Source: Octopus vulgaris
Lineage: Eukaryota
Direction of reading: 5' to 3'
DNA: 64,000 nt
Assembly: GCA_951406725.2 (NCBI GenBank)
Contig: OX597815.1
Location: 11,098,001 to 11,162,000, forward strand
In this document: positions 1 to 64,000 of the stretch, in pieces
Numbering within the stretch: the first letter of the stretch is position 1
Layout of the letters: each line of letters opens with the position of its first letter
Notes under the pieces: model-generated
What the model saw: only the letters and a program-made list of their open reading frames with translations
Told to the model about the DNA's origin: nothing
The model's database searches: none
Made by a program: the position numbers and the translations under genes

Positions 1-85
1 ATTATATATAAATATATATTATATATAAATATATATTATATATAAATATATATTATATATAAATATATATTATATATAAATATAT
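1..85. repeat. 17-bp AT minisatellite (ATTATATATAAATATAT) x5
   Basis: Direct tandem units read from the sequence. Confidence 0.9.
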
Positions 86-206
86 AAATCCTTAAAAATG
101 TTTTAGCCCGAAGGCCGCGGCTATGCTGTGGCATAAAGTATTTTTTATTTCACAGTAGCAGCCAAGATTTCCAGGTATGCGAATAAAAATCCAAGAGTTT
201 AGCAAG

Positions 207-466
207 GCAATAGATAAGATCCCGGCTACATATTTTTCATAGAGAACGGAATCTCGGAAGTGGGAAATTTTCAAGCGTGGTATTTTCAGCAGGTTACACT
301 TCCAGTGAAGGGTATCTTGGTTAAATAAAGTTTACATGTGAACTTATTTTAATCAGGATACCCTTCACCGGAAGAGTAGCCTGCGGTATACACCTTGCTT
401 GGACATTAACCACTTCCGAGGTTCCACTCGCTATGAAACATATGTAGCCCAGATCTTATCTACTGC
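207..466. repeat. ~260 bp imperfect fold-back palindrome next to (TA)n
   Basis: TAGATAAGATC..GCTACATAT..GGAATCTCGGAAGTGG..CTTCCAGTGAAGGGTATC mirrored by GATACCCTTCACCGGAAG..CCACTTCCGAGGTTCC..ATATGTAGC..GATCTTATCTA; centre near 335. Confidence 0.9.
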
Positions 467-480
467 ATTCCTTAATTCTC

Positions 481-528
<48 letters not shown>

Positions 529-823
529 AGTAGACGAAGCGGAGTTGGCTGAAGAAGAGGAATTTCCCTTGTGTTGAATGTCTTGTACCCTGTTTTTTCG
601 TTGTTTAAAATAAATGTCCGTTTCCATGATTCTGTTTTCATGTTTTCGTTTCTCATTGTGTTCGACGTTTTTTTTGTGTCCTGTACCTATATATGCATGT
701 ATATATACATATAGATGTAGGTACGTACATATATGTATGTATATATGCATATGATTTATTTATTATTTTGTTATTATATGATGGAACGCCACGCATCCTC
801 TTCCAAGTAAGTTTTATCTGTAT

Positions 824-955
824 ATATATGTATGTATGTATGTGTGTGTGTATGTATGTATGTATGTATGTATGCATGTATGTATGTATGTATGTATGTT
901 TGTATGTATGTATGTATGTATGTTTGTTTGTTTTGTATGTATGCATGCATGTATG

Positions 956-989
<34 letters not shown>

Positions 990-1345
990 TGCATGCATGC
1001 ATGCATGTATGTATGTATGTATGTATGTATGTATGTACGTATGTGTGTGTGTATGTATGTATGTATGTGTGTGTGTATGTATGTATGTATGCATGTATGT
1101 ATGTATGTACGTATGTGTGTGTGTATGTATGTATGTATGTATGTATGTATGTATGTATGTATATATGTATGTATGTATGTATGCATGTATGTATGTATAT
1201 ATATATGTATGTATGTATGTATGTATGCATGTATGTATGTATGTATGTATATATGTGTGTATGTAAGTATGTATGTATGTTTGTATGTATGTATGTGTAT
1301 GTATGTATGTGTGTACGTATGTATGTATGTATGTATGTATGTGTG
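824..1345. repeat. (TATG)n microsatellite with TG/TGCA variants
   Basis: Direct reading; source of the spurious MYVC/HTYI ORFs. Confidence 0.97.
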
Positions 1346-2002
1346 GCTTTGTTTCCTTTCTTACTTTCTTACTGGTTCTCTCTCTCTTTCTCCCTCTCTC
1401 TCTCAGCCCCGTCATTCTCTTTTTTCCGTACACACACCAACCCAATCATAACAGTGTTGCATCCATGCGATCGATTTCACCCGACCTTCTATGCATCCCT
1501 CATTAATTTAATCTACCCATACACAAACATCTATTTCACCCCCAGCTCCTTTTCCGCATACACACATGCATCCACCGATCATGTAACCAGATCCGTGCAT
1601 ATATCCTCTTATCCAAACGTCAATCAATGTCCTAGTTTCCAGTACAACCACTGGCACATTCGCTCATCCAATCCTTATCCAATTACTCACACATCGATCC
1701 ATGTACTCACACAATTACTCCATGGACTTATCCAATTACTCACACATCCATGTACCCATCTACATATATATATATATATTTACGAAAGTAAAATTACATA
1801 ATATGGTAATAGTGAAACATTTATGTGAATAATACATATTTTCATTGCTTTTTCTTTTGTCTTGCTCCATTTCGTTTTGGTTGTTTTGGCAAATTTTTCT
1901 AGAGAACATTTCTTAGTGGTAAGATCATAGCGGATCTATTTCTAGCATATGGGTGTCCACATAGTGGTTTCCCTCTAATATGTGTGTGTGTATATATATA
2001 TA

Positions 2003-2418
2003 TCTATATATATATAAAACTCTAGTTGTGTGAGTGTCTGTCCCCTTCGATTTAGATTCCTAACTCCTCCCACATTTTGCGGTGCAGTTTAACCAAATTC
2101 GGGTATCTTATAGTCGTGATTCATATCGAGCCCGTCTGACTATTAGCGCGCGTCAACGATGAGTCTACGATTTTAAAAATAATTTAACATCATTTTTTAT
2201 TCCATTTTAATGCATAAAATGCATCGTATGTCGATGGCGGCGGAGTTGGCGTCCACGCTCACAGCTGCACCTGTTTGCTTCTCCCCTTCCCTCCCTCGTG
2301 AAGCTGTGGGGAAGGGAGTGAAAAGAAATCAACGTCGTAATGCGTTGTGAAGGAAACCAGCGTTCTTTTAGAACAACGGCTTCATGGCTTGAAGACACCA
2401 AAACAAAAATGGCTAAGT
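2003..2418 (+). mobile_element. Non-autonomous Helitron, 3'-truncated, same family as 41087-41485
   Basis: 5' TC-TATATATATAAA start; ~170 bp closely matching 41087-41260 (GATTTAGATTCCTAACT..TTTTGCGGTGCAGTTTAACCAAA..GCGCGCGTC). Confidence 0.7.
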
Positions 2419-2443
2419 ATATATATATATATATACATGTATA

Positions 2444-2563
2444 TGCCGAAATTGCTAGGATGATCCGGTTCTTGACTGAAGATTGAAGGCTTCGAATGTC
2501 CCGTCCGTGTTTTTTGTATCGTCTTCTAAATGTTTTACGTTCTTGTCCCAGTTTGTTTTTTTC

Positions 2564-2568
<5 letters not shown>
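2444..2568 (+). mobile_element. (TA)n-embedded short repeat, probable PLE terminal-repeat fragment
   Basis: GCCGAAATTGC..GATGATCCGGTTCTTGACTGA.GAT..GCTTCGAATG recurs inverted at ~13970-14035; both copies lie between TA tracts. Confidence 0.55.
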
Positions 2569-2610
<42 letters not shown>

Positions 2611-2753
2611 TATACTTATATCTACTCACCCATCCACTGATATATCCATCCGCCAATTGATCCATTCGCCTCACGCATCCATCCAACAGTCCAGTTCCAT
2701 CTACCAGCCCACTATCGATCCATGCTGCCACCCATCCACTCATGCATTCATCC

Positions 2754-2784
<31 letters not shown>

Positions 2785-2851
2785 TGTATGTATGTATGTA
2801 TGTATGTACGTATGCATGCATGCATGCATGTATGTATGTATGTATGTATGT

Positions 2852-2990
2852 TGAAATTTACAGAAAAACAAAAGACGAAGACAGGTGCATAAAAAACAAG
2901 CAGGTGTGTTCGTTTGACGCACGGGAAGGTGAGAAAGTCATTTATGTTTCAAGCCTGCGCTCTTCAGCAGAAAGGGACACGAGGAAATAA
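2852..2990 (-). mobile_element. Microsatellite-embedded element with hammerhead-like motif
   Basis: Reverse strand CTGCTGA-A-GAGC-GCAG-GCTT-GAAAC; homologous to 46587-46680, 60352-60418 and 62790-62958. Confidence 0.6.
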
Positions 2991-3020
2991 AACACACACA
3001 CACACACACACACATACACT

Positions 3021-3059
<39 letters not shown>

Positions 3060-3061
<2 letters not shown>

Positions 3062-3219
3062 TATTTACATTTGACGGATATTTGTCCTCATCGTGTTATT
3101 AACATGTTTTGGCTGTTATACCCTCCAACCTTCATCAGGTGTCTTGGGGAAATTTCGAACCTGGGTCCTCATTCCTAAGGTATTTTTTCGATGTTGTTGC
3201 TGTTATTATTCAGGTCACT
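3060..3219 (-). mobile_element. Inverted headless copy of the body of the SINE at 3226-3520
   Basis: Reverse complement of ~3291-3490 (CCTTCATCAGGTGTCTTGGGGAAATTTCGAACC..CATTCCTAAGGTATTTTT). Confidence 0.88.
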
Positions 3220-3225
3220 ATCCAC

Positions 3226-3520
3226 GGGCATATGGCGTAGTGGTTAAGAGCGCGGGCTACTAACCTCAAGATTCCAAGTTCAATTCCAGGCAGTGACGAG
3301 AATAATAACAACAGTAACAACAGCAACAGCAACAACAATAACAACATCGAAAAATACCTTAGGAATGAGAACCGAGGTTCGAAATTTCCCCAAGACACCT
3401 GATGAAGGCCGGAAGGTATATCAGCCGAAATGTTGTGTTAACAACAAACAAGATGAGGACAAATATCCGTCAATTATAAATAATGTAAATGATACACATA
3501 ATTCTTCATCTCTTAAATAT
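3226..3520 (+). mobile_element. tRNA-derived SINE with AAC-rich linker and hammerhead-like 3' part
   Basis: A box TGGCGTAGTGG 3233-3243, B box GTTCAATTCC 3278-3287, body ends in (TA)n. Confidence 0.8.
3395..3438 (+). ncRNA. Minimal type I hammerhead ribozyme-like motif
   Basis: Stem I ACAC/GTGT, core CTGATGA(A), stem II GGC/GCC, GAAA, then TGT-T (ACGT palindromic stem III if CpG-decayed). Confidence 0.6.
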
Positions 3521-3549
3521 AGAACTGATATATAATATATATATATAGA

Positions 3550-3790
3550 GAGGCGCAATGGCCATAGAGGCGCAATGGCCTAGTGGTTAGGGCAGCGGAC
3601 TCGCGGTCGCAGGATCGCGGTTTCAATTCTCAGACCGGGCGTTGTGTGTGTTTATTGAGCGAAAACACCTAAAAGCTCTACGAGGCTCCGGCAGGGGGTG
3701 GTGATCCCTGCTGTACTCTTTCACCACAATGGCGGTGCCCCAGCATGGCCACAGCTCAAGAGCTGAAACTGGAAAAAAAAAAAAAAAAAA
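3550..3790 (+). mobile_element. tRNA-Arg-like SINE family S2 (OR-type) with duplicated head start and A tail
   Basis: GGCGCAATGGCCTAGTGGTTAGGGCAGCGGACTCGCGGTC; tail GGCGGTGCCCCAGCATGGCC resembles the S1 tail. Confidence 0.85.
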
Positions 3791-4394
3791 AAATATATAT
3801 ATATGATAAAGTTTTTTTTATATTCCACACGGCTAGAAATATAGAAAAAGTAAAACTTGAAAATGCGCTGGGAGTAGTTAGAATTTTAAAAATCATATTT
3901 CAAGATTGTCAGTTCACACTGATTTTCTAAAGTTGAGATAGAAAGACGTGGGTTACGCCGCAATTGTCTTGCTTCGCGCTTTCCTGCAGCTCGTCTCCTT
4001 GGTGATGGTGGGTGGTCTTCGCCTCTGTGACCTGGTGGGGCAGAATCTACGAAACTACATTCGCCTTCGGCGAGAAATTGATTTTACCTTCGTCTGCGCT
4101 TGTTTTCGGAGTCTCAACAGAACGCTGCTTTTGGTCGATTATTATTATTTCTTCGTATTCTGACATTGTTGAATTGGAAAAAATGAATGAAATTCGTCTT
4201 CTCAAAAAATGCAAAAGTGCAAAACACTTATTACACCCCCTAAAAAAGGGTGTAATTACACAAAATGCTACCACCGCAATCCAGACGATGCAAGCAAAAT
4301 ACTTGTTAAATAGAATTTTGAAAGAGTGGGCTGCAACCAGCCGAAAAGCATGATTAAACACTTGCGGTTTGCGGAACTCACAGGCCGACGGCCA

Positions 4395-4857
<463 letters not shown>

Positions 4858-6546
4858 GAAGGTATAACGAAAAAGAGTTTAATGCTGAGGCTGACTGGAT
4901 AGAACGTGAGAAAGAGAGACTGGATGAACTTGAAGAACAGAAATGGGAAGCAATAGGAATAGAGGAGCTAAGGTGTGTCCTTAGGAAGGCTCATAATGGA
5001 AAACCCCAGGACTGGATCGGATCCCTAACTTCTGGCTGAATTGTTTGACAGAATACACGAACATCTCGCTGCATCTGTCTGATATACATCATGCTACTAT
5101 GAAGGAAAAAATAAGAAAGGAGTACTATAGGAGAATAAGGCTTGTACTGAAGACTGAACTCAACTCCAAAAATTGCATTGAGGCCATTAACACCCTGGCA
5201 CTTCCAGTAGTCCAGTACAGTTTTAACATCATTAACTGGAACCTTACGGAACTCCAACGCTTGGACAGGAAGACAAGAAAGTTACTGACATCCAGGAGCA
5301 TGCACCACCCTAAGGCAGATGTAGACCGCTTGTACCTACCTAGAAGCAGCGGGGGGAGAGGAATGATGCAATTGGAGCTGTGCTATAAGACCTCTACTGT
5401 AGGAATGAACAGGTACCTATCTAGTACAAACGACTGGATGCTGCGACTTGTGTGTGAACACGAAAGCAGCAAAAAGCTGCATTCTATTGTCAAGGAAGCT
5501 TATAAGTTCGAAAGGGAACTAGGCATTAACCTTGAATCAGGTGAAGAGCCAGAAACCACTGCTACCAAGCAAGCAAAGCGAATCAGGCAGACTGCAAAAA
5601 AGAATGGGCAGAATCAAATTGAGAGGCGGTGGAGCCAGAAGCCCCTGCATGGACAATACATTCTCCGAAGCCAAAATGCTGATGTAGACCAAGCAACAAC
5701 CCATCAGTGGCTGAAGAGTTCTGGATTGAAAGCAGAGACTGAAGGCTTCATAATGGCAGCACAAGATCAAAGCTTGTTTACCAGAAATTACCAGGCTAAC
5801 GTTCTCCGAAACGGTACTGACCCTAAATGCAGATTCTGTGACACATTTGACGAAACAATAGACCATCTCGTTTCGGGATGTCCTGTGCTGACACCAAACG
5901 AATACAAAAATCGCCACGATAGGGTAGGACAGTATATACATTGGAAGATATGTAAACACTACAAATCCGACACTCCTGCTAACTGGTATGAACACCATCC
6001 TCAGCCAGTTGTTGAAGGTAAAGATGTCACCATCCTCTGGGATTTTCCAGTCAACACTGACAGAACGATCAAGGCTAATCGACCAGACATAATTGTTAAA
6101 GACAGGGAAGAAAATACCTGCAGACTAATAGAAGTAAGCGTCCCCACTGATAAAAATGTATCTGTCAAGGAATTTGACAAACTTAGTAAATATAAGGACC
6201 TGGAAATCGAAATACAGAGGATGTGGAATCTTAAAACAAAAACTGTTCCTGTTATTGTAGGTGCCCTAGGTATGATAAAAAAGGGATGTCAGAAACACCT
6301 AGACAATATCCCTGGAAAACCATGTCTCAAGGAAATCCAAAAGATTGTGCTAACAAGTACTGCCCACATCCTTAGAAAAACCCTATCAATGTAAATGTTT
6401 GTGTTTGTATTACATGGAGATATTTCTCTACTTCCCCTCCCCAAGCTTTCAGCTATATTTCAACAACTCTTAACCTTCACTTGCCCTAGGGCGCTGGGTG
6501 TGCCCCGGCAGGTGATTGCATCAAACATGCAGATTAAAAGTAAATG
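4858..6546 (+). mobile_element. R4/Dong-clade non-LTR retrotransposon (family A), RT core missing, 3' UTR ending in (AAT)n
   Basis: Pre-RT motif WKTPGLDRIPNFWL (frameshifted, ~4995-5040) joined to post-RT region; CCHC knuckle CRFC..H....C; RHD; restriction-like endonuclease RPDIIV..LIEV..KLSKY. Confidence 0.9.
5045..6394 (+). CDS. Open 449-aa C-terminal part of R4/Dong polyprotein (thumb, zinc knuckle, PD-(D/E)xK endonuclease)
   Basis: HHPKADVDRLYLPRSSGGRG, ETEGFIMAAQDQ, ILWDFPVNTD, VPVIVGALG; no stops; TE-derived and probably not independently expressed. Confidence 0.85.
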   Translation: MTEYTNISLHLSDIHHATMKEKIRKEYYRRIRLVLKTELNSKNCIEAINTLALPVVQYSFNIINWNLTELQRLDRKTRKLLTSRSMHHPKADVDRLYLPRSSGGRGMMQLELCYKTSTVGMNRYLSSTNDWMLRLVCEHESSKKLHSIVKEAYKFERELGINLESGEEPETTATKQAKRIRQTAKKNGQNQIERRWSQKPLHGQYILRSQNADVDQATTHQWLKSSGLKAETEGFIMAAQDQSLFTRNYQANVLRNGTDPKCRFCDTFDETIDHLVSGCPVLTPNEYKNRHDRVGQYIHWKICKHYKSDTPANWYEHHPQPVVEGKDVTILWDFPVNTDRTIKANRPDIIVKDREENTCRLIEVSVPTDKNVSVKEFDKLSKYKDLEIEIQRMWNLKTKTVPVIVGALGMIKKGCQKHLDNIPGKPCLKEIQKIVLTSTAHILRKTLSM

Positions 6547-6578
6547 ACAATAATAATGATAATAATAATAATAATAAT

Positions 6579-6864
6579 AGAAGTAACCAGAATGTGGAAT
6601 CTAAAAACAGAAACAATTCCTATCATAGTAGGTGCATTAGGCATGATAAAACAATATTCAGACAAATATATAACAAAAACACCAGGACTTACAAACACAT
6701 ATAACATACAGAAAATTGCACTACTAGGCACTGCACACATCCTACGCAGAACACTTTCCATACAATAACATCAGAGCATCACAACAAATCACAGCACATA
6801 CCCAAGGCACACAGAGCTGCGCTCGGTAGTGAAGTGAAAGCACGCTATAAAAATAAAAGTACTG
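6579..6864 (+). mobile_element. R4/Dong family B, 5'-truncated 3' end
   Basis: RMWNLKTETIPIIVGALG..LGTAHILRRTLSIQ* plus 3' UTR ending ACTG(AAT)n. Confidence 0.9.
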
Positions 6865-6952
6865 AATAATAATGATAATAATAATGATAATCATGATAAT
6901 AAAAATCGTAATAATAGTAATAATAATAATAATAATGATAATAATAATAATG

Positions 6953-7027
<75 letters not shown>

Positions 7028-7029
<2 letters not shown>

Positions 7030-7847
7030 CGCAAAAGAAATAGACAAAGAAAAATCCCAGCAATGGTTGAGAAGCTCAGGACTCAAAGCAGAGACAGAGG
7101 GATTTTTAATTGCAGCACAAGACCAAAGCCTCCCCACCAGAAATTACCAAAAACGTGTAATGAAAAGAAATATTACAAGTAACTGCAGAATATGTGGAGA
7201 TGGACAAGAAACAATAAATCATATTATCTCTAGCTGCCCAGTCCTGGCTAAGAAGGAATATATTCACAGACATGACAGAGTTGGAACCTACATACATTGG
7301 AAGCTATGCCAACATTATGGAATAACAACAGAAAAAAGATGGTATAGGCACACACCAGAAAAGGTCACAGAAAACGAGAAAGCAACCATACTCTGGGATA
7401 TGCCGATACACACATAGAGAAATTAAGGCCAACAGACCAGATATAGTTGTCAGAGATCATGAAGAAAAAAATGCTTTCTAATTGATGTATCAATACCGGC
7501 TGATGACAACGTGTCTCTAAAAGAAATGGAGAAACTCTCAAAATACAAAGACCTGGAAATAGAGGTAACTAGAATGTGGAATCTGAAAACAGAAACAATT
7601 CCTATCATAGTAGGTGCATTAGGCATGATAAAAAAATATTCAGACAAATTCATAACAAAAACACCAGGACTTACAAACACATATAACATACAGAAAATTG
7701 CACTACTAGGCACTGCACACATTCTACGCAGAACACTTTCCATACAATAACCATCAGAGCATCACAACAAATCACAGCACATACCCAAGGCACACAGAGC
7801 TGCGCTCGGTAGTGAAGTGAAAGCACGCTATAAAAATAAAACTACTG
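7028..7847 (+). mobile_element. R4/Dong family B, 5'-truncated
   Basis: WLRSSGLKAETEG, CRIC..H..SSC, RHD, KLSKYKDLE; TAA tracts on both sides. Confidence 0.92.
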
Positions 7848-8910
7848 AATAATAATAATAATAATAATGAGATAGAGATCAATGGAGCAACAACAGTAGA
7901 AGTGAAAGAATTTTGGAAACAAATATAGTTAGCGTCGGAACGACCTCAGAAAAGATATATCAAAAACAACGAACACAGCACCTGAACAACTCTAGACCCC
8001 TATAATAACTGAAGACGCCACCCAAGTACTGCAAAAACTAAGCATCTGGAATGTACATGAGAACGACATGATCTCCAACAGATTAAAATACCTACCAGGA
8101 ACACACAAAAAGCTGGCTGAGAAATTTATTGAAATACTAGCAGATGTCTGAATGGTTCACGGAAGGGAAAAACTATCCTAATTCCCCAATCTACTGAAAC
8201 GGCAACCCCATAAAAGTATAGACTGATAACTTGACTCCCTAAATTTTACAAAACCTTTACTGAAAAAATATCGCAGAGAATGAGCAAACATCTGGAAGAA
8301 AACAACCTGTTTCCAGAAGAGCAGAAGGGATGCTGCAAGGGCTCATACTACCGTAAAGATCAGCTACTGATTAATAAAACCTTAATTGAAGACAGCTGCA
8401 GAAAGAAGAAGGGTCTAAGTATGGCCTGAATCGATTACCGAAAGGCTTTTGATAGTATTGCCAACATATGGACCCTAGAAATAATAGCCATGAACAAAGT
8501 AGCCCCAATAGTCATAAGAATTATAAAGCATTCCATGAACAAACGACAGACTGTGCTACAGCTCCAGACAAAAGAGGGATTCATAAAAACCAAAGCCATC
8601 CCCATTAGAAGAGGAATATTCCAGAGAGACACGCTCTCTCCACTCCTTTTCTGCTTGGCACTGACACCCTTATTTGACATTCTAAACAGAACTAGATGTA
8701 GATACAACTGTTACGGCAAAACAATCAGCTGCCTCTTATACACAGAAGATCCCAAACTGTACGCTACAAATGATAAGCAGCTGGAAATATTACTACAAAC
8801 AGTACATGGATTTACCAAAGAAATAAACATGAAATTTGACTTAGAAAAATGTGTCAAGGCAACCTTGAGAAGAGGAAAACTAGTTAAGAGTAGCAGTATT
8901 ACACTAGATA

Positions 8911-9315
8911 GGCGCAGGAGTGGCTGTGTGGTAAGTAGCTTGCTAACCAACCACATGGTTCCGGGTTCAGTCCCACTGCGTGGCATCTTGGGCAAGTGTC
9001 TTCTGCTATAGCCCCAGGCCGACCAAAGCCTTGTGAGTGGATTTGGTAGACGGAAACTGAAAGAAGCATGTCGTATATATGTATATATATATATATGCGT
9101 GTGTGTGTATGTGTGTCTGTGTTTGTCCCTCTAGCATTGCTTGACAACCGATGCTGGTGTGTTTGCGTCCCGTCACTTAGCGGTTCGGCAAAAGAGACCG
9201 ATAGAATAAGTACTGGGGCTTACAAAGAATAAGACCCGGGGTCGATTTGCTCGACTAAAGGCGGTGCTCCAGCATGGCCGCAGTCAAATGACTGAAACAA
9301 GTAAAAGAGAAAGAG
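8911..9315 (+). mobile_element. SINE family S1 (tRNA-like head, internal TA/TG microsatellite, GTAAAAGA tail)
   Basis: GGCGCAGGAGTGGCTGTGTGGTAAG..GGTTCAGTCCC..GCTCCAGCATGGCCGCAGTCAAATGACTGAAAC; multicopy in window. Confidence 0.92.
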
Positions 9316-9554
9316 AGATAAATGATACTATACACGAGTTAGATTAATACTGAAAACAGAGCTTGATGTGAAAAAAAAAAGATAATAGGTATCAACACTC
9401 CCAGTTATAAGTTACAGCTAAAATATTCTTAATTAGACTCTAAATGAACTAACTAAACTAGACAAGAAAACAAGAAAAAATAATGACAGGAGTTAGGCTG
9501 CACCACCCAACATCTGATATAGAAAGGTTATGTATACAGGAGTGTATATATATA

Positions 9555-9948
9555 GGCGCAGGAGTGGCTGTGTGGTAAGTAGCTTGCTTACCAACCACAT
9601 GGTTCCGGATTCCCTCTCACTGCGTGGCACCTTCGGCAAGTGTCTTCTACTATAGCCTCGGGCCGACCAAAGCCTTGTGAGTGGATTTGGTAGACGGAAA
9701 CTGAAAGAAGCCTGTCGTATATATGTATATGTATATATATGTATGTCTGTGTTTGTCCTCCCCAACATCGCTTGACAACCGATGCCGGTGTGTTTATGTC
9801 CCTGCAACTTAGCGGTTCGGCTAAAGGGACCGATAGAATAAGTACCAGGCTTACAAAGAATAAGTCCTAGGGTCGATTTGCTCGACTAAAGGCGGTGCTC
9901 CAGCATGGCCGCAGTCAAATGACTGAAACAAGTAAAAGAGTAAAAGAG
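9555..9948 (+). mobile_element. SINE family S1
   Basis: Full-length match to 8911-9315. Confidence 0.92.
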
Positions 9949-10589
9949 TATACAACGAATTGAAGGTGGTAGAGGGTTTATACGACTAAAAAACTATGAT
10001 AAAATAACTACCATAGGTCTACAAAAATACCTAGTTCAGAAGCAAGGTTTATTGATACAAAAAACCACAAAGCACAAGCAAAACCAAAAAAAAACCTGTT
10101 TTCTGTGTTTAAGGAAGCTGAAAAATATATGAAAGAAGTAATAGTGCCTGAAAACTATGAAAAAAAAAACGAAAAACAAAAAACGGGAAACAACAAAAAC
10201 AGTAAAACTACTGAATTCCAAACTGAAACTGGAAAAAAAACTAAGTATCATGATAAAACGATGGCAAGAAAATCCCTTCAATGATAAATAATATTGGGAT
10301 AAGCTAAACAGAAAAGAAATAGATAAAGCAATATCCCAACAATGTTTGAGAATCTCAGAACTCAAAGCAGAGCCTGAAGGATTTTTAAATGAAGCACAGG
10401 TCAAATTACCAGAAACACATAATGAAGAGAAATACAAGTAACTGCAGAATATGTGGCGATGAAGAAGAAACAGTAAATCATATTGTCTTTAACTGTCCAG
10501 TCCTGGCTGAGAATTCATATAGCTACAAACATATGAATAGAGTTGGGATCAATACACACTGGAAGCCATGACAACACTATGGAATGACA

Positions 10590-10667
10590 AGCTGGCAGAA
10601 ACGTTAGCACGACGGGCGAAATGCGTAGCCGTATTTCGTCTGCCGTTACGTTCTGAGTTCAAATTCA
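10590..10667 (+). mobile_element. SINE family S3 head fragment
   Basis: GCTGGCAGAAACGTTAGCAC..GAGTTCAAATTC. Confidence 0.8.
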
Positions 10668-11940
10668 ACAACACTATGAAGGCGGAAGAAACATCACATG
10701 CACTGACGATTTTTCCAATTCTCTGCCTTCTGCCTATACTACTAATAGTAATGAAATATCCGTGTCCAGCATAGAAACGACGATAACTCAAATATGCACT
10801 GATTGAAAATCTCTCTGGTCCTTTGAGTTACCAATCTAACAGTAGTAAAACATGTTAGTTCATGTTTGTATGTATTTTGAGACTTGTTACTATGACAATA
10901 TACAAGTATAGTTTTCAGACTCATCTTTTGTGTATTTTTGTGCTTCTTTTCACTTGAATTGCTTTAATCTCCAACCTCTTTTGTTATTTTAAAATTTGCC
11001 CCACTCCAATGTTCGGTTATGGCTCATATAATCTTTCAATATGTACATTGACAACCAATACTTATGGTATTTAATAGATAAATGACAAAACTCTCTTACG
11101 AGAATATGCTAGTCTGAGAGAAATTAAACTCGAACAGAGATGCAAAGAGTAACGTATAGAATCAATTATTCTATTTCAACACACAACAGAACATCTGAAA
11201 TGGTTTAACATGAACAGGCTTTGGTATTCGACATAATATCTGTTTGACCAGGCCGTTGTTCTCATTACGAAGTTTGTAATTTTAATTAATTAGAATTTCT
11301 AGGCTCGTATATTCTGGTTCTGGGTGCTCTATACCATACAAAGAGACGGATTGGTAAAGATCAACAAGTTTTTGATCATAGATTTTTAAATTAGTGTTGA
11401 CTTTCAAGCTAGCGTACTAGATGTTGCATTGTATATCAAATACGCTAAACCCCACTTCAAGATCAAGTTTTTATACCACTAGCATTCCTGGTTAATTTTA
11501 CCCAGTCATTTTTTTCAAGTGGCCACAACACTCAGTGCCCATTCACAAACTCTATTGCAAGCGCCATTGATAAAACATAAGACTGAAAAAATAATAAAAC
11601 ATAATAAGACTGAAACATGTCAAGCGTTATCATCGTAACCGTCATGATTAAACTCACTCCCTACTTATTTGACCAGAACTAATCATTTAGAAAAAAATAT
11701 TGCCCTCCTAAATAAGCCGGTAATGTTAAATGGAATTTCTTGATTTGCTAAATTATGTATTCCAGTACCTGCTATATTATTTTGAGACAGGTGCTCCATT
11801 GGTAATTTTCTTCCCAGGTGCAAACGTGCGGAATTTTAGGTAGTAGCGATTCATTGGGTGGCGTTAAACAGTGTCGCCCGGTTTAACATAACTAGAATAA
11901 AGTGTACATCACTTCCAAAATGGTCTTAGAACCGACCTAC

Positions 11941-12060
11941 CTTTCATGTACAGTTACTGCCATTGTAGCAGTCGGGATATGTGCCTCAAGTGACGAACAC
12001 AAATGCAATATGAACATACATTATATAAGCCATGACTCACACAGTTGCTCTGTATCTAGC
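11941..12060 (-). other. Candidate 120-nt exon of an unidentified minus-strand transcript
   Basis: TTTTCAG|G acceptor and AAG|GTAGGT donor in non-repetitive DNA; no frame is open end to end, so UTR or start-containing if real. Confidence 0.3.
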
Positions 12061-12901
12061 CTGAAAACTGATAAGATACGCATAAAAACCTCACAGAAAT
12101 ACTCCTTTCTACTATAGGCAAAATCTGAAATATTATAGAGGGAAGTAGTCAATTATATCTACTCCAGCGACTCAAGTGGTACTTATTTCATCAACCCTGG
12201 AAGGATCAAAGGCTAAATAGACCTCGATGGCATTTGAACGCTGAAACCTCGCAGTAATAAAAGTGATTATTTATCTAAAAACTTAGATAATATAAAATAT
12301 GTACTATTTATAATTCCAATCGTACCCCACACCCAAAGATAGAGCCAACTTATAATAAATTCGTAAAAGATTTCTCGATTAATAAATCGCAAGTTTTCTA
12401 ATAACTGTGTATTGATATTTTCACCACAGGGACCCTCACTGGGAGACTTTTCATAGAATTTTTCACATGAAATTTTTATAGAAACTTTTCCGCAGAAAAT
12501 CACTTAATCAATAGAATTTGTTCTATATAAATTCTTATAAATTTCAATCCTTATTTACACAATGCCATAAGAATAAATGTTACTGCCAAGTTCAAGACAT
12601 TTGAAATCCGAACAGACTACATATGTGTATATAAGAAACTTTCAAATATCATATTGCCAGCCATCAGATCAACGGGAAGGAGAAACTCCGAGTAGCATCT
12701 CACACAAAGTAAAATTTGAACGAGTATAATTCCACCCTAACCAGCATTGTTCAATACTTCATTTCGTTTAGTTATATTCCAATTCGGTGAGATTCTAGTC
12801 ATTTACTCACGCGCGCACATATGCAAAAATATGTATTAATGAAATATGCGTGTGTGTGTGTGTGTGTGTTTGTGTGTGTATGTGTGTGTGTATTGGATTA
12901 C

Positions 12902-13137
12902 CTATTTCTTTAGTACCCACAAGGGACTAAAACACAGAGGAGACAAACAAGGACAGACAAACGGATTAAGTCGATTATATCGATTATACCAGTTATGCAC
13001 TGGTACTTAATTTATCGACCCCGAAAGGATGAAAGGCAAAGTCGACCTCGGCGGAATTTGAACTCAGAGCGTAACGGCAGACAAAATACGGCTATGCATT
13101 TCGCCCGGCGTGCTAACGTTTCTGCCAGCTCGTCGCC
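12902..13137 (-). mobile_element. SINE family S3 (Meta/MESC-like central domain)
   Basis: Reverse strand GTCGACTTTGCCTTTCATCCTTTCGGGGTCGATAAATTAAGTACC; tail TAAAGAAATA. Confidence 0.9.
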
Positions 13138-13204
13138 TTGGATTACCGCTCAGATTAAACTGAAAACAAGAAAATAAACACACACACGTCCGCGTGTGAG
13201 AGAT

Positions 13205-13333
13205 TTCCTCACAGTTTTCGCCCACCAGTTTTACTAAAACCATGCATCAGCCCAAGACCACAACAGAAAACATTTGTCCAAGGTGTCACGTAGTAGGACT
13301 GATCCCCAGACCATACACCCACGACTGCGCCTA
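13205..13333 (-). mobile_element. Old S1-related SINE head
   Basis: Degenerate match ending ACTGCGCCTATA. Confidence 0.55.
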
Positions 13334-13339
13334 TAAGTA

Positions 13340-13500
13340 TGTATGCAAGCGTGCATGTGCAAGACCCTGCCATAGTAATGCTGGACTCAAGAGTCACCTT
13401 CGTAGTCATAAAGCGAGACAGATGAGTGCCAACCTGGCCAATGGTCGGCTCACTTCCGCCTGTCATTAGGTACCAATCATGTAGTCTTAGAGAGTGGTAC
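13340..13500 (+). mobile_element. RTE-like LINE 3' end with terminal C2H2 finger
   Basis: CKRACARPCHSNAGLKSHLRSH resembles the C-terminal finger of RTE ORFs. Confidence 0.5.
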
Positions 13501-13801
13501 TCACGTTGTACAAGCGTTTATTAATATATCCCCATGACGTACAGCTGTCTGTATGGTGACCCTAATCGTCATTCCATCCAATGAAAGTCCTATGGCAATG
13601 AAAATGTGGCGACGTGTGGAGACTGGGCTAGTTGGAAGTGCTCAGGAAGTTACAGATTTCTAAGAAGTCATGGACGGATTGTCAGAAATGCTATTGACAA
13701 CAAAGAAGCACAAGGAATCGGCAACCATCAGTGAAGATGAGGCAATCAACATATGCAAACAGACACAGGTGCACACGCACACATGAATATATTTATGTAT
13801 G

Positions 13802-13875
<74 letters not shown>

Positions 13876-13880
<5 letters not shown>

Positions 13881-14181
13881 CAAAATGGGACAAGAACGCA
13901 AAACATCCGGACAACTAGGTGATACAAAAAGGGACAACAAAACATCCAGATAGACGATACAAAAAAAAACAAGGACGGGTCATTCGAAGCTTTCTATCCT
14001 CAGTCAAGAACCGGATCATCCTCGCAATTTCGGCTGATTAATCTTGAGATTGCTCTAATCTGGCCAGCCCCAAGGAAAAACTAAGCTAAGAGCATTAGAT
14101 TCCTTGGAAGAAAGCATCGAATGTATATGAAAACAAGGACGGAAAAACAAACGATGTTACACGAATATAAATACAAAATAC

Positions 14182-14246
<65 letters not shown>

Positions 14247-14320
14247 TAATAATAATACTAATAATAACAGGACATAATAACAGGTGTCTTTCGGCTGGGG
14301 AGGAATTGAATTCAGCTGGC

Positions 14321-14322
<2 letters not shown>
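13876..14322 (-). mobile_element. (TA)n-embedded element, longer copy of 2444-2568, with internal (TAA)n
   Basis: Shared ~100 bp core; TA tracts on both sides. Confidence 0.6.
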
Positions 14323-14363
<41 letters not shown>

Positions 14364-14452
14364 ATAGACGAAATCCAGATGTATCCGTATAAAATAAACT
14401 TCAAATTTGAGCAGGTATAGAAACAAATGTGGGGATAAGCAAGTTAGACATA

Positions 14453-14670
14453 CTCTTTCTCTCTTTACTCTTTTACTTGTTTCAGTCATTTGACTACGGC
14501 CATGCTGGAGCACCGCCTTTAGTCGAGCAAATCGATCCCGGCACTTATTCTTTGTAAGTCCAGTACTTATTCTATCGGTCTCTTTTTGCCGAACCGCTAG
14601 GTGACGGGGACGTAAACACACCAGCATCTGTTATCAAGCAAATGCTAGGGGGACAAACACAGACACACAA

Positions 14671-14735
<65 letters not shown>

Positions 14736-14898
14736 TACGACAGGCTTCTTTCAGTTTCCGTCTACCAAATCCACTCACAAGGCATTGGTCGGCCCGGGGC
14801 TATAGCAGAAGACACTTGCCCAAGATGTCACGCAGTGGGACTGAGCCCGGAACCATGTGGTTGGTTAGCAAGCTACTTACCACACAGCCACTCCTGCG
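14453..14898 (-). mobile_element. SINE family S1
   Basis: Full-length reverse copy. Confidence 0.92.
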
Positions 14899-15149
14899 AC
14901 ATACCAATAAATAAAGTATATTAAAAACATTCCATCTTTGAACTTCACTGCTTTAAGATCTCAAATGTGAGATCTCTTCCTTGAAGACAGAGGCTCGTCT
15001 CATCCTATGTTAAATCCATCCATACGGCCTTATTCTCGGATGGAATTAATCTACAAAGAGTACTATGGATCGCCTTGTAATACATTTTTTCCACTCCTTT
15101 AACTTTCTCTTTCATTTGTACTCTTTGTATGCTGGATCATTTTTTATGT

Positions 15150-15189
<40 letters not shown>

Positions 15190-15232
15190 TCATACATGTT
15201 TTTATGTATGCTTGTGTATTTGAAATAGCGAT

Positions 15233-15650
15233 GGGAAAATCTTTTCGATTTGAACGGCAGTTTTTTCTAGCGGTGTCATATGAAATTGTCACCCATAATT
15301 ATAACCCTAGAATTGATCTATTGCATTTCAATCTCTTTTAGGGTTAGGTTAGGGTATGGGAAGGGTATCTTTTTTTCTTCACAAATGTAAATAAACCCAA
15401 TCTGTTTCTTAAACGAGGGACATATTCATACGGCACATAATGCTTTTTAACTCAATAGACGTCACTGATTGGTTGAAATTGCAGAAATTGAAGAAAAAAA
15501 TAACAAATATCTTACAAACTATAGAATTTTCTCAATAAAGCCAAGAGAAAAATATGTTTTATAAACACATTCTACCAGTATACGAAGTTTTAAATTTTTT
15601 TAGTTACCTAGAAATTATGTTAAAAACCGCCGTTCAAACCGAAAAGATCC
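15233..15650 (+). mobile_element. MITE with GGATCTTTTCGGTTTGA TIR and internal TTAGGG repeats
   Basis: Right TIR CGTTCAAACCGAAAAGATCC; left TIR damaged; imperfect TSD TGAAATAG/TAAAATAG. Confidence 0.85.
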
Positions 15651-16352
15651 TAAAATAGTCTTAACCAAGAATCGAACTGGATCTCGAATAAAGCTTATGA
15701 ACCTCTCTTCAATAAAACTCCCGTTTCAGTCCCAACCCCTCTTCTCGCCTCTATTGTCTGACATCACTATAGTTTTCTATTTTATTCACCCGCTTCGTTT
15801 TTTTTTTCCTCACTCTCTTATCGCTTTGTATTTTGTCTTTCATCGCACACTTTCATTAAAAAAAAAATTAATAAATAACTTTGTTTCTGTCCTTGCAGGC
15901 TTTTATTTAATAACCAGACACTCGCATTCCATTCCCTTTTACTCTCGATCAATTTTCAGTCTATTTCTTCTCTTAAATCTCTATTTCCCCACCTTAAAAT
16001 TATGTTGACGACTGAGAAAATATCCCGCACCCTTGCTTCTCTGAAATGCTTTCATCCATATGCATAAACACATATACACATACACAGATGCGCCGTTCAA
16101 AACTTGCTAACTCAAATTCACACAAAACTTCCAAATTCCTAATTTACTCATTCTATTTTCTCAATTATAATTTCCTTTCGATTTAAAACCAAATTTTAAT
16201 GTTCTTTCTTCTTTCCTTTTTCCCCCTTTCCCCCCCCTTTTCTTGTTTTAGTCGTTAGACTGCCGCCATGCTGGGGTTCTTCCTTGAAGAATTTTTGTCG
16301 AACGAATCCACCCCAGTACTTAATGTTTTGTAATGCATAATACTTATTCTGT

Positions 16353-16585
16353 GGAGGCGCAATGACCCAGCGGCTAGAGCAGCGGACTAGTGGTCGGAGG
16401 ATCGCGGTTTCGATTTCCAGACCGGGCGTTGTGTGTGTTTATTGAGAGAAAAGATCTAAAGCTCCTCGAGTCTCCGGCAGGGGGTGGTGGCGACCCCTGT
16501 TGTACACTTTCGCCCCAACTTTCTCTCACTCTTTCTTCCTGCTTCTTGGGTAACGCTACGATGGACTGGCGTCCCGTCCAGCCGA
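16353..16585 (+). mobile_element. SINE family S2, GATGGACTGGCGTCCCGTCCAG tail type
   Basis: GGAGGCGCAATG head; runs into (CTA)n. Confidence 0.85.
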
Positions 16586-16597
16586 ACTACTACTACA

Positions 16598-16650
<53 letters not shown>

Positions 16651-16689
16651 AACTACTAAAAATAATAATAATAATAATAGTAACAATAA

Positions 16690-16803
16690 AACATTTTCAA
16701 TACAGTGAAAATAAGAGCACCACAGCAAACCTCAGCACATGCCCAAGGCACACAGAGCTGCACTCGGTAGTGCAGTGAAAGCACGTGATAATAAGACTAC
16801 TGA
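16690..16803 (+). mobile_element. R4/Dong family B 3' UTR fragment
   Basis: CCCAAGGCACACAGAGCTGC.CTCGGTAGTG.AGTGAAAGCACG. Confidence 0.8.
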
Positions 16804-16824
16804 ATAATAATAAAAGTAGTATTG

Positions 16825-16857
<33 letters not shown>

Positions 16858-16893
16858 ATAATAATAATATTAATAATAATAATAATAATAATA

Positions 16894-17441
16894 AATGCCC
16901 TGATGCAGTACCAGGCAGTGGCTCTCATGGCTTCTGATCTTAACTGATTGGAAGTGCATTGTTTTGTCTTGGTATAAATGATGGGCTACAGCAAATATTC
17001 TGCTCAATACCACAGATTTGCTTGTCAGTTGCTTGACCTTAACCAGTTGAGCATGTCCCTTAGTGTCTGACGATATGTGCATCTCTGATCATGAGCAGAA
17101 GTAGTGGGGGGAGCATCATAACCGTGTGTTGAGAGGAGTTCTTTGGGGTTTGAATAATTAAACTCTGGAAACAAGGGTGTTTCGCTCAACATCCTTAAAC
17201 AACCCTTATTCAGGGACCTTTTGAGCGGGATGGGTTACTCGACCAGAAGAAAATTCTAACTGGGCCCCACCTGCAAGGTCATGTGCTGTTTATCTTGATA
17301 TGAGATCAACATATCGCGCACATATGATTTTGATGCATGTGCCCGGTGTACCCTTAACAGACGGGTAGTCATGATGCGTATACTGGGCTTCGTATATTTT
17401 ACCCCAGTGTCACTTTGATGGCATGCACTGCTCTCTCACTC

Positions 17442-17442
<1 letters not shown>
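16894..17442 (-). mobile_element. ~550 bp non-coding (TAA)n-associated element
   Basis: Same ends as 19669-20226 (AATGCCCTGATGCAGTACCA...GCTCTCTCACTCA); TAA on both sides; strand inferred. Confidence 0.85.
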
Positions 17443-17473
<31 letters not shown>

Positions 17474-17476
17474 TAA

Positions 17477-17543
<67 letters not shown>

Positions 17544-17899
17544 GACGAAGATGACTATAAGATGTTGATGATCATAGCGGGAATAATAATAAGAATAATA
17601 ATGATAAAACATTATAAAAATATGTTTTCTGTAGCCAAGAGGCCGAAAAACACGCAGAAGAACTAACAAATGATAGAGAAAGGAATAATAAAATAAAAAT
17701 AATTGTAAAATAGTTAATAATTATAAAATAATAATAATAATAATGATAATAATAATTTAACATAAAATAATAATAATAATAAAAAAATAGACAAAATAAA
17801 ATAATAATGCCTTGATGCAGTACCAAGTGCTCTTTGTGCATAATATCAAAATCTATTGGAAGTGTTACCATGTATCTACCAGAAAGAAAATTCTGAACG

Positions 17900-18505
17900 T
17901 TATATTTTTTGCAGAATATGTAGTGATGAAGTAAATACAATAAATCATATCTTTGTCTGCCTAGTCTTGGCAGAACCTGGAAGTTCTGCCAGCAATATGG
18001 AATGCTAACAGTACAAAGATGGTATAAGCACACGCCAGAAAAATTTCCGAGAAAATGACAAAGCAACCATACTCTGGGATATGCACCGATAGAGAGATAT
18101 AGTGCTCAAGAAAAATTAAGAAAAAAAATGCCTTCTAATTGGCATATGAATCCCGAAAGATGACTGCGTATCTCTCTAAAAGAAATGAAGAAACTTTCGA
18201 TATGCAAAGAGCTGGGGCCAGGGTTAACTTGAATGTGGAACCTGAAGACATACACAATCCCTTTAATTGTAGGTGTTTTAGGTATAATCAAAGAAGCATG
18301 TAGTCAAATACATAACTAAAACCTCTGGACATACAAGTATATATGATATACAGAAAATAGCACGAATAGGTATCGCACATGTTCTTAGAGCATTTCCATT
18401 ACGGTAGAAATAACAACACTAAAACGAACCACAGCACATACCCGAAGTTCACAGAGCTGCGGTCAGTAGTTCGGTACGAACCCGCAATAAAAATAAGACC
18501 ACTAA
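17900..18505 (+). pseudogene. Older degenerate R4/Dong 3' portion
   Basis: CRIC, WYKHTPE, ATILWDM, PLIVGVLG remnants and recognisable 3' UTR. Confidence 0.75.
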
Positions 18506-18509
18506 ATAA

Positions 18510-18525
18510 TGTTAGTAGTAGTAAC

Positions 18526-18558
<33 letters not shown>

Positions 18559-18574
18559 CAGTAGTAGTATTAGT

Positions 18575-18645
<71 letters not shown>
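18510..18645. repeat. (TAG)n/(CAG)n microsatellite
   Basis: Direct reading. Confidence 0.95.
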
Positions 18646-18969
18646 AAGAGCTGTCAATGCCGAAGTGGTCAAGAGATTTGAATACTATCTGCTTAGTAAG
18701 CATGTCCCAATGACCTGCACAAAACATAGCTCTGGCAGTCAAGACTAACTTCAAGCCTTCACAGAAGAGAAGCCGTTTGGAACAAGTAGGAGAAGGGAGT
18801 GAAAGGCGAATGTCTGAGTGCCTTCAAAATAATCTCTTGCTCCTAGAGGTGGTGGACAAGGTGCACCACATATGCTATATAGACTACGCTGCATGCGCCT
18901 TTGACCTACGAATAGTCACGAAAGAAGGTGAAAAGATAGATACAACCCTCTTAAGTTCGAAATAGCCCG

Positions 18970-19219
18970 GCTAATGAAGAAGGTGAAGATAGTGCCAATT
19001 ATTGTTGGGTCCGAAGAGGAATACAAAGGAAATTGGAGTAGAGTTCCCAGTAGAACTGTTACAAAAGAGTTGACTCCTTGGAACGGACAGAATAATCAGG
19101 AAAATATTCGATTGCTGAGAAAGAAGAATGGATAGCATGGTACCGTAGGCTGCAGGTAGCAAGCCTGCTACGCATTTAGAAAATCCAGGAACTCCCCAAC
19201 AAAATCTGTGATACAGAGA

Positions 19220-19220
<1 letters not shown>
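18970..19220 (+). mobile_element. R4/Dong family C 3' end
   Basis: KVKIVPIIVG..VELLQKS*LLGTDRIIRKIFDC*, distinct 3' UTR, (AAT)n tail. Confidence 0.7.
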
Positions 19221-19278
<58 letters not shown>

Positions 19279-19352
19279 TAATAATAATGATAATAATAAT
19301 AATAATAATAATAATAATCATAATAATAATAACAATAATAATAATAATGATG

Positions 19353-19413
<61 letters not shown>

Positions 19414-19424
19414 TAATAATAATG

Positions 19425-19482
<58 letters not shown>

Positions 19483-19493
19483 TAATAATAATG

Positions 19494-19528
<35 letters not shown>

Positions 19529-19557
19529 TAATAATAATAATAACAATAATAATAATG

Positions 19558-19618
<61 letters not shown>

Positions 19619-19629
19619 TAATAATAATG

Positions 19630-19668
<39 letters not shown>
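19220..19668. repeat. (TAA)n array with periodic AAC/GAT variants
   Basis: Direct reading. Confidence 0.95.
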
Positions 19669-19671
<3 letters not shown>

Positions 19672-20226
19672 GCCCTGATGCAGTACCAGGCAGTGGCTCT
19701 CATGGCTTCTGATCTTAACTGATTGGAAGTGTTATCATGTACATTGTTTTGTCTTGGTATAAAAGATGGGCTACAGCAAATATTCTGCTCAATACCACAG
19801 ATTTGCTTGTCAGTTGTTTGACCTTAACCAGTTGAGCATGTCCCTTAGTGGCTGACGATATGTGCATCTCTGATCACGAGCAGAAGTAGTGGGGGAGCAT
19901 CATAGCCATGTGTTGAGAGGGATTGTTTGGGGTTTGAATAGTTCACCTCTGGAAACATGGGTGGTTCTTTCAACATCCTTAAACAACCCTTATTCAGGGA
20001 CCGTTTGAGCGGGATGGGCTACTCAACCTGAAGAAAATTCTAACTGGGCCCCACCTGCAAGGTCATGTGCTGTTTATCTTGATATGAGATCACCATGTCG
20101 CGCACATATGGTTGTGATGCATGTGCCTGGTGTACCTTTATCAGACGGGTAGTCATGATGGGTATATTGGGCTTCGTATATTTTACCCCAGTGTCACTTT
20201 GATGGCATGAACTGCTCTCTCACTCA
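19669..20226 (-). mobile_element. ~550 bp (TAA)n-associated element
   Basis: Full-length homolog of 16894-17442. Confidence 0.88.
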
Positions 20227-20262
20227 ATAATAATAATAATAATAATAACAATAATAATAATG

Positions 20263-20305
<43 letters not shown>

Positions 20306-20322
20306 TAATAATAATAATGATG

Positions 20323-20356
<34 letters not shown>

Positions 20357-20384
20357 TAATAATAATAACAATAATAATAATAAC

Positions 20385-20416
<32 letters not shown>

Positions 20417-20441
20417 TAATAATAACAACAATAACAACAAC

Positions 20442-20497
<56 letters not shown>

Positions 20498-20584
20498 TAA
20501 TAATAATAATAAATGCCTTGATGCAGTACCAAGTAATAGCTCTCTTGGCTTTTGATCTTAATTGATTGGAAGTGTTATCATGTA

Positions 20585-21837
20585 TTAGGTTGCTCGGAAA
20601 ATTCTGAACGTTTTTTTTTAAATGCAAAAAGGGATATAAATAATTGACCTTTCAATAACTTTTATGTAATGAAATAATTTCCCTTATCATCAATGATCTT
20701 ATCAGACAACTTAAATATTCAATCAGCTTAACATTTGACTGCTTTTGCAGAAAACAAGTTATCTAGATGCATTTTGACTCCATCCAAATCGTTAAATGCT
20801 TTACATTGCTACGAGTTCTGTAGAGACAGAAACAAGTGGTAGCCAGATGGGGCAATATCAGGAGAATATGGTAGACGGGGGTAAGAGATCCCAGCCAAGT
20901 TCATGTAACTTTGTTCGGGTAGCCAAAGACACATGTGGTCGTGCATTGTCTTTTTGGAACACTACACCTTTCCTGTTGGCAATTTCCAAACCCAGTTCTT
21001 TGAATTTTTAGTTTAAATTAGCCAGTTGACGACAGTACACATCACGATTAATGGTCTGGTTTTGTGGGAGATTACATAATAAATAATGCGTTTATGAGCC
21101 CACAAAACACAAAGCATAAGTTTTTTTAGTTGCTGTTTTGGGGGATCTTTATGCAAACTCCAGGATCTTTTTCGCACTACGTTTTCGTACACAATCCATT
21201 TTTCATCTCCAATCACAAGCTGTTTCAAAAAGAGCATGCTTTCATTTCGTTTCAGAAGCATATCACAAACAGAATACCGGGCCAAGCAATTCTTTTCTGA
21301 GTGTTTGCGAGGGACCCTTACAGTATAGCAAAAAATGTATCTTAGCTTCACTGGGTTTTCATGAACAGTACTTTTAGAAACTTCCAGCTCCTCTGCAAGT
21401 TCTCTAGTCGTGATATTTGAGTTTTCTTTGATTTTTGCCTTTAAAACATCTTCACTCAATTTTGAAGGTCTTCCACTTCGACTGTCATCTTCCAGCTTTA
21501 AACTTTGCAAACCACCTCCAAACAGGTGATTCACCTACAGCATCATCACTATAAACTTCACAAATATTTTTGCAAGCCATTGCACCATTTTCTCCTTTAT
21601 TTAACGAAAAAAAAAAGAAAAGAAATTCAACGCGAATAGGAAATGTTTGGCTATCCATTTCAAATGTCAATAAAGAGCAACTGGAATGAAAAATGAATCT
21701 ATTTTTAGTCAGGAACAAAGAAAAGATGCGCTACTACTTCAACAATAGTTTTTACAACGCCAAAGTTCTTCAGGTGTGTTCAATGAAACGTTAAAAGATT
21801 TAGCTTAAAAACACTCAGAACTTTCCGGGAAACCCAA
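20585..21837 (-). mobile_element. Near full-length mariner transposon with decayed transposase
   Basis: TA TSD; TIRs TTAGGTTGCTCGGAAAATTCTGA / TCAGAACTTTCCGGGAAACCCAA; RWFAKFK, RSGRP, GDEKW, DNARPH motifs; frameshifts. Confidence 0.92.
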
Positions 21838-21893
21838 TATATGATTTGTCTTGGTGTAAAAGATGGGCTACAGCAGTTATTCTGCTCAATACC

Positions 21894-22123
21894 TATTTCT
21901 TTACTACCCACAAGGGGCTAAACACAGAGGGGACAAACAAGGACAGACATAGGTATTAAGTCGATTACATCGACCCCAGTGCGTAACTGGTACTTAATTT
22001 ATCGACCCCGAAAGGATGAAAGGCAAAGTCGACCTCGGCGGAATTTGAACTCACAACGTAACGCAGACGAAATACCGCTAAACATTTCGCCCGGCGTGCT
22101 AACGTTTCTGCCAGCTCGCCGCC
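21894..22123 (-). mobile_element. SINE family S3 with 16-bp TSD
   Basis: TSD TATTCTGCTCAATACC at 21878-21893 and 22124-22139. Confidence 0.95.
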
Positions 22124-22506
22124 TATTCTGCTCAATACCACAGAGCTGCTTACCAGTTGCTTGACTGTCACCAGTTGAACATGTCCTTTAGTGGCTGACG
22201 ATATGTGAATCTCTGGTCACGAGCAGAAGTAGTAGGGGAAGCATCATAGCTATTGAAACATGGGTGTTTCATTCATTATGCTTAAACAAACCTGATTCAG
22301 GGACCTTTTGAGAGGGATGGTCTACTCAACGTGAAGAAATTTCTAACTGGTCCCCATCTGAAGGGTCACGTGTTGTTTATCTTGATATGAGATCACTATG
22401 TGACGCACATATGGTTGTGATAGACGTACCTGGTTAACCGTTATCAGACGAGTAGTCATGATGTGTATATTGGGCTTCGCATATTTGTACCCCAGTTTCG
22501 CACTCG

Positions 22507-22562
<56 letters not shown>

Positions 22563-22566
<4 letters not shown>

Positions 22567-22734
22567 CATATAACATACAGAAAATTGCACTACTAGGCAC
22601 TGCACACATCCTACGCAGAACACTTTCCATACAATAACCATCAGAGCATCACAACAAATCACAGCACATACCCAAGGCACACAGAGCTGCGCTCGGTAGT
22701 GAAGTGAAAGCACGCTATAAAAATAAAACTACTG
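22563..22734 (+). mobile_element. R4/Dong family B 3' fragment
   Basis: Nearly identical to 7676-7847; within TAA. Confidence 0.9.
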
Positions 22735-22744
22735 AATAATAATG

Positions 22745-22805
<61 letters not shown>

Positions 22806-22807
<2 letters not shown>

Positions 22808-23791
22808 TAAAGCAAAACAAAAAAAAACTGTTCTCAGTATTTAAGGAAGCTGACGAATACAAACAAGAAATCATACTACCTAACAAATATGAAGAAGAAG
22901 AAGGAACAACAAAAGCTATAAAACAAATGAAATCCAAACTAAAACTAGAACAGCAACGGGCCATGATAAAACGGTGGCAAGAAAAGCAAATACTGGACTA
23001 AACTAAATGCAAAAGAAATAGACAGAAAAATCCCAGCAATGTTTGAGAAGCTCAGGATTCAAAGCAGAGACAGAGGGATTTTTAATTGCAGCACAAGACC
23101 AAAGCCTCCCCACCAGAAATTACCAAAAACATGTAATGAAAAGAAATATAACAAGTAACTGCAGAATATGTGGAGATGGACAAGAAACAATAAATCATAT
23201 TATCTCTGACTGCCACGACAGAGTTGGGATCTACATACACTGGAAGCTATGTCAACACTATGGAATAACAACAGAAAAAAGATGGTATAGGCACACACCA
23301 GAAAAGGTCACATTAAACGAGAAAGCAACCATACTCTGGGATATGCCAATACACACAGATACAGAAATTAAGGCCAAAAGGCCAGATGTGGTTGTCAGAG
23401 ATCATGAAGAAAAAAAAATGCTTCCTAATTGATGTATCAATACCAGCAGATGACAACGTGTCTCTAAAAGAAATGGAGAAAGTTTCAAAATACAAGGACC
23501 TGGAAATAGAGGTAACCAGAACGTGGAATCTAAAAACAGAAACAATTCCTATCATAGTAGGTGCATTAGGCATGACAAAAAAATATTCAGACAAATACAT
23601 AACAAAAACACCAGGACTTACAAACACATATAACATACAGAAAATTGCACTACTAGGCACTGCACACATCCTACGCAAAACACGTTCAATACAGTAACCA
23701 TCAGAGCATCACAACAAATCACAACTCATACCCAAGGTACACAGAGCTGCGCTCGGTAGTGAAGTGAAAGCACGCTATGAAAATAAAACTA

Positions 23792-23794
<3 letters not shown>
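22806..23794 (+). mobile_element. R4/Dong family B, 5'-truncated, frameshifted
   Basis: ETEGFLIAAQDQ, CRIC, RPDVVV, KYKDLE; (AAT)n tail. Confidence 0.92.
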
Positions 23795-23858
<64 letters not shown>

Positions 23859-23869
23859 TTTTGGTCTAT

Positions 23870-24790
23870 ATTATTGTAGACCAAAATTTTATTAATTTGA
23901 ACCGAGGAGAGAGATAGTTCCCTATCATAGAACAAAAACGTTTAGACCAAAAAAACCCCAGAAAAACAAAAAAAATCATGAAAATTGTGTGAAGTTTGAG
24001 CTTGACTACGCCGTTGATCATGAACGAAAAACTGAAGAACAGGCATAAGCAGAGGGGCTAATAACTATCCACAAAATAAACAACTACTTAGATGATGGTG
24101 AATTCTACTTTGTGGAGGGAAAGACTGCTACAGAAGAAGGAAGAAACTTAGTACTACGCCTGAATAAGGTGCGAAATGGCGAAAGAGAGAAGTTACCACC
24201 CCTGAAAGGAATCGGAAGAGGAAGACTATATATGTAAAGTAGTGAAAAAATAATGGCCGAACAGTTAACGAAAGTCTACATCGAAAACATAGCTTGTGTA
24301 TATGCTCAATGGTGAGAGCGTTGAGCTTACGATCGTGAGGGTGTGAGCTCGAATCCCGGACCGGGCTGCGTGTTGTGTTCTTGAGTAAGACACTTTATTT
24401 CACGTTGCGCAGCGTCTATCGGTGTGCAATTTCATGGGTTAAAGGTGATATAAACAAAGGACAAAGCTCCATGATGGGAACGAAGGCTTCAGAGCCGAAT
24501 TGAACAGCTCAAGAGTGACGTTGGACGGTTACATGCAATCATAGAAGGATAGAGGGCGAGGGAAAGAGGCAAGAACGAAATGCAAAAGAAGCAGAACATA
24601 AGACAAAGAGAAATACAAGTAGTAAAAGAACTCGGGTAAAGGGCCAAAGGAGTGTCGAGAGAGAAAAGAAAGAAAAAAAGAATCAGCAGAGAATAAATCA
24701 ATACCAACAGAAAAGAGTCTTCAAATAGAATGGACGAAAGTTTTATAAACAAGTGAACAATGATGAGGAGCATCAGGGATTTGCTATGCC
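23870..24790 (+). pseudogene. Degenerate N-terminal region of an R4/Dong ORF, split by a SINE
   Basis: REKLPPLK, P*WERRLQSRIEQLKSDVGRL, RINQYQQKRVF..FYKQV. Confidence 0.6.
24298..24410 (+). mobile_element. tRNA-Arg(ACG)-like SINE family S4, partial
   Basis: GAGCTTACGATCGTGAG..CGAATCCCGGACCGGG..GTGTTCTTGAG; matches 34977-35110. Confidence 0.8.
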
Positions 24791-24829
24791 TGATGCTTCT
24801 GGTTACGGGATTTAAAAGAGAAATGGAAG

Positions 24830-25372
24830 CTTAATTGTTAAATTAATTTAAGGAAAACAATTAAGAAAAAAGAAAAACGAAATGCTAAAACGAAAGCAAT
24901 GGAAAATAATTTTAATTTAACAATTAAGAAAAAAAAAGAAAGGCTAAAACAAAAGTAATGGAAAATAGTTTTAATTTAACAATTAAGAAAAAAAAAAAAG
25001 GCTAAAACAAAGCAAAAACTCAAAACAAAAACAAAACGAATAATTTTAGACACACGCGTAACAATTAAATTAATTTAACAATTAAGAAAAAAAAACGAAA
25101 GGCTAAAATTTAGGGTTAGGGTGAGGGTTAGGGTTAGTGACAGGATGTTGTCTCAGTTTTAGACGCAGCAAATGATTTTAGCTTAATAGAGGGTATAGGA
25201 TTGGTTAAAATTCGAAAAATTGAACTACGTTAAACTTACAAATTACAATTTTCTCAGGAAAGCCAAGAGAAAAAATGTTTTATTTTGACACATTCTACCA
25301 GTATACGAAGTTTAAAAGTGTATGGTTAACTAGAAATTGTGTTGAAAACTGCCGTTCAAAAGGAAAAGATCC
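24830..25372 (+). mobile_element. Relative of the TTAGGG-MITE preceded by four ~60-bp A-rich tandem units
   Basis: TTAATTTAACAATTAAGAAAA..GGCTAAAAC units; TTAGGG tract 25109-25137; right TIR CTGCCGTTCAAAAGGAAAAGATCC. Confidence 0.6.
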
Positions 25373-25619
25373 CACTACTCTTGTAGCACTGACATGCCAA
25401 GAACTTTTGGAAGTTGTCTGTAGGTCCCTGACCTGAAGTATTTTTAGAAGAGATTACGCAGACTTCCCTCGTAGATGCTCAGAGTCAGTCTCAGATCATT
25501 GTCGCTCATACCTCAACTAGCCTCCTATTGAAATCTTGAGTTGTTTTCCAGCAACTGAGGCTCAGCGCTTCCTAACTAGAAATTACATAGAAAACATCCT
25601 TAAAAATGGTGCTGATTCC

Positions 25620-26054
25620 GGATCTTTTCGGTTTGACCGGCAGTTTTTTTCTAGCGGTGTCATATGAAATTGTCACCCATAATTATGACCCTAGTATCGA
25701 TCTATTGCATTTAAATCTGTTTTCGGGTTAGGGTTAGAGTTAGGGTTAGGGTGAGGGGAAGGAGGAAGGGTATATTTTTTTCTTCACTAATGTAAATAAA
25801 CCCAATCTGTTTCTTAAACGAGGGACATATTCATACGGTACAGAATGTTTTCACCTCAATAGACGTCATTGATTGGTTGAAATTGCAGAAATTAAAGGAA
25901 AAAACGACAAATATCTTACAAACAATAGAATTTTCTCAATAAAGCCAAGAGAAAAAGATGCTTTATAAACACATTCTACCAGTATACGAAGTTTAAAAGT
26001 GTTTAGTTACGTGGAAATTATTTTAAAAAACTGCCTGTCAAGCCGAAAAGATCC
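25620..26054 (+). mobile_element. TTAGGG-MITE, complete, 8-bp TSD
   Basis: ~30-bp TIRs; TSD CTGATTCC at 25612-25619 and 26055-26062. Confidence 0.95.
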
Positions 26055-27031
26055 CTGATTCCTCTCGTCGCTTATGCTGGTAATATCAGAAAAACAGTCG
26101 TCTATCTGATCTCTGACTTGCTTTCGTTAACCTCAAGTGAATACAGCAATCGCCATGTTTCACTTGGTCAGTGATTTCTCTCGATTACATGCCGTCAGTT
26201 TGGACTCCTCTATGAAAAAAAAGAAACTGGTGGGAACATTAACCTGCCAAAGTAATAATAAACAAAGTCCTCATCATTTTGGGAATTTTAGTATTGAAAC
26301 TGATCGGGAAATTCCAGCCAACAGACCAAATATCGAGATCAAATCATGCAGGCAAAACATACGAAGGAGCGATGCAGCTAGGCAGTCAGCAAAAAAGTGT
26401 AAATTATCCCGACCAAAAATGTGTATGAATTAGATAAATGTGTCAAGGCAAATTAACTTTAACTGAAAGCATAAAACTCAATACAGACGAACAGAGAATT
26501 ATATCAGAGTAATCCAAACAGATATCTTGAAGTAGACACAAAATGATCGAATTCAACATGCGTTAAATGAATGAGACAATTAGATTTCTTCGTGTATTTG
26601 TTGCGATATCTATTATGGTGTCTGTGCATATGCGTTGAGGCTGGATTAAATTAGCTAAAGTGATTTATTGAATGTTTTTCTAACATGATGAGATACCTAA
26701 TGACATAAAGAGGAAGTTAAATTAGCAAATGCAAGTGTTTCAGATTATTTACGGTTAGTTATGTCCTTGAATAATAAATATTAGTCTAAATAGATATGAG
26801 CAGTTCATAAGATAATATGCACAAGGCTGTATAATATTTCCATAACGGAGTATCATAAGGTGAGCGAATATGTATATGATAGACAAAATAAAGCAGAAAA
26901 GAGGTACAAAAAATTAAAAAAATGGTCAAGCTAGTCATAGAAAAAGTAAGACAGACCTAGAAGAAAACGTACGAAAATGAAAGAGATTAGATATTTTTAC
27001 AAAATAGATCTTATTTTACAGAGGAATTAAT

Positions 27032-27459
27032 GGATCCTTTCAGTTTGAACGGCAGTTTTTAAAAATAATTTCCACGTAACTAAACACTTTTAAACTTCGT
27101 ATATTGGTAGAATGTGTTTATAAAACATCTTTTTCTCTTGGCTTTATTGAGAAAATTCTATAGTTTGTAAGATATTTGTTGTTTTTTTCTTCAATTTCTG
27201 CAATTTCAACCAATCAATGACGTCTATTGAGGTAAAAAAAATAACATTCTGTGCCGTATGAATATGTCCCTCGTTTAAGAAACAGATTGGTTTTATTTAC
27301 ATTTGTGAAGAAAATAAGATACCCTTTCCCCCACCCCTAACTCTAACCCTAACCCTAAAAGAGATTGAAATGGAATAGATCGATTCTAGGGTCATAATTA
27401 TGGGTAACAATTTCATATGACACCGCTAGAAAAAACTGCCGTTCAAACCGAAAAGATCC
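27032..27459 (-). mobile_element. TTAGGG-MITE, complete, opposite orientation
   Basis: Both TIRs present; CCCTAA tract ~27334-27358. Confidence 0.93.
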
Positions 27460-27999
27460 GATATTTATACCAAATATATCTTATTTTACAGAAGAATTAA
27501 TTTGTTCCAGCTATAAAATCTTCAAAACTGGCAAACATTTCCAATGTCTTCTTGGACATTATTATGTTTGCTTGATCGTTGCTTTCACCACTTTCAAATA
27601 TGCTCTAAACCCCAAGGCTACGATACGTTAATAGTTTTTCATTTATGTCTATCTTTTCCCTTTGATTAACTTTAATATTCCTGCAACTTTCTGTTGGCAT
27701 CATTTTGTCCACCTTATTACACGTTTATGTGTGTATTGTTCACAAATTACCCGTTGAATCGATTAAACGCACAGACACACACACACATACACACACACAC
27801 ACACACGCAGACACACACAGAAACACAAACGCAGACGCACGCGCACGCACGCATACATATTTGCTTGCTGTACTATGTATGTGTATTTGTGCATATGTGC
27901 ATGAGTGCATTTCTGTGTATACAGATATATTTTCTTGTTTAAGTAGGTATATATGCATATTTTATAAAAAAAAACGTCAACAGGATTTGTTCGGTTTGA

Positions 28000-28049
<50 letters not shown>

Positions 28050-28054
<5 letters not shown>

Positions 28055-29880
28055 CTTTATTTTGGCACTACGGCCACAACACAGAGGGGACACTACAAAG
28101 AGAGACACAACACGACAGTGGGGACAAAAAACATAAAACGAATGAAAATGAGATATTATATAAAAATGAAAAATGAAATGGCTGCATGGGCTCCATTCCC
28201 ATGCAGTATCATTTGAACGTTTATATAAAATATTTACAATCGTTCTATTATCTTATTGTTTTTTTTCTTAATCTCGTTTTCTCCTCTTTTTTTTAAAATG
28301 AAACAATTTTACTTTTTTCCTTTTTTCTTCAATAAAACAACTTTAGGTTTCCTTTTTAATATCTCATGAAAGGTTCTAAATCTTTTAGCTCCACTACAGG
28401 TGGCAATTCATCACTCCTGGCAGGACAATCCCTTCTCCACACATGTCTTTTAGTCTAGTATAGGTGTCTTTGTCAACCACGGTGGTCTTCACATTCTCGG
28501 AATACACATCCGTGGGCAACTTTATACTCTTATAATATGTTAAAACTTTAATACTTTCTTTTCAGTTTCTTTGCTTTTTGCGTACGTCACAAAATGCCAT
28601 CGAAATTTTCCCTTTCTTATTTGTTTTCTCTTTTCCTGCTCCGCTCCTGGTACCTTCTTTTCTTCCACCACTCTGAACAGTCTCTCTACTTGCGTTTCTA
28701 AATTTTCTTCCTCCACCGGAACAACTTGGATCTTCACCAATGTCTCTTCCTCAAGCAACCCCTCCTTGAACACTTCTTCAAGTTCCTTTTCGCTTATTTC
28801 GTTCATTTTATCCACCAACATTATGTCTTCCTTCCTTCTGGTCTCCTCCTTTTCCATTTCTTCTTTCTTCTTTTTCTGCTTCTCTGGCGGAGAGCTAACT
28901 CTCCCACTTCTCTTTCTTTTCTTTAACACCGTGAACCCATCCTCCGTTGCTTTCTCCTTTATCTCAACCTGTATCACCTGGTCTGTGCTCTTCTGCCTCT
29001 CCGTCTGCTCTATTTGTTGTTCTCTCTGGGGGCACCTGGCCTTCATGTGGCCCTTTCCACCCACATGTATAACATACAGGCAGCCTGCTCTCCACAACCA
29101 CTCTCAAACTTACGTCATCGGCGGCACTATCTCTTCGACAACTCTGTTTAGGTCTTCACTGTTGCTTGAACGCTTAACTCTATTCCATACCCCCGGTAGT
29201 TAACTGTTTGGGTTCTTGTGGCCTTCATTATCTTGGCCTCCACACTCATGTCATGCATTGTGTCTGTCATCAGCCATACTTCTATCAGTTCTGGGGGCAC
29301 TTTGCCAACTCGCACCCTGGTCACACGTTTGCCACAGTACAATGGCAAAAGTACCTATTTTTCCGATCTTATTGCCTCCGTAGAGTACTTAATTGCTTCC
29401 TCTTCTGATGCAAAATGCCCCTCCACATTAGCGTACTTTCTCCCTCTTGTTATAAATGTGGTTAGTCTTTTTATATTCTTCAGACAGTCTTCAATAGCCT
29501 CAATTGTTGCTATTTCTATTTTCCCCGTTGCCATCTTCGTTGTCTTGTATATCATCATTCTTCTCATTACGTTGGTTGTAAGTTCCACAGGTGGCGTTAA
29601 TTTCAGTGTATTTCCGTCTCTTTCCAGTAACTTCTCGCATTCCTTCATTTTTCCTTGTTCAACCTTTATTTCACGTGCTTCCAGCGTTTCCGAGTCTATC
29701 ACTTTTCCAGTTGTAGCCGCATAGCTGTGGTCACCTGCTGGCGTTTTCTCCATTTTTCCCACAATGGGGGAAAAAAACAACAATTCAAAATAACAATTTG
29801 AACAGTAACAATCAATCAAACAAATACTTAATACTATGACTTACGTCTAACACGACAAAAAACAACTGAAACCGCCTGTG
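28050..29880 (-). mobile_element. ORF1(gag-like)-only retroelement A, frameshifted ORF 29753->28356
   Basis: MEKTPAGDHSYAA, TRGRKY, RVRVGKVPPE, knuckle CL..H..KGHMKARCP, K/E-rich tract, DELPPVV then stop, ~300 nt UTR ending TAAAGAAATA. Confidence 0.75.
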
Positions 29881-29915
29881 ACACAAACCTCCAGCCAAGG
29901 CAACACCAACGTCCT

Positions 29916-31613
29916 TATTTCTTTAATTAGGCACAAGGCCTCAATAGAGAAGGGACAACACAAAAACAGACAAAACAATACATTGGGGCACATAGAAACA
30001 CATATCGAATGAATTATGGATATAATGAAAATGAGAATGTAAAGGCTTACCTACCATCCATAAGCAGGTAGTTCCATATTACTGTTTTTGAATGAACAAT
30101 TCATATCGGTCTTGTATCTCTCGGCTTATAACATATACTCTATTAACTCTTCGAAGGCCACCACCGGCGGCAATTCGTCGTAACCAATTTGTATACCTGT
30201 CATCTCTATTATTTCGCCAAACAACTCCTTTAGTTTCTCTCCTCTTTCTTTTCTAACAAAACAGCTTTGAAACCTTCGTTCTACTCTTTGGCCGCTAATT
30301 TCACTCTGATAATGTTCTTCAACTTGGCAATTCTCTTCTCTATCTCTACACTTTTTGGGTATTGTGCCACTGTTCTTACGTTTTTTTTCTTTTGGGTGTC
30401 ACTCTCCTTCTCTCTTCATCAATCCTCTCATCTGCCGCTGGCATTCCTATCTCTGTCTGTCTATCATTCTGTGTTACTATCATCTCTCTTTCATTTTCCT
30501 TTCTCTTCTGTACTTTCCCTCCTTGCTAGTTGATGGTCTCTGCGTTCGCTCCTCACTTACTTTTGTTGTCTTTTCATTTTTTCTCTTCTCATTTGTATTC
30601 TCTTGTTTTTCACACTGCTTCTCCTCTCCACTTGCCTTTATTTTCTTCCTCGAACATTTTGGTGGTTCTTTCTTTATACCACTGTATATTGCTCTTCCAT
30701 TTTCTTCTTCTCCTCCACGGTTGCGTAATCTCCCAGCTATTCCTTCCCTGTCTCCTCCTCTCTATGTTTCTGGGGACACTTAGCTTTCATGTGTCCCCTT
30801 ACTTCACAAAGAAAACATAGAGGCGGTCTTCCTTCCACCACTATTCTCAACCGTGCTTCGTCTGGCAGTATCAGTTCTTCTGCTATCTTGAGGAGGTCTG
30901 GCAAGTTTATATGAACCAATACCTGTAGTCCATACCCCCAACAGTTCACCTCCGATAATTTTAATATTTCAGTGTCTTCCTCTGTGTTGAAGAGGATGGC
31001 TGCAACTAACCACGCTTTATCAATTTCTGGAGGAACTCTACCCATTCTTACTCTGGCCGCACGTTTGCCACAGTAAGTCGGTAGTAGTGTCCACTCTGCT
31101 GATCTCAAAGGCACAGTAGATTATTTTCTCGATTCTTCACTCACGAAGCGTACCTCCACTGTGCTGTATTTCCTTCCTCTGGTGTAATATGTCGTTACAT
31201 TCTTAATTTCTCTCAGGAACTCCTCGACCGCTTCCACCGCTGCTATTTCCAACTTTTTTTATGCAATATTCAATGTTCTGTACACAATTGTTTCGTTCTC
31301 CGTTTTTCTAACACTTCTTTGGGAGCCGTCAGCCTCAGGCTATCTCCCACCTTTCTCAATAAATCGTTATGTTTCTTGAAATTTTTCTCCTGTAATTTCT
31401 GCAGTACTTCCGCTGACAGGCTTTTGCCAGTCACCGCAGCATAACTGCCCGCTTGCACTGGTGTACCTTCCATATTGTTCACAACTTCACGCATAAATAG
31501 TGAAGAAAATTTAAAAAACGGTAACAACAATCAAACAATTCAGTAAATAACAGTAAAACAATAACAGTACTCTCATGGAGCGTATGCACTTACGACTCAA
31601 CAGGTTCAAATAA
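29916..31613 (-). mobile_element. ORF1(gag-like)-only retroelement B, frameshifted ORF 31473->30126
   Basis: MEGTPVQAGSYAA, TRGRKY, RVRMGRVPPE, CFLCEVRGHMKAKCP (CX2CX4HX4C), DELPPVV then stop, UTR ending TAAAGAAATA; TSD-like AACACCAACG. Confidence 0.8.
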
Positions 31614-31623
31614 AACACCAACG

Positions 31624-31940
31624 ACAACGTCAACCTCCTCTCAACGATTGGCCGGAGATGATTTTTAAAATGAGAATATCTGAAATAAACTCGACTGCTC
31701 TTACGAGAACACTAAAAATGAACCCAACCGTTCTCAAAAATTAAGTAAAAAAAAATCTAGAATCCTTGTCCGATACCTGATCGATCCCCAAATCTAATCA
31801 GTTCGTGCCAGTCACGAGGCCAAACATCCTTGAGAGTTTCATCCGAATCCATCCAGTGGTTCTTGAAATATCTTGGACATGGACAAAAAAATACAACTGA
31901 AAACAATGCCTCCGACCTCGCTATGGTGGAGGTAAAAAGC
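31624..31940 (+). mobile_element. Helentron/DINE-like non-autonomous element; its left end is at 29881-29914
   Basis: Homologous to 55478-55688 and 56336-56532; terminal hairpin CCTCC..GGAGGTAA. Confidence 0.55.
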
Positions 31941-32059
31941 AACGCCACTACTCGTATACATGAAAATAACAATTTCTAAACATACGTAGTGCAACACACA
32001 CACACGCACGCACGCATTTGCACGCGCGCACACAAAACATTTGAAATGATGAAATACGT

Positions 32060-32442
32060 TAGGAAATAAATAAGAATTATATCGCAGTAAGATGAGTTCT
32101 TGTCACGAAAGATGTTAACTACTGTGTGAGGGTTGGTGTTGGAATATTAGTTGATGCAAGAGTAGTTAGTCGGCACTAAGCTGTCAGCTCTGAGCTGATT
32201 GTAAACTGACTCCTTCACGTTTAAGTTTTTTATCAGCAAAATCTTGAAAACCTTTCTCTTTAGCACTTTAGCAATATTCTTTGAAATCAGATTAAGTGGA
32301 GTTGGAATTTCCACATTACCATTTGTTTTCTCAGTTTTTTTGTTTTTGTTCTAACAACATCGACTTCTCTTTCGATAAACTTTCTCAATGGGACATCAGC
32401 AACTCAACCACATCATCTTGTATGACTTCTTCAAACCCTACA
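32060..32442 (-). pseudogene. Tigger/pogo-like transposase C-terminal remnant
   Basis: GVGFEEVIQDDVVELLMSH*ESLSKE..LLEQ resembles the acidic Tigger C-terminus. Confidence 0.55.
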
Positions 32443-32982
32443 CCATCTGCAATGTGGGTTTCTACCGAACGGCTACTGTCACAACTTTGGAGAGTACAGC
32501 TGTCAGCCGAATAGATTATTAAGATCGTTTCGCTGTCGCCACTAAAAGGACAAGAGAAATTCTGCTTTCTAGCCGTAATAGCCATAGCGAAAGAGATGAT
32601 ATGGAAAACACTTGGAAGAGGTATCGCATCAGGCACCTTCGTCTCCGGGCATGCTTTGGTTAACCTCTTTTTATATCACCTAAGAAGGAAAGCATGTCTG
32701 GAGAAGAAATGCCTGACGGCAAAACTGTACCAAAAGGGATGGAAGAAAGTAGCCCAAATGTTGGGTATGTAAGCACCTGATTAAGCGGAGTAAAAACAAA
32801 GGGACGAAGTAAGCGGTTTAACGCAAGAATGTAGTTGGTGGGGTCATTAATTTTCTGTTTTTCATTTTCATCTGAAATTATAATGTATTTATTCATATAT
32901 GTAATATCATTCGATAAGCCCCCGACCCCATTTGTCTCGTGTATTGTTCCCACATCGCTTAACCCTTGTGGTTTGAATAAAA
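32443..32982 (+). mobile_element. Tx1/L1-like LINE 3' end (ORF2 C-terminus plus UTR)
   Basis: ERLLSQL..FLAVIAIAKEMIWKT..SGHALVNLFLYHLRRK..LYQKGW; UTR ends CCCTTGTGGTTTGAATAAA; CCATCT on both sides. Confidence 0.6.
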
Positions 32983-33130
32983 TCCATCTTGCTAGTCCCG
33001 CACTTTATGAGCTGGAGTTCAAAGTTTACAGTTCGAGTTAGCGTGTTGGATTGTTGGTTCTTAAAAAATTGTTGTCATATTCCGTGTGGTTACTGCCGTT
33101 TGTTTCGATTATATTGTTATTACACTGTAG

Positions 33131-33362
33131 GGCCACGAGCTGGCAGAAACGTTAGCACGCCGGGCGAAATGCGTAGCCGTATTTCATCTGCCGTTACGTT
33201 CTGAGTTCAAATTCCGTCGAGGTCGACTTTGCCTTTCATCCTTTTGGGGTCGATAAATTAAGTACCAGTTACGCACTGGGGTCAATGTAATCGACTTAAT
33301 CTCTTTGTCTGTCCTTGTTTCTCCTCTCAGTGTTTTGCCCCTTGTGGGTAGTAAAGAAATAT
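33131..33362 (+). mobile_element. SINE family S3 with ~18-bp TSD
   Basis: TSD ATATTGTTATTACA(C/T)TGT. Confidence 0.93.
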
Positions 33363-33936
33363 ATATTGTTATTACATTGTGTATTCTTAGGTAATTGGGT
33401 TGGTTTCCTGCCAATTTGAAAGCCCGTAGAGATAGTTGTAAATACGCAGTTCATTGACATCCGAACTAGGCTGTTTATCACTATCTCTTACTTGATGGCA
33501 TTTTTGCGCGCGTGTGCCTGATTTCTGAATGCAGAGAAAGGGAGAGAGAGAGAGAGAGAGAGAGATGAGTGTGAAATATGTATTGGGAGAGAAGGCATGT
33601 GTGGGAGAGAGACGGAGAGAATAAAGTAATTTTGATTGTCACTCTATTTGTATTTTATATCATTAAATGAAATTGAAAACAAATAGAGAGTATAAGCAAA
33701 ATACTTTTGGCAGCCTAATTGGTGTCCGATTAAAAATATTTACGCTAACTAATTCAACGACTTCTCGTCATATGTAAACAGAAACTACCTTAGTAGATTT
33801 ATTGATCTATCTTCAAATGTAAACAAAATTTATCAGACATTTCACTACATTAGATAGTTTCACTAATTTACAAAAATTGAGTACATACATTTATTGAGGC
33901 TTAGCATTACTAAACGTTTTTGTCTAGCGAAAAATA

Positions 33937-34389
33937 GGATCTTTTCGGTTTGACCGGCAGTTTTTTCTAGCGGTGTCATATGAAATTGTCACCCATCATT
34001 ATGACCCTAGTTTCGATCTATTGCATTTCAATCTGTTTTAGGAATAGGGTTAAAGTTAGGGTTAGTTAGGGTTCGGGTTCGGGTTAGGGGTGGGGGAAGG
34101 GTATCTTTTTTTTCTTCAGAAATGTAAATAAACCGAATCTGTTTCTTACACGAGGGACCTAATCATACGGCACAGACTGTTTTCACCTCAATAGACGTCA
34201 TTGATTGGTTGAAATTGCAGAAATTAAAATAAAAGAAAACAACGAATATCTTACAAACTATAGAATTTTCTCAATAAAGCCAAGAGAAAAAGATGTTTTA
34301 TAAACACATTTTACCAGTATACGAAGTTTAAAAGTGTTTAGTTACGTGGAAATTATTTTAAAAAACTGCTGGTCAAACCGAAAAGATCC
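33937..34389 (+). mobile_element. TTAGGG-MITE, complete, 8-bp TSD
   Basis: TSD GAAAAATA at 33929-33936 and 34390-34397. Confidence 0.95.
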
Positions 34390-34539
34390 GAAAAATATAA
34401 TAGCGAGTATTTTGTATTTTATAATTTCTATCTTTGAAGAGGGTAATAAGGGGTACTCCTTCCAAACTTCTTTTCATTTATATTTCAGATGATGCAGATG
34501 GAAATATATATGTGAGTGATATATTAGTTTCAAATTTTG

Positions 34540-34712
34540 ACACGGAACCAACAATTTCGGATGAATGGGTAAGTCGATTACATCGACCCCAATGCTCAAC
34601 TGGTAATTATTTTATCAATCCCAGCGGCATTTGAACACAGAACGTAAAGTTGGGAAAAGTGCCGCGAAGTATTTTATCCAGCGCGATAACAATTCTGCCA
34701 GCTTGCCACTTT
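34540..34712 (-). mobile_element. Old S3-related SINE
   Basis: AGTCGATTACATCGACCCC..ATTTGAACACAGAACGTAA..TTCTGCCAGCT. Confidence 0.6.
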
Positions 34713-34874
34713 ATATGTGAATGATATATTGATATATAATATTATTTTACTTAGAAATCATCCCCAAAATTCAGTTTATTCCAGTTTCTTTGCAAATATC
34801 TTAAAGGAATTTTAGGAACTGTATTACGTACACACATACGCACAGACTCATCCAAGCATACATACATACATACA

Positions 34875-34907
<33 letters not shown>

Positions 34908-34908
34908 G

Positions 34909-34946
<38 letters not shown>

Positions 34947-34976
34947 CAGTATATATTATATATATATATATATAAG

Positions 34977-35110
34977 TGAAGGCGCATGGATCAGTGGTTA
35001 GAGCGTCGAGCTTACGATCGTGAGATTGTGAGTTCGAATCCCGGACCGGGATGCGTGTTGTGTTCTTGAGCAAGATACTTTATTTCACGTTGCTTCAGTT
35101 CAGTAGCCTT
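34977..35110 (+). mobile_element. SINE family S4
   Basis: A box TGGATCAGTGG, B box GTTCGAATCC, ACG anticodon-like loop. Confidence 0.82.
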
Positions 35111-35164
35111 GACTTGTTCGTGCACGACTGCAATGCACTGGTCGACCGATTCAATTTCAAAAAA

Positions 35165-35280
35165 TGATCCCTCCCGGGCCAACCTCACCCGTACTGAATC
35201 GTTCACCCTTCGCGATCTCCGTCGACGCGATGACATCATCAAGCCGGCAGACAAAGGTGGAGCGGTGGTTGTGTGGCTTC
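35165..35280 (+). pseudogene. Penelope-like RT N-terminal fragment
   Basis: NLTRTE..LRDLRRRDDIIKPADKGGAVVVW. Confidence 0.75.
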
Positions 35281-35329
35281 CCCCGCTACAAGCCACTTGA
35301 TGCAACCCTTAGGCATCTGTCTGCTGACC

Positions 35330-35862
35330 AGCGTTGCCATGTGTGATCGTACTGTCACGCGTTGTATCTTTGTTTCGCAGTGCTTCTCCTCTCTGGCTAA
35401 AACGAACTCTGTTTTCTGCTGGGGATAACGGCAGCCAAAATCGTTTTCATGCTTCAAACAGCTTTCAAGAACGGTGCCATGAGCAAAACACAAGTCTACA
35501 AGTGTGGTTTTCACGCTTTAGAAATGGTCACTTGTCGCTTGAGGACCAACCTCCTTCAGTGCGACCGCCGACCTCTCGAACGAATGAAAGCATGAAAGTT
35601 CATGAACTGATCTTGGAGAACCGTCGTCGGACAATTGACGAACTTGTTGATACGATTGGTGTGTTCTGGAGCTCCTGCCGACGAATTTTGAGTGAGGAAT
35701 CGCAAATGAAAAGGGATGCAGCAAAATTCGTGCCTCGCATGCTCACGGAAGATCAAAAGCAGTTACGACTGAGTGCGTGTCATGAATTGAAAGGACAGCT
35801 GGAAGTTGATCCGGACCTTTTTTCCAAAGGTCATCACTGGTGATGAAAGCTGGTGCTACAGA
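35330..35862 (+). pseudogene. Mariner transposase N-terminal fragment
   Basis: WFSRFRNG..LED..RP, RRRTIDEL, KFVPRMLT, VITGDESWCY. Confidence 0.88.
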
Positions 35863-36125
35863 ATCTGCAGAATCCTGGGTCGCTTCTTTCAGATTGGCTA
35901 TGTCCATTCCAGTATCACTCCTGATGGTGTCAAGCCAGCGGGTTCTTGGTCGGCCTCTTCCTCTCTTGCCACTGACCATTCACATCATGATGTCCTTCTC
36001 CAGGGATTTTCTCCGCATAATATGCCAATCTATGCTTGGTGATCCTAGCTTCTAGTGATATTTTCGGCCTGATCTGCTTAAGAACTTCTCCATTGGTGAG
36101 CCTCGCTATCCATGGAATCCGATAA
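35863..36125 (-). pseudogene. RTE-clade LINE C-terminal fragment
   Basis: RIPWIARLTNGEVL..GKRGRGRPRTRWLD. Confidence 0.85.
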
Positions 36126-36539
36126 AAGGGTAAACATGCAAAACTGAATAAGATGTTATTGTAAAATTTCGGTTTCTTTTTTTTTTGGGGGGGGGGGGGG
36201 TAACCCCTCATATTCAGGTTCAAATATTTGTGCATATGCAAGTGTAGGAAGAGATGCATATATGATAAATAACTGTTTCTTTTTAACGTTTTAGTTAAAA
36301 ATCTTTCCTACGCAATATTGTTATATTCTTGCACACTCAAGTCATCTTTATCGCTCTTGCCGTTCACCACTACTTTACTTTTGATTACATCACACTCACA
36401 CCGCTTTCACCTCCTCACATACCATCTCATAAATCAAGCAATTACACTTCCACACCTATGTTTACCCTTCACTCACCTACGCCACTGTACTTTCACACTT
36501 TTACACGTACACACATATGCATACAGTACTTTAAAGCAC

Positions 36540-36846
36540 ATTGTTTGTTTTTCCTTCTTGAGCCATGCCTAGCTAATAAGGGCCAGTTTCCTGGTTTCCT
36601 TGGCGTATAGGTTCCCCACCTGGACGGGACGCCGGTCCATCGCAGGTGGGCTGCAAGATGCAAGAGGAAAGAGTGAGAGAAAGTTGTGGTGAAAGCGTCA
36701 GCAGAAGTTTGCCATTACCTTCTGCCGGGGCCGCATGGAGTTTAGGTGTTTCGCTCATAAACACAGACATCGTCTGGTCTGAAATTCGAACCCGCGATCC
36801 CTCGACCGCGAGTCCGCTGCTCTAACCACTAGGCCATGTGCCTCCA
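36540..36846 (-). mobile_element. SINE family S2, full-length with AAAC-type tail
   Basis: Reverse strand head GGAGGCACATGGCCTAGTGG; CTGCGATGGACCGGCGTCCCGTCCAGG module. Confidence 0.88.
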
Positions 36847-37020
36847 CTTTAAAGTACATTCACCACGTCCTTCTTATGCTCGCTTCCAGACACGAATACA
36901 GTCCTACACGTCCATCTACACACCCGCTCCTTCATTTTGACTCCCCAACAGTGCAACAATCTCCCTTAGTTTCTAAACAACTGCTCGTGTTCTCTCTCTC
37001 TCTCTTTCGCTCTCTCTCTC

Positions 37021-37072
<52 letters not shown>

Positions 37073-37431
37073 TTTCTCACTGACTATCACCCTTTCTCAG
37101 TCTCTCTTTGCCTTTCTCTTTCTTCTGCTGCAGGAGTATGTCCGAAACATTTAGACGCTTTCTTTTTCCATTAAACTGACGCGGATTCTCCAAATCTAGT
37201 CTACTAGTTGTACAGTGAAAAATTGTATGATATTCCCAAAATTCTCCATTTGGGATTCATACGTGAACAGATGCACGCATTTGTGTATATACATCGACAG
37301 TTCAACCAACACGCCAACTCAACTACATATTTACATACACCAAGATGTCACTTAACTCAAAAAGTTTTGTCGCTTTGTTAGCAACCAGCTCGAACACTTT
37401 CAAAAAGAACTGAAATTAAATTTTTAAAAAA

Positions 37432-38546
37432 TCATACATGCATACATACATACACACATACATACATACACACATGCATACATACATACATGCATGCATA
37501 CACACACACATACATACATACATACATACATACATACATACATACATACATACATACATACATACATGCGTAAATCCATACATACATACAAACATACATA
37601 CACACACATACATACATACATACATACACACATACATACATACATACACACACACATACATACATACATACATACACACATACATACATACATGCATGCA
37701 TACATACATACACATACATACATACATACATACATACACACATACATACACACACACATACATACATACATACATACATGCATACATACATACATACACA
37801 CATACATACATAGATACACACATACATACATACACACATACATACATACATACACACATACATACATACATACATACATACATACATACATACATACATA
37901 CATACATACATACATACATACATACATACATACATACAGACATACATACATTCATGCATGCATACATACACACATACATGCATACATACACACATACATA
38001 CATACATACATACATGCATATATACATACATACATACATACATACATACATTCATGCATGCATACATACACACATACATGCATACATACATACATATACA
38101 CATACATACATACATACATACATACACACATACATACATGCGTGCATACATACATACATACATACACACATACATACATACATACATACATACATACATA
38201 CATGCGTACATACATACATACATACACACATACATACATACATGCATACATACATACATACATACATACACACATACATACATACATGCATACATACATA
38301 CATACATACATGCATATATACATACATACATACATACATACATACATACATACATACATACATGCGTACATACATACATACATACATACACACATACATA
38401 CATACACACATACATACATACATGCATACATACATACATACATACATACATACATACACACACACACATACATACATACATACATACATACATACATACA
38501 TACATACATACATACATACATACATACATACATGCATACATACATA
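37432..38546. repeat. 1.1-kb (CATA)n microsatellite
   Basis: Direct reading. Confidence 0.97.
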
Positions 38547-38654
38547 TGCTCTCACTACTGGAAAGTCAGGTAATCAATTTGATATCAAATTCTTTGTATG
38601 TGTATAAAGTTGCGATTGACTTAAAAATGAAGTTGTTGGGATAATATGAGTCTT

Positions 38655-39067
38655 ATACTCTTTTACTCTTTTACTTGTTTCAGTCATTTGACTGCGGCCA
38701 TGCTGGAGCACCGCCTTTAGTCGAGCAAATCGACCTCAGGACTTATTCTTTGTAAGCCCAGTACTTATTCTATCAGTCTGTTTTGCCGAACCGCTAAGTG
38801 ACGGGGACATAAACACACCAGCATCGGTTGTCAAGCAATGCTAGGGGGACAAATACAGACACACAAACATACACACACACATATATACATATATATATAT
38901 ATATATATACATATATACGACGGGCTTCTTTCAGTTTCCGTCTACCAAATCCACTCACAAGGCATTGGTCGGCCCGCGGCTATAGCAGAAGACACTTGCC
39001 CAAGATGCCACGCAGTGGGACTGAACCCGGAACCATGTGGTTGATTAGCAAGCTACTTACCACACAA
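38655..39067 (-). mobile_element. SINE family S1
   Basis: Reverse copy lacking about 10 nt of the head. Confidence 0.92.
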
Positions 39068-39447
39068 CAAAAAGGAAAATTTAACTGAACTTTCAGGCAC
39101 GCATGAGAGAGCTCGCAATATACGAGGAAATAGATGTATATATATATATATATACTTACTATTGACCAGGCCATTTAAATAGGCAACTGATTTCACGGTT
39201 CGAGCAGGAAGAAATGTATAAATAAAGTTACATGAAAGGATGACTAATTTATTTTGAAGTATTTGTATTTGGCAATTAGTGGTGACTAGTAACCAAATCC
39301 ATGAATGAATATTTCCTATTGATAAACAAATCAATTTGGACAAGCTGCAGAAGTAAGAAATTTAAAAATTGATTAGTGTTAATAAGGCAATGTTATTATT
39401 TGAAAATTTATTTATATATGAATACGCAAACTCCAATTCAAACTCAC

Positions 39448-39462
39448 GATTATCAAATTTAA
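39448..39462 (-). other. Candidate 15-nt microexon
   Basis: ~55-nt pyrimidine-rich tract ending TCTTCAG | TTAAATTTGATAATC | GTGAGT. Confidence 0.35.
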
Positions 39463-39710
39463 CTGAAGATACGAAAAAATATAAAAGTTCAAGAAGAAGA
39501 AAAATGTGAAAAGAAAACCTATAAGACGCATTTCCATATTTTCTTCTGACAGAATAATCTCATTTGTAATGAGGGGGCGTCTACGCATCCGCTGCACATG
39601 CTAGAAATAATGGCCACGTTCCTCATCATACGTATGTGTGCGTGCGTGTGTGTATGTAACGATTATGAGCACCATATGAATGAGAGGAAGAAAAATATAA
39701 TTGATATATG

Positions 39711-39930
39711 TATTTCTTTACTACCCACAAGGAGCTAAACACAGAGGGGACAAACAAGGACATACAAACGGATTAAGTCGATTATATCGACCCCAGTGCG
39801 TAACTGGTACTTAATTTATCGACCCCGAAAGGATGAAAGGCAAAGTTGACCTCGGCGGAATTTGAACACAGAACGTAACGGCAGACGAAATACGGCTACG
39901 CATTTCGCCCGGTTCTGCCAGCTCGCCGCC
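39711..39930 (-). mobile_element. SINE family S3 with 15-bp TSD
   Basis: TSD AATATAATTGATATA. Confidence 0.92.
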
Positions 39931-40432
39931 TTAATATAATTGATATAGGCTGTATTTTATCGTTACAATGTAAGATACAAGTTGAACTTCTTCGAGTTGC
40001 TGTTCCATAATGGTTATTTGAGGTAGTATTATCCATTCTGTAGGTAGTTAAGGTCATCTGTATGTGACTAATAGGAAATGAACGGAAGAAGGTAAGACAA
40101 AGGGTAAAAGAATTAATCTTTCTGTGTAGAGAGGATGAAAGTTGTATAGTCGCGCAAGTGACAAGGCATTACTGAAATGAGAAAAGGTAGATATACTTTT
40201 CCATTGAGGAGGCCAAGTGAAAGAAATAGAATTGAATTTGGGTCCTGTATTTATATTTTTTTCTTAACTAAATTATGTCAGGCTGAGCAAAAGATAGTTC
40301 ATTTGTTATCTGCCTTGAGCTTAATCTAGCACGAAATGGTTTCAGGTTAACAGTTGACTCCCAAGTTTCCAAGAGCTGATATTCCGTGTGTAATAGGAAG
40401 GAACTCATAGAGAACTCTAGATTGGGTTTTGA

Positions 40433-40686
40433 ATAATAATATAATAATAATAATAATAATGAAATTATTGTATACAGTGCTCAGGTGCACCACAACTTGT
40501 CAAAGGTGCGTATAAAGCATATGCAGTAATGTACAAATGTCTGGAAAGCGAACAGTGTATGAGTCAGATACATGTTGTGAGCGTGTGTATGGAAGGGAGA
40601 AAATCAGGTGTAGTGTTGGCGAATCTCTGGAAGCATGGAAGTTTTGAAGGATGCAGTGCTCAGACAACTAACAACTGATGCCGGCA
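40433..40686 (-). mobile_element. CR1/L2-like LINE 3' end with (ATT)n tail
   Basis: Reverse strand PASVVSCLSTASFK..HYT*, then UTR and microsatellite tail. Confidence 0.65.
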
Positions 40687-41086
40687 AAATATTGGAGAAG
40701 AATCCAAGAAGCACCCGCACCCCACATAGACACATACATATTTATTTATTCATATGATGATTCGAAGTAGGAGCATTTCTTGGTCTCTAACCTGCAAGAA
40801 ATAGCAGTAGATTCTCCTACAAATGAAGACTAGTAATTTCGTACCAATAAATTCACTCATAACGCCTGAGGCTAGGGACTATTCATTAACTTGATAAAAA
40901 CAGACCGTCAGTGCATGGACCGAATTTCCAAAATCTTCAGTTTCTATAACTTCATGCGACGGAATACCAGGTTTCAAATAAGCGTTGTATATACGAAAAT
41001 TTGACGAGAAGCAAATCTCACATATCTGTTGATTATTCATAGAATTGATGATTGGTGTCTTGGACGTTTTTTTTTACGAAATCAAA

Positions 41087-41485
41087 TCTTTATATATAAA
41101 AGTGAGGTTGTGTGCTGTCTGTCTCCTACGATTTAGATTCCTAACTACTCTCACATTTTGCGGTGCAGTTTAACCAAAACCGGGTATCTTATAGTCGTGA
41201 TTCATATCGAGCCCTTCTGGGTATTAGCGCGCGTCTACGATGAGTCTACGATTTAAAAAAAAAAATTTGCCATCAATTTTTCCCATTTTTAATGCATTTT
41301 TGGCATATGTAAGGGAAGTAACTCTCTAAAAATTTATTATTAAATCTCAGAACGTAAAAAGCTACAGTAACACCCCCCCCTTTGTGGTTAACCATATTGA
41401 GATGGCTATTATACTTTACATCTCTAAAAATGCTTATATAGTTATTTCCCTTACAAACCCGAGCAACGCCGGGTGATACTGCTAG
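41087..41485 (+). mobile_element. Complete non-autonomous Helitron
   Basis: A|TC 5' end, subterminal hairpin CCCGAGCAACGCCGGG 41458-41473, CTAG|T 3' end, no TSD. Confidence 0.88.
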
Positions 41486-41831
41486 TATCTTATAAAACCC
41501 AACATCGAACAAAAGGCCTAGTATCTCAATATCCGGGTGTATTAAAAAACAGTGTTACGTGAGGTAATGTGGTCAGGGTACATAAATAAATCAAGAAATT
41601 CACAGCTGGATTGTCTTTGGTAATCAGCGGTGGATAAGAGTTTGTTCTGACCCTTAGTGTTCTGACTGTTTTCGGTGGTCGATATAATAGATTTAATCCG
41701 TTGATTGCTAAGCAACAGCACATACACCTTTAGGCCAAATTGTCGATTTGAAGATAAGTTCTAGTCTCACAGGCTCCGAAAGAAAACTATTTTTTGACAT
41801 CTTCCATTTGTTTTATCACACGAAATGATGG

Positions 41832-42243
41832 CTCTTTTACTCTTTTACTTGTTTCAGTTACTTGACTGCGGCCATGCTGGAGCACCGCCTTTAATCGAGC
41901 AACTCGATCCCGGGACTTATTCTTTTGTAAGCCCAGTACTTATTCTATCGGCCTCTTTTTGCCGAACCGCTAAGTGACGGGGACATAAACACACCAGCAT
42001 CGGTTGTCAAGCAATGCTAGAGGGACAAACACATACACACAAACACACACACACGCATATATATACATATACATATGTACGACGGGCTTCTTTCAGTTTC
42101 CCTCTACCAAATCCACTCACAAGGCATTGGTCGGCTCGAGACTATAGTAGAAGACACTTGACCAAGATGCCTCGCAGTGGGACTGAACCCGGAACCATGT
42201 GGCTGGTAAACAAGCTACTTTACCACACAGCTACTCCTGCGCC
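41832..42243 (-). mobile_element. SINE family S1
   Basis: Full-length reverse copy. Confidence 0.92.
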
Positions 42244-42536
42244 TAGATGCTTTCGTTTCAAGATGCTTCATCTTTTCAATCTCTTCTTAGTTTTTAGTAT
42301 TTACTCAGCTTTAGAAACTCTTTCGTCGATATAACTTTGTCTTACAGAATAACTCGTGTCATGTCATTCAATCTCATTTCTATTGTCCCTGTTGGTAGCT
42401 GCGCTTTTTATTATTACGCACACACACACTTACACACATACACACGCACGCACACACATTCAATGTTTTGTTCCGTGCCGTCCATCCATAATAATGTTTT
42501 TTCTCTCGATGTAAACGCTTAGTGATCAATAAAGAA

Positions 42537-42553
42537 ACCACCTCCAACACCAA

Positions 42554-42585
<32 letters not shown>

Positions 42586-42672
42586 CCAACATCATCATTA
42601 TCATCATCATCATCATCATTATCATCATCCTCCTCCTCATCATCATCAACCTCATCATCATCCTCCTCCTCC

Positions 42673-42710
<38 letters not shown>

Positions 42711-42711
42711 G

Positions 42712-42763
<52 letters not shown>

Positions 42764-42819
42764 CCTCCTCCTCCTCATCAACATCATCATCATCATCATC
42801 ATCATCATCATAGTTGTCG

Positions 42820-42856
<37 letters not shown>

Positions 42857-43000
42857 CACCACCGCCACCACCACCACCTCCACCACCACCATCATCATCA
42901 TCATCACCACCACCACCACCACCACCACCACCGCCACCACCACGACAACCACCAGTAGCGTTATCAACATTACCTGCTGCAGCAGCAGCAGCAGCAGTAG
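42537..43000. repeat. Compound (CAT)n/(CAC)n/(CCT)n/(CAG)n microsatellite
   Basis: Direct reading. Confidence 0.95.
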
Positions 43001-43171
43001 TATTAGTTAAATAATTAATATTATTTATTCTATTTGCACTCAGCTGGTTTTGGAACGCAATTGACTTGCCTTCATTGTTCTGGTGAAATTAGAAACAATC
43101 AAGGAAAATAACGGTGGAAGTAACAAGATTTTCAAGTGAAACCATCATATAAATACATGTAGATATAAGTA

Positions 43172-43479
43172 TATCACGTGATCACGTGACCGACCAGACC
43201 ATCAGATGTTGTTACATATCGCTGGTCACAATGCGTTCGCATTGTTTTAGCCTTCGAACGACGCCACCCCGCTGGCTAAGCGAGCAGGCCAACAGAAGAA
43301 AGAGTGGGAGAAAGAGTGGTGAAAGAGTACACCAGTGATCATCACCCCCTACCGGAGCCTCGTGGAGCTTTTAGGTGTTTTCGCTCAATAAACACTCACA
43401 ACGCCTGGTCTGGGAATCGAAACCGCCCGCGATCCTGCGACCGCGAGTCCGCTGCCCTAACCACTAGGCCATTGCGCCT

Positions 43480-43480
<1 letters not shown>
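43172..43480 (-). mobile_element. SINE family S2, CACGTGAT tail type
   Basis: Reverse complement match to 58752-59066. Confidence 0.9.
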
Positions 43481-43549
<69 letters not shown>

Positions 43550-43736
43550 GTGTGTGTATGTATGTATACACACACATTTTATGCTTGTATTTATGAATAT
43601 ATATATATATATACATATGAAAAAGCTTGGAAAGGTAAACAGTGTGGAAATGAAAAGTATGATTACTAATCAACAAAATGATACAGGTTAAAAAAAGGTA
43701 CAGTAAAAAAAAACTCTAAGCACGTGGCCTTAGTAT

Positions 43737-44026
43737 ATGCCAAAGAATGAAACAGTCATCCAGGTATCTCATCCAGTTATTTTCTATGTACGGGGAGGAT
43801 GGGTTGCCATATTTTTCTAAAACCTTACCAGAAAGACTGATTTCTAGACATCCCATAACTAGATTAGCAATGGTAGGGGTCATTCTTGTACTCATATCAA
43901 GTCTCCGATTTATGTCGATAGAAGTTGTCTTTGAACACGAAGTGGTTATTCTCCAAGATAAATTTTAGCCTTTCTATCACGAATTCTTTTTTTAATGCGA
44001 TGTGAGAGTTCGTTGGCGCTAATTCT
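43737..44026 (-). mobile_element. Inverted duplicate of the Penelope RT segment
   Basis: Reverse complement of ~44152-44290 plus 44535-44682, without the SINE. Confidence 0.9.
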
Positions 44027-45588
44027 GGATATGCTCAATCACCTTCCTGAAACAATAAACAAAAACACCCTACTAGTATCCTTCGATATAGTCAACCTAT
44101 ATTTTAATATCTCCCACAACCTAGGAATAGAGGCAATCCAATTCTGGCTAGAGAATTACGCCAACAAACTCTCACATCACATCAAAAAAGAATTCGTGGT
44201 AGAAGAGCTAAAATTTATCTTGGAGAATAACTACTTCGTGTCCGAAGACAACTTCTATCGACATAAATCGGAGACTGATATGAGTACAAGGCGGCGAGCT
44301 GGCAGAAACGTTAGCACACAGGGCGAAATGCTTAGCGGTATTTCGTCTGTCGTTGCGTTCTGAGTTCAAATTCCGCTGAGGTCGACTTTGCCTTTCATCC
44401 TTTCGGGGTCGATAAATTAAGTACCAGTTACGCACTCGGGTCAATGTAATCGACTTAATCCGTTTGTCTGTCCTTGTTTGTCCCCTCTATGTTTAGCCCC
44501 TTGTGGGTAATAAAGAAACAGATATGAGTACAAGAATGACCCTCACCTTTGTTAATCTAGTCATGGGATATCTAGAAATTAGACTTTCTGGTAAGGTTTT
44601 AGAAAAATACAGCAGCCCATTCTCCTCGTACATTGAAAATAACTGGAAGAGATACCTGGATGACTGTTTCATTCTTTGGCATGAAAGTATAGAGAAACTT
44701 AAAGATTTTCAAGCATTCGTAAATGGACTTGACGTGAACATTCAATTCACGATGGAATATTGCCATGAACAGCTTCCCTTCTTCAACATCCTCATTAAGA
44801 AATCTAACAACGTAATAGAAACAGATATATACTATAAACCCACGGACTCCAAGCAATATCTACTGTTCAACACATGCCACCCCAGACACAACAGAATGAA
44901 TATCCCCTTCAACCTAGCAAAAAGGATATATACTATAGTTTCTAATGCAAGCACCAGAGACACACGACTAGATGAACTAAAGGATACACTCATCACCAGG
45001 AACTACCCACCTTCACTAATTGACATATGCTTTCAACGTGCCCTACAACTCAACATCCACGAACTCAGACATCCCATATTAAAGAAGGATTTACAACCAA
45101 AAGCCCTGCCATACATCTCCACACACAACACTCTTAACAATGAAGCCTTCGACACCGTCCTTCAAAATATTCCCCTGCTAAAAATGGACCACAAAATGAA
45201 ATTAATCCTCCAAACGCACACCATCATAAAAAGCAAAAGACAGCCCGAATCCATGAAAAGTCTCCTAACAGAATCCCGAATACACTCAATAACAACACTG
45301 AAGCTGTCAGTAAAAAAATGCAGAAGACCCAACTGTGGGATATGCGTCCATTTAATTGAGGGATCAGAGTTCTCCTTCAAACAGGGACAACGTTTCACAG
45401 TGAAAAGCAGCTTCACATGTTCTTCGGAGAACCTGACATATGCACTAACATGCTCTGGGTGTCAAGAGCAATACAGAGGCCAAACCCAAAAAGGTTTACG
45501 TCAAAGGATGGCTCTGCACAGATCCCAGATCAAAATTCCCAAAAACAAAAATAGCATTCAGCCCACACATCGACATTTGAACCAATAA
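44027..45588 (+). pseudogene. Penelope-like element (Neptune-type) RT plus GIY-YIG endonuclease
   Basis: LVSFDIVNLY, WKRYLDDCF, TDIYYKPTD..CHP, Cys linker CRRPNCGIC, FTCSSENLTYALTCSGCQEQYRGQT..LRQRM..H. Confidence 0.92.
44290..44520 (+). mobile_element. SINE family S3 inserted in the Penelope RT, 14-bp TSD
   Basis: TSD GATATGAGTACAAG at 44277-44290 and 44521-44534. Confidence 0.95.
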
Positions 45589-45868
45589 CCCCTCTTGATT
45601 TCTATCTTTGGGGGCATTTGAAAGGCATGGTGTATCACTAAAAGATAAAAGGCATAAATCATTTGAAGGAACGCTTCACCAACTCATTTGCACACGTATC
45701 ACCGGATGTGCTATTACGAGTTCAGAATGTGTGGAGTAAACGTATTGCAACGTATATTCAAAACAATGGTAACCATATAGAGCCTGTTAAATAAATAAAA
45801 AAAATTCTTATGTACTGTTTCTTATAAAAAGATAAATTATTCCTATGTATGGCGACTTTTGAATCACC

Positions 45869-45871
<3 letters not shown>
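45586..45871 (+). mobile_element. Tc1/mariner-type transposon 3' end
   Basis: TPLDFYLWGHLKGMVY..LKER..NGNHIE; terminus TCACCCTG|TA. Confidence 0.82.
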
Positions 45872-45921
<50 letters not shown>

Positions 45922-45923
<2 letters not shown>

Positions 45924-46127
45924 TAAACAACTTATAAATAAGAGCTAAAGAAAATTATTTCTATGCCAATATGCTGATAATAGACTTTTAAATCGCCAAT
46001 TTCCACATATTATTTACTCGCTACAGAGTAAATAATATGGATGTGGAAATTGACGATTTAAAAGACTGTTATCAGCATATTGGCATAGAAATAATTTTCT
46101 TTAGCTCCTATTTATAAGTTGTTTATA
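45922..46127. repeat. ~205 bp near-perfect palindrome beside (TA)n
   Basis: TATAAACAACTTATAAATA..TATTTACTC-GCTACA-GAGTAAATA..TATTTATAAGTTGTTTATA. Confidence 0.95.
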
Positions 46128-46213
46128 ATTCTAACCTTAAAGGTATTTTAATATGCTGCCACATTTTCTGATGAAATTTTTTTCTGTAAAAAAAACTTCA
46201 TCCTATATTAGTA

Positions 46214-46267
<54 letters not shown>

Positions 46268-46586
46268 TATTAAATATGTACATATATATATGCAAGATAT
46301 TCACTTGTGAGCGTGAGTTTTATATAATCACATTTATATGCATATCTTTTATTATCTCTTACATAGTTCACTCGTTAGCCTGCGGCCATGCTGGAGCATC
46401 ACTTTGAAGGATTTTTAGTCGAATGAATGATCCACCCAAGAACATAATTTTAAAACTTGCTTCTTATTATATTTTGACTATTAAGTTACGGGCACGTACA
46501 CACATCAACACCGTTTGTCAAGTGGTAGTGGAGGACAACTACAGACACAAAGACATACATACACAGGTATATATATATATATATAT

Positions 46587-46680
46587 AAAGTCTTTTACGT
46601 TTCGAGCTTACGCTCTTCTACAGTAAGGGACACAGAAAAAACAAGGAGTGAAAAAAAAGTAAAGAAAAAAGGAGAGAAAA
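46587..46680 (-). mobile_element. (TA)n-embedded hammerhead-like element
   Basis: Reverse strand CTGTAGA-A-GAGC-GTAA-GCTC-GAAAC-GTA-AAAGAC. Confidence 0.6.
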
Positions 46681-46872
46681 AAAAGGAGAGAATATATATA
46701 TATACCAAGAAAGTTAGGGGTTGTGGGTCCAACCCACTAAGGGATAATATCTATCCAATATACTGTTTGTATAATACCCAATTATTTATACACAAGAGTT
46801 TTTAATTGCATTGCAATTAACTTACCTTTTGTATTAAACGGGGGAAGGTAAAGAAATATTTTACCATTAATC

Positions 46873-47003
46873 TATATTGCAAATAAGAAAATGGAAAAGC
46901 ACATTATTTGGTTCATCAACTTTAGGACATTAAAATGTTTACTTAACATTTAATGTCCTAAAATTGATGAACCAACTTTTGTGATTCTCCATTTTCTTAT
47001 TTG

Positions 47004-47010
<7 letters not shown>
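46873..47010. repeat. ~135 bp palindrome beside (TA)n
   Basis: GCAAATAAGAAAATGGA..TTGGTTCATCAA.TTTAGGACATTAAA mirrored downstream. Confidence 0.92.
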
Positions 47011-47057
<47 letters not shown>

Positions 47058-47059
<2 letters not shown>

Positions 47060-47116
47060 GACGGGCTTCTTTCAGTTTTCGTTTACCAAATCAACTCACA
47101 CAGCCACACCTGCGCG
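47058..47116 (-). mobile_element. Internally deleted S1 fragment
   Basis: Body joined to head end through CACA microhomology. Confidence 0.7.
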
Positions 47117-48174
47117 AATCACATATTTTTGATGCCATAAGCATTTAGAAACTTCGAAGGAACATGAAATAAGTTTTGTTAAAAAAAGAAAAAAAAACCT
47201 CTGGACAGGAACATTTTCTATCCAAAGAGCTTTATAAACCAGTATTTGCTCGCTATTATTTATAGCTCTATTCGCTTCGAGTTAAATCGTTCCAAATAAG
47301 AAATATTTGAAAAATGTTTTTATGTCATAATATTCAATACCTTTTAGCTGAGTGCATGTTAATTAAAAGTAAATAACTCCGTATATGCATGCATACATGC
47401 ATACATACATACATACATACATACATACATACATACATACATACATACATACATACATACATACATACATACGTACATACGTACATGCAAAAATATTGTT
47501 CATGCATAAATTTTGCAGAATCGGTTCATCAATGTCTTTTAGATAGAAGCTATGAAAACATATTTTTGTTATTTCATTGAACAGAGGTTGTTTTGTTTAA
47601 ATTTGCCTTTAAAAACATATTTTATTTCTTCTTTACACTTCGTATGATATTTTGTGTCTGTTAATACATTTGTTTATATTGAAAATTTCTGAGATAAAAT
47701 GAATGAAGGATAGTATGTGTATGCATACGTGTGTGTGCGTTTTTTGCGCGCGCGTGTGTGTGTATGTGTGTAGAAATAATTAGTAAGAAATCGTATATAA
47801 TTATAATGAGGCTGGTTGAATGATTAAAGAAACTCTAAGAAAAGAACAAGAACAAAAGTACAGAAGGGCGAGGCGGATTCTGGAAGGAGGAATAAATAAA
47901 TACAATGGAGATATGGGATGGAGGGGAATGATAAAGTTTTAGGGTGTAAGAAAACAGTGTTCCCTAATGAAAGGGATGAACAGAAAAGCTTCTGTGGACA
48001 TGAAACGGGATGAAAGCTTTCATCGGGCTGTTGAAAGAAAAGGCATTGAGGTAGGGGATGATAGTGTAATGGTGTGGGTGGGTGATGGAAGGATTATTAT
48101 AAAGGGATCGGTGGAAGACGAAACACAAATACATGCATTTAGTCATATACTCATGCGTGTAATACACACACAAC

Positions 48175-48232
48175 CACACACACACACACAGAGCATACAC
48201 ACCATATACACACACACACAGAGCATACACAC

Positions 48233-48264
<32 letters not shown>

Positions 48265-48345
48265 GAGCATACACACCATATACACATACACACAGAGCAT
48301 ACACACCATATACACACAGAGGATACACACCATATACACACACAT
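48175..48345. repeat. ~30-bp minisatellite (CACAGAGCATACACACCATATACACA) x5
   Basis: Direct reading. Confidence 0.9.
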
Positions 48346-48977
48346 ACGCACACATTTACGCTACATTCACACTTTCGCACGCACACATCTAGGCTTGCAT
48401 TTATGGAATGCATATACGTGTACATGCAAACATATACTTACACGTTTGTACACCCATTACATACATCAACGCATATATACACATACACTCTCACGTGTGT
48501 CACGCTTACACAGGCACGCGCAGATATAATCATGCAAATACAGACACACACATAGACAACCCTACACTCATTATATAAATTAATTGATAAACTAATGCAT
48601 TAATAAAGATACGGAGATGAATAAAAGCATGCATACACGATGCATATATACCAACGCACGAACATGGTCATGCACATATAGGCATACACATAGATATACA
48701 TACATTCAAACATATTTCAACACACAGGCACATACAAAGAAACAGAAGTACACACGCATTGAAACATAAATATGCTGAGACCAGCGAGGAAGACTTTATG
48801 CGGTCACACGATCTGCGCGGAGTAGCAGCTAAATCTCCTTCGGTTCCACCTTGCCGTCTTAAAGAAAGACACCCGTACAGGAAAATGAAGAGCTAGGTAT
48901 ATAAAAAAAAGGGTTGGTTGTGACTTTAAAAACATTTTTTTTTTATTTCTGCTTTACACTTCATATGATATTTGTGT

Positions 48978-49392
48978 CTCTTTTACTCTTTTACTGGTTT
49001 CAGTCATTTGACTGTGGCCATGCTGCAGCAACACCTTTAGTCGAGCAAATCAACCCCAGAACTTATTCTTTGGAAGCCTAGTACTTATTCTATCGGCCTC
49101 TTTTGCCGAACCGCTAAGTTACGGGGACTTAAACACGGGGACGTAAACAAACCAGCATCGGTTGTCAACCAATGTTGGGAGGACAAACACATACACACAT
49201 ACATATATATATATATATATACATATATACGATGGGCTTCTTTCAGTTTCCGTCTACTAAATCCACTCACAAGGCTTTGGTCGACCCGAGGCTATAGTAG
49301 AAGACACTTGCCCAAGGTGCCACGTAGTGGGACTGAACCTTGAACCATGTGATCGGTAAGCAAGCTACTTACCACACAGCCACTTCTGTGTC
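48978..49392 (-). mobile_element. SINE family S1 inside a locally duplicated segment
   Basis: Flanks rejoin to match 47605-47720. Confidence 0.9.
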
Positions 49393-49470
49393 TGTTAATA
49401 TTTGTTTTTATATTGAAGATTTCTCAGAGAAAATGAAAGGTAGCGTATGTGTGTTGTGTGTTTATATGTG

Positions 49471-49534
<64 letters not shown>

Positions 49535-49536
<2 letters not shown>

Positions 49537-49746
49537 AGCAATAAGGAAACGTGACATAACTGCCAACCAAGTGTGGCGTCCTATACGGGACAGTGCATCC
49601 AGAAACTCGAGGCCGTGTGTATCCCATAAGGCTAGGGCTTAATGTGTGACATTAGCCAGTTATAAGAGATGTCTTGCTGGGGCATTGTCCCGTATAGGAC
49701 ACCACACTTGCTTGGCAATTATATGTTACGATTCCGTATTGGTTAC
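49535..49746. mobile_element. MITE-like element with ~70-bp inverted arms
   Basis: TGCCAACCAAGTGTGGCGTCCTATACGGGACA / TGTCCCGTATAGGACACCACACTTGCTTGGCA. Confidence 0.8.
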
Positions 49747-49776
49747 TGTTTACATCTCGCTCAGAGATGTAATATA

Positions 49777-49853
<77 letters not shown>

Positions 49854-49922
49854 GGTCCCGGGTTGAGTCGGGGTTAACCACAGTAAATAAGGTACTCAAT
49901 ACATAGCAGAGTAAATTAATTT

Positions 49923-50036
49923 ATTTTATAGAAGGAGCTTCTACAGGACTAGAACTGTTTCATTCAAAAGAAATCATCAGGAACTGATGAATTCTTTTGA
50001 ATGAAACAGTTCTAGTCCTGTAGAAGCTCCTTCTAT

Positions 50037-50041
<5 letters not shown>
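49923..50041. repeat. Palindrome formed by two head-to-head hammerhead-like cores, between (TA)n tracts
   Basis: 58-bp arms with one mismatch; CTGATGA-ATTC-TTTT-GAAT-GAAAC-AGTTCTA-GTC at 49984-50017. Confidence 0.88.
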
Positions 50042-50133
<92 letters not shown>

Positions 50134-50195
50134 TATATATATATATATAATAAATATATATATATATAAATAAATATATATATATAAATAAATAT

Positions 50196-50270
<75 letters not shown>

Positions 50271-50979
50271 AATATATATATATATTCTCTCAGCGTGATA
50301 ATTGTTTTAAAGAGTACACGTATCTATGGAGTACTCAGCGACTTCAACGCTAATTCAATGTGAAAGTTTTTCAGTGAATGGAAAACTGAATCCACTTGTG
50401 ATGGATGTGCATCTTTCCACCTTTGAGATGTTTTCACTGTGAGCTTGAATAATTCTGATGCTCCAGTTTTTGCCTGCCTGTTATTGTTGTTGATGCGTTG
50501 CCCTATGTCTGCCATGTACAAACAAACCCGTGATCAATGAACATCAATCATGAGTCTCACCAGACATAGCTTATTTAGGACTCTTCATCCTTTTTTAATC
50601 AGACGCATTAAAGAAGTATTTATTTGGGTTAGATTTGGTTGCTATTTCTTGAAGTCCGAGCGATCATGTAAAAATATTGGCTGCCGTCTCATTGTTTTGG
50701 TACCTGCAAACAGGAAGCCCTAAGATTTTGATGGCTTTTGTTGAGTTCTACCTTCTTACGGGGAGAAGGTAGTGGTATTGTAGTTGTGGTTTTTTTTTTA
50801 GTGCATCTACGACAAGAAAAATAAAAACGTAATTGAACGAGTAGAACTGAAGAACGGAAAGTATATTTCTGATTTTGGCAAAGAGCCACAAAATTATATT
50901 GAAAAAGCATATTTGTTTAACACAAGTCTGAATAAAGTGCACAGATAATATAAATGTATGTATTTATATATTCATGCTA

Positions 50980-51872
50980 TTGACTCCGGGAGGATGATAA
51001 GCAAAAATCGAACCCAGAGGGATTTCAACGGAAAACATAAAAACATAATTAAGTCCAGTGCTTTATTGATCGCCAAAATCAGTGCTAACAATAAATAATT
51101 ACTATTTCCAACAGTAGCATTCTGCGCACATTTTAATGGGTAGTGGTGATGGCGGTATTATTGATTAAATGATTCCAGTGTTTACTGGTATTTATATATA
51201 TGTTTTCGATCCCGCGAGGATGAAAGGTAAAAATGGATACCAAAGGAATTTGAACTTAGAAAATAATGGAACATAATCTAAGTATTGGAAATAACAGTAA
51301 AAGTCATTGATTTCCTCACCACCGAAATCAGTGCCAGTACAATCCTTTCTACTCTCAGCAGAAGGTCTGAAAACCGAAGGAAGGAACCAATCGATTACAT
51401 TGTTACTTATTTTATCTCCGACAGAATGAAAAGCAAAGTCAATTTTGGAAAGGCAGCAAGTCGATTACATCAACTCCATTATATAACTAATACTTATTTT
51501 ATCGACCCCAAAAGGACAAAAGGCATAGTCGACCTCGGCGGAATTTGAACTCAGAACGTAAAGGCGGACGAAATGCTGCTAAGCATTTTGTCCGGCGTAC
51601 TAACGATTCGGCCAACTGCTTAATGTCAGTAATAATAATAGTTCTTTCTATTACAGGCTCAAGGCCTGAAACGTAATGCTGAGAGGAAGGATAGTCGATA
51701 GCATCGACCCACCCCACCACGTCCTTAACTGGTACTTGTTTTATGGACCTCGTAAAGAATAAAAAGCAAAATCGATTTCGATGGAATTTGAACTCGGAAC
51801 GTTAAGACTGGCGAAATGTGCCGCAAAGTATTTTGTCCATTTTTGCTGACGATCACGCCAGCTCGCTGCCTT
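50980..51872 (-). mobile_element. Cluster of old, co-oriented S3-related SINE remnants
   Basis: Repeated ATCGACCCC..GGATGAAAGG..GGAATTTGAACTC motifs and TTCTTTCTA..AGGCCTGAAA tails. Confidence 0.65.
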
Positions 51873-51959
51873 AATACCTGTAATAATGGTTGCTTACATT
51901 GGCAGAATGTCAAACATTCATGGCTTAGAAAAACAGTCAATTATAATCAAGTCTCGAAA

Positions 51960-52191
51960 GGCGGCGAGCTGGCAGAAAAGTTAGCACGCCGGGCGAAATG
52001 CGTAGCGGTATTTCGTCTGCCGTTACGTTCTGGGTTCAAATTCCGCCGAGGTCGACTTTGCCTTTCATCCTTCCGAGGTCGATAAATTAAGTACCCGCTA
52101 CGCACTGGGGTCGATGTAATCGACTTAATCCGTCTGTCTGTCCTTGTTTGTCCCCTCTATGTTTAGCCCATTGGTGGGTAGTAAAGGAATA
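51960..52191 (+). mobile_element. SINE family S3 with 19-bp TSD
   Basis: TSD TATAATCAAGTCT(C/T)GAAAG. Confidence 0.93.
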
Positions 52192-52596
52192 TATAATCAA
52201 GTCTTGAAAGATTATCTGAAATCTAAATGCAAAGGGACATATCCAAAAACAACTAGACATTTTATCGGTAACTCTATTGATGGGGGCTCTATTGTTTTGC
52301 AGGGAAAACTTACCAAGAGAGATTTTTACCTGTATACCATTTATTGATACCAATCACTTACACAGAGTTGTAAAGAAAACATTTATTCCTATTGTAGGCA
52401 AGTGGCTATAAATTTCGAAAAAAATAAGTTGTAGACGATTATATTGACTCTAGTATTTGATTAGTACTTTATTTTATGCCAATCACATGTCCACTTACTG
52501 ATAAATATATTAAACCATAATCAAGCTTGTGTGTATGTAACTATAGGCACATGCATGCGTACATTCATATGGGCATATACGCACACACATATATAC

Positions 52597-52651
<55 letters not shown>

Positions 52652-52746
52652 CCCACACAATATATATATATATATATATGTATATGTAGATACAATATAT
52701 ATAATAATAATAATATAAATAATATATATATGTACACACATACACA

Positions 52747-52807
<61 letters not shown>

Positions 52808-53034
52808 ACATACATATATATATATATATATACAACTTATAAACAAGGGCAAAAAGAAAATTATAATGCCAACTATGCCGAAACTAGACACATCGTCCAT
52901 AACCATATAATTCATCACTATAAGCACTATTTAATAGTGTTCACTTCCGGTATTTTTTAATATGCTGGCCATTGATAACTTTTTTTTTTCGAAAATTTTT
53001 TAATATATATTATATATATATATATGTGTGTGTA

Positions 53035-53197
53035 GGCACGGGATTGGGTCTGTGGTAAGTCGCTTGCTTACCAACCACATGGTTCCGGGTTCAGTTCTAC
53101 TGCGTGGCACCTTGGGCAAGTGTCTTCTACTATCGCCTCGGACCGACCAAAGCCTTATGAGTGGATCTGGTAGACGGAAACTGAAAGAAGCCCATCG

Positions 53198-53285
<88 letters not shown>

Positions 53286-53310
53286 TGTGTGTATGCTTGT
53301 GTGTCTGTGT
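53035..53310 (+). mobile_element. SINE family S1 5' half ending in expanded TA/TG tract
   Basis: Head and body match; tail absent. Confidence 0.82.
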
Positions 53311-53790
53311 TTCTTCTTTAAACATATATATCTTAGCGCTCAGACACATAGACACGCATTTCATATTGTAAAAACTTTTAGGAAATGTTATAGTTTCTGT
53401 TTTCACTGTAGAACAGTAGAGAAGATAGTTTGTTGCATGATTAACATTGCCGCTCATTTCTTTGTTTCTCTCTGATTACATCCCGGAAAATTGCCTCTTC
53501 ACTTTCTTATAGGTTTCCGTAAAATATCGACGGTTATGACTTGTGACAAGAGAACACTACATGCATACATACATACATACATACATACATACATACATAC
53601 ATACATACATACATACATACATACATACATACATACATGCATACATACATGGTGCAAAACCGAGTATTACGATTTAGTTGATAACTGATCAAGAATTAGG
53701 GACCCTCAGTGAATATCTCCCGTCTGGTTGTATAAGTATATGGACTTTATCTGTCTTTGTTTATTTACTCTGCATTTTTTCATTAATATA

Positions 53791-53931
<141 letters not shown>

Positions 53932-54110
53932 CCTATGTATATATACCTATGTAATCAATGTCCAACGAATGACAACGGTGTGCTCAAAACATGTAGAGCA
54001 TATAACTTTGTGAATGTCTCGCGAATCGAGTTTCACACTAGTGCAATCACCACTGTCGTGAAAAACGAGTCGCGAGTCAAACTTTCAGCTCATCTCTCTC
54101 TCTCCCACTC

Positions 54111-54142
<32 letters not shown>

Positions 54143-54148
54143 CCACTC

Positions 54149-54179
<31 letters not shown>

Positions 54180-54206
54180 ATATATATATATGTATGTATA
54201 TATATA

Positions 54207-54262
<56 letters not shown>

Positions 54263-54640
54263 GTATACATATAATATATATATATATAATATATACACAC
54301 ATACATGCTACATACAGACGTACACACATATACACATGCAGCTATGTGTATATACGTATGTAGACAGAGAGGAGTGAGAGAGAGAGAGAGGGAGATAGAG
54401 AAACAGACAGACAGAGACAGAGAAAGGTGATACGACGCCACAAATATTAATACGACTGCTACAAGCTTAATTTTACATATTTATATACACAGCCATGCAT
54501 TTGCACACAACTCCTATCTTTTCAAATATCTGGAATTTCCTTAATTAAAAAGAAAAAAACGGACTTCATTTAAATATCGCAAATATTCATGGAAACATAC
54601 ATTTATATATATACATGCATTATAGCTGCATACAATAATA

Positions 54641-55020
54641 GGAGCACTCCGTCGGTTACGACGATGAGGGTCCCAGCTGATACGATCAACGGAACAGCTT
54701 GCTCGTGGAATTAACGAGCAAGTGGCTGAGCATTCCACAGACACGTGTACCCTTAACGTAGTTCTCGAGGAGATTCAGCGTGACACAGAGTGTGACAAGG
54801 CTGGCCCTTTGAAATACAGGTACAACAGAAACAGGAAGAAAGAGTGAGAGAAAGTTGTGGTGAAAGAGTACAGCAGGGATCACCACCATCCCCTGCCGGA
54901 GCTTTGTGGAGCTTTAGGTGTTTTCGCTCAATAAACACTCACAATGCCCGGTCTGGGAATCGAAACCGCGATCCTACGACCGCGAATCCGCTGCCCTAAC
55001 TACTGGGTCATTGCGCCTCC
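54641..55020 (-). mobile_element. SINE family S2 with a fourth tail type
   Basis: S2 head and body then ..GGGACCCTCATCGTCGTAACCGACGGAGTGCTCC on the reverse strand. Confidence 0.88.
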
Positions 55021-55390
55021 ACAGCTGCATACTATCAAAGCGCTTATAAAACAAGTTTAGATTACAGTTCGAAGTTTATATTACAGTTCGACCTACTTAC
55101 GCAATGCCATCCATACTTGCATCATAAATGCGATATTCTTGGATGTTATATCTAAATGTGAATGTAATTGCTGTTTAAAATCTGGATCGAAAGCAAAGAT
55201 TTTAATTCTGCCACATAGTTAGGCACAATAAAACGAGAATACTGAACCATCACCAGTAATAAAACTGCAATCAGCGTTGAAACTTTCACCAAAGCAGTAA
55301 CGAAGCTGCGTAATAGAAAGGAATAAGCAAGAGACCTCACAGTGGGCAATTGGTAAAAGGCAAGCTAACGATCCTGCCAGTTCGCCGCCT

Positions 55391-55454
<64 letters not shown>

Positions 55455-55477
55455 GCTACTACTACTAATAATAATAA

Positions 55478-55688
55478 TAAGAGCACTCAGCGCAAATCTC
55501 CGCCAAGACTACACCAACGTCCTCTCAACGATTAATCGGAGATGGTTTTTAAAATGAGAATATCTGAAATAAACTCGACTACTCTCACAAACGAAAAAAC
55601 TAAAAATGAACCCGACCGCTCTCAAAAATTAAGTGAAAAACCGGAAAAATAATCCAGAATCCTTGTCCGGTACCTGATCGATCCCAAC
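55478..55688 (+). mobile_element. Helentron/DINE-like element, left part
   Basis: AAGAGCACTCAG..CTCCGCCAAG start; matches 31630-31790. Confidence 0.6.
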
Positions 55689-55699
55689 GGTAGCCATGG

Positions 55700-55945
55700 A
55701 ATGTGAAGGTGGGTGTGAGGGCCGTGTTTGTAATGCTGTGTCTGTTTCATCTGCAGTGGGAACAGGGACAGCTTTCTCTACGAAGGCCTGTTTTAGTCTA
55801 TCCACTTATATAGTGTCTTTACGACCATTAAGGTCTATAGTGAAAAATCTACCCTTGCGTGAAAGAAAACGGAAAGGACCTGCATACGTTGTGGTTAACC
55901 GAGGTTTAACAACATCGTTGCGCACAGAAACGTGAGTCCAAGAAG
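55700..55945 (-). pseudogene. Ty3/Gypsy integrase C-terminal (GPY/F) fragment
   Basis: THVSVRNDVVKPRLTTTYAGPFRFLSRKGRFFTIDLNGRKDTI*VDRLKQAF. Confidence 0.85.
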
Positions 55946-56335
55946 TAAAGCTTCCTTTAAGGCAGAGCTAGAAATGCAATTTTCAAGTAGGTAAGAGATT
56001 TTAAATAGGAGCGATATATTCAAAATTAGTAAATTAAAAGTTCTCGAGGATAAATTAAATTTATTATTGTTACTCAATATGTTGGTGTTATTTAATTTCT
56101 GAACGGTCTTGTTGCTAATTGTTTATGTAGTTTGATTTCTTTATCTATGAGTTTCTACTAAGATAGAGACCCGAGTAAAATAATAATGGAGAAACGAAAA
56201 TAAAACTTTGGAAATAGAAATGCCGCCATAAATTACGTGGAAGCTATAAGCATGCTTTCAAGAAAGATAATCAGAGAAAGACTTGAAAGTCAACGTAAGA
56301 TCGTAAGTAATGCTTCATGTAAAGTAAATATAGCA

Positions 56336-56532
56336 AATAATCCAGAATCCTTGTTCGGTACCGGATCGATTCCAAAATCTAATCACTTCGTGCCAGCCAC
56401 GAGGCCAGACATCTCTGAATGTTTCATCCGTATCTATTCAGCGGTTCTTGAGATATCTTGTCCACGGACAAACAAACAAACAAACATGAGACTGAAAATA
56501 ATGCTCCTGCCTTCACTCAGGCGAAGGTAATA
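56336..56532 (+). mobile_element. Helentron/DINE-like element, right part
   Basis: Matches 31755-31940; ends CCTTC..GAAGGTAAT. Confidence 0.6.
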
Positions 56533-57060
56533 ATTCTTTCTACTGTTGGCACATGGACTGAAATTTCGGAGGAGGGTATAGTCGATTACAATTACCCCAG
56601 TATTCAACTGGTACTTAATTTATCGACCCTGAAATGGTGAAAAGCAAAATCGACGTCGGCGGAATTTGAACTCAGAAAATAAAAAAAATAAACAGTAATA
56701 GAAGGAGAAAAATCTTCCGAAAGATGGCATATAAATCCATTAAACTTTTTTCATCTTCGATCTCAATGTTTGTTTATATCTGATGTCCCGGATACGAAAC
56801 GTGGCACGAAAGTCAGTGCTGGCTATAATTTCTATAGAATACCTTAAGGATAACCTTAACAAGAGGATGATATATTTATATACATACACACATATGTGTA
56901 TGCATATATCTGTCTACACACACACACACATTTTTACGTCCATATACATACACACACGCGTATATGAAATAGTTTGAGATTCCATTTTATACAAAAGGAA
57001 AGACAATACAATAATAAGATGGAACAGAAATATTCTAGACACTTAAACACACACACACAC

Positions 57061-57142
<82 letters not shown>

Positions 57143-58751
57143 AAAGCAGAAATAGATTATCTGACTGGTTCTAGGTTTAAGAATATAACTCCGCTTCTGA
57201 GTAAACACTTCAATTATCTATCGTTACAGCAACTAACGACTTACATAATTATTTATGAAATATATTTTGATGTTCGTCTGAAAGACGAAATTATTCTTCA
57301 TTCAGAAGATGCAAAAATAATTAGTACATTCATGTTCGAATCTGCTGGAACGGATTAAGAACGAATACGCAAGGCATCGTTTTGATTCTCGCTGCTTATT
57401 AGAAACGTAATGTATTATCCGTAGGTAGATTAGCAACACACATCTAGAAGCAATTTTTTTGTTGAAATTATAAAGAGGAGTAACGAACATTTGTTAGTTT
57501 CTTACTCCGGTATAGCTTTGTTCGAGGAGACACAACAATGTCGAAACACCGGCTGTCCTAAAGTCTCCCTACGCTAATGTTATGAACACACATTAGTCTG
57601 CTGGAAAACGTTGTTCTCCATATATGTGATGTAATAGCGATTGTATTCATTCTTAGTACGTTTCGGCAGATTTACCAGCGAGTCTGCCGGAACGTAATAA
57701 GAATGACTGTGTTAGCCAACGATTTGAGTCTTGTTCACTGCGCATATGACACTTCGGTATTCTTTAATATTTGTTTAACAAGTGACTTATTATCTATAAT
57801 GCTATTTTATGTGACCCATTGAATATTTTAGGCAAGGTGTATTTTAGAAAGTTATTTTTTCTTTTCTCTCTTTCTCCCTTTTGCAAAACATGGTCTGAAT
57901 ACTTAATGTATCTTTATTCTGTTCTGAATAACGATGTGGAAGCTTGAAAATGGACTAACCTAAATTATGTTCTGAATGCATTATCAGTGAAATCAAAATT
58001 TAAATGAGACATTGGCATTAAACAAATACATTATAAATAGATTTTTTAAATATATAATTCACAAATATCAAGCACATGAAGAAAAAATAAATGAAAAACA
58101 GAAGGAAAGTTAAAGTTAACATATCAAATATAGGGGACATTAACCAGTGAACTAGATATAATTATGTGTTGATGAAAATACAATATTATTCTATAATAAA
58201 TATTACTCGCCATCTTTGCTCGGCCAGTACGGTGGCAACTTTGGATGTGTTTTAGGCTAAGCATAGCTGTGACATTTTATACCGAAGTAATGATGGAAGA
58301 ATTCCAATTACCATAATGCAAATGGCATCTGAATTTAATTTTGTTTCAATAACCCAAGTATAATCTTGGGCATAATTACTGCCGAGAACATCGTTGAAGC
58401 TGCACTTCACCGATGAAAAAGTTACAAGAAAACCAAAATATGCCTTAAAACCCCTACAAGTTTAATTAGGTAACATTTATTATCGCAGTTAATGGCCCCC
58501 GGGTCAGCCCTGTTAACAGGTGAATGATTAAAGACGTTCCGGCCATGATCATGCCATCTTTTTCTCCCAGCACATTGCATATGTAACCACATTCTATGCT
58601 CATATTGTCGGCGATGCCAGGGTATGATCTGAGCGAGAGTTAACTGCTATTTCCAGCAAATTGCACGACCACATTGATGCTCTCATTGACTCTTTGTTGT
58701 TGCTATTTAATCCCAGGCCAGCTGATTGAATACACCTATTTATGATCACGT

Positions 58752-59066
58752 GGAGGTGCAATGGCCTAGTGGTTAGGGCAGCGGACTCGCGGTTGTAGGA
58801 TTACAGTTTCGATTCCCAGACCGGGCGTTGTGAGTGTTTATTGAGCGAAAACACCTAAAAGCTCCATGAGGCTCCGACAGTGGGGTGGTGGCGATCCCTG
58901 CTGTACTCTTTCGCTGCAACTTTCTCTCATTCTTTCTTCTGTTGGCCTGCTCGCTTAGCCAGCGGGGTGGTGTCATTTGAAGGCTAAAACAATGCGAAGC
59001 GCATTGTGACCAGCGATGTGTAGCAACATCTGATAGCCTGGTCGATCTCGGTGATTTCACGGTGAT
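58752..59066 (+). mobile_element. SINE family S2, CACGTGAT tail type
   Basis: Head GGAGGTGCAATGGCCTAGTGG; matches 43172-43480. Confidence 0.9.
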
Positions 59067-59846
59067 TTCTGATCACAGTAATCCAACCGTAATTAGCTCG
59101 ACCCTTTTTATACATAGAACTATACTGTCCAGTGTATATTCTGTCTTTAATACGGTAGTCGTGATGATTTGAGAGTGATTCGGTCCTTATTTCTAGCATG
59201 CTAAGCGACCATACAGAGCACCGAAGGAAATTTGCAATATATTATTCTCAGTTCTTTACGTTTCAAATTTAAGCACCGCTGAAGTCAACTTTACCTTTCA
59301 ATCTCCCACAATCTCTAAATGCCAAGTGTAGCCCCGGACTTAAAAGGATCGGCTGTTTCCCTTCCCATAAATTTCTGGCCTAGAGCTTAGGTTTCGGAAA
59401 CAACTATTTAATCCATGTTAGTAATGATCTATGATCAAATAATGATCTAGATCAATAATGATCTATGATCAAATAGGTTAAAGTTATGGTAGTCCATTCT
59501 TTTATTCAGATAGTTTATCTAAGACTACGTTATCCCTTATGACCTACTTCTGTACTAATAATAATCGTGTAATCTAAGCGAGATTTAACTGCTACGCATA
59601 GCAAGGTGAGCAGCCATGTAAAGGCTCTCTCGTTGACTTATAATTAAATAATCGACTTTTAGGGTTAAAGTGGTCGACAATAATGTATGAGAACTGAAAC
59701 CTAATTGCTCCATAATTTATTATTTAAAGAGACCGTCATGGTGATGGTGGTGATAGAGATGGAAAGTGGACAGTGTTTTAGAGTCGGCCGGTCCATACGT
59801 GGTTGTCACATTTGTGTTTTGTTGTTATTGTTGATGATGTTGTTGT

Positions 59847-59899
<53 letters not shown>

Positions 59900-60298
59900 G
59901 TGAACCTACTGCCATAGAACCGAGTTGACAAACGTGACTTGGTTAATCATTAACAAAATCGAATGACTTAAACGTTAAAATCATAATGACATAACAGTAA
60001 TTTCATTACATTAGACATGCAGGTAATTAGAGATAGTGTTACAATAGCAACAACGACAACAACAATAATAATGACAACAGCAACAGCAACAACAACAACA
60101 AGAACAGCAACAGTAAAAGCAACGAATAACGCAATTATAAACTTCCCCACAAACCAACCCGCGCCAAGAATATAACATTAGAAAATATAACGCAACGAAG
60201 GCCTAAGCGTGAGCACTCGTATATGTGTGTATAGACATAGATATGTGTGTGTGTGTGCGTGAGCGTGCATACACACATACATATATATATATATACAT

Positions 60299-60355
<57 letters not shown>

Positions 60356-60416
60356 ACAATTGTTTGTTTGTTTCCCACCTGTCTTCGTCTTTTGTCTATT
60401 TTCATAAAGCTTCCCG

Positions 60417-60454
<38 letters not shown>

Positions 60455-61446
60455 TTGCGTACATAGGTATATACAGAGAAACATATACATACTACACTCG
60501 TGCGCGCATACACGAGAATACAATACATTCACAGAAATTTAAGTCTTGCTAACAATATTTATTTCCCATTTATCCATTTATGATTAATGTTATTTTATTA
60601 CATGCCTATTAAAAACAAAATCCATTTCAGTTTTCTGTCAGCTTTTCCTTCGCTAATTATTTAATTTTTCTTGGAGTTGTCAAGATTTATATCGTTAAAA
60701 ACACACACACACGCACACACACAAAAGATGAATTAGTGTTACGAAAATCTATTCGCTGAATTCGTGATAATGAACAATTAAAATGTTTTAAAATAGGGTA
60801 TTTGGCTGAGAGTGGGGGTGATGGTTTATGGCGGCGTCGGCGGGGATGAAGAAAGTTGCTACAATAACTGAAAAGGAAAAAGACACATCTATTAAAGGAC
60901 AAAGAGATATACGAATAAAACGAACTTAGCAAAATATGAAATAATTATCTGCATATTTCTTAACAACTACAACCAAAACGTGAAAGAATACACCTACAGC
61001 AGTTAAATCAACAAGAACAACGATATCATTGTGATAATGAATATCTTGAAGGAAGAAGGGGAAATAATTCATATTCGTTCATTCTATATTTTTGTTGATG
61101 GTAAGAAAAAGTTGGTGTTATATTTTCTCCTATTATATGTACTTTTGGAAGGGTCGCTGAGTTGAATGTTAACAAAAACGGTATGTATTTGATCTATGCC
61201 TTAATGAAACTATGTAACCCATAATTACATGGAAGTTACTAATCCCATAACTCTGATGAAAGAATAAGGAGCTTAGAAATGATCAGGTCCATCGAAAAAT
61301 TGGAATCAGTATTGTTCGATGGAAAAGTAGGTAATGTGTGTACAAACTTGAGAGTACATTATGGCTGATTAACGATATACGGTGTCCCTACTAGCAATTA
61401 ATATGTACGGACCGGGTGCCAAGAATGTGCTTAAATGTGCTTTTAA

Positions 61447-61677
61447 GGCGGCGAGCTGGCAGAAACGTTAGCACACCGGGCGAAATGCTTAGCGGTATTT
61501 CGTCTGCCGCTGCGTCCTGAGTTCAAATTCCGCCGAGGTCGACTTTGCCTTTCATCCTTTCTGGGTCGTTTAAATAAGTACCAGTTACGCACTGGGATCG
61601 ATATAATCGACTTAATCCATTTGTCTGTCTTTGTTTGTTGTCCCTGTGTTAAGTCCCTTGTGGGTAGTAAAGAAATA
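61447..61677 (+). mobile_element. SINE family S3
   Basis: Full-length; AAGAATGTGCTT on both sides. Confidence 0.92.
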
Positions 61678-62358
61678 AGAATGTGCTTGATATGAAAGAC
61701 TGGTATATCCGATTGTATTACATCGCTAAATTTAGTGGCTATTTAAGCACGAGGTTCATATATGGCAAATGGGTCGGGTGTGATTCTACGGAAGAGACAA
61801 TGACTTCTGAAATATGCATATACATCCATTTCCTATTTTCTATCTTTGACTCCATTGTTTACATCGTAAACAAAGCGTCATAACTTTCACTGCTGGCTCT
61901 AATTCCCATAGAAAATCTATAAAGATAACTTTAAAAAAGTTACACACACAAACAGACACATGTATGTAGATAATATATATACTCCTTCTCCTCCTCCTCC
62001 TCCTTCTTCTTCTTCTTCTTCTTCTTCTTCTTCTTCTTCTTCTTCTTCTTCCCTACCAAGAATTCACAACGACCTAGAACCCACAAGCGTAAACAAGAGA
62101 GACAGAGACAGGCAGCAACAAGGAAAATGCCACTTGTATTTGAACACTATACAAATATTCTTTTAAAGAAACTTTCCTTTTAATTTTTTAAAATTTAATT
62201 ATTTAATTGTTACAGTTGAAAACGTCTCAATGACGGAAACCGGTACTGAAATGTTTTTTATAAAATTATTTTAGCATTTTCTACCTTGACTTGTTTTCCT
62301 TTTATATCAACTCGTGTGTTTCTTTTCATCCTTATACATACATACATACATACATACA

Positions 62359-62407
<49 letters not shown>

Positions 62408-62789
62408 TATTTACAATCAAGGTGTAGAAATGACATACTCCGAATGAATAAGGTAATGTAATCTAATGGTAGAAAGAATTTCGCGAATCAGGTGTTTCAA
62501 AGCCAGTCCGTGTGAGCGTACATGCATATATATTACATGTATATATATTACATGCATATATATTACATGTATGTATATATGAATGTATGTATGTATGTAT
62601 TATAAGTTTGCATACATACATATACATATATATATATATACATATATATACATTAATGTATATATATTTCTTTCTCTCTCTGTATGTATGCGTGGGTGTA
62701 TATGTATATATATGTATATATGTGTATGTATGTATGCATGTATATATATATATGCATATATGTAAGTACGTATCTATCTATCTATCTGT

Positions 62790-63098
<309 letters not shown>

Positions 63099-63149
63099 CA
63101 TATAAAGTTTTCTTTCTGTCTTGCAAATCAAGTTTGGGTTTGGTCATTC

Positions 63150-63560
63150 TTAAATAAGATAATTGATAAAGTGTAAACTAGATTCCAGTACTCGAGAGAT
63201 AATTTTCTTCGGATCTATAATACCAATCTGAAAGAAGATATTTTTGTGGACGCTCTAATCAGAGAAGTTTTCAAAAGTTAGACATCTGAAGGAAGGTTAA
63301 ACGCTGATGAGAAAATTGCGTTGCAAAGTTTAGAAAGATTCTGTGCAGTCCTTTCGAGAAATTCCAAGCCTGGAAACTATATTGAAATATTGGTTGATCA
63401 TCTTAAGTCTTATTATTGTTACGAGTGCATGCATTGGGGGACAATATGTTATTAGAAGTTCATTGTTTGGCCTCTCACTTTTTTTGCGGAAAAGTGGCGA
63501 TTTTGGTGATCATCTTCATCACAATATTCGTACCGTAGGTATTCGTTATGAAGCACCTGT
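63150..63560 (+). pseudogene. Degenerate DNA transposase C-terminus, Chapaev3-like
   Basis: LKEDIFVDALIRE..EKIALQSL..NY..GDNMLLEVHCLASH..GDHLHHNI..RYE resembles KEGIFVGPQIR..CNMSLKIHFL.SH..GERFHQDI..RYQ. Confidence 0.55.
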
Positions 63561-64000
63561 TGCTCCAGCATGCTTACCTTACAAACAGTTGCTGGATCTT
63601 AAGAAAAACATGTAAAAATGAAATGCCACTCAAATCCTCTTGCCTTATATATCTCCGATTTTTGACTGTACAGTAATAAATATTTGTATTATCTATGCTG
63701 TCCTCACCTATAAATAAATAAAAATAAATATTTTACTATAAATTCAGCTGTAGTTCATACACGCTCGTTTTCAAACAATATACATATCGTAATGAAATAA
63801 ACTCTAGTGCTGTAATGGAAGCAGCAGCGCATTTACTAATGATATATTTCCTTAACTCATTAATAACCAATCGAATTCCGTTTCCATTGATCGCTTTAGT
63901 TAATGACTGTAGCATACTATGTGGATGCCAGGCTAAATATCAGGTAACTAGTGGTAGTTTGTATCGGTAAAATTTTATGGTTAAGAGAATTTGGGGCTTA

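Follow-up and report, generated by a model that had tools for sequence, protein, structure and literature searches.

Structure of two adjacent retroelements

The locus examined here raises the question of whether two neighbouring, decayed retroelements of Octopus vulgaris, each with a single open reading frame (ORF), belong to a lineage of non-autonomous LINE derivatives that provides its own ORF1 protein and borrows its enzymes from another element, or whether their lack of a second ORF has another explanation. The two elements, A and B, lie head to tail on the minus strand of the window (the whole 64-kb stretch of DNA that was analysed), with B upstream of A (Table 1). As the initial annotation had described, each combines a short 5′ UTR (approximately 130 nt in A and 157 nt in B) with one decayed ORF of ~450-465 codons, and both contain the motifs SYAA, TRGRKY and RVRxGxVPPE, a CCHC knuckle, a K/E-rich linker and DELPPVV, the knuckle being split by a frameshift in A and intact in B. 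There is indeed no room for an endonuclease or reverse transcriptase (RT) after the ORF1 stop codon of either element, the longest stop-free frame in the 3′ UTR being 67 codons in A and 45 codons in B, and both elements end in the same terminus, TAAAGAAATA. The 5′ end of B had been placed at 31613, but the target site duplication (TSD) locates it at 31630.

Table 1. Coordinates of elements A and B, the tail-sharing SINE and the insertion site within the window
Feature	Coordinates	Strand	Remarks
Element A, ORF1-only retroelement, ~1834 nt	28050..29883	-	5′ end approximate; no TSD
A, decayed ORF1	28356..29753	-	ATG 29753, stop 28358-28356
A, breaks in ORF1	in-frame stop 29355-29357; frame changes near 29157, 29120, 29059, 28523	-	
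A, two predicted RRM domains and frameshifted CCHC knuckle	29030..29690, approximate	-	tblastn and model/fold searches of P0009
A, conserved C-terminal domain	28359..28600	-	ends in DELPPVV; ferredoxin-like fold predicted in relative P0010
A, 3′ UTR, 306 nt	28050..28355	-	last ~58 nt common to B and SINE; no poly(A)
Element B, 1715 nt	29916..31630	-	complete insertion between TSDs
B, decayed ORF1 with stops and frameshifts	30126..31473	-	ATG 31473, stop 30128-30126
B, intact CX2CX4HX4C zinc knuckle	30770..30817	-	Pfam zf-CCHC E 0.03, below family cut-off
B, conserved C-terminal domain	30129..30380	-	ends in DELPPVV
B, 3′ UTR with shared tail, 210 nt	29916..30125	-	
B, TSD, 3′ copy, 9 bp	29907..29915	-	empty-site joints in contigs
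B, TSD, 5′ copy	31631..31639	-	one mismatch
Host repeat R, abundant, non-coding	31631..31935	-	interrupted by B; other copies 55493-55685, 56335-56476
Host repeat R, continuation	29884..29915	-	between B 3′ end and A 5′ end
(TA)24 microsatellite	28005..28052	.	abuts A 3′ end
SINE, ~225 nt, tRNA-headed	33136..33361	+	full copy sharing 3′ tail
SINE copy	21894-22118	-	
SINE copy	44295-44520	+	
SINE copy	51965-52191	+	
SINE copy	39711-39925	-	
SINE copy	12903-13131	-	
SINE copy	61452-61677	+	

Comparison of A with B by tblastx gives a match far above chance (E 4e-33). Their ORF proteins share 119 of 246 aligned residues, and their 3′ UTRs are identical at 150 of 203 nt, a likeness equalled by none of 1000 shuffles; the resemblance of the 5′ UTRs is weak (4 of 1000 shuffles as good). 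Gag-only LTR elements, of which TR-GAG is a type, were rejected as a classification since neither element has long terminal repeats, the likeness between 5′ and 3′ ends not exceeding that obtained with shuffles (61 and 198 of 1000 as good). Terminal inverted repeats were looked for in A and B and none was found, the RT-type ORFs of the window gave no real match to either element (best E 0.099), and a scan of positions 27900-33500 against Rfam returned nothing above the gathering score.

Insertion of B into an abundant host repeat

The flanks of B form a single copy of R, a repeat whose ends we take to be Crypton-like and whose summed depth is about 7e5 in three runs of the contig survey described below. 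The empty site is represented in all four runs of that survey by contigs that join 29915 to ~31655, and the 9-bp TSD inside R implies that B was inserted as one unit of 1715 nt. The expectation that such copies would carry TSDs thus holds for B, whereas none is detectable around A, whose 5′ end lies 32 nt beyond B, where this copy of R stops; the end of R is missing beyond A. The contigs also show a further B-type tail within R and two tandem pairs, in which a 3′ end is followed by a 5′-truncated copy. Target-sequence preference is common, though not universal, in the Tx1 clade. The targets often favoured by Tx1-clade elements include non-autonomous DNA transposons, and SINEU-3 forms tandems within a target of this kind (described in PMC4494074). 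The adjacency of A and B may reflect either target preference or chance, given that R is very abundant and that the seven SINE copies of the window lie outside R, in flanks unrelated to one another.

Copies of both families run from ORF1 into the 3′ UTR

We surveyed contigs from 4 of 23 runs, one from each of four organism labels, for copies at least 80% alike to A or B; the listing comprised 32 of 19,591 matching pieces and 24 of 2,608 loose ends, with no piece spanning a whole element. Every bin of the elements is covered in each of the four runs, and at 39 of the 40 sites listed a base other than that of the window occurs in 2-27 distinct contigs per run. Among the 32 listed pieces, 27 are non-identical body pieces that differ by 10-16%, five bridge from ORF1 into the 3′ UTR over the stop codon of B and two over that of A; in run X2, three different contigs overlap the same bridging interval. 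Neither stop codon coincides with any of the 24 listed loose ends, and depth is roughly flat along both bodies, with no step at the stops. A and B are therefore multicopy families whose other copies, among the bridging pieces listed, also have no ORF2 between stop codon and UTR, in line with the multiple copies that the initial annotation had anticipated. Depth peaks over the conserved RRM/CCHC parts, together with loose ends at 30765, indicate further, more distant subfamilies, and these could carry ORF2. Five frame-changing indels (28523, 29059, 29156, 30514 and 30576) occur in between about one quarter and three quarters of the depth, which means that several of the ORF breaks belong to the window copies and not to the families.

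Purifying selection on ORF1

Selection was assessed by comparing A with B over 246 codon pairs in seven separately aligned blocks, which were picked by protein alignment and somewhat lower dN for that reason. Differences at codon positions 1, 2 and 3 amount to 36, 29 and 58%, pN/pS is 0.45 (bootstrap 0.37-0.54), and dN is 0.42 with dS about 2.4, near saturation. This codon pattern is gone in shifted frames (pS 0.35-0.37, pN 0.42). The two ORFs have thus diverged under purifying selection, with the ratio well below 1 that had been predicted, which implies that the ORF1 protein mattered in the lineages leading to A and B. Selection may predate the loss of ORF2; autonomous parents would give the same signal.

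A diversified octopod ORF1 family with a predicted two-RRM, zinc-knuckle architecture

An exhaustive phmmer search with the N-terminal 201 residues of A (E≤0.001, clusters at 50% identity) recovered at least 246 cluster representatives, 150 of which were listed, whereas word-index protein searches for longer ORF1 relatives found none. The relatives are mostly fragments and strongly divergent, and an intact CCHC knuckle is present in 15 of the 150 listed. Thirty relatives were looked up and the 17 that carry a species name are all from octopods (O. bimaculoides, O. vulgaris, O. sinensis and Argonauta hians), five additional relatives being from O. bimaculoides; the lineage that had been termed cephalopod should accordingly be called octopod. 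The 25 relatives scanned contain no endonuclease or RT domain (an ORF2 would in any case be a separate protein) and no Pfam match to Transposase_22 at E≤0.05, and the RBD families of ZCCHC3 (RBD_ZCCHC3) do not occur among the 25 of 40 Pfam families listed. Of 160 rows matching the profile, 31 cover the core, and the tree built from these is deep and poorly resolved, with long branches. A JGI metagenome scan left one locus out of 49 candidates, which resembles a bacterial oxidoreductase-like gene by chance, and none of 17 viral contigs contained related sequence.

The model of relative P0009 (mean pLDDT 78) places two predicted RRM-fold domains, at residues 47-134 and 135-217, ahead of the knuckle. 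It superimposes on the La RRM with Z 8.9 (rmsd 2.7, 82 residues aligned), and Foldseek returns 67 matches at E≤1e-3, of which the listed ones are proteins with tandem RRMs; no L1 ORF1p structure is among the fold matches listed, and a PDB sequence search with the ORF1 core returned zinc-knuckle matches only. A cluster of ZCCHC3-type proteins with two RNA-binding domains (RBDs) and a CCHC knuckle was retrieved at ranks 10 and 5 with an Atlas score of 0.90, a value of ~0.9 counting as no more than a lead. A further domain of ~80 residues, located beyond the linker in A, B and a minimum of five relatives, adopts a small ferredoxin-like fold in a model built on a 10-row alignment; its best fold match is generic for ferredoxin-like domains (Z 7.0, rmsd 4.9, 78 aligned), with no Foldseek match at E≤1e-3 and nothing significant in a PDB sequence search. 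The ORF1 protein is therefore predicted to carry a pair of RRMs, a single CCHC knuckle, a linker and, at its C terminus, a small ferredoxin-like domain. A protein with RRMs and CCHC falls under type I in the ORF1 scheme of Khazina and Weichenrieder (PMC4120745, PMC5203782). The initial annotation had named similarity to Tx1/L1 ORF1 as supporting evidence; the fold is of type I and its look-alikes include ZCCHC3-type proteins, and these look-alikes and the single knuckle offer a lead towards a Tx1/L1 origin.

A poly(A)-less 3′ tail shared with a tRNA-headed SINE

The terminus TAAAGAAATA occurs eight times in the 64-kb window, compared with 0.57 occurrences expected. It is common to A and B, as had been noted, but not unique to the pair, since five of the six other matches are the ends of copies of an abundant ~225-nt SINE, a near-match closing each of two additional copies. 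The tail common to A, B and the SINE extends over ~58 nt (0 of 2000 shuffles as good), and the likeness to the SINE persists without the last 10 nt (again 0 of 2000). All seven SINE copies are without poly(A) and end on a TSD of 10-18 bp, and their pairwise likeness of 87-94% suggests that the expansion of the SINE was roughly contemporary with that of A and B or slightly more recent. The SINE head is tRNA-like, with a relaxed ARAGORN call in four of the seven copies, and its central block is presumably CORE; by this description it can be likened to the octopus tRNA-CORE SINEs OR1 and OR2, which are also tRNA-headed. OR1 and OR2 (Ohshima and Okada 1994) are cited in PMC4758252 and PMC4824008, the accessible portions of which name no partner LINE for them. 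Older SINE copies in the window carry the same head with a different tail that is weakly B-like (0 and 5 of 1000 shuffles as good, for two of four copies), and the same head is thus associated with at least two tail types.

It is frequent for a SINE and its partner LINE to have a common 3′ tail that the RT recognises (PMC4824008), from which we infer, given the shared tail, that one RT has served A, B and the SINE. An autonomous LINE with either the A/B ORF1 or this tail was not found among the RT-type ORFs and Dong ends of the window. Dong/R4 was rejected as the tail donor, the two Dong ends in the window failing to match (316-878 of 1000 shuffles as good). A conserved hairpin in the tail is not supported, folding being no better than in shuffles for four of five sequences. 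The window also contains an RTE fragment (35930-36307) that ends before the 3′ terminus of that element.

Comparison with known ORF1-only elements

Non-autonomous LINEs that retain ORF1 have been named as HAL1, HeT-A and Ag-Sponge, from the clades L1, Jockey and CR1 (Kojima 2018, PMC5786205). HAL1 (half-L1; Smit 1999; Bao and Jurka 2010, via PMC5753468 and PMC5786205) resembles A and B in being non-autonomous, encoding ORF1p only, keeping both LINE ends and being multicopy with TSDs (here that of B). The ORF1 of HAL1 is, however, of the Transposase_22 type, whereas that of A and B is type I with two RRMs, one CCHC knuckle and a C-terminal domain, and A and B further differ in having no poly(A), a specific 3′ tail shared with a SINE, and a mollusc host. 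A 3′ poly(A) tail is an L1-family trait. Membership of HAL1 was rejected on the ORF1 type and because B ends at its terminus directly on the TSD.

HeT-A (Jockey) and Ag-Sponge (CR1), like A and B, encode ORF1 only and need the RT of a partner; they have been termed 'ORF1-present bipartite non-autonomous LINEs' and are proposed to multimerise with partner proteins (PMC5786205). A and B show the features of this group, namely a type I ORF1, no ORF2 and a multicopy unit (with a TSD for B only), but are dispersed as far as seen and not telomeric, and they have one CCHC knuckle in contrast to the three of most type I ORF1s tabulated for Jockey, CR1 and L2 (Metcalfe and Casane, PMC4120745). Tx1-clade ORF1 and ZCCHC3-type proteins have the same order, with a pair of RNA-binding domains ahead of a CCHC knuckle. 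ZCCHC3 is linked to Tx1 ORF1. This link was looked for in PMC10351740 and does not appear in the accessible portion of that article; according to PMC5203782, the RRM/zf-CCHC ORF1s of animals other than mammals are consistent with Tx1. Unlike Tx1 elements, A and B have no ORF2 and hence no RT for RT-based clade placement.

Our literature search, which lay outside Repbase and most subscription papers, found no ORF1-only LINE in octopus or any mollusc, and the A/B families may already sit in Repbase or in octopus repeat libraries as 'Unknown' or L1-Tx1. The ORF1-only strategy itself is already known; the octopod version, with its SINE-shared and poly(A)-less tail, is a variant of it.

Origin and propagation of the A/B lineage

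On balance, we regard A and B as decayed copies of two multicopy families of ~1.7-1.8 kb that encode a predicted two-RRM, zinc-knuckle protein and no endonuclease or RT, and that are likely half-LINEs using a borrowed LINE enzyme. The ORF1-only, non-autonomous LINE-type lineage that had been proposed from the sequence is supported by the continuity from stop codon to terminus, by selection and by the fold, and is probably Tx1/L1-derived. A single loss of ORF2, from a Tx1/L1-type ancestor and prior to the divergence of A and B, is the presumed starting point. A full-length master copy would then be transcribed from an internal promoter in the 5′ UTR of 130-160 nt, and the ORF1 protein, with its RRM-RRM-CCHC core, K/E linker and C-terminal ferredoxin-like domain, is predicted from its fold to coat the RNA and assist its entry into a ribonucleoprotein formed by an autonomous LINE, a putative RNA-chaperone role. 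The tail matches that of the SINE and is without poly(A), and a single tail-recognising LINE RT/endonuclease could prime both. Insertion leaves a TSD of 9-18 bp, as found for B and the seven SINE copies, and purifying selection has acted on the ORF.

The earlier argument that the common architecture of two diverged elements speaks against independent deletions stands to the extent that a single origin is favoured. A and B could each represent an ORF1-only family that arose by its own internal deletion of ORF2 from one of two related autonomous LINE lineages. We consider this unlikely because the 3′ UTR of B aligns to that of A from the first bases past the stop codon, because no long frame follows ORF1 in either element and because A and B group together in the ORF1 tree, albeit weakly (86/58). 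It has in its favour that HAL1 arose several times independently in mammals (PMC5753468), that the region after the stop is ~95 nt longer in A than in B, that the 3′ UTR would stay conserved in both parents if the RT recognised the tail, and that selection could date from those autonomous parents.

A broader proposal, to which we assign a distinctly low probability, is that the octopod ORF1 family, from Octopus to Argonauta, is without an ORF2 of its own throughout and carries the grafted tail of an unrelated, possibly ORF1-less LINE, with which, and with the SINE, it would constitute a split three-part system. In a related version the ORF1-only lineage is old, its cognate ORF2 parent is gone, and A and B, having taken their tail from an unrelated and possibly single-ORF LINE, act as the second half of a split system. 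The at least 246 clusters at 50% identity with their long branches are compatible with such an age, the two or more tail types found with one SINE head imply that tails have been swapped in this genome, and in the repeat library of O. bimaculoides complete ORFs were reported only in an RTE and a Dong (PMC9115989). Against this, the tail is unlike the 3′ ends of the Dong elements in the window, and L1-Tx1 elements are reported to have expanded in coleoids (PMC8967140), so that a cognate parent may exist; we hold this version to be very unlikely. It also sits poorly with the ends of A and B themselves. RTE-moved elements usually end in short tandem repeats, which A and B do not have.

It is highly improbable that A and B, instead of being self-propagating, derive as processed retrocopies from a domesticated ORF1-like gene of the host, or from several, in a case comparable to ZCCHC3: purifying selection would suit a host gene and some relatives are annotated as host gene models (for example P0125, with three RefSeq accessions), but there is no poly(A), the exact terminus is common to the SINE, and two divergent multicopy families with hundreds of divergent relatives, mostly fragments, are involved. 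It is scarcely credible that A and B are two isolated copies with internal deletions, from ordinary full-length LINE families in which the remaining copies have ORF2, a reading that can appeal to the small share of pieces and loose ends listed and is already largely contradicted by the seven listed contigs, 10-16% diverged, that run through the stops directly into the 3′ UTR, and by the flat depth of the bodies.

Implications

We conclude that A and B document a real and well-supported octopod lineage of ORF1-only retroelements with a poly(A)-less tail shared with a SINE. It is a probable fourth source of ORF1-only LINE derivatives beside L1, Jockey and CR1 (PMC5786205), the first case in molluscs as far as our literature search reaches, and an unusually diversified family, in which a protein-coding non-autonomous element is tied to a SINE through one tail. 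Many octopus gene models labelled 'uncharacterised CCHC' are pieces of an A/B-type element, and the 58-nt tail provides a handle for finding the LINE behind a major octopus SINE expansion. The A/B families also offer a natural test of why ORF1 is retained under selection once ORF2 has been lost. If the split three-part system were true, the RNA-packaging protein and the enzyme would travel on separate elements, with the dominant octopus SINE as the third part.

Shared 3′ ends and tail types

Across the final ~120 nt of element A (28046-28168), one of the two neighbouring ORF1-only retroelements in the window, the depth of aligned sequence-run contigs is about ten times that over the body of A, and one class of loose ends in this interval carries a different terminus. 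The excess and the second terminus could reflect many 5′-truncated copies or another element that has the same end; such an element is perhaps the partner, the autonomous LINE assumed to supply reverse transcriptase. Two joints, 29106→28061 and 28199→28078, place a 3′ end close to a following 5′-truncated copy at other loci, and a third, 29954→31668, records a further tail of the type found on B, the second retroelement, within the abundant repeat R that B interrupts. Tandem insertion or a target preference is possible.

Older copies of the tRNA-headed SINE that retain the same head and body but end in another tail provide evidence of tail swapping. Inspection by eye of the SINE target-site duplications at 12903, 21894, 33361, 39711, 44520, 52191 and 61677 shows that T-A-(A/T) tends to recur at positions 3-5, unlike the duplication flanking B, which does not have this motif there.

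Other repeats in the window
Feature	Coordinates	Character
Older SINE copies	56530-56677, 51640-51802, 12100-12245, 34520-34703	head and body same, tail different
~430-nt MITE	27032-27460, 25620-26065, 15239-15650, 33930-34389	29-bp terminal inverted repeats
Retroelement fragments	4997-6394, 8430-9011, 23022-23697, 44497-45588, 35930-36307	RVT_1 and zf-RVT matches

The interior of the MITE contains a telomere-like hexamer run, and a 23-nt piece of its end adjoins the (TA)n of A. We take the retroelement fragments to be Dong/R4-like, Penelope-like and RTE-like; the SINE at 44295-44520 is inserted within the Penelope-like ORF.

Relatives of the ORF1 protein

An intact relative of 603 aa, P0093, lies on a 2209-nt contig and the five members of the P0150 cluster lie on contigs mostly of 1946-1948 nt, sizes that fit an ORF1-only unit, although contigs there are short anyway. 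In the octopus gene models P0007, P0050 and P0073, ORF1 pieces are combined with host segments of WD40, LDL-receptor-A or coiled-coil type; these are probably mis-built models, or possibly exonisation of ORF1 pieces. P0125 corresponds to O. sinensis LOC115225585, annotated as a host gene under three RefSeq accessions. It has a long branch in the ORF1 tree and an altered knuckle, and is possibly a domesticated ORF1, in which case ZCCHC3 would be a parallel.

What the first reader, a model, noticed from the sequence alone, without database searches (positions are those of the whole stretch)
32443..33362. Similar 3' tail links a Tx1-like LINE, the ORF1-only elements and the S3 SINE
Seen: S3 tail TTTGTCTGTCCTTGTTTGTCCCCTCT..CCCTTGTGGGTAGTAAAGAAATA; element B tail TTTGTCTGTTTTTGTGTTGTCCCTTCT..GGCCTTGTGCCTAATTAAAGAAATA; old S3 tails AGGCCTTG.GCCT..TAGAAAGAA; LINE remnant tail TTTGTCTCGTGTATTGTTCCC..CCCTTGTGGTTTGAATAAA. 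S3 TSDs of 12-19 bp fit APE-type TPRT. Inference: a three-tier system (autonomous LINE, half-LINE, SINE) using one tail-recognition signal, unusual because L1-group elements are best known for relaxed poly(A) recognition.
Basis: partly seen in the sequence, partly recalled or inferred. Interest (0 to 1): 0.7.

Follow-up and report, generated by a model that had tools for sequence, protein, structure and literature searches.

The report
Octopus retroposons share a hairpin tail
In this octopus-type genome a very common short repeat, two jumping genes that encode only an RNA-binding protein, and the stump of a long jumping gene end in related tails with a small predicted RNA hairpin whose loop stays nearly fixed while the stem letters change in pairs, so they likely share one copying enzyme that would pick its RNA by that hairpin instead of a poly(A) tail.

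Summary
The observation largely holds. The S3 SINE tail is clearly homologous to the tails of two tandem ORF1-only elements (0 of 3000 shuffles each; the best two non-S3 hits in the window). The LINE remnant alone is weaker (1 of 3000, but level with window background). In four public runs, however, its family's commoner letters match S3 at five more sites (26 of 28 instead of 21). All tiers can form a 4-bp stem around a CUUGU-type loop, with four different self-pairing stems; the hairpin is thermodynamically weak. S3 has 10-19 bp TSDs (7 of 7) and no poly(A). Caveats: no RT was recovered, so 'Tx1' rests on a recalled C-terminal motif and on type I ORF1s in the neighbours. The LINE family does not end in TAAAGAAATA, so S3's direct partner is probably a sister family. 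Best reading: stringent, hairpin-based template recognition by an L1/Tx1-group LINE lineage serving LINE, half-LINE and SINE (0.55). The mechanism is known from L2 elements; for the L1 group my searches found tail-sharing pairs only in plants and a green alga. This scan has already noted the same system on other DNA of this and other octopus-like genomes.

The parts
32384..32984 (+). 3' remnant of a LINE: degenerate ORF2 C-terminus (about 32400-32770, frameshifted; stop at 32512-32514) plus 3' UTR. L1/Tx1-like by a recalled motif only; 5' limit approximate.
   Evidence: Translation. Multi-copy in 4 runs, and 32513 reads C in most other copies, so the stop is private. The family-conserved 3' UTR block is 32858-32984.
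32944..32984 (+). LINE tail shared with S3; predicted stem AACC/GGUU (32961-32964, 32970-32973) around loop CUUGU (32965-32969)
   Evidence: 21 of 28 letters equal the S3 majority in this copy. The commoner letters of other copies at 32948, 32952, 32954, 32956 and 32958 all equal S3.
32985..33128 (+). Sequence that also follows the LINE tail in other copies, running into a separate, more abundant repeat (about 33008 onward) that hosts the S3 insertion; likely the LINE's target or the next unit of a train
   Evidence: Loose-end consensus behind 32984 in run X2 equals window 32986-33015 at 22 of 30 letters (counted by eye). Summed depth is about 9,000-13,000 against about 1,600 at the tail in runs X1 and X2.
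33130..33361 (+). S3 SINE, full length: A-/B-box-like head, shared core ending TAATCGACT, tail ending TAAAGAAATA with stem GCCC/GGGU and loop CUUGU at 33341-33345; TSD 33110-33128 / 33362-33380
   Evidence: over 200,000 contigs laid per run on the stretch that holds it
29916..31614 (-).
   Evidence: (homologue aligns to its last residue about 215 nt before the end)
28051..29876 (-). ORF1-only element 2, head to tail behind element 1 (about 40 nt of host-like sequence between them; 5' end uncertain by a few bases): broken ORF1 ending about 28359, tail with stem UGGC/GCCA and a 6-nt loop CGUAGU, then (TA)n; no TSD found
31618..31945 (+). Host repeat of the two ORF1-only elements, with a 3' hairpin at about 31909-31932; looks like a non-autonomous Helentron-type element (label recalled, not tested)
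   Evidence: Other copies at 55481-55685 and 56335-56520 show the uninterrupted site
21894..22123 (-). S3 copy, TSD 16 bp
44290..44520 (+). S3 copy, TSD 13 bp
51960..52191 (+). S3 copy, TSD 18 bp (1 mismatch); loop region altered
39711..39931 (-). S3 copy, TSD 15-17 bp
12903..13137 (-). S3 copy, TSD 10 bp
61446..61677 (+). S3 copy, TSD 11-13 bp
51643..51872 (-). 'Old S3': same head and core (76% to the young majority), different proximal tail, same terminal hairpin type (CAGGC/GCCUG, loop CUUGA), then ATT-type repeats
   Evidence: loose ends behind 33296 in 4 runs show this alternative tail

Best explanation
The S3 SINE, the two ORF1-only elements and the LINE remnant end in homologous, poly(A)-free tails that are predicted to fold into a 4-bp hairpin with a CUUGU-type loop, and the ORF2 protein of a likely L1/Tx1-group LINE lineage likely binds that hairpin to choose its template and copies all three kinds of RNA by target-primed reverse transcription. 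Shown: tail homology, paired stem changes, ORF1 without ORF2, S3 TSDs. Inferred: (1) the ORF1-only elements arose by loss of ORF2 and kept the tail; (2) S3 gained the tail by a template switch just after its core, where old and young S3 part; (3) the loop gives specificity and the stem only shape, as in zebrafish ZfL2 (PMC4176376); (4) S3's direct partner is probably a sister LINE family ending TAAAGAAATA, not the family of this remnant.
For: Tail scores: 0, 0 and 1 of 3000 shuffles; RLE-LINE controls not significant. In 4 runs with 4 organism labels and 4 studies, contigs spanning LINE-only 3' UTR and tail carry S3 letters at 5 sites where this copy differs, e.g. 32952 A>T in 14, 13, 7 and 8 contigs at 86-93% of depth (S3 letters). 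Only 60-79 contigs were laid per run, so these are not S3 pieces. Stems GCCC/GGGU, AGGC/GCCU, UGGC/GCCA and AACC/GGUU pair 4 of 4 only with their own partner, 1-3 of 4 crosswise. RNAalifold predicts only this hairpin on 10 tails; 2 of 4 pairs change on both sides. 8 of the 14 CTTGT sites with 4 or more flanking pairs are these tails; 6 of the other 129 sites. ORF1 is RRM-like + CCHC, the type I ORF1 linked to Tx1 in non-mammalian animals (PMC5203782, passages). O. vulgaris has recently active L1-Tx1 families (PMC13282606, Table 1). TSDs of 10-19 bp in 7 of 7 S3 copies.
Against: No RT or endonuclease was recovered, and the remnant's clade is unconfirmed (searches gave nothing usable; model pLDDT 56). 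This LINE copy's tail score is level with two other window places, and LINE versus ORF1-only similarity is weak (47 and 722 of 3000; over 140 nt 32 and 233 of 2000). One family-majority change (32937) moves away from S3 in the TTTGTC-anchored alignment. The LINE family's last about 12 nt differ from TAAAGAAATA, and its copies continue into a shared downstream sequence, so its true 3' end is not fixed. The hairpin is weak: it is in the minimum-energy fold of 5 of 8 tails, not of the LINE copy, and with flanks its pair probability is 0.06 or less in 5 of 10. Loop positions were chosen after looking, and one loop has 6 nt. The stems represent only 3-4 independent lineages. 3 of 4 old-S3 tails are not significant.
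Confidence: 0.55

Rival explanations
1. The tails are homologous by descent (S3 captured the 3' end of an ORF1-only or LINE RNA once), but the hairpin is kept for RNA 3'-end formation or stability, and the RT is not tail-specific.
For: A polyadenylation-type hexamer follows the hairpin in the three protein-coding elements (ATTAAA, AATAAA, AATAAA). The stem is weak. No binding data.
Against: No poly(A) follows, and the elements end within about 6 nt of the hexamer. S3, likely a Pol III unit, keeps the hairpin with its own stem. Old and young S3 keep the terminal hairpin although the proximal tail differs.
Confidence: 0.2
2. Stringent recognition is right, but the partner LINE is not L1/Tx1 (another clade with a type I ORF1), which would make this an ordinary SINE/LINE pair with a half-LINE.
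For: Clade unconfirmed here. RRM + CCHC ORF1s are not limited to Tx1 (established knowledge). Known mollusc SINE partners are CR1, CR1-Zenon, L2 and Nimb (PMC11481361, passages).
Against: The C-terminal pattern (AK..IWK followed by F/L...E...W helices) fits what I recall of L1/Tx1 ORF2. TSDs of 10-19 bp and site-specific tandem insertion are Tx1-like (PMC4494074). The RLE-LINE ends in the window do not match.
Confidence: 0.13
3. S3 and the ORF1-only elements form a real pair of passengers, but this LINE remnant's family plays no part in their movement; its resemblance is old shared ancestry or TG/pyrimidine-rich convergence.
For: Window-scan rank 5 among non-S3 places; weak direct similarity to the ORF1-only tails; different terminus.
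Against: 5 of 5 family-majority letters in the 28-nt block match S3. Identical loop with its own paired stem.
Confidence: 0.12

Closest known systems
Stringent L1-clade pairs: maize LINE1-1_ZM with ZmSINE2/3; Chlamydomonas L1-1_CR with SINEX-3_CR (PMC3472496 part 1 of 3; PMC3747384 passages and tables)
   Same: L1-group LINE and tRNA-type SINE share about 45-50 terminal nt with a hairpin whose stem shows compensatory changes and whose loop is conserved.
   Different: Here it is an animal; there is no poly(A) or poly(T) end; an ORF1-only tier shares the tail; the clade is not confirmed by RT.
UnaL2/UnaSINE and zebrafish ZfL2-1/ZfL2-2 stem-loop recognition (PMC4176376 passages; PMC1636434 search listing only)
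   Same: Short 3' stem-loop; swapping the stem is tolerated while the loop gives specificity, which matches a fixed loop with variable stems.
   Different: L2 clade, tested by assay, with terminal short tandem repeats; here the function is untested and the loop is CUUGU.
HAL1 (half-L1), Ag-Sponge, HeT-A: ORF1-present non-autonomous LINEs (PMC5753468, PMC5786205 passages)
   Same: ORF1 kept, ORF2 absent, LINE-type 3' end.
   Different: Type I (RRM-like + CCHC) ORF1, tail shared with a SINE, tandem insertion into a host repeat.
Crocodilian Tx1-Mar with SINEU (PMC4494074 part 1 of 5, section 16, passages)
   Same: Tx1-type LINE proposed as SINE partner in an animal; insertion into another transposon.
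   Different: That link rests on shared targets; no LINE sharing the SINEU-1 3' end was found. Here the link is the tail.
Octopus tRNA-derived SINEs OK, OR1, OR2 (Ohshima and Okada 1994; seen only as a citation)
   Same: Abundant octopus SINEs with tRNA-like heads; S3 may be one of them.
   Different: Could not compare: SINEBase supplements unavailable.

Membership tests
tRNA-derived SINE (S3) | Short (<700 bp), non-coding, many dispersed copies | tested here: met
   About 232 bp, 7 full copies in 64 kb; over 200,000 contigs laid per run
tRNA-derived SINE (S3) | [quoted passage not shown] | tested here: inconclusive
   A-/B-box-like motifs visible, but ARAGORN found no tRNA and Rfam gave no tRNA hit in 27000-36000
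tRNA-derived SINE (S3) | Target-site duplications | tested here: met
   10-19 bp in 7 of 7
ORF1-only non-autonomous LINE (HAL1-like) | LINE-type ORF1 present | tested here: met
   244 homologues at E<=0.001. 7 of 10 looked up are Octopus and 1 is Argonauta. CCHC-type knuckle hits in 13 of 20. Model pLDDT 88.5, nearest folds RRM-type but none at E<=0.001.
ORF1-only non-autonomous LINE (HAL1-like) | No ORF2 between ORF1 and the 3' end | tested here: met
   Homologues align to their C-termini about 215 and 310 nt before the ends
ORF1-only non-autonomous LINE (HAL1-like) | Moves as a family of its own, not a one-off deletion | tested here: inconclusive
   Two divergent members share the layout and a 140-nt 3' region (0 of 2000 shuffles); other loci could not be read (no genome)
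Tx1 clade (LINE remnant) | RT domain groups with Tx1/L1 | not testable with these tools
   No RT in the remnant; no genome held; protein searches empty
Tx1 clade (LINE remnant) | APE endonuclease plus ORF2 C-terminal zinc-finger region | tested here: inconclusive
   No Pfam or PDB hit; atlas hits only unnamed eukaryotic clusters; resemblance recalled only
Tx1 clade (LINE remnant) | Frequent target-sequence preference | tested here: inconclusive
   Copies in 3 of 4 runs continue into similar downstream sequence: a target, or a longer 3' end
Stringent SINE/LINE pair | Shared 3'-terminal sequence | tested here: met
   S3 with ORF1-only elements fully; with the LINE family over 28 nt (26 of 28) but not the last about 12 nt
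Stringent SINE/LINE pair | 3' stem-loop with compensatory changes | tested here: met
   weak energy and few independent lineages
Stringent SINE/LINE pair | Tail required for retrotransposition or bound by ORF2 | not testable with these tools
   Needs an assay

The most novel reading that the evidence does not exclude
An animal L1/Tx1-group reverse transcriptase selects RNA by a CUUGU pentaloop hairpin, with no poly(A), and supports a whole guild: autonomous LINE families, ORF1-only half-LINEs and two generations of the genome's dominant SINE, each with its own stem sequence around one loop.
Probability: 0.45. Interest if true: 0.65.

Novelty: new variant of a known kind. Interest (0 to 1): 0.5.

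Why it matters
How LINE proteins moved from strict tail recognition to relaxed poly(A) recognition is an open question. Ohshima's survey found only 3 L1-tailed SINEs among 58 pairs, all in plants or a green alga (PMC3472496). An animal L1/Tx1-group case with natural stem swaps around one loop gives ready-made mutants for testing whether strict recognition is ancestral in this group. It would also name the engine behind one of the most abundant repeats of octopus genomes.

Tried and rejected
No whole genome was held, so full-length LINE recovery, RT phylogeny and age profiles could not be run. The tail pattern found 0 stretches in viral contigs and 2 in metagenome contigs; both have no similarity to the window and are chance hits. 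ORF2 remnant searches: 0 of 49 and 0 of 2 candidates scored; no Pfam family; unnamed atlas clusters only; nothing in PDB sequences or among the 151 fetched proteins; single-sequence model too poor to search (pLDDT 55.7). The search for ORF1-ORF2 fusions covered only proteins of 1508-4305 aa and found none of 4266 candidates, which is uninformative. No RNA holder was listed. No TSD was found for the LINE remnant or element 2. The idea that the S3 tail derives from the window's RLE LINEs is rejected. The S3 body domain could not be named: supplements unavailable or without a match (one file not searched in each of the last two). Rfam hits were microsatellite noise.

Full report
Setting. The window is repeat-rich animal DNA. 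Of 10 ORF1 homologues looked up, 7 are labelled Octopus (bimaculoides, sinensis, vulgaris), 1 Argonauta and 2 are unnamed, so the genome is octopus-type. No assembly was available; evidence from outside the window comes from contigs of coded public runs and protein searches.

Anatomy. S3 is a SINE of about 232 bp with 7 full copies in the window, 92-98% identical to their majority over head and core. All 7 have TSDs of 10-19 bp and none has poly(A). Five older relatives share head and core (69-81%) but diverge right after TAATCGACT; loose ends behind 33296 in 4 of 4 runs show that alternative tail as a family. Their broken ORFs match a large protein family (244 hits) with a CCHC knuckle and a confident model whose nearest folds are RRM-type, none at E<=0.001. 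Homologues align to their last residues about 215 and 310 nt before the element ends, leaving no room for ORF2. The pair sits in a repeat whose empty site is seen at 55481-55685. The LINE remnant (about 32384-32984) is multi-copy in 4 of 4 runs and its stop codon is private. Its protein found no named relative; the Tx1/L1 label is my recall of the C-terminal motif.

Is the similarity more than chance? Against the 7 S3 tails, the ORF1-only tails score z 10.1 and 8.5 (0 of 3000 shuffles each) and the LINE copy z 6.0 (1 of 3000). Two RLE-LINE ends are not significant, and 1 of 4 old-S3 tails is (6 of 3000). Scanning 21,314 windows against 4 of the 7 S3 tails puts the ORF1-only tails directly after S3, but the LINE copy fifth among non-S3 places, level with background. 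The ORF1-only elements share 140 nt (0 of 2000), while LINE versus each is weak (32 and 233 of 2000). So in the window alone the LINE link is the weak one.

Other copies strengthen it. In 4 runs (4 organism labels, 4 studies; 60-79 contigs laid per run), contigs that span LINE-specific 3' UTR and tail mostly read C at 32948 (56-95% of depth) and T at 32952, 32954, 32956 and 32958. All five are the S3 majority letters, raising the match over 32944-32971 from 21 to 26 of 28. One change upstream (32937) moves away from S3. The family's pieces stop at 32982-32984, so it ends AATAAAATC, not TAAAGAAATA. Loose ends beyond that point resemble the window's own downstream sequence (22 of 30 letters for run X2, counted by eye), and the next repeat is several times more abundant. 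This suggests a preferred target or a train, but it leaves the exact 3' end open.

Structure. Each tier can form a 4-bp stem around the same loop: S3 GCCC/GGGU, element 1 and old S3 AGGC/GCCU, element 2 UGGC/GCCA (6-nt loop), LINE AACC/GGUU. Arms pair fully only with their own partner. RNAalifold on 10 tails returns only this hairpin, with 38 of 40 cells paired and double-sided changes in 2 of 4 pairs. Of 137 CTTGT sites in the window, 14 have 4 or more flanking pairs; 8 are these tails, against 6 of the other 129. Against it: the hairpin is in the minimum-energy fold of 5 of 8 tails, slipped in one, and absent in the LINE copy and one old copy. Pair probabilities with flanks are 0.06 or less in 5 of 10. 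Only 3-4 stems are independent, and the loops were chosen after looking.

Mechanism. Shown: homologous poly(A)-free tails, paired stem changes, ORF1 without ORF2, TSDs. Inferred: ORF2 of a LINE lineage binds the hairpin and primes reverse transcription at the nick; half-LINEs keep ORF1 and the tail; S3 took the tail by a template switch after its core. The pattern of fixed loop and exchangeable stem is what assays showed for zebrafish ZfL2 (PMC4176376, passages). Because S3 and the half-LINEs share the last 10 nt and this LINE family does not, the direct partner is probably a sister family. Ages are roughly compatible but only loosely measured: S3 copies are 87-92% identical to the 33k copy, and LINE contigs differ from this copy at about 13-15% of sites.

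Comparison with what is known. Stringent tails are standard for L2, CR1, RTE and other clades. For the L1 clade, Ohshima lists three SINEs, in maize/sorghum and Chlamydomonas (PMC3472496 part 1 of 3; PMC3747384 passages and table). Tx1-Mar/SINEU is an animal Tx1 partnership without a shared tail (PMC4494074 part 1 of 5, section 16, passages). HAL1, Ag-Sponge and HeT-A are the ORF1-only precedents (PMC5753468, PMC5786205, passages). Bivalve SINE partners are CR1, CR1-Zenon, L2 and Nimb, with no mention of Tx1 in the main text (PMC11481361, passages). The O. vulgaris annotation lists 13 recently active L1-Tx1 families; 'tail' and 'partner' do not occur in its main text (PMC13282606 part 1 of 3 and term search). 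Seven searches listed no paper on an animal L1/Tx1 LINE sharing its tail with a SINE. The library lacks most subscription papers, Repbase and the 1994 octopus SINE paper, and unseen supplements may bear on S3's identity.

Earlier notes of this scan describe the same tail sharing, the CUUGU hairpin and intact Tx1-like partners on other DNA. I use them as leads, not support. The Helitron-type host was their lead; the hairpin was recorded here before I saw those notes.

Verdict. A real feature and a new variant of a known kind. Tail homology is solid for SINE and half-LINEs and good for the LINE family; stringent recognition by an L1/Tx1-group enzyme is likely but untested (0.55). Interest 0.5.

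Noticed in passing
window 33362, 21893, 44521, 52192, 39710, 12902, 61678 (starts of S3 TSDs): 6 of 7 S3 TSDs begin N-R-T-A (TATA, GGTA, GATA, TATA, CATA, GGTA; exception AGAA); RTA occurs at about 4-6% of positions. Suggests a weak target preference or 3' microhomology priming; the motif was chosen after looking.
   Followed up: partly
window 33179-33195 within S3: In 4 of 4 runs the S3 end (33361) is joined to positions 33179-33195 of another S3-type head in dozens of contigs (33, 19, 31 and 17 in X1), and two of these joints show G or GGTA between: S3 appears to pile into one site of its own head. Only 15 of 759 joints were shown.
   Followed up: partly
window 31618-31945 (+), 55481-55685 (+), 56335-56520 (+): Helentron-like non-autonomous repeat with a 3' hairpin; it hosts the two ORF1-only elements near its 5' end, with a duplicated target around element 1.
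   Followed up: partly
window 32985-33128 and 33381-33540: An abundant unclassified repeat follows the LINE tail here and in other loci; no second copy in the window.
   Followed up: partly
window 32240-32383 and 32096-32143: Moderately multi-copy stretches upstream of the LINE remnant with no recognisable ORF on either strand.
   Followed up: partly
window 29925-29932 (-), 28058-28063 (-), 32976-32981 (+): A polyadenylation-type hexamer (ATTAAA or AATAAA) follows the hairpin in the three protein-coding elements, yet no poly(A) follows.
   Followed up: no
window 4997-6394, 7037-7744, 22926-23697 and further fragments: Several RLE-type LINE fragments (Dong/R4- or Hero-like, label recalled); the two 3' ends read finish in (AAT)n.
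   Followed up: partly
window 62070-62134 (-) and 42493-42540 (+): Two places with faint likeness to the tail (TTGTGGG after a pyrimidine run; AATAAAGAAAC) but no element recognised upstream.
   Followed up: partly
window 44497-45588 (+), 21013-21534 (-), 35328-35843 (+): ORFs resembling Penelope-type and mariner-type elements (labels recalled from motifs).
   Followed up: no
protein P0042: An O. bimaculoides predicted protein in which this ORF1 family interrupts an RGS domain, probably a gene model that swallowed an intronic element.
   Followed up: no
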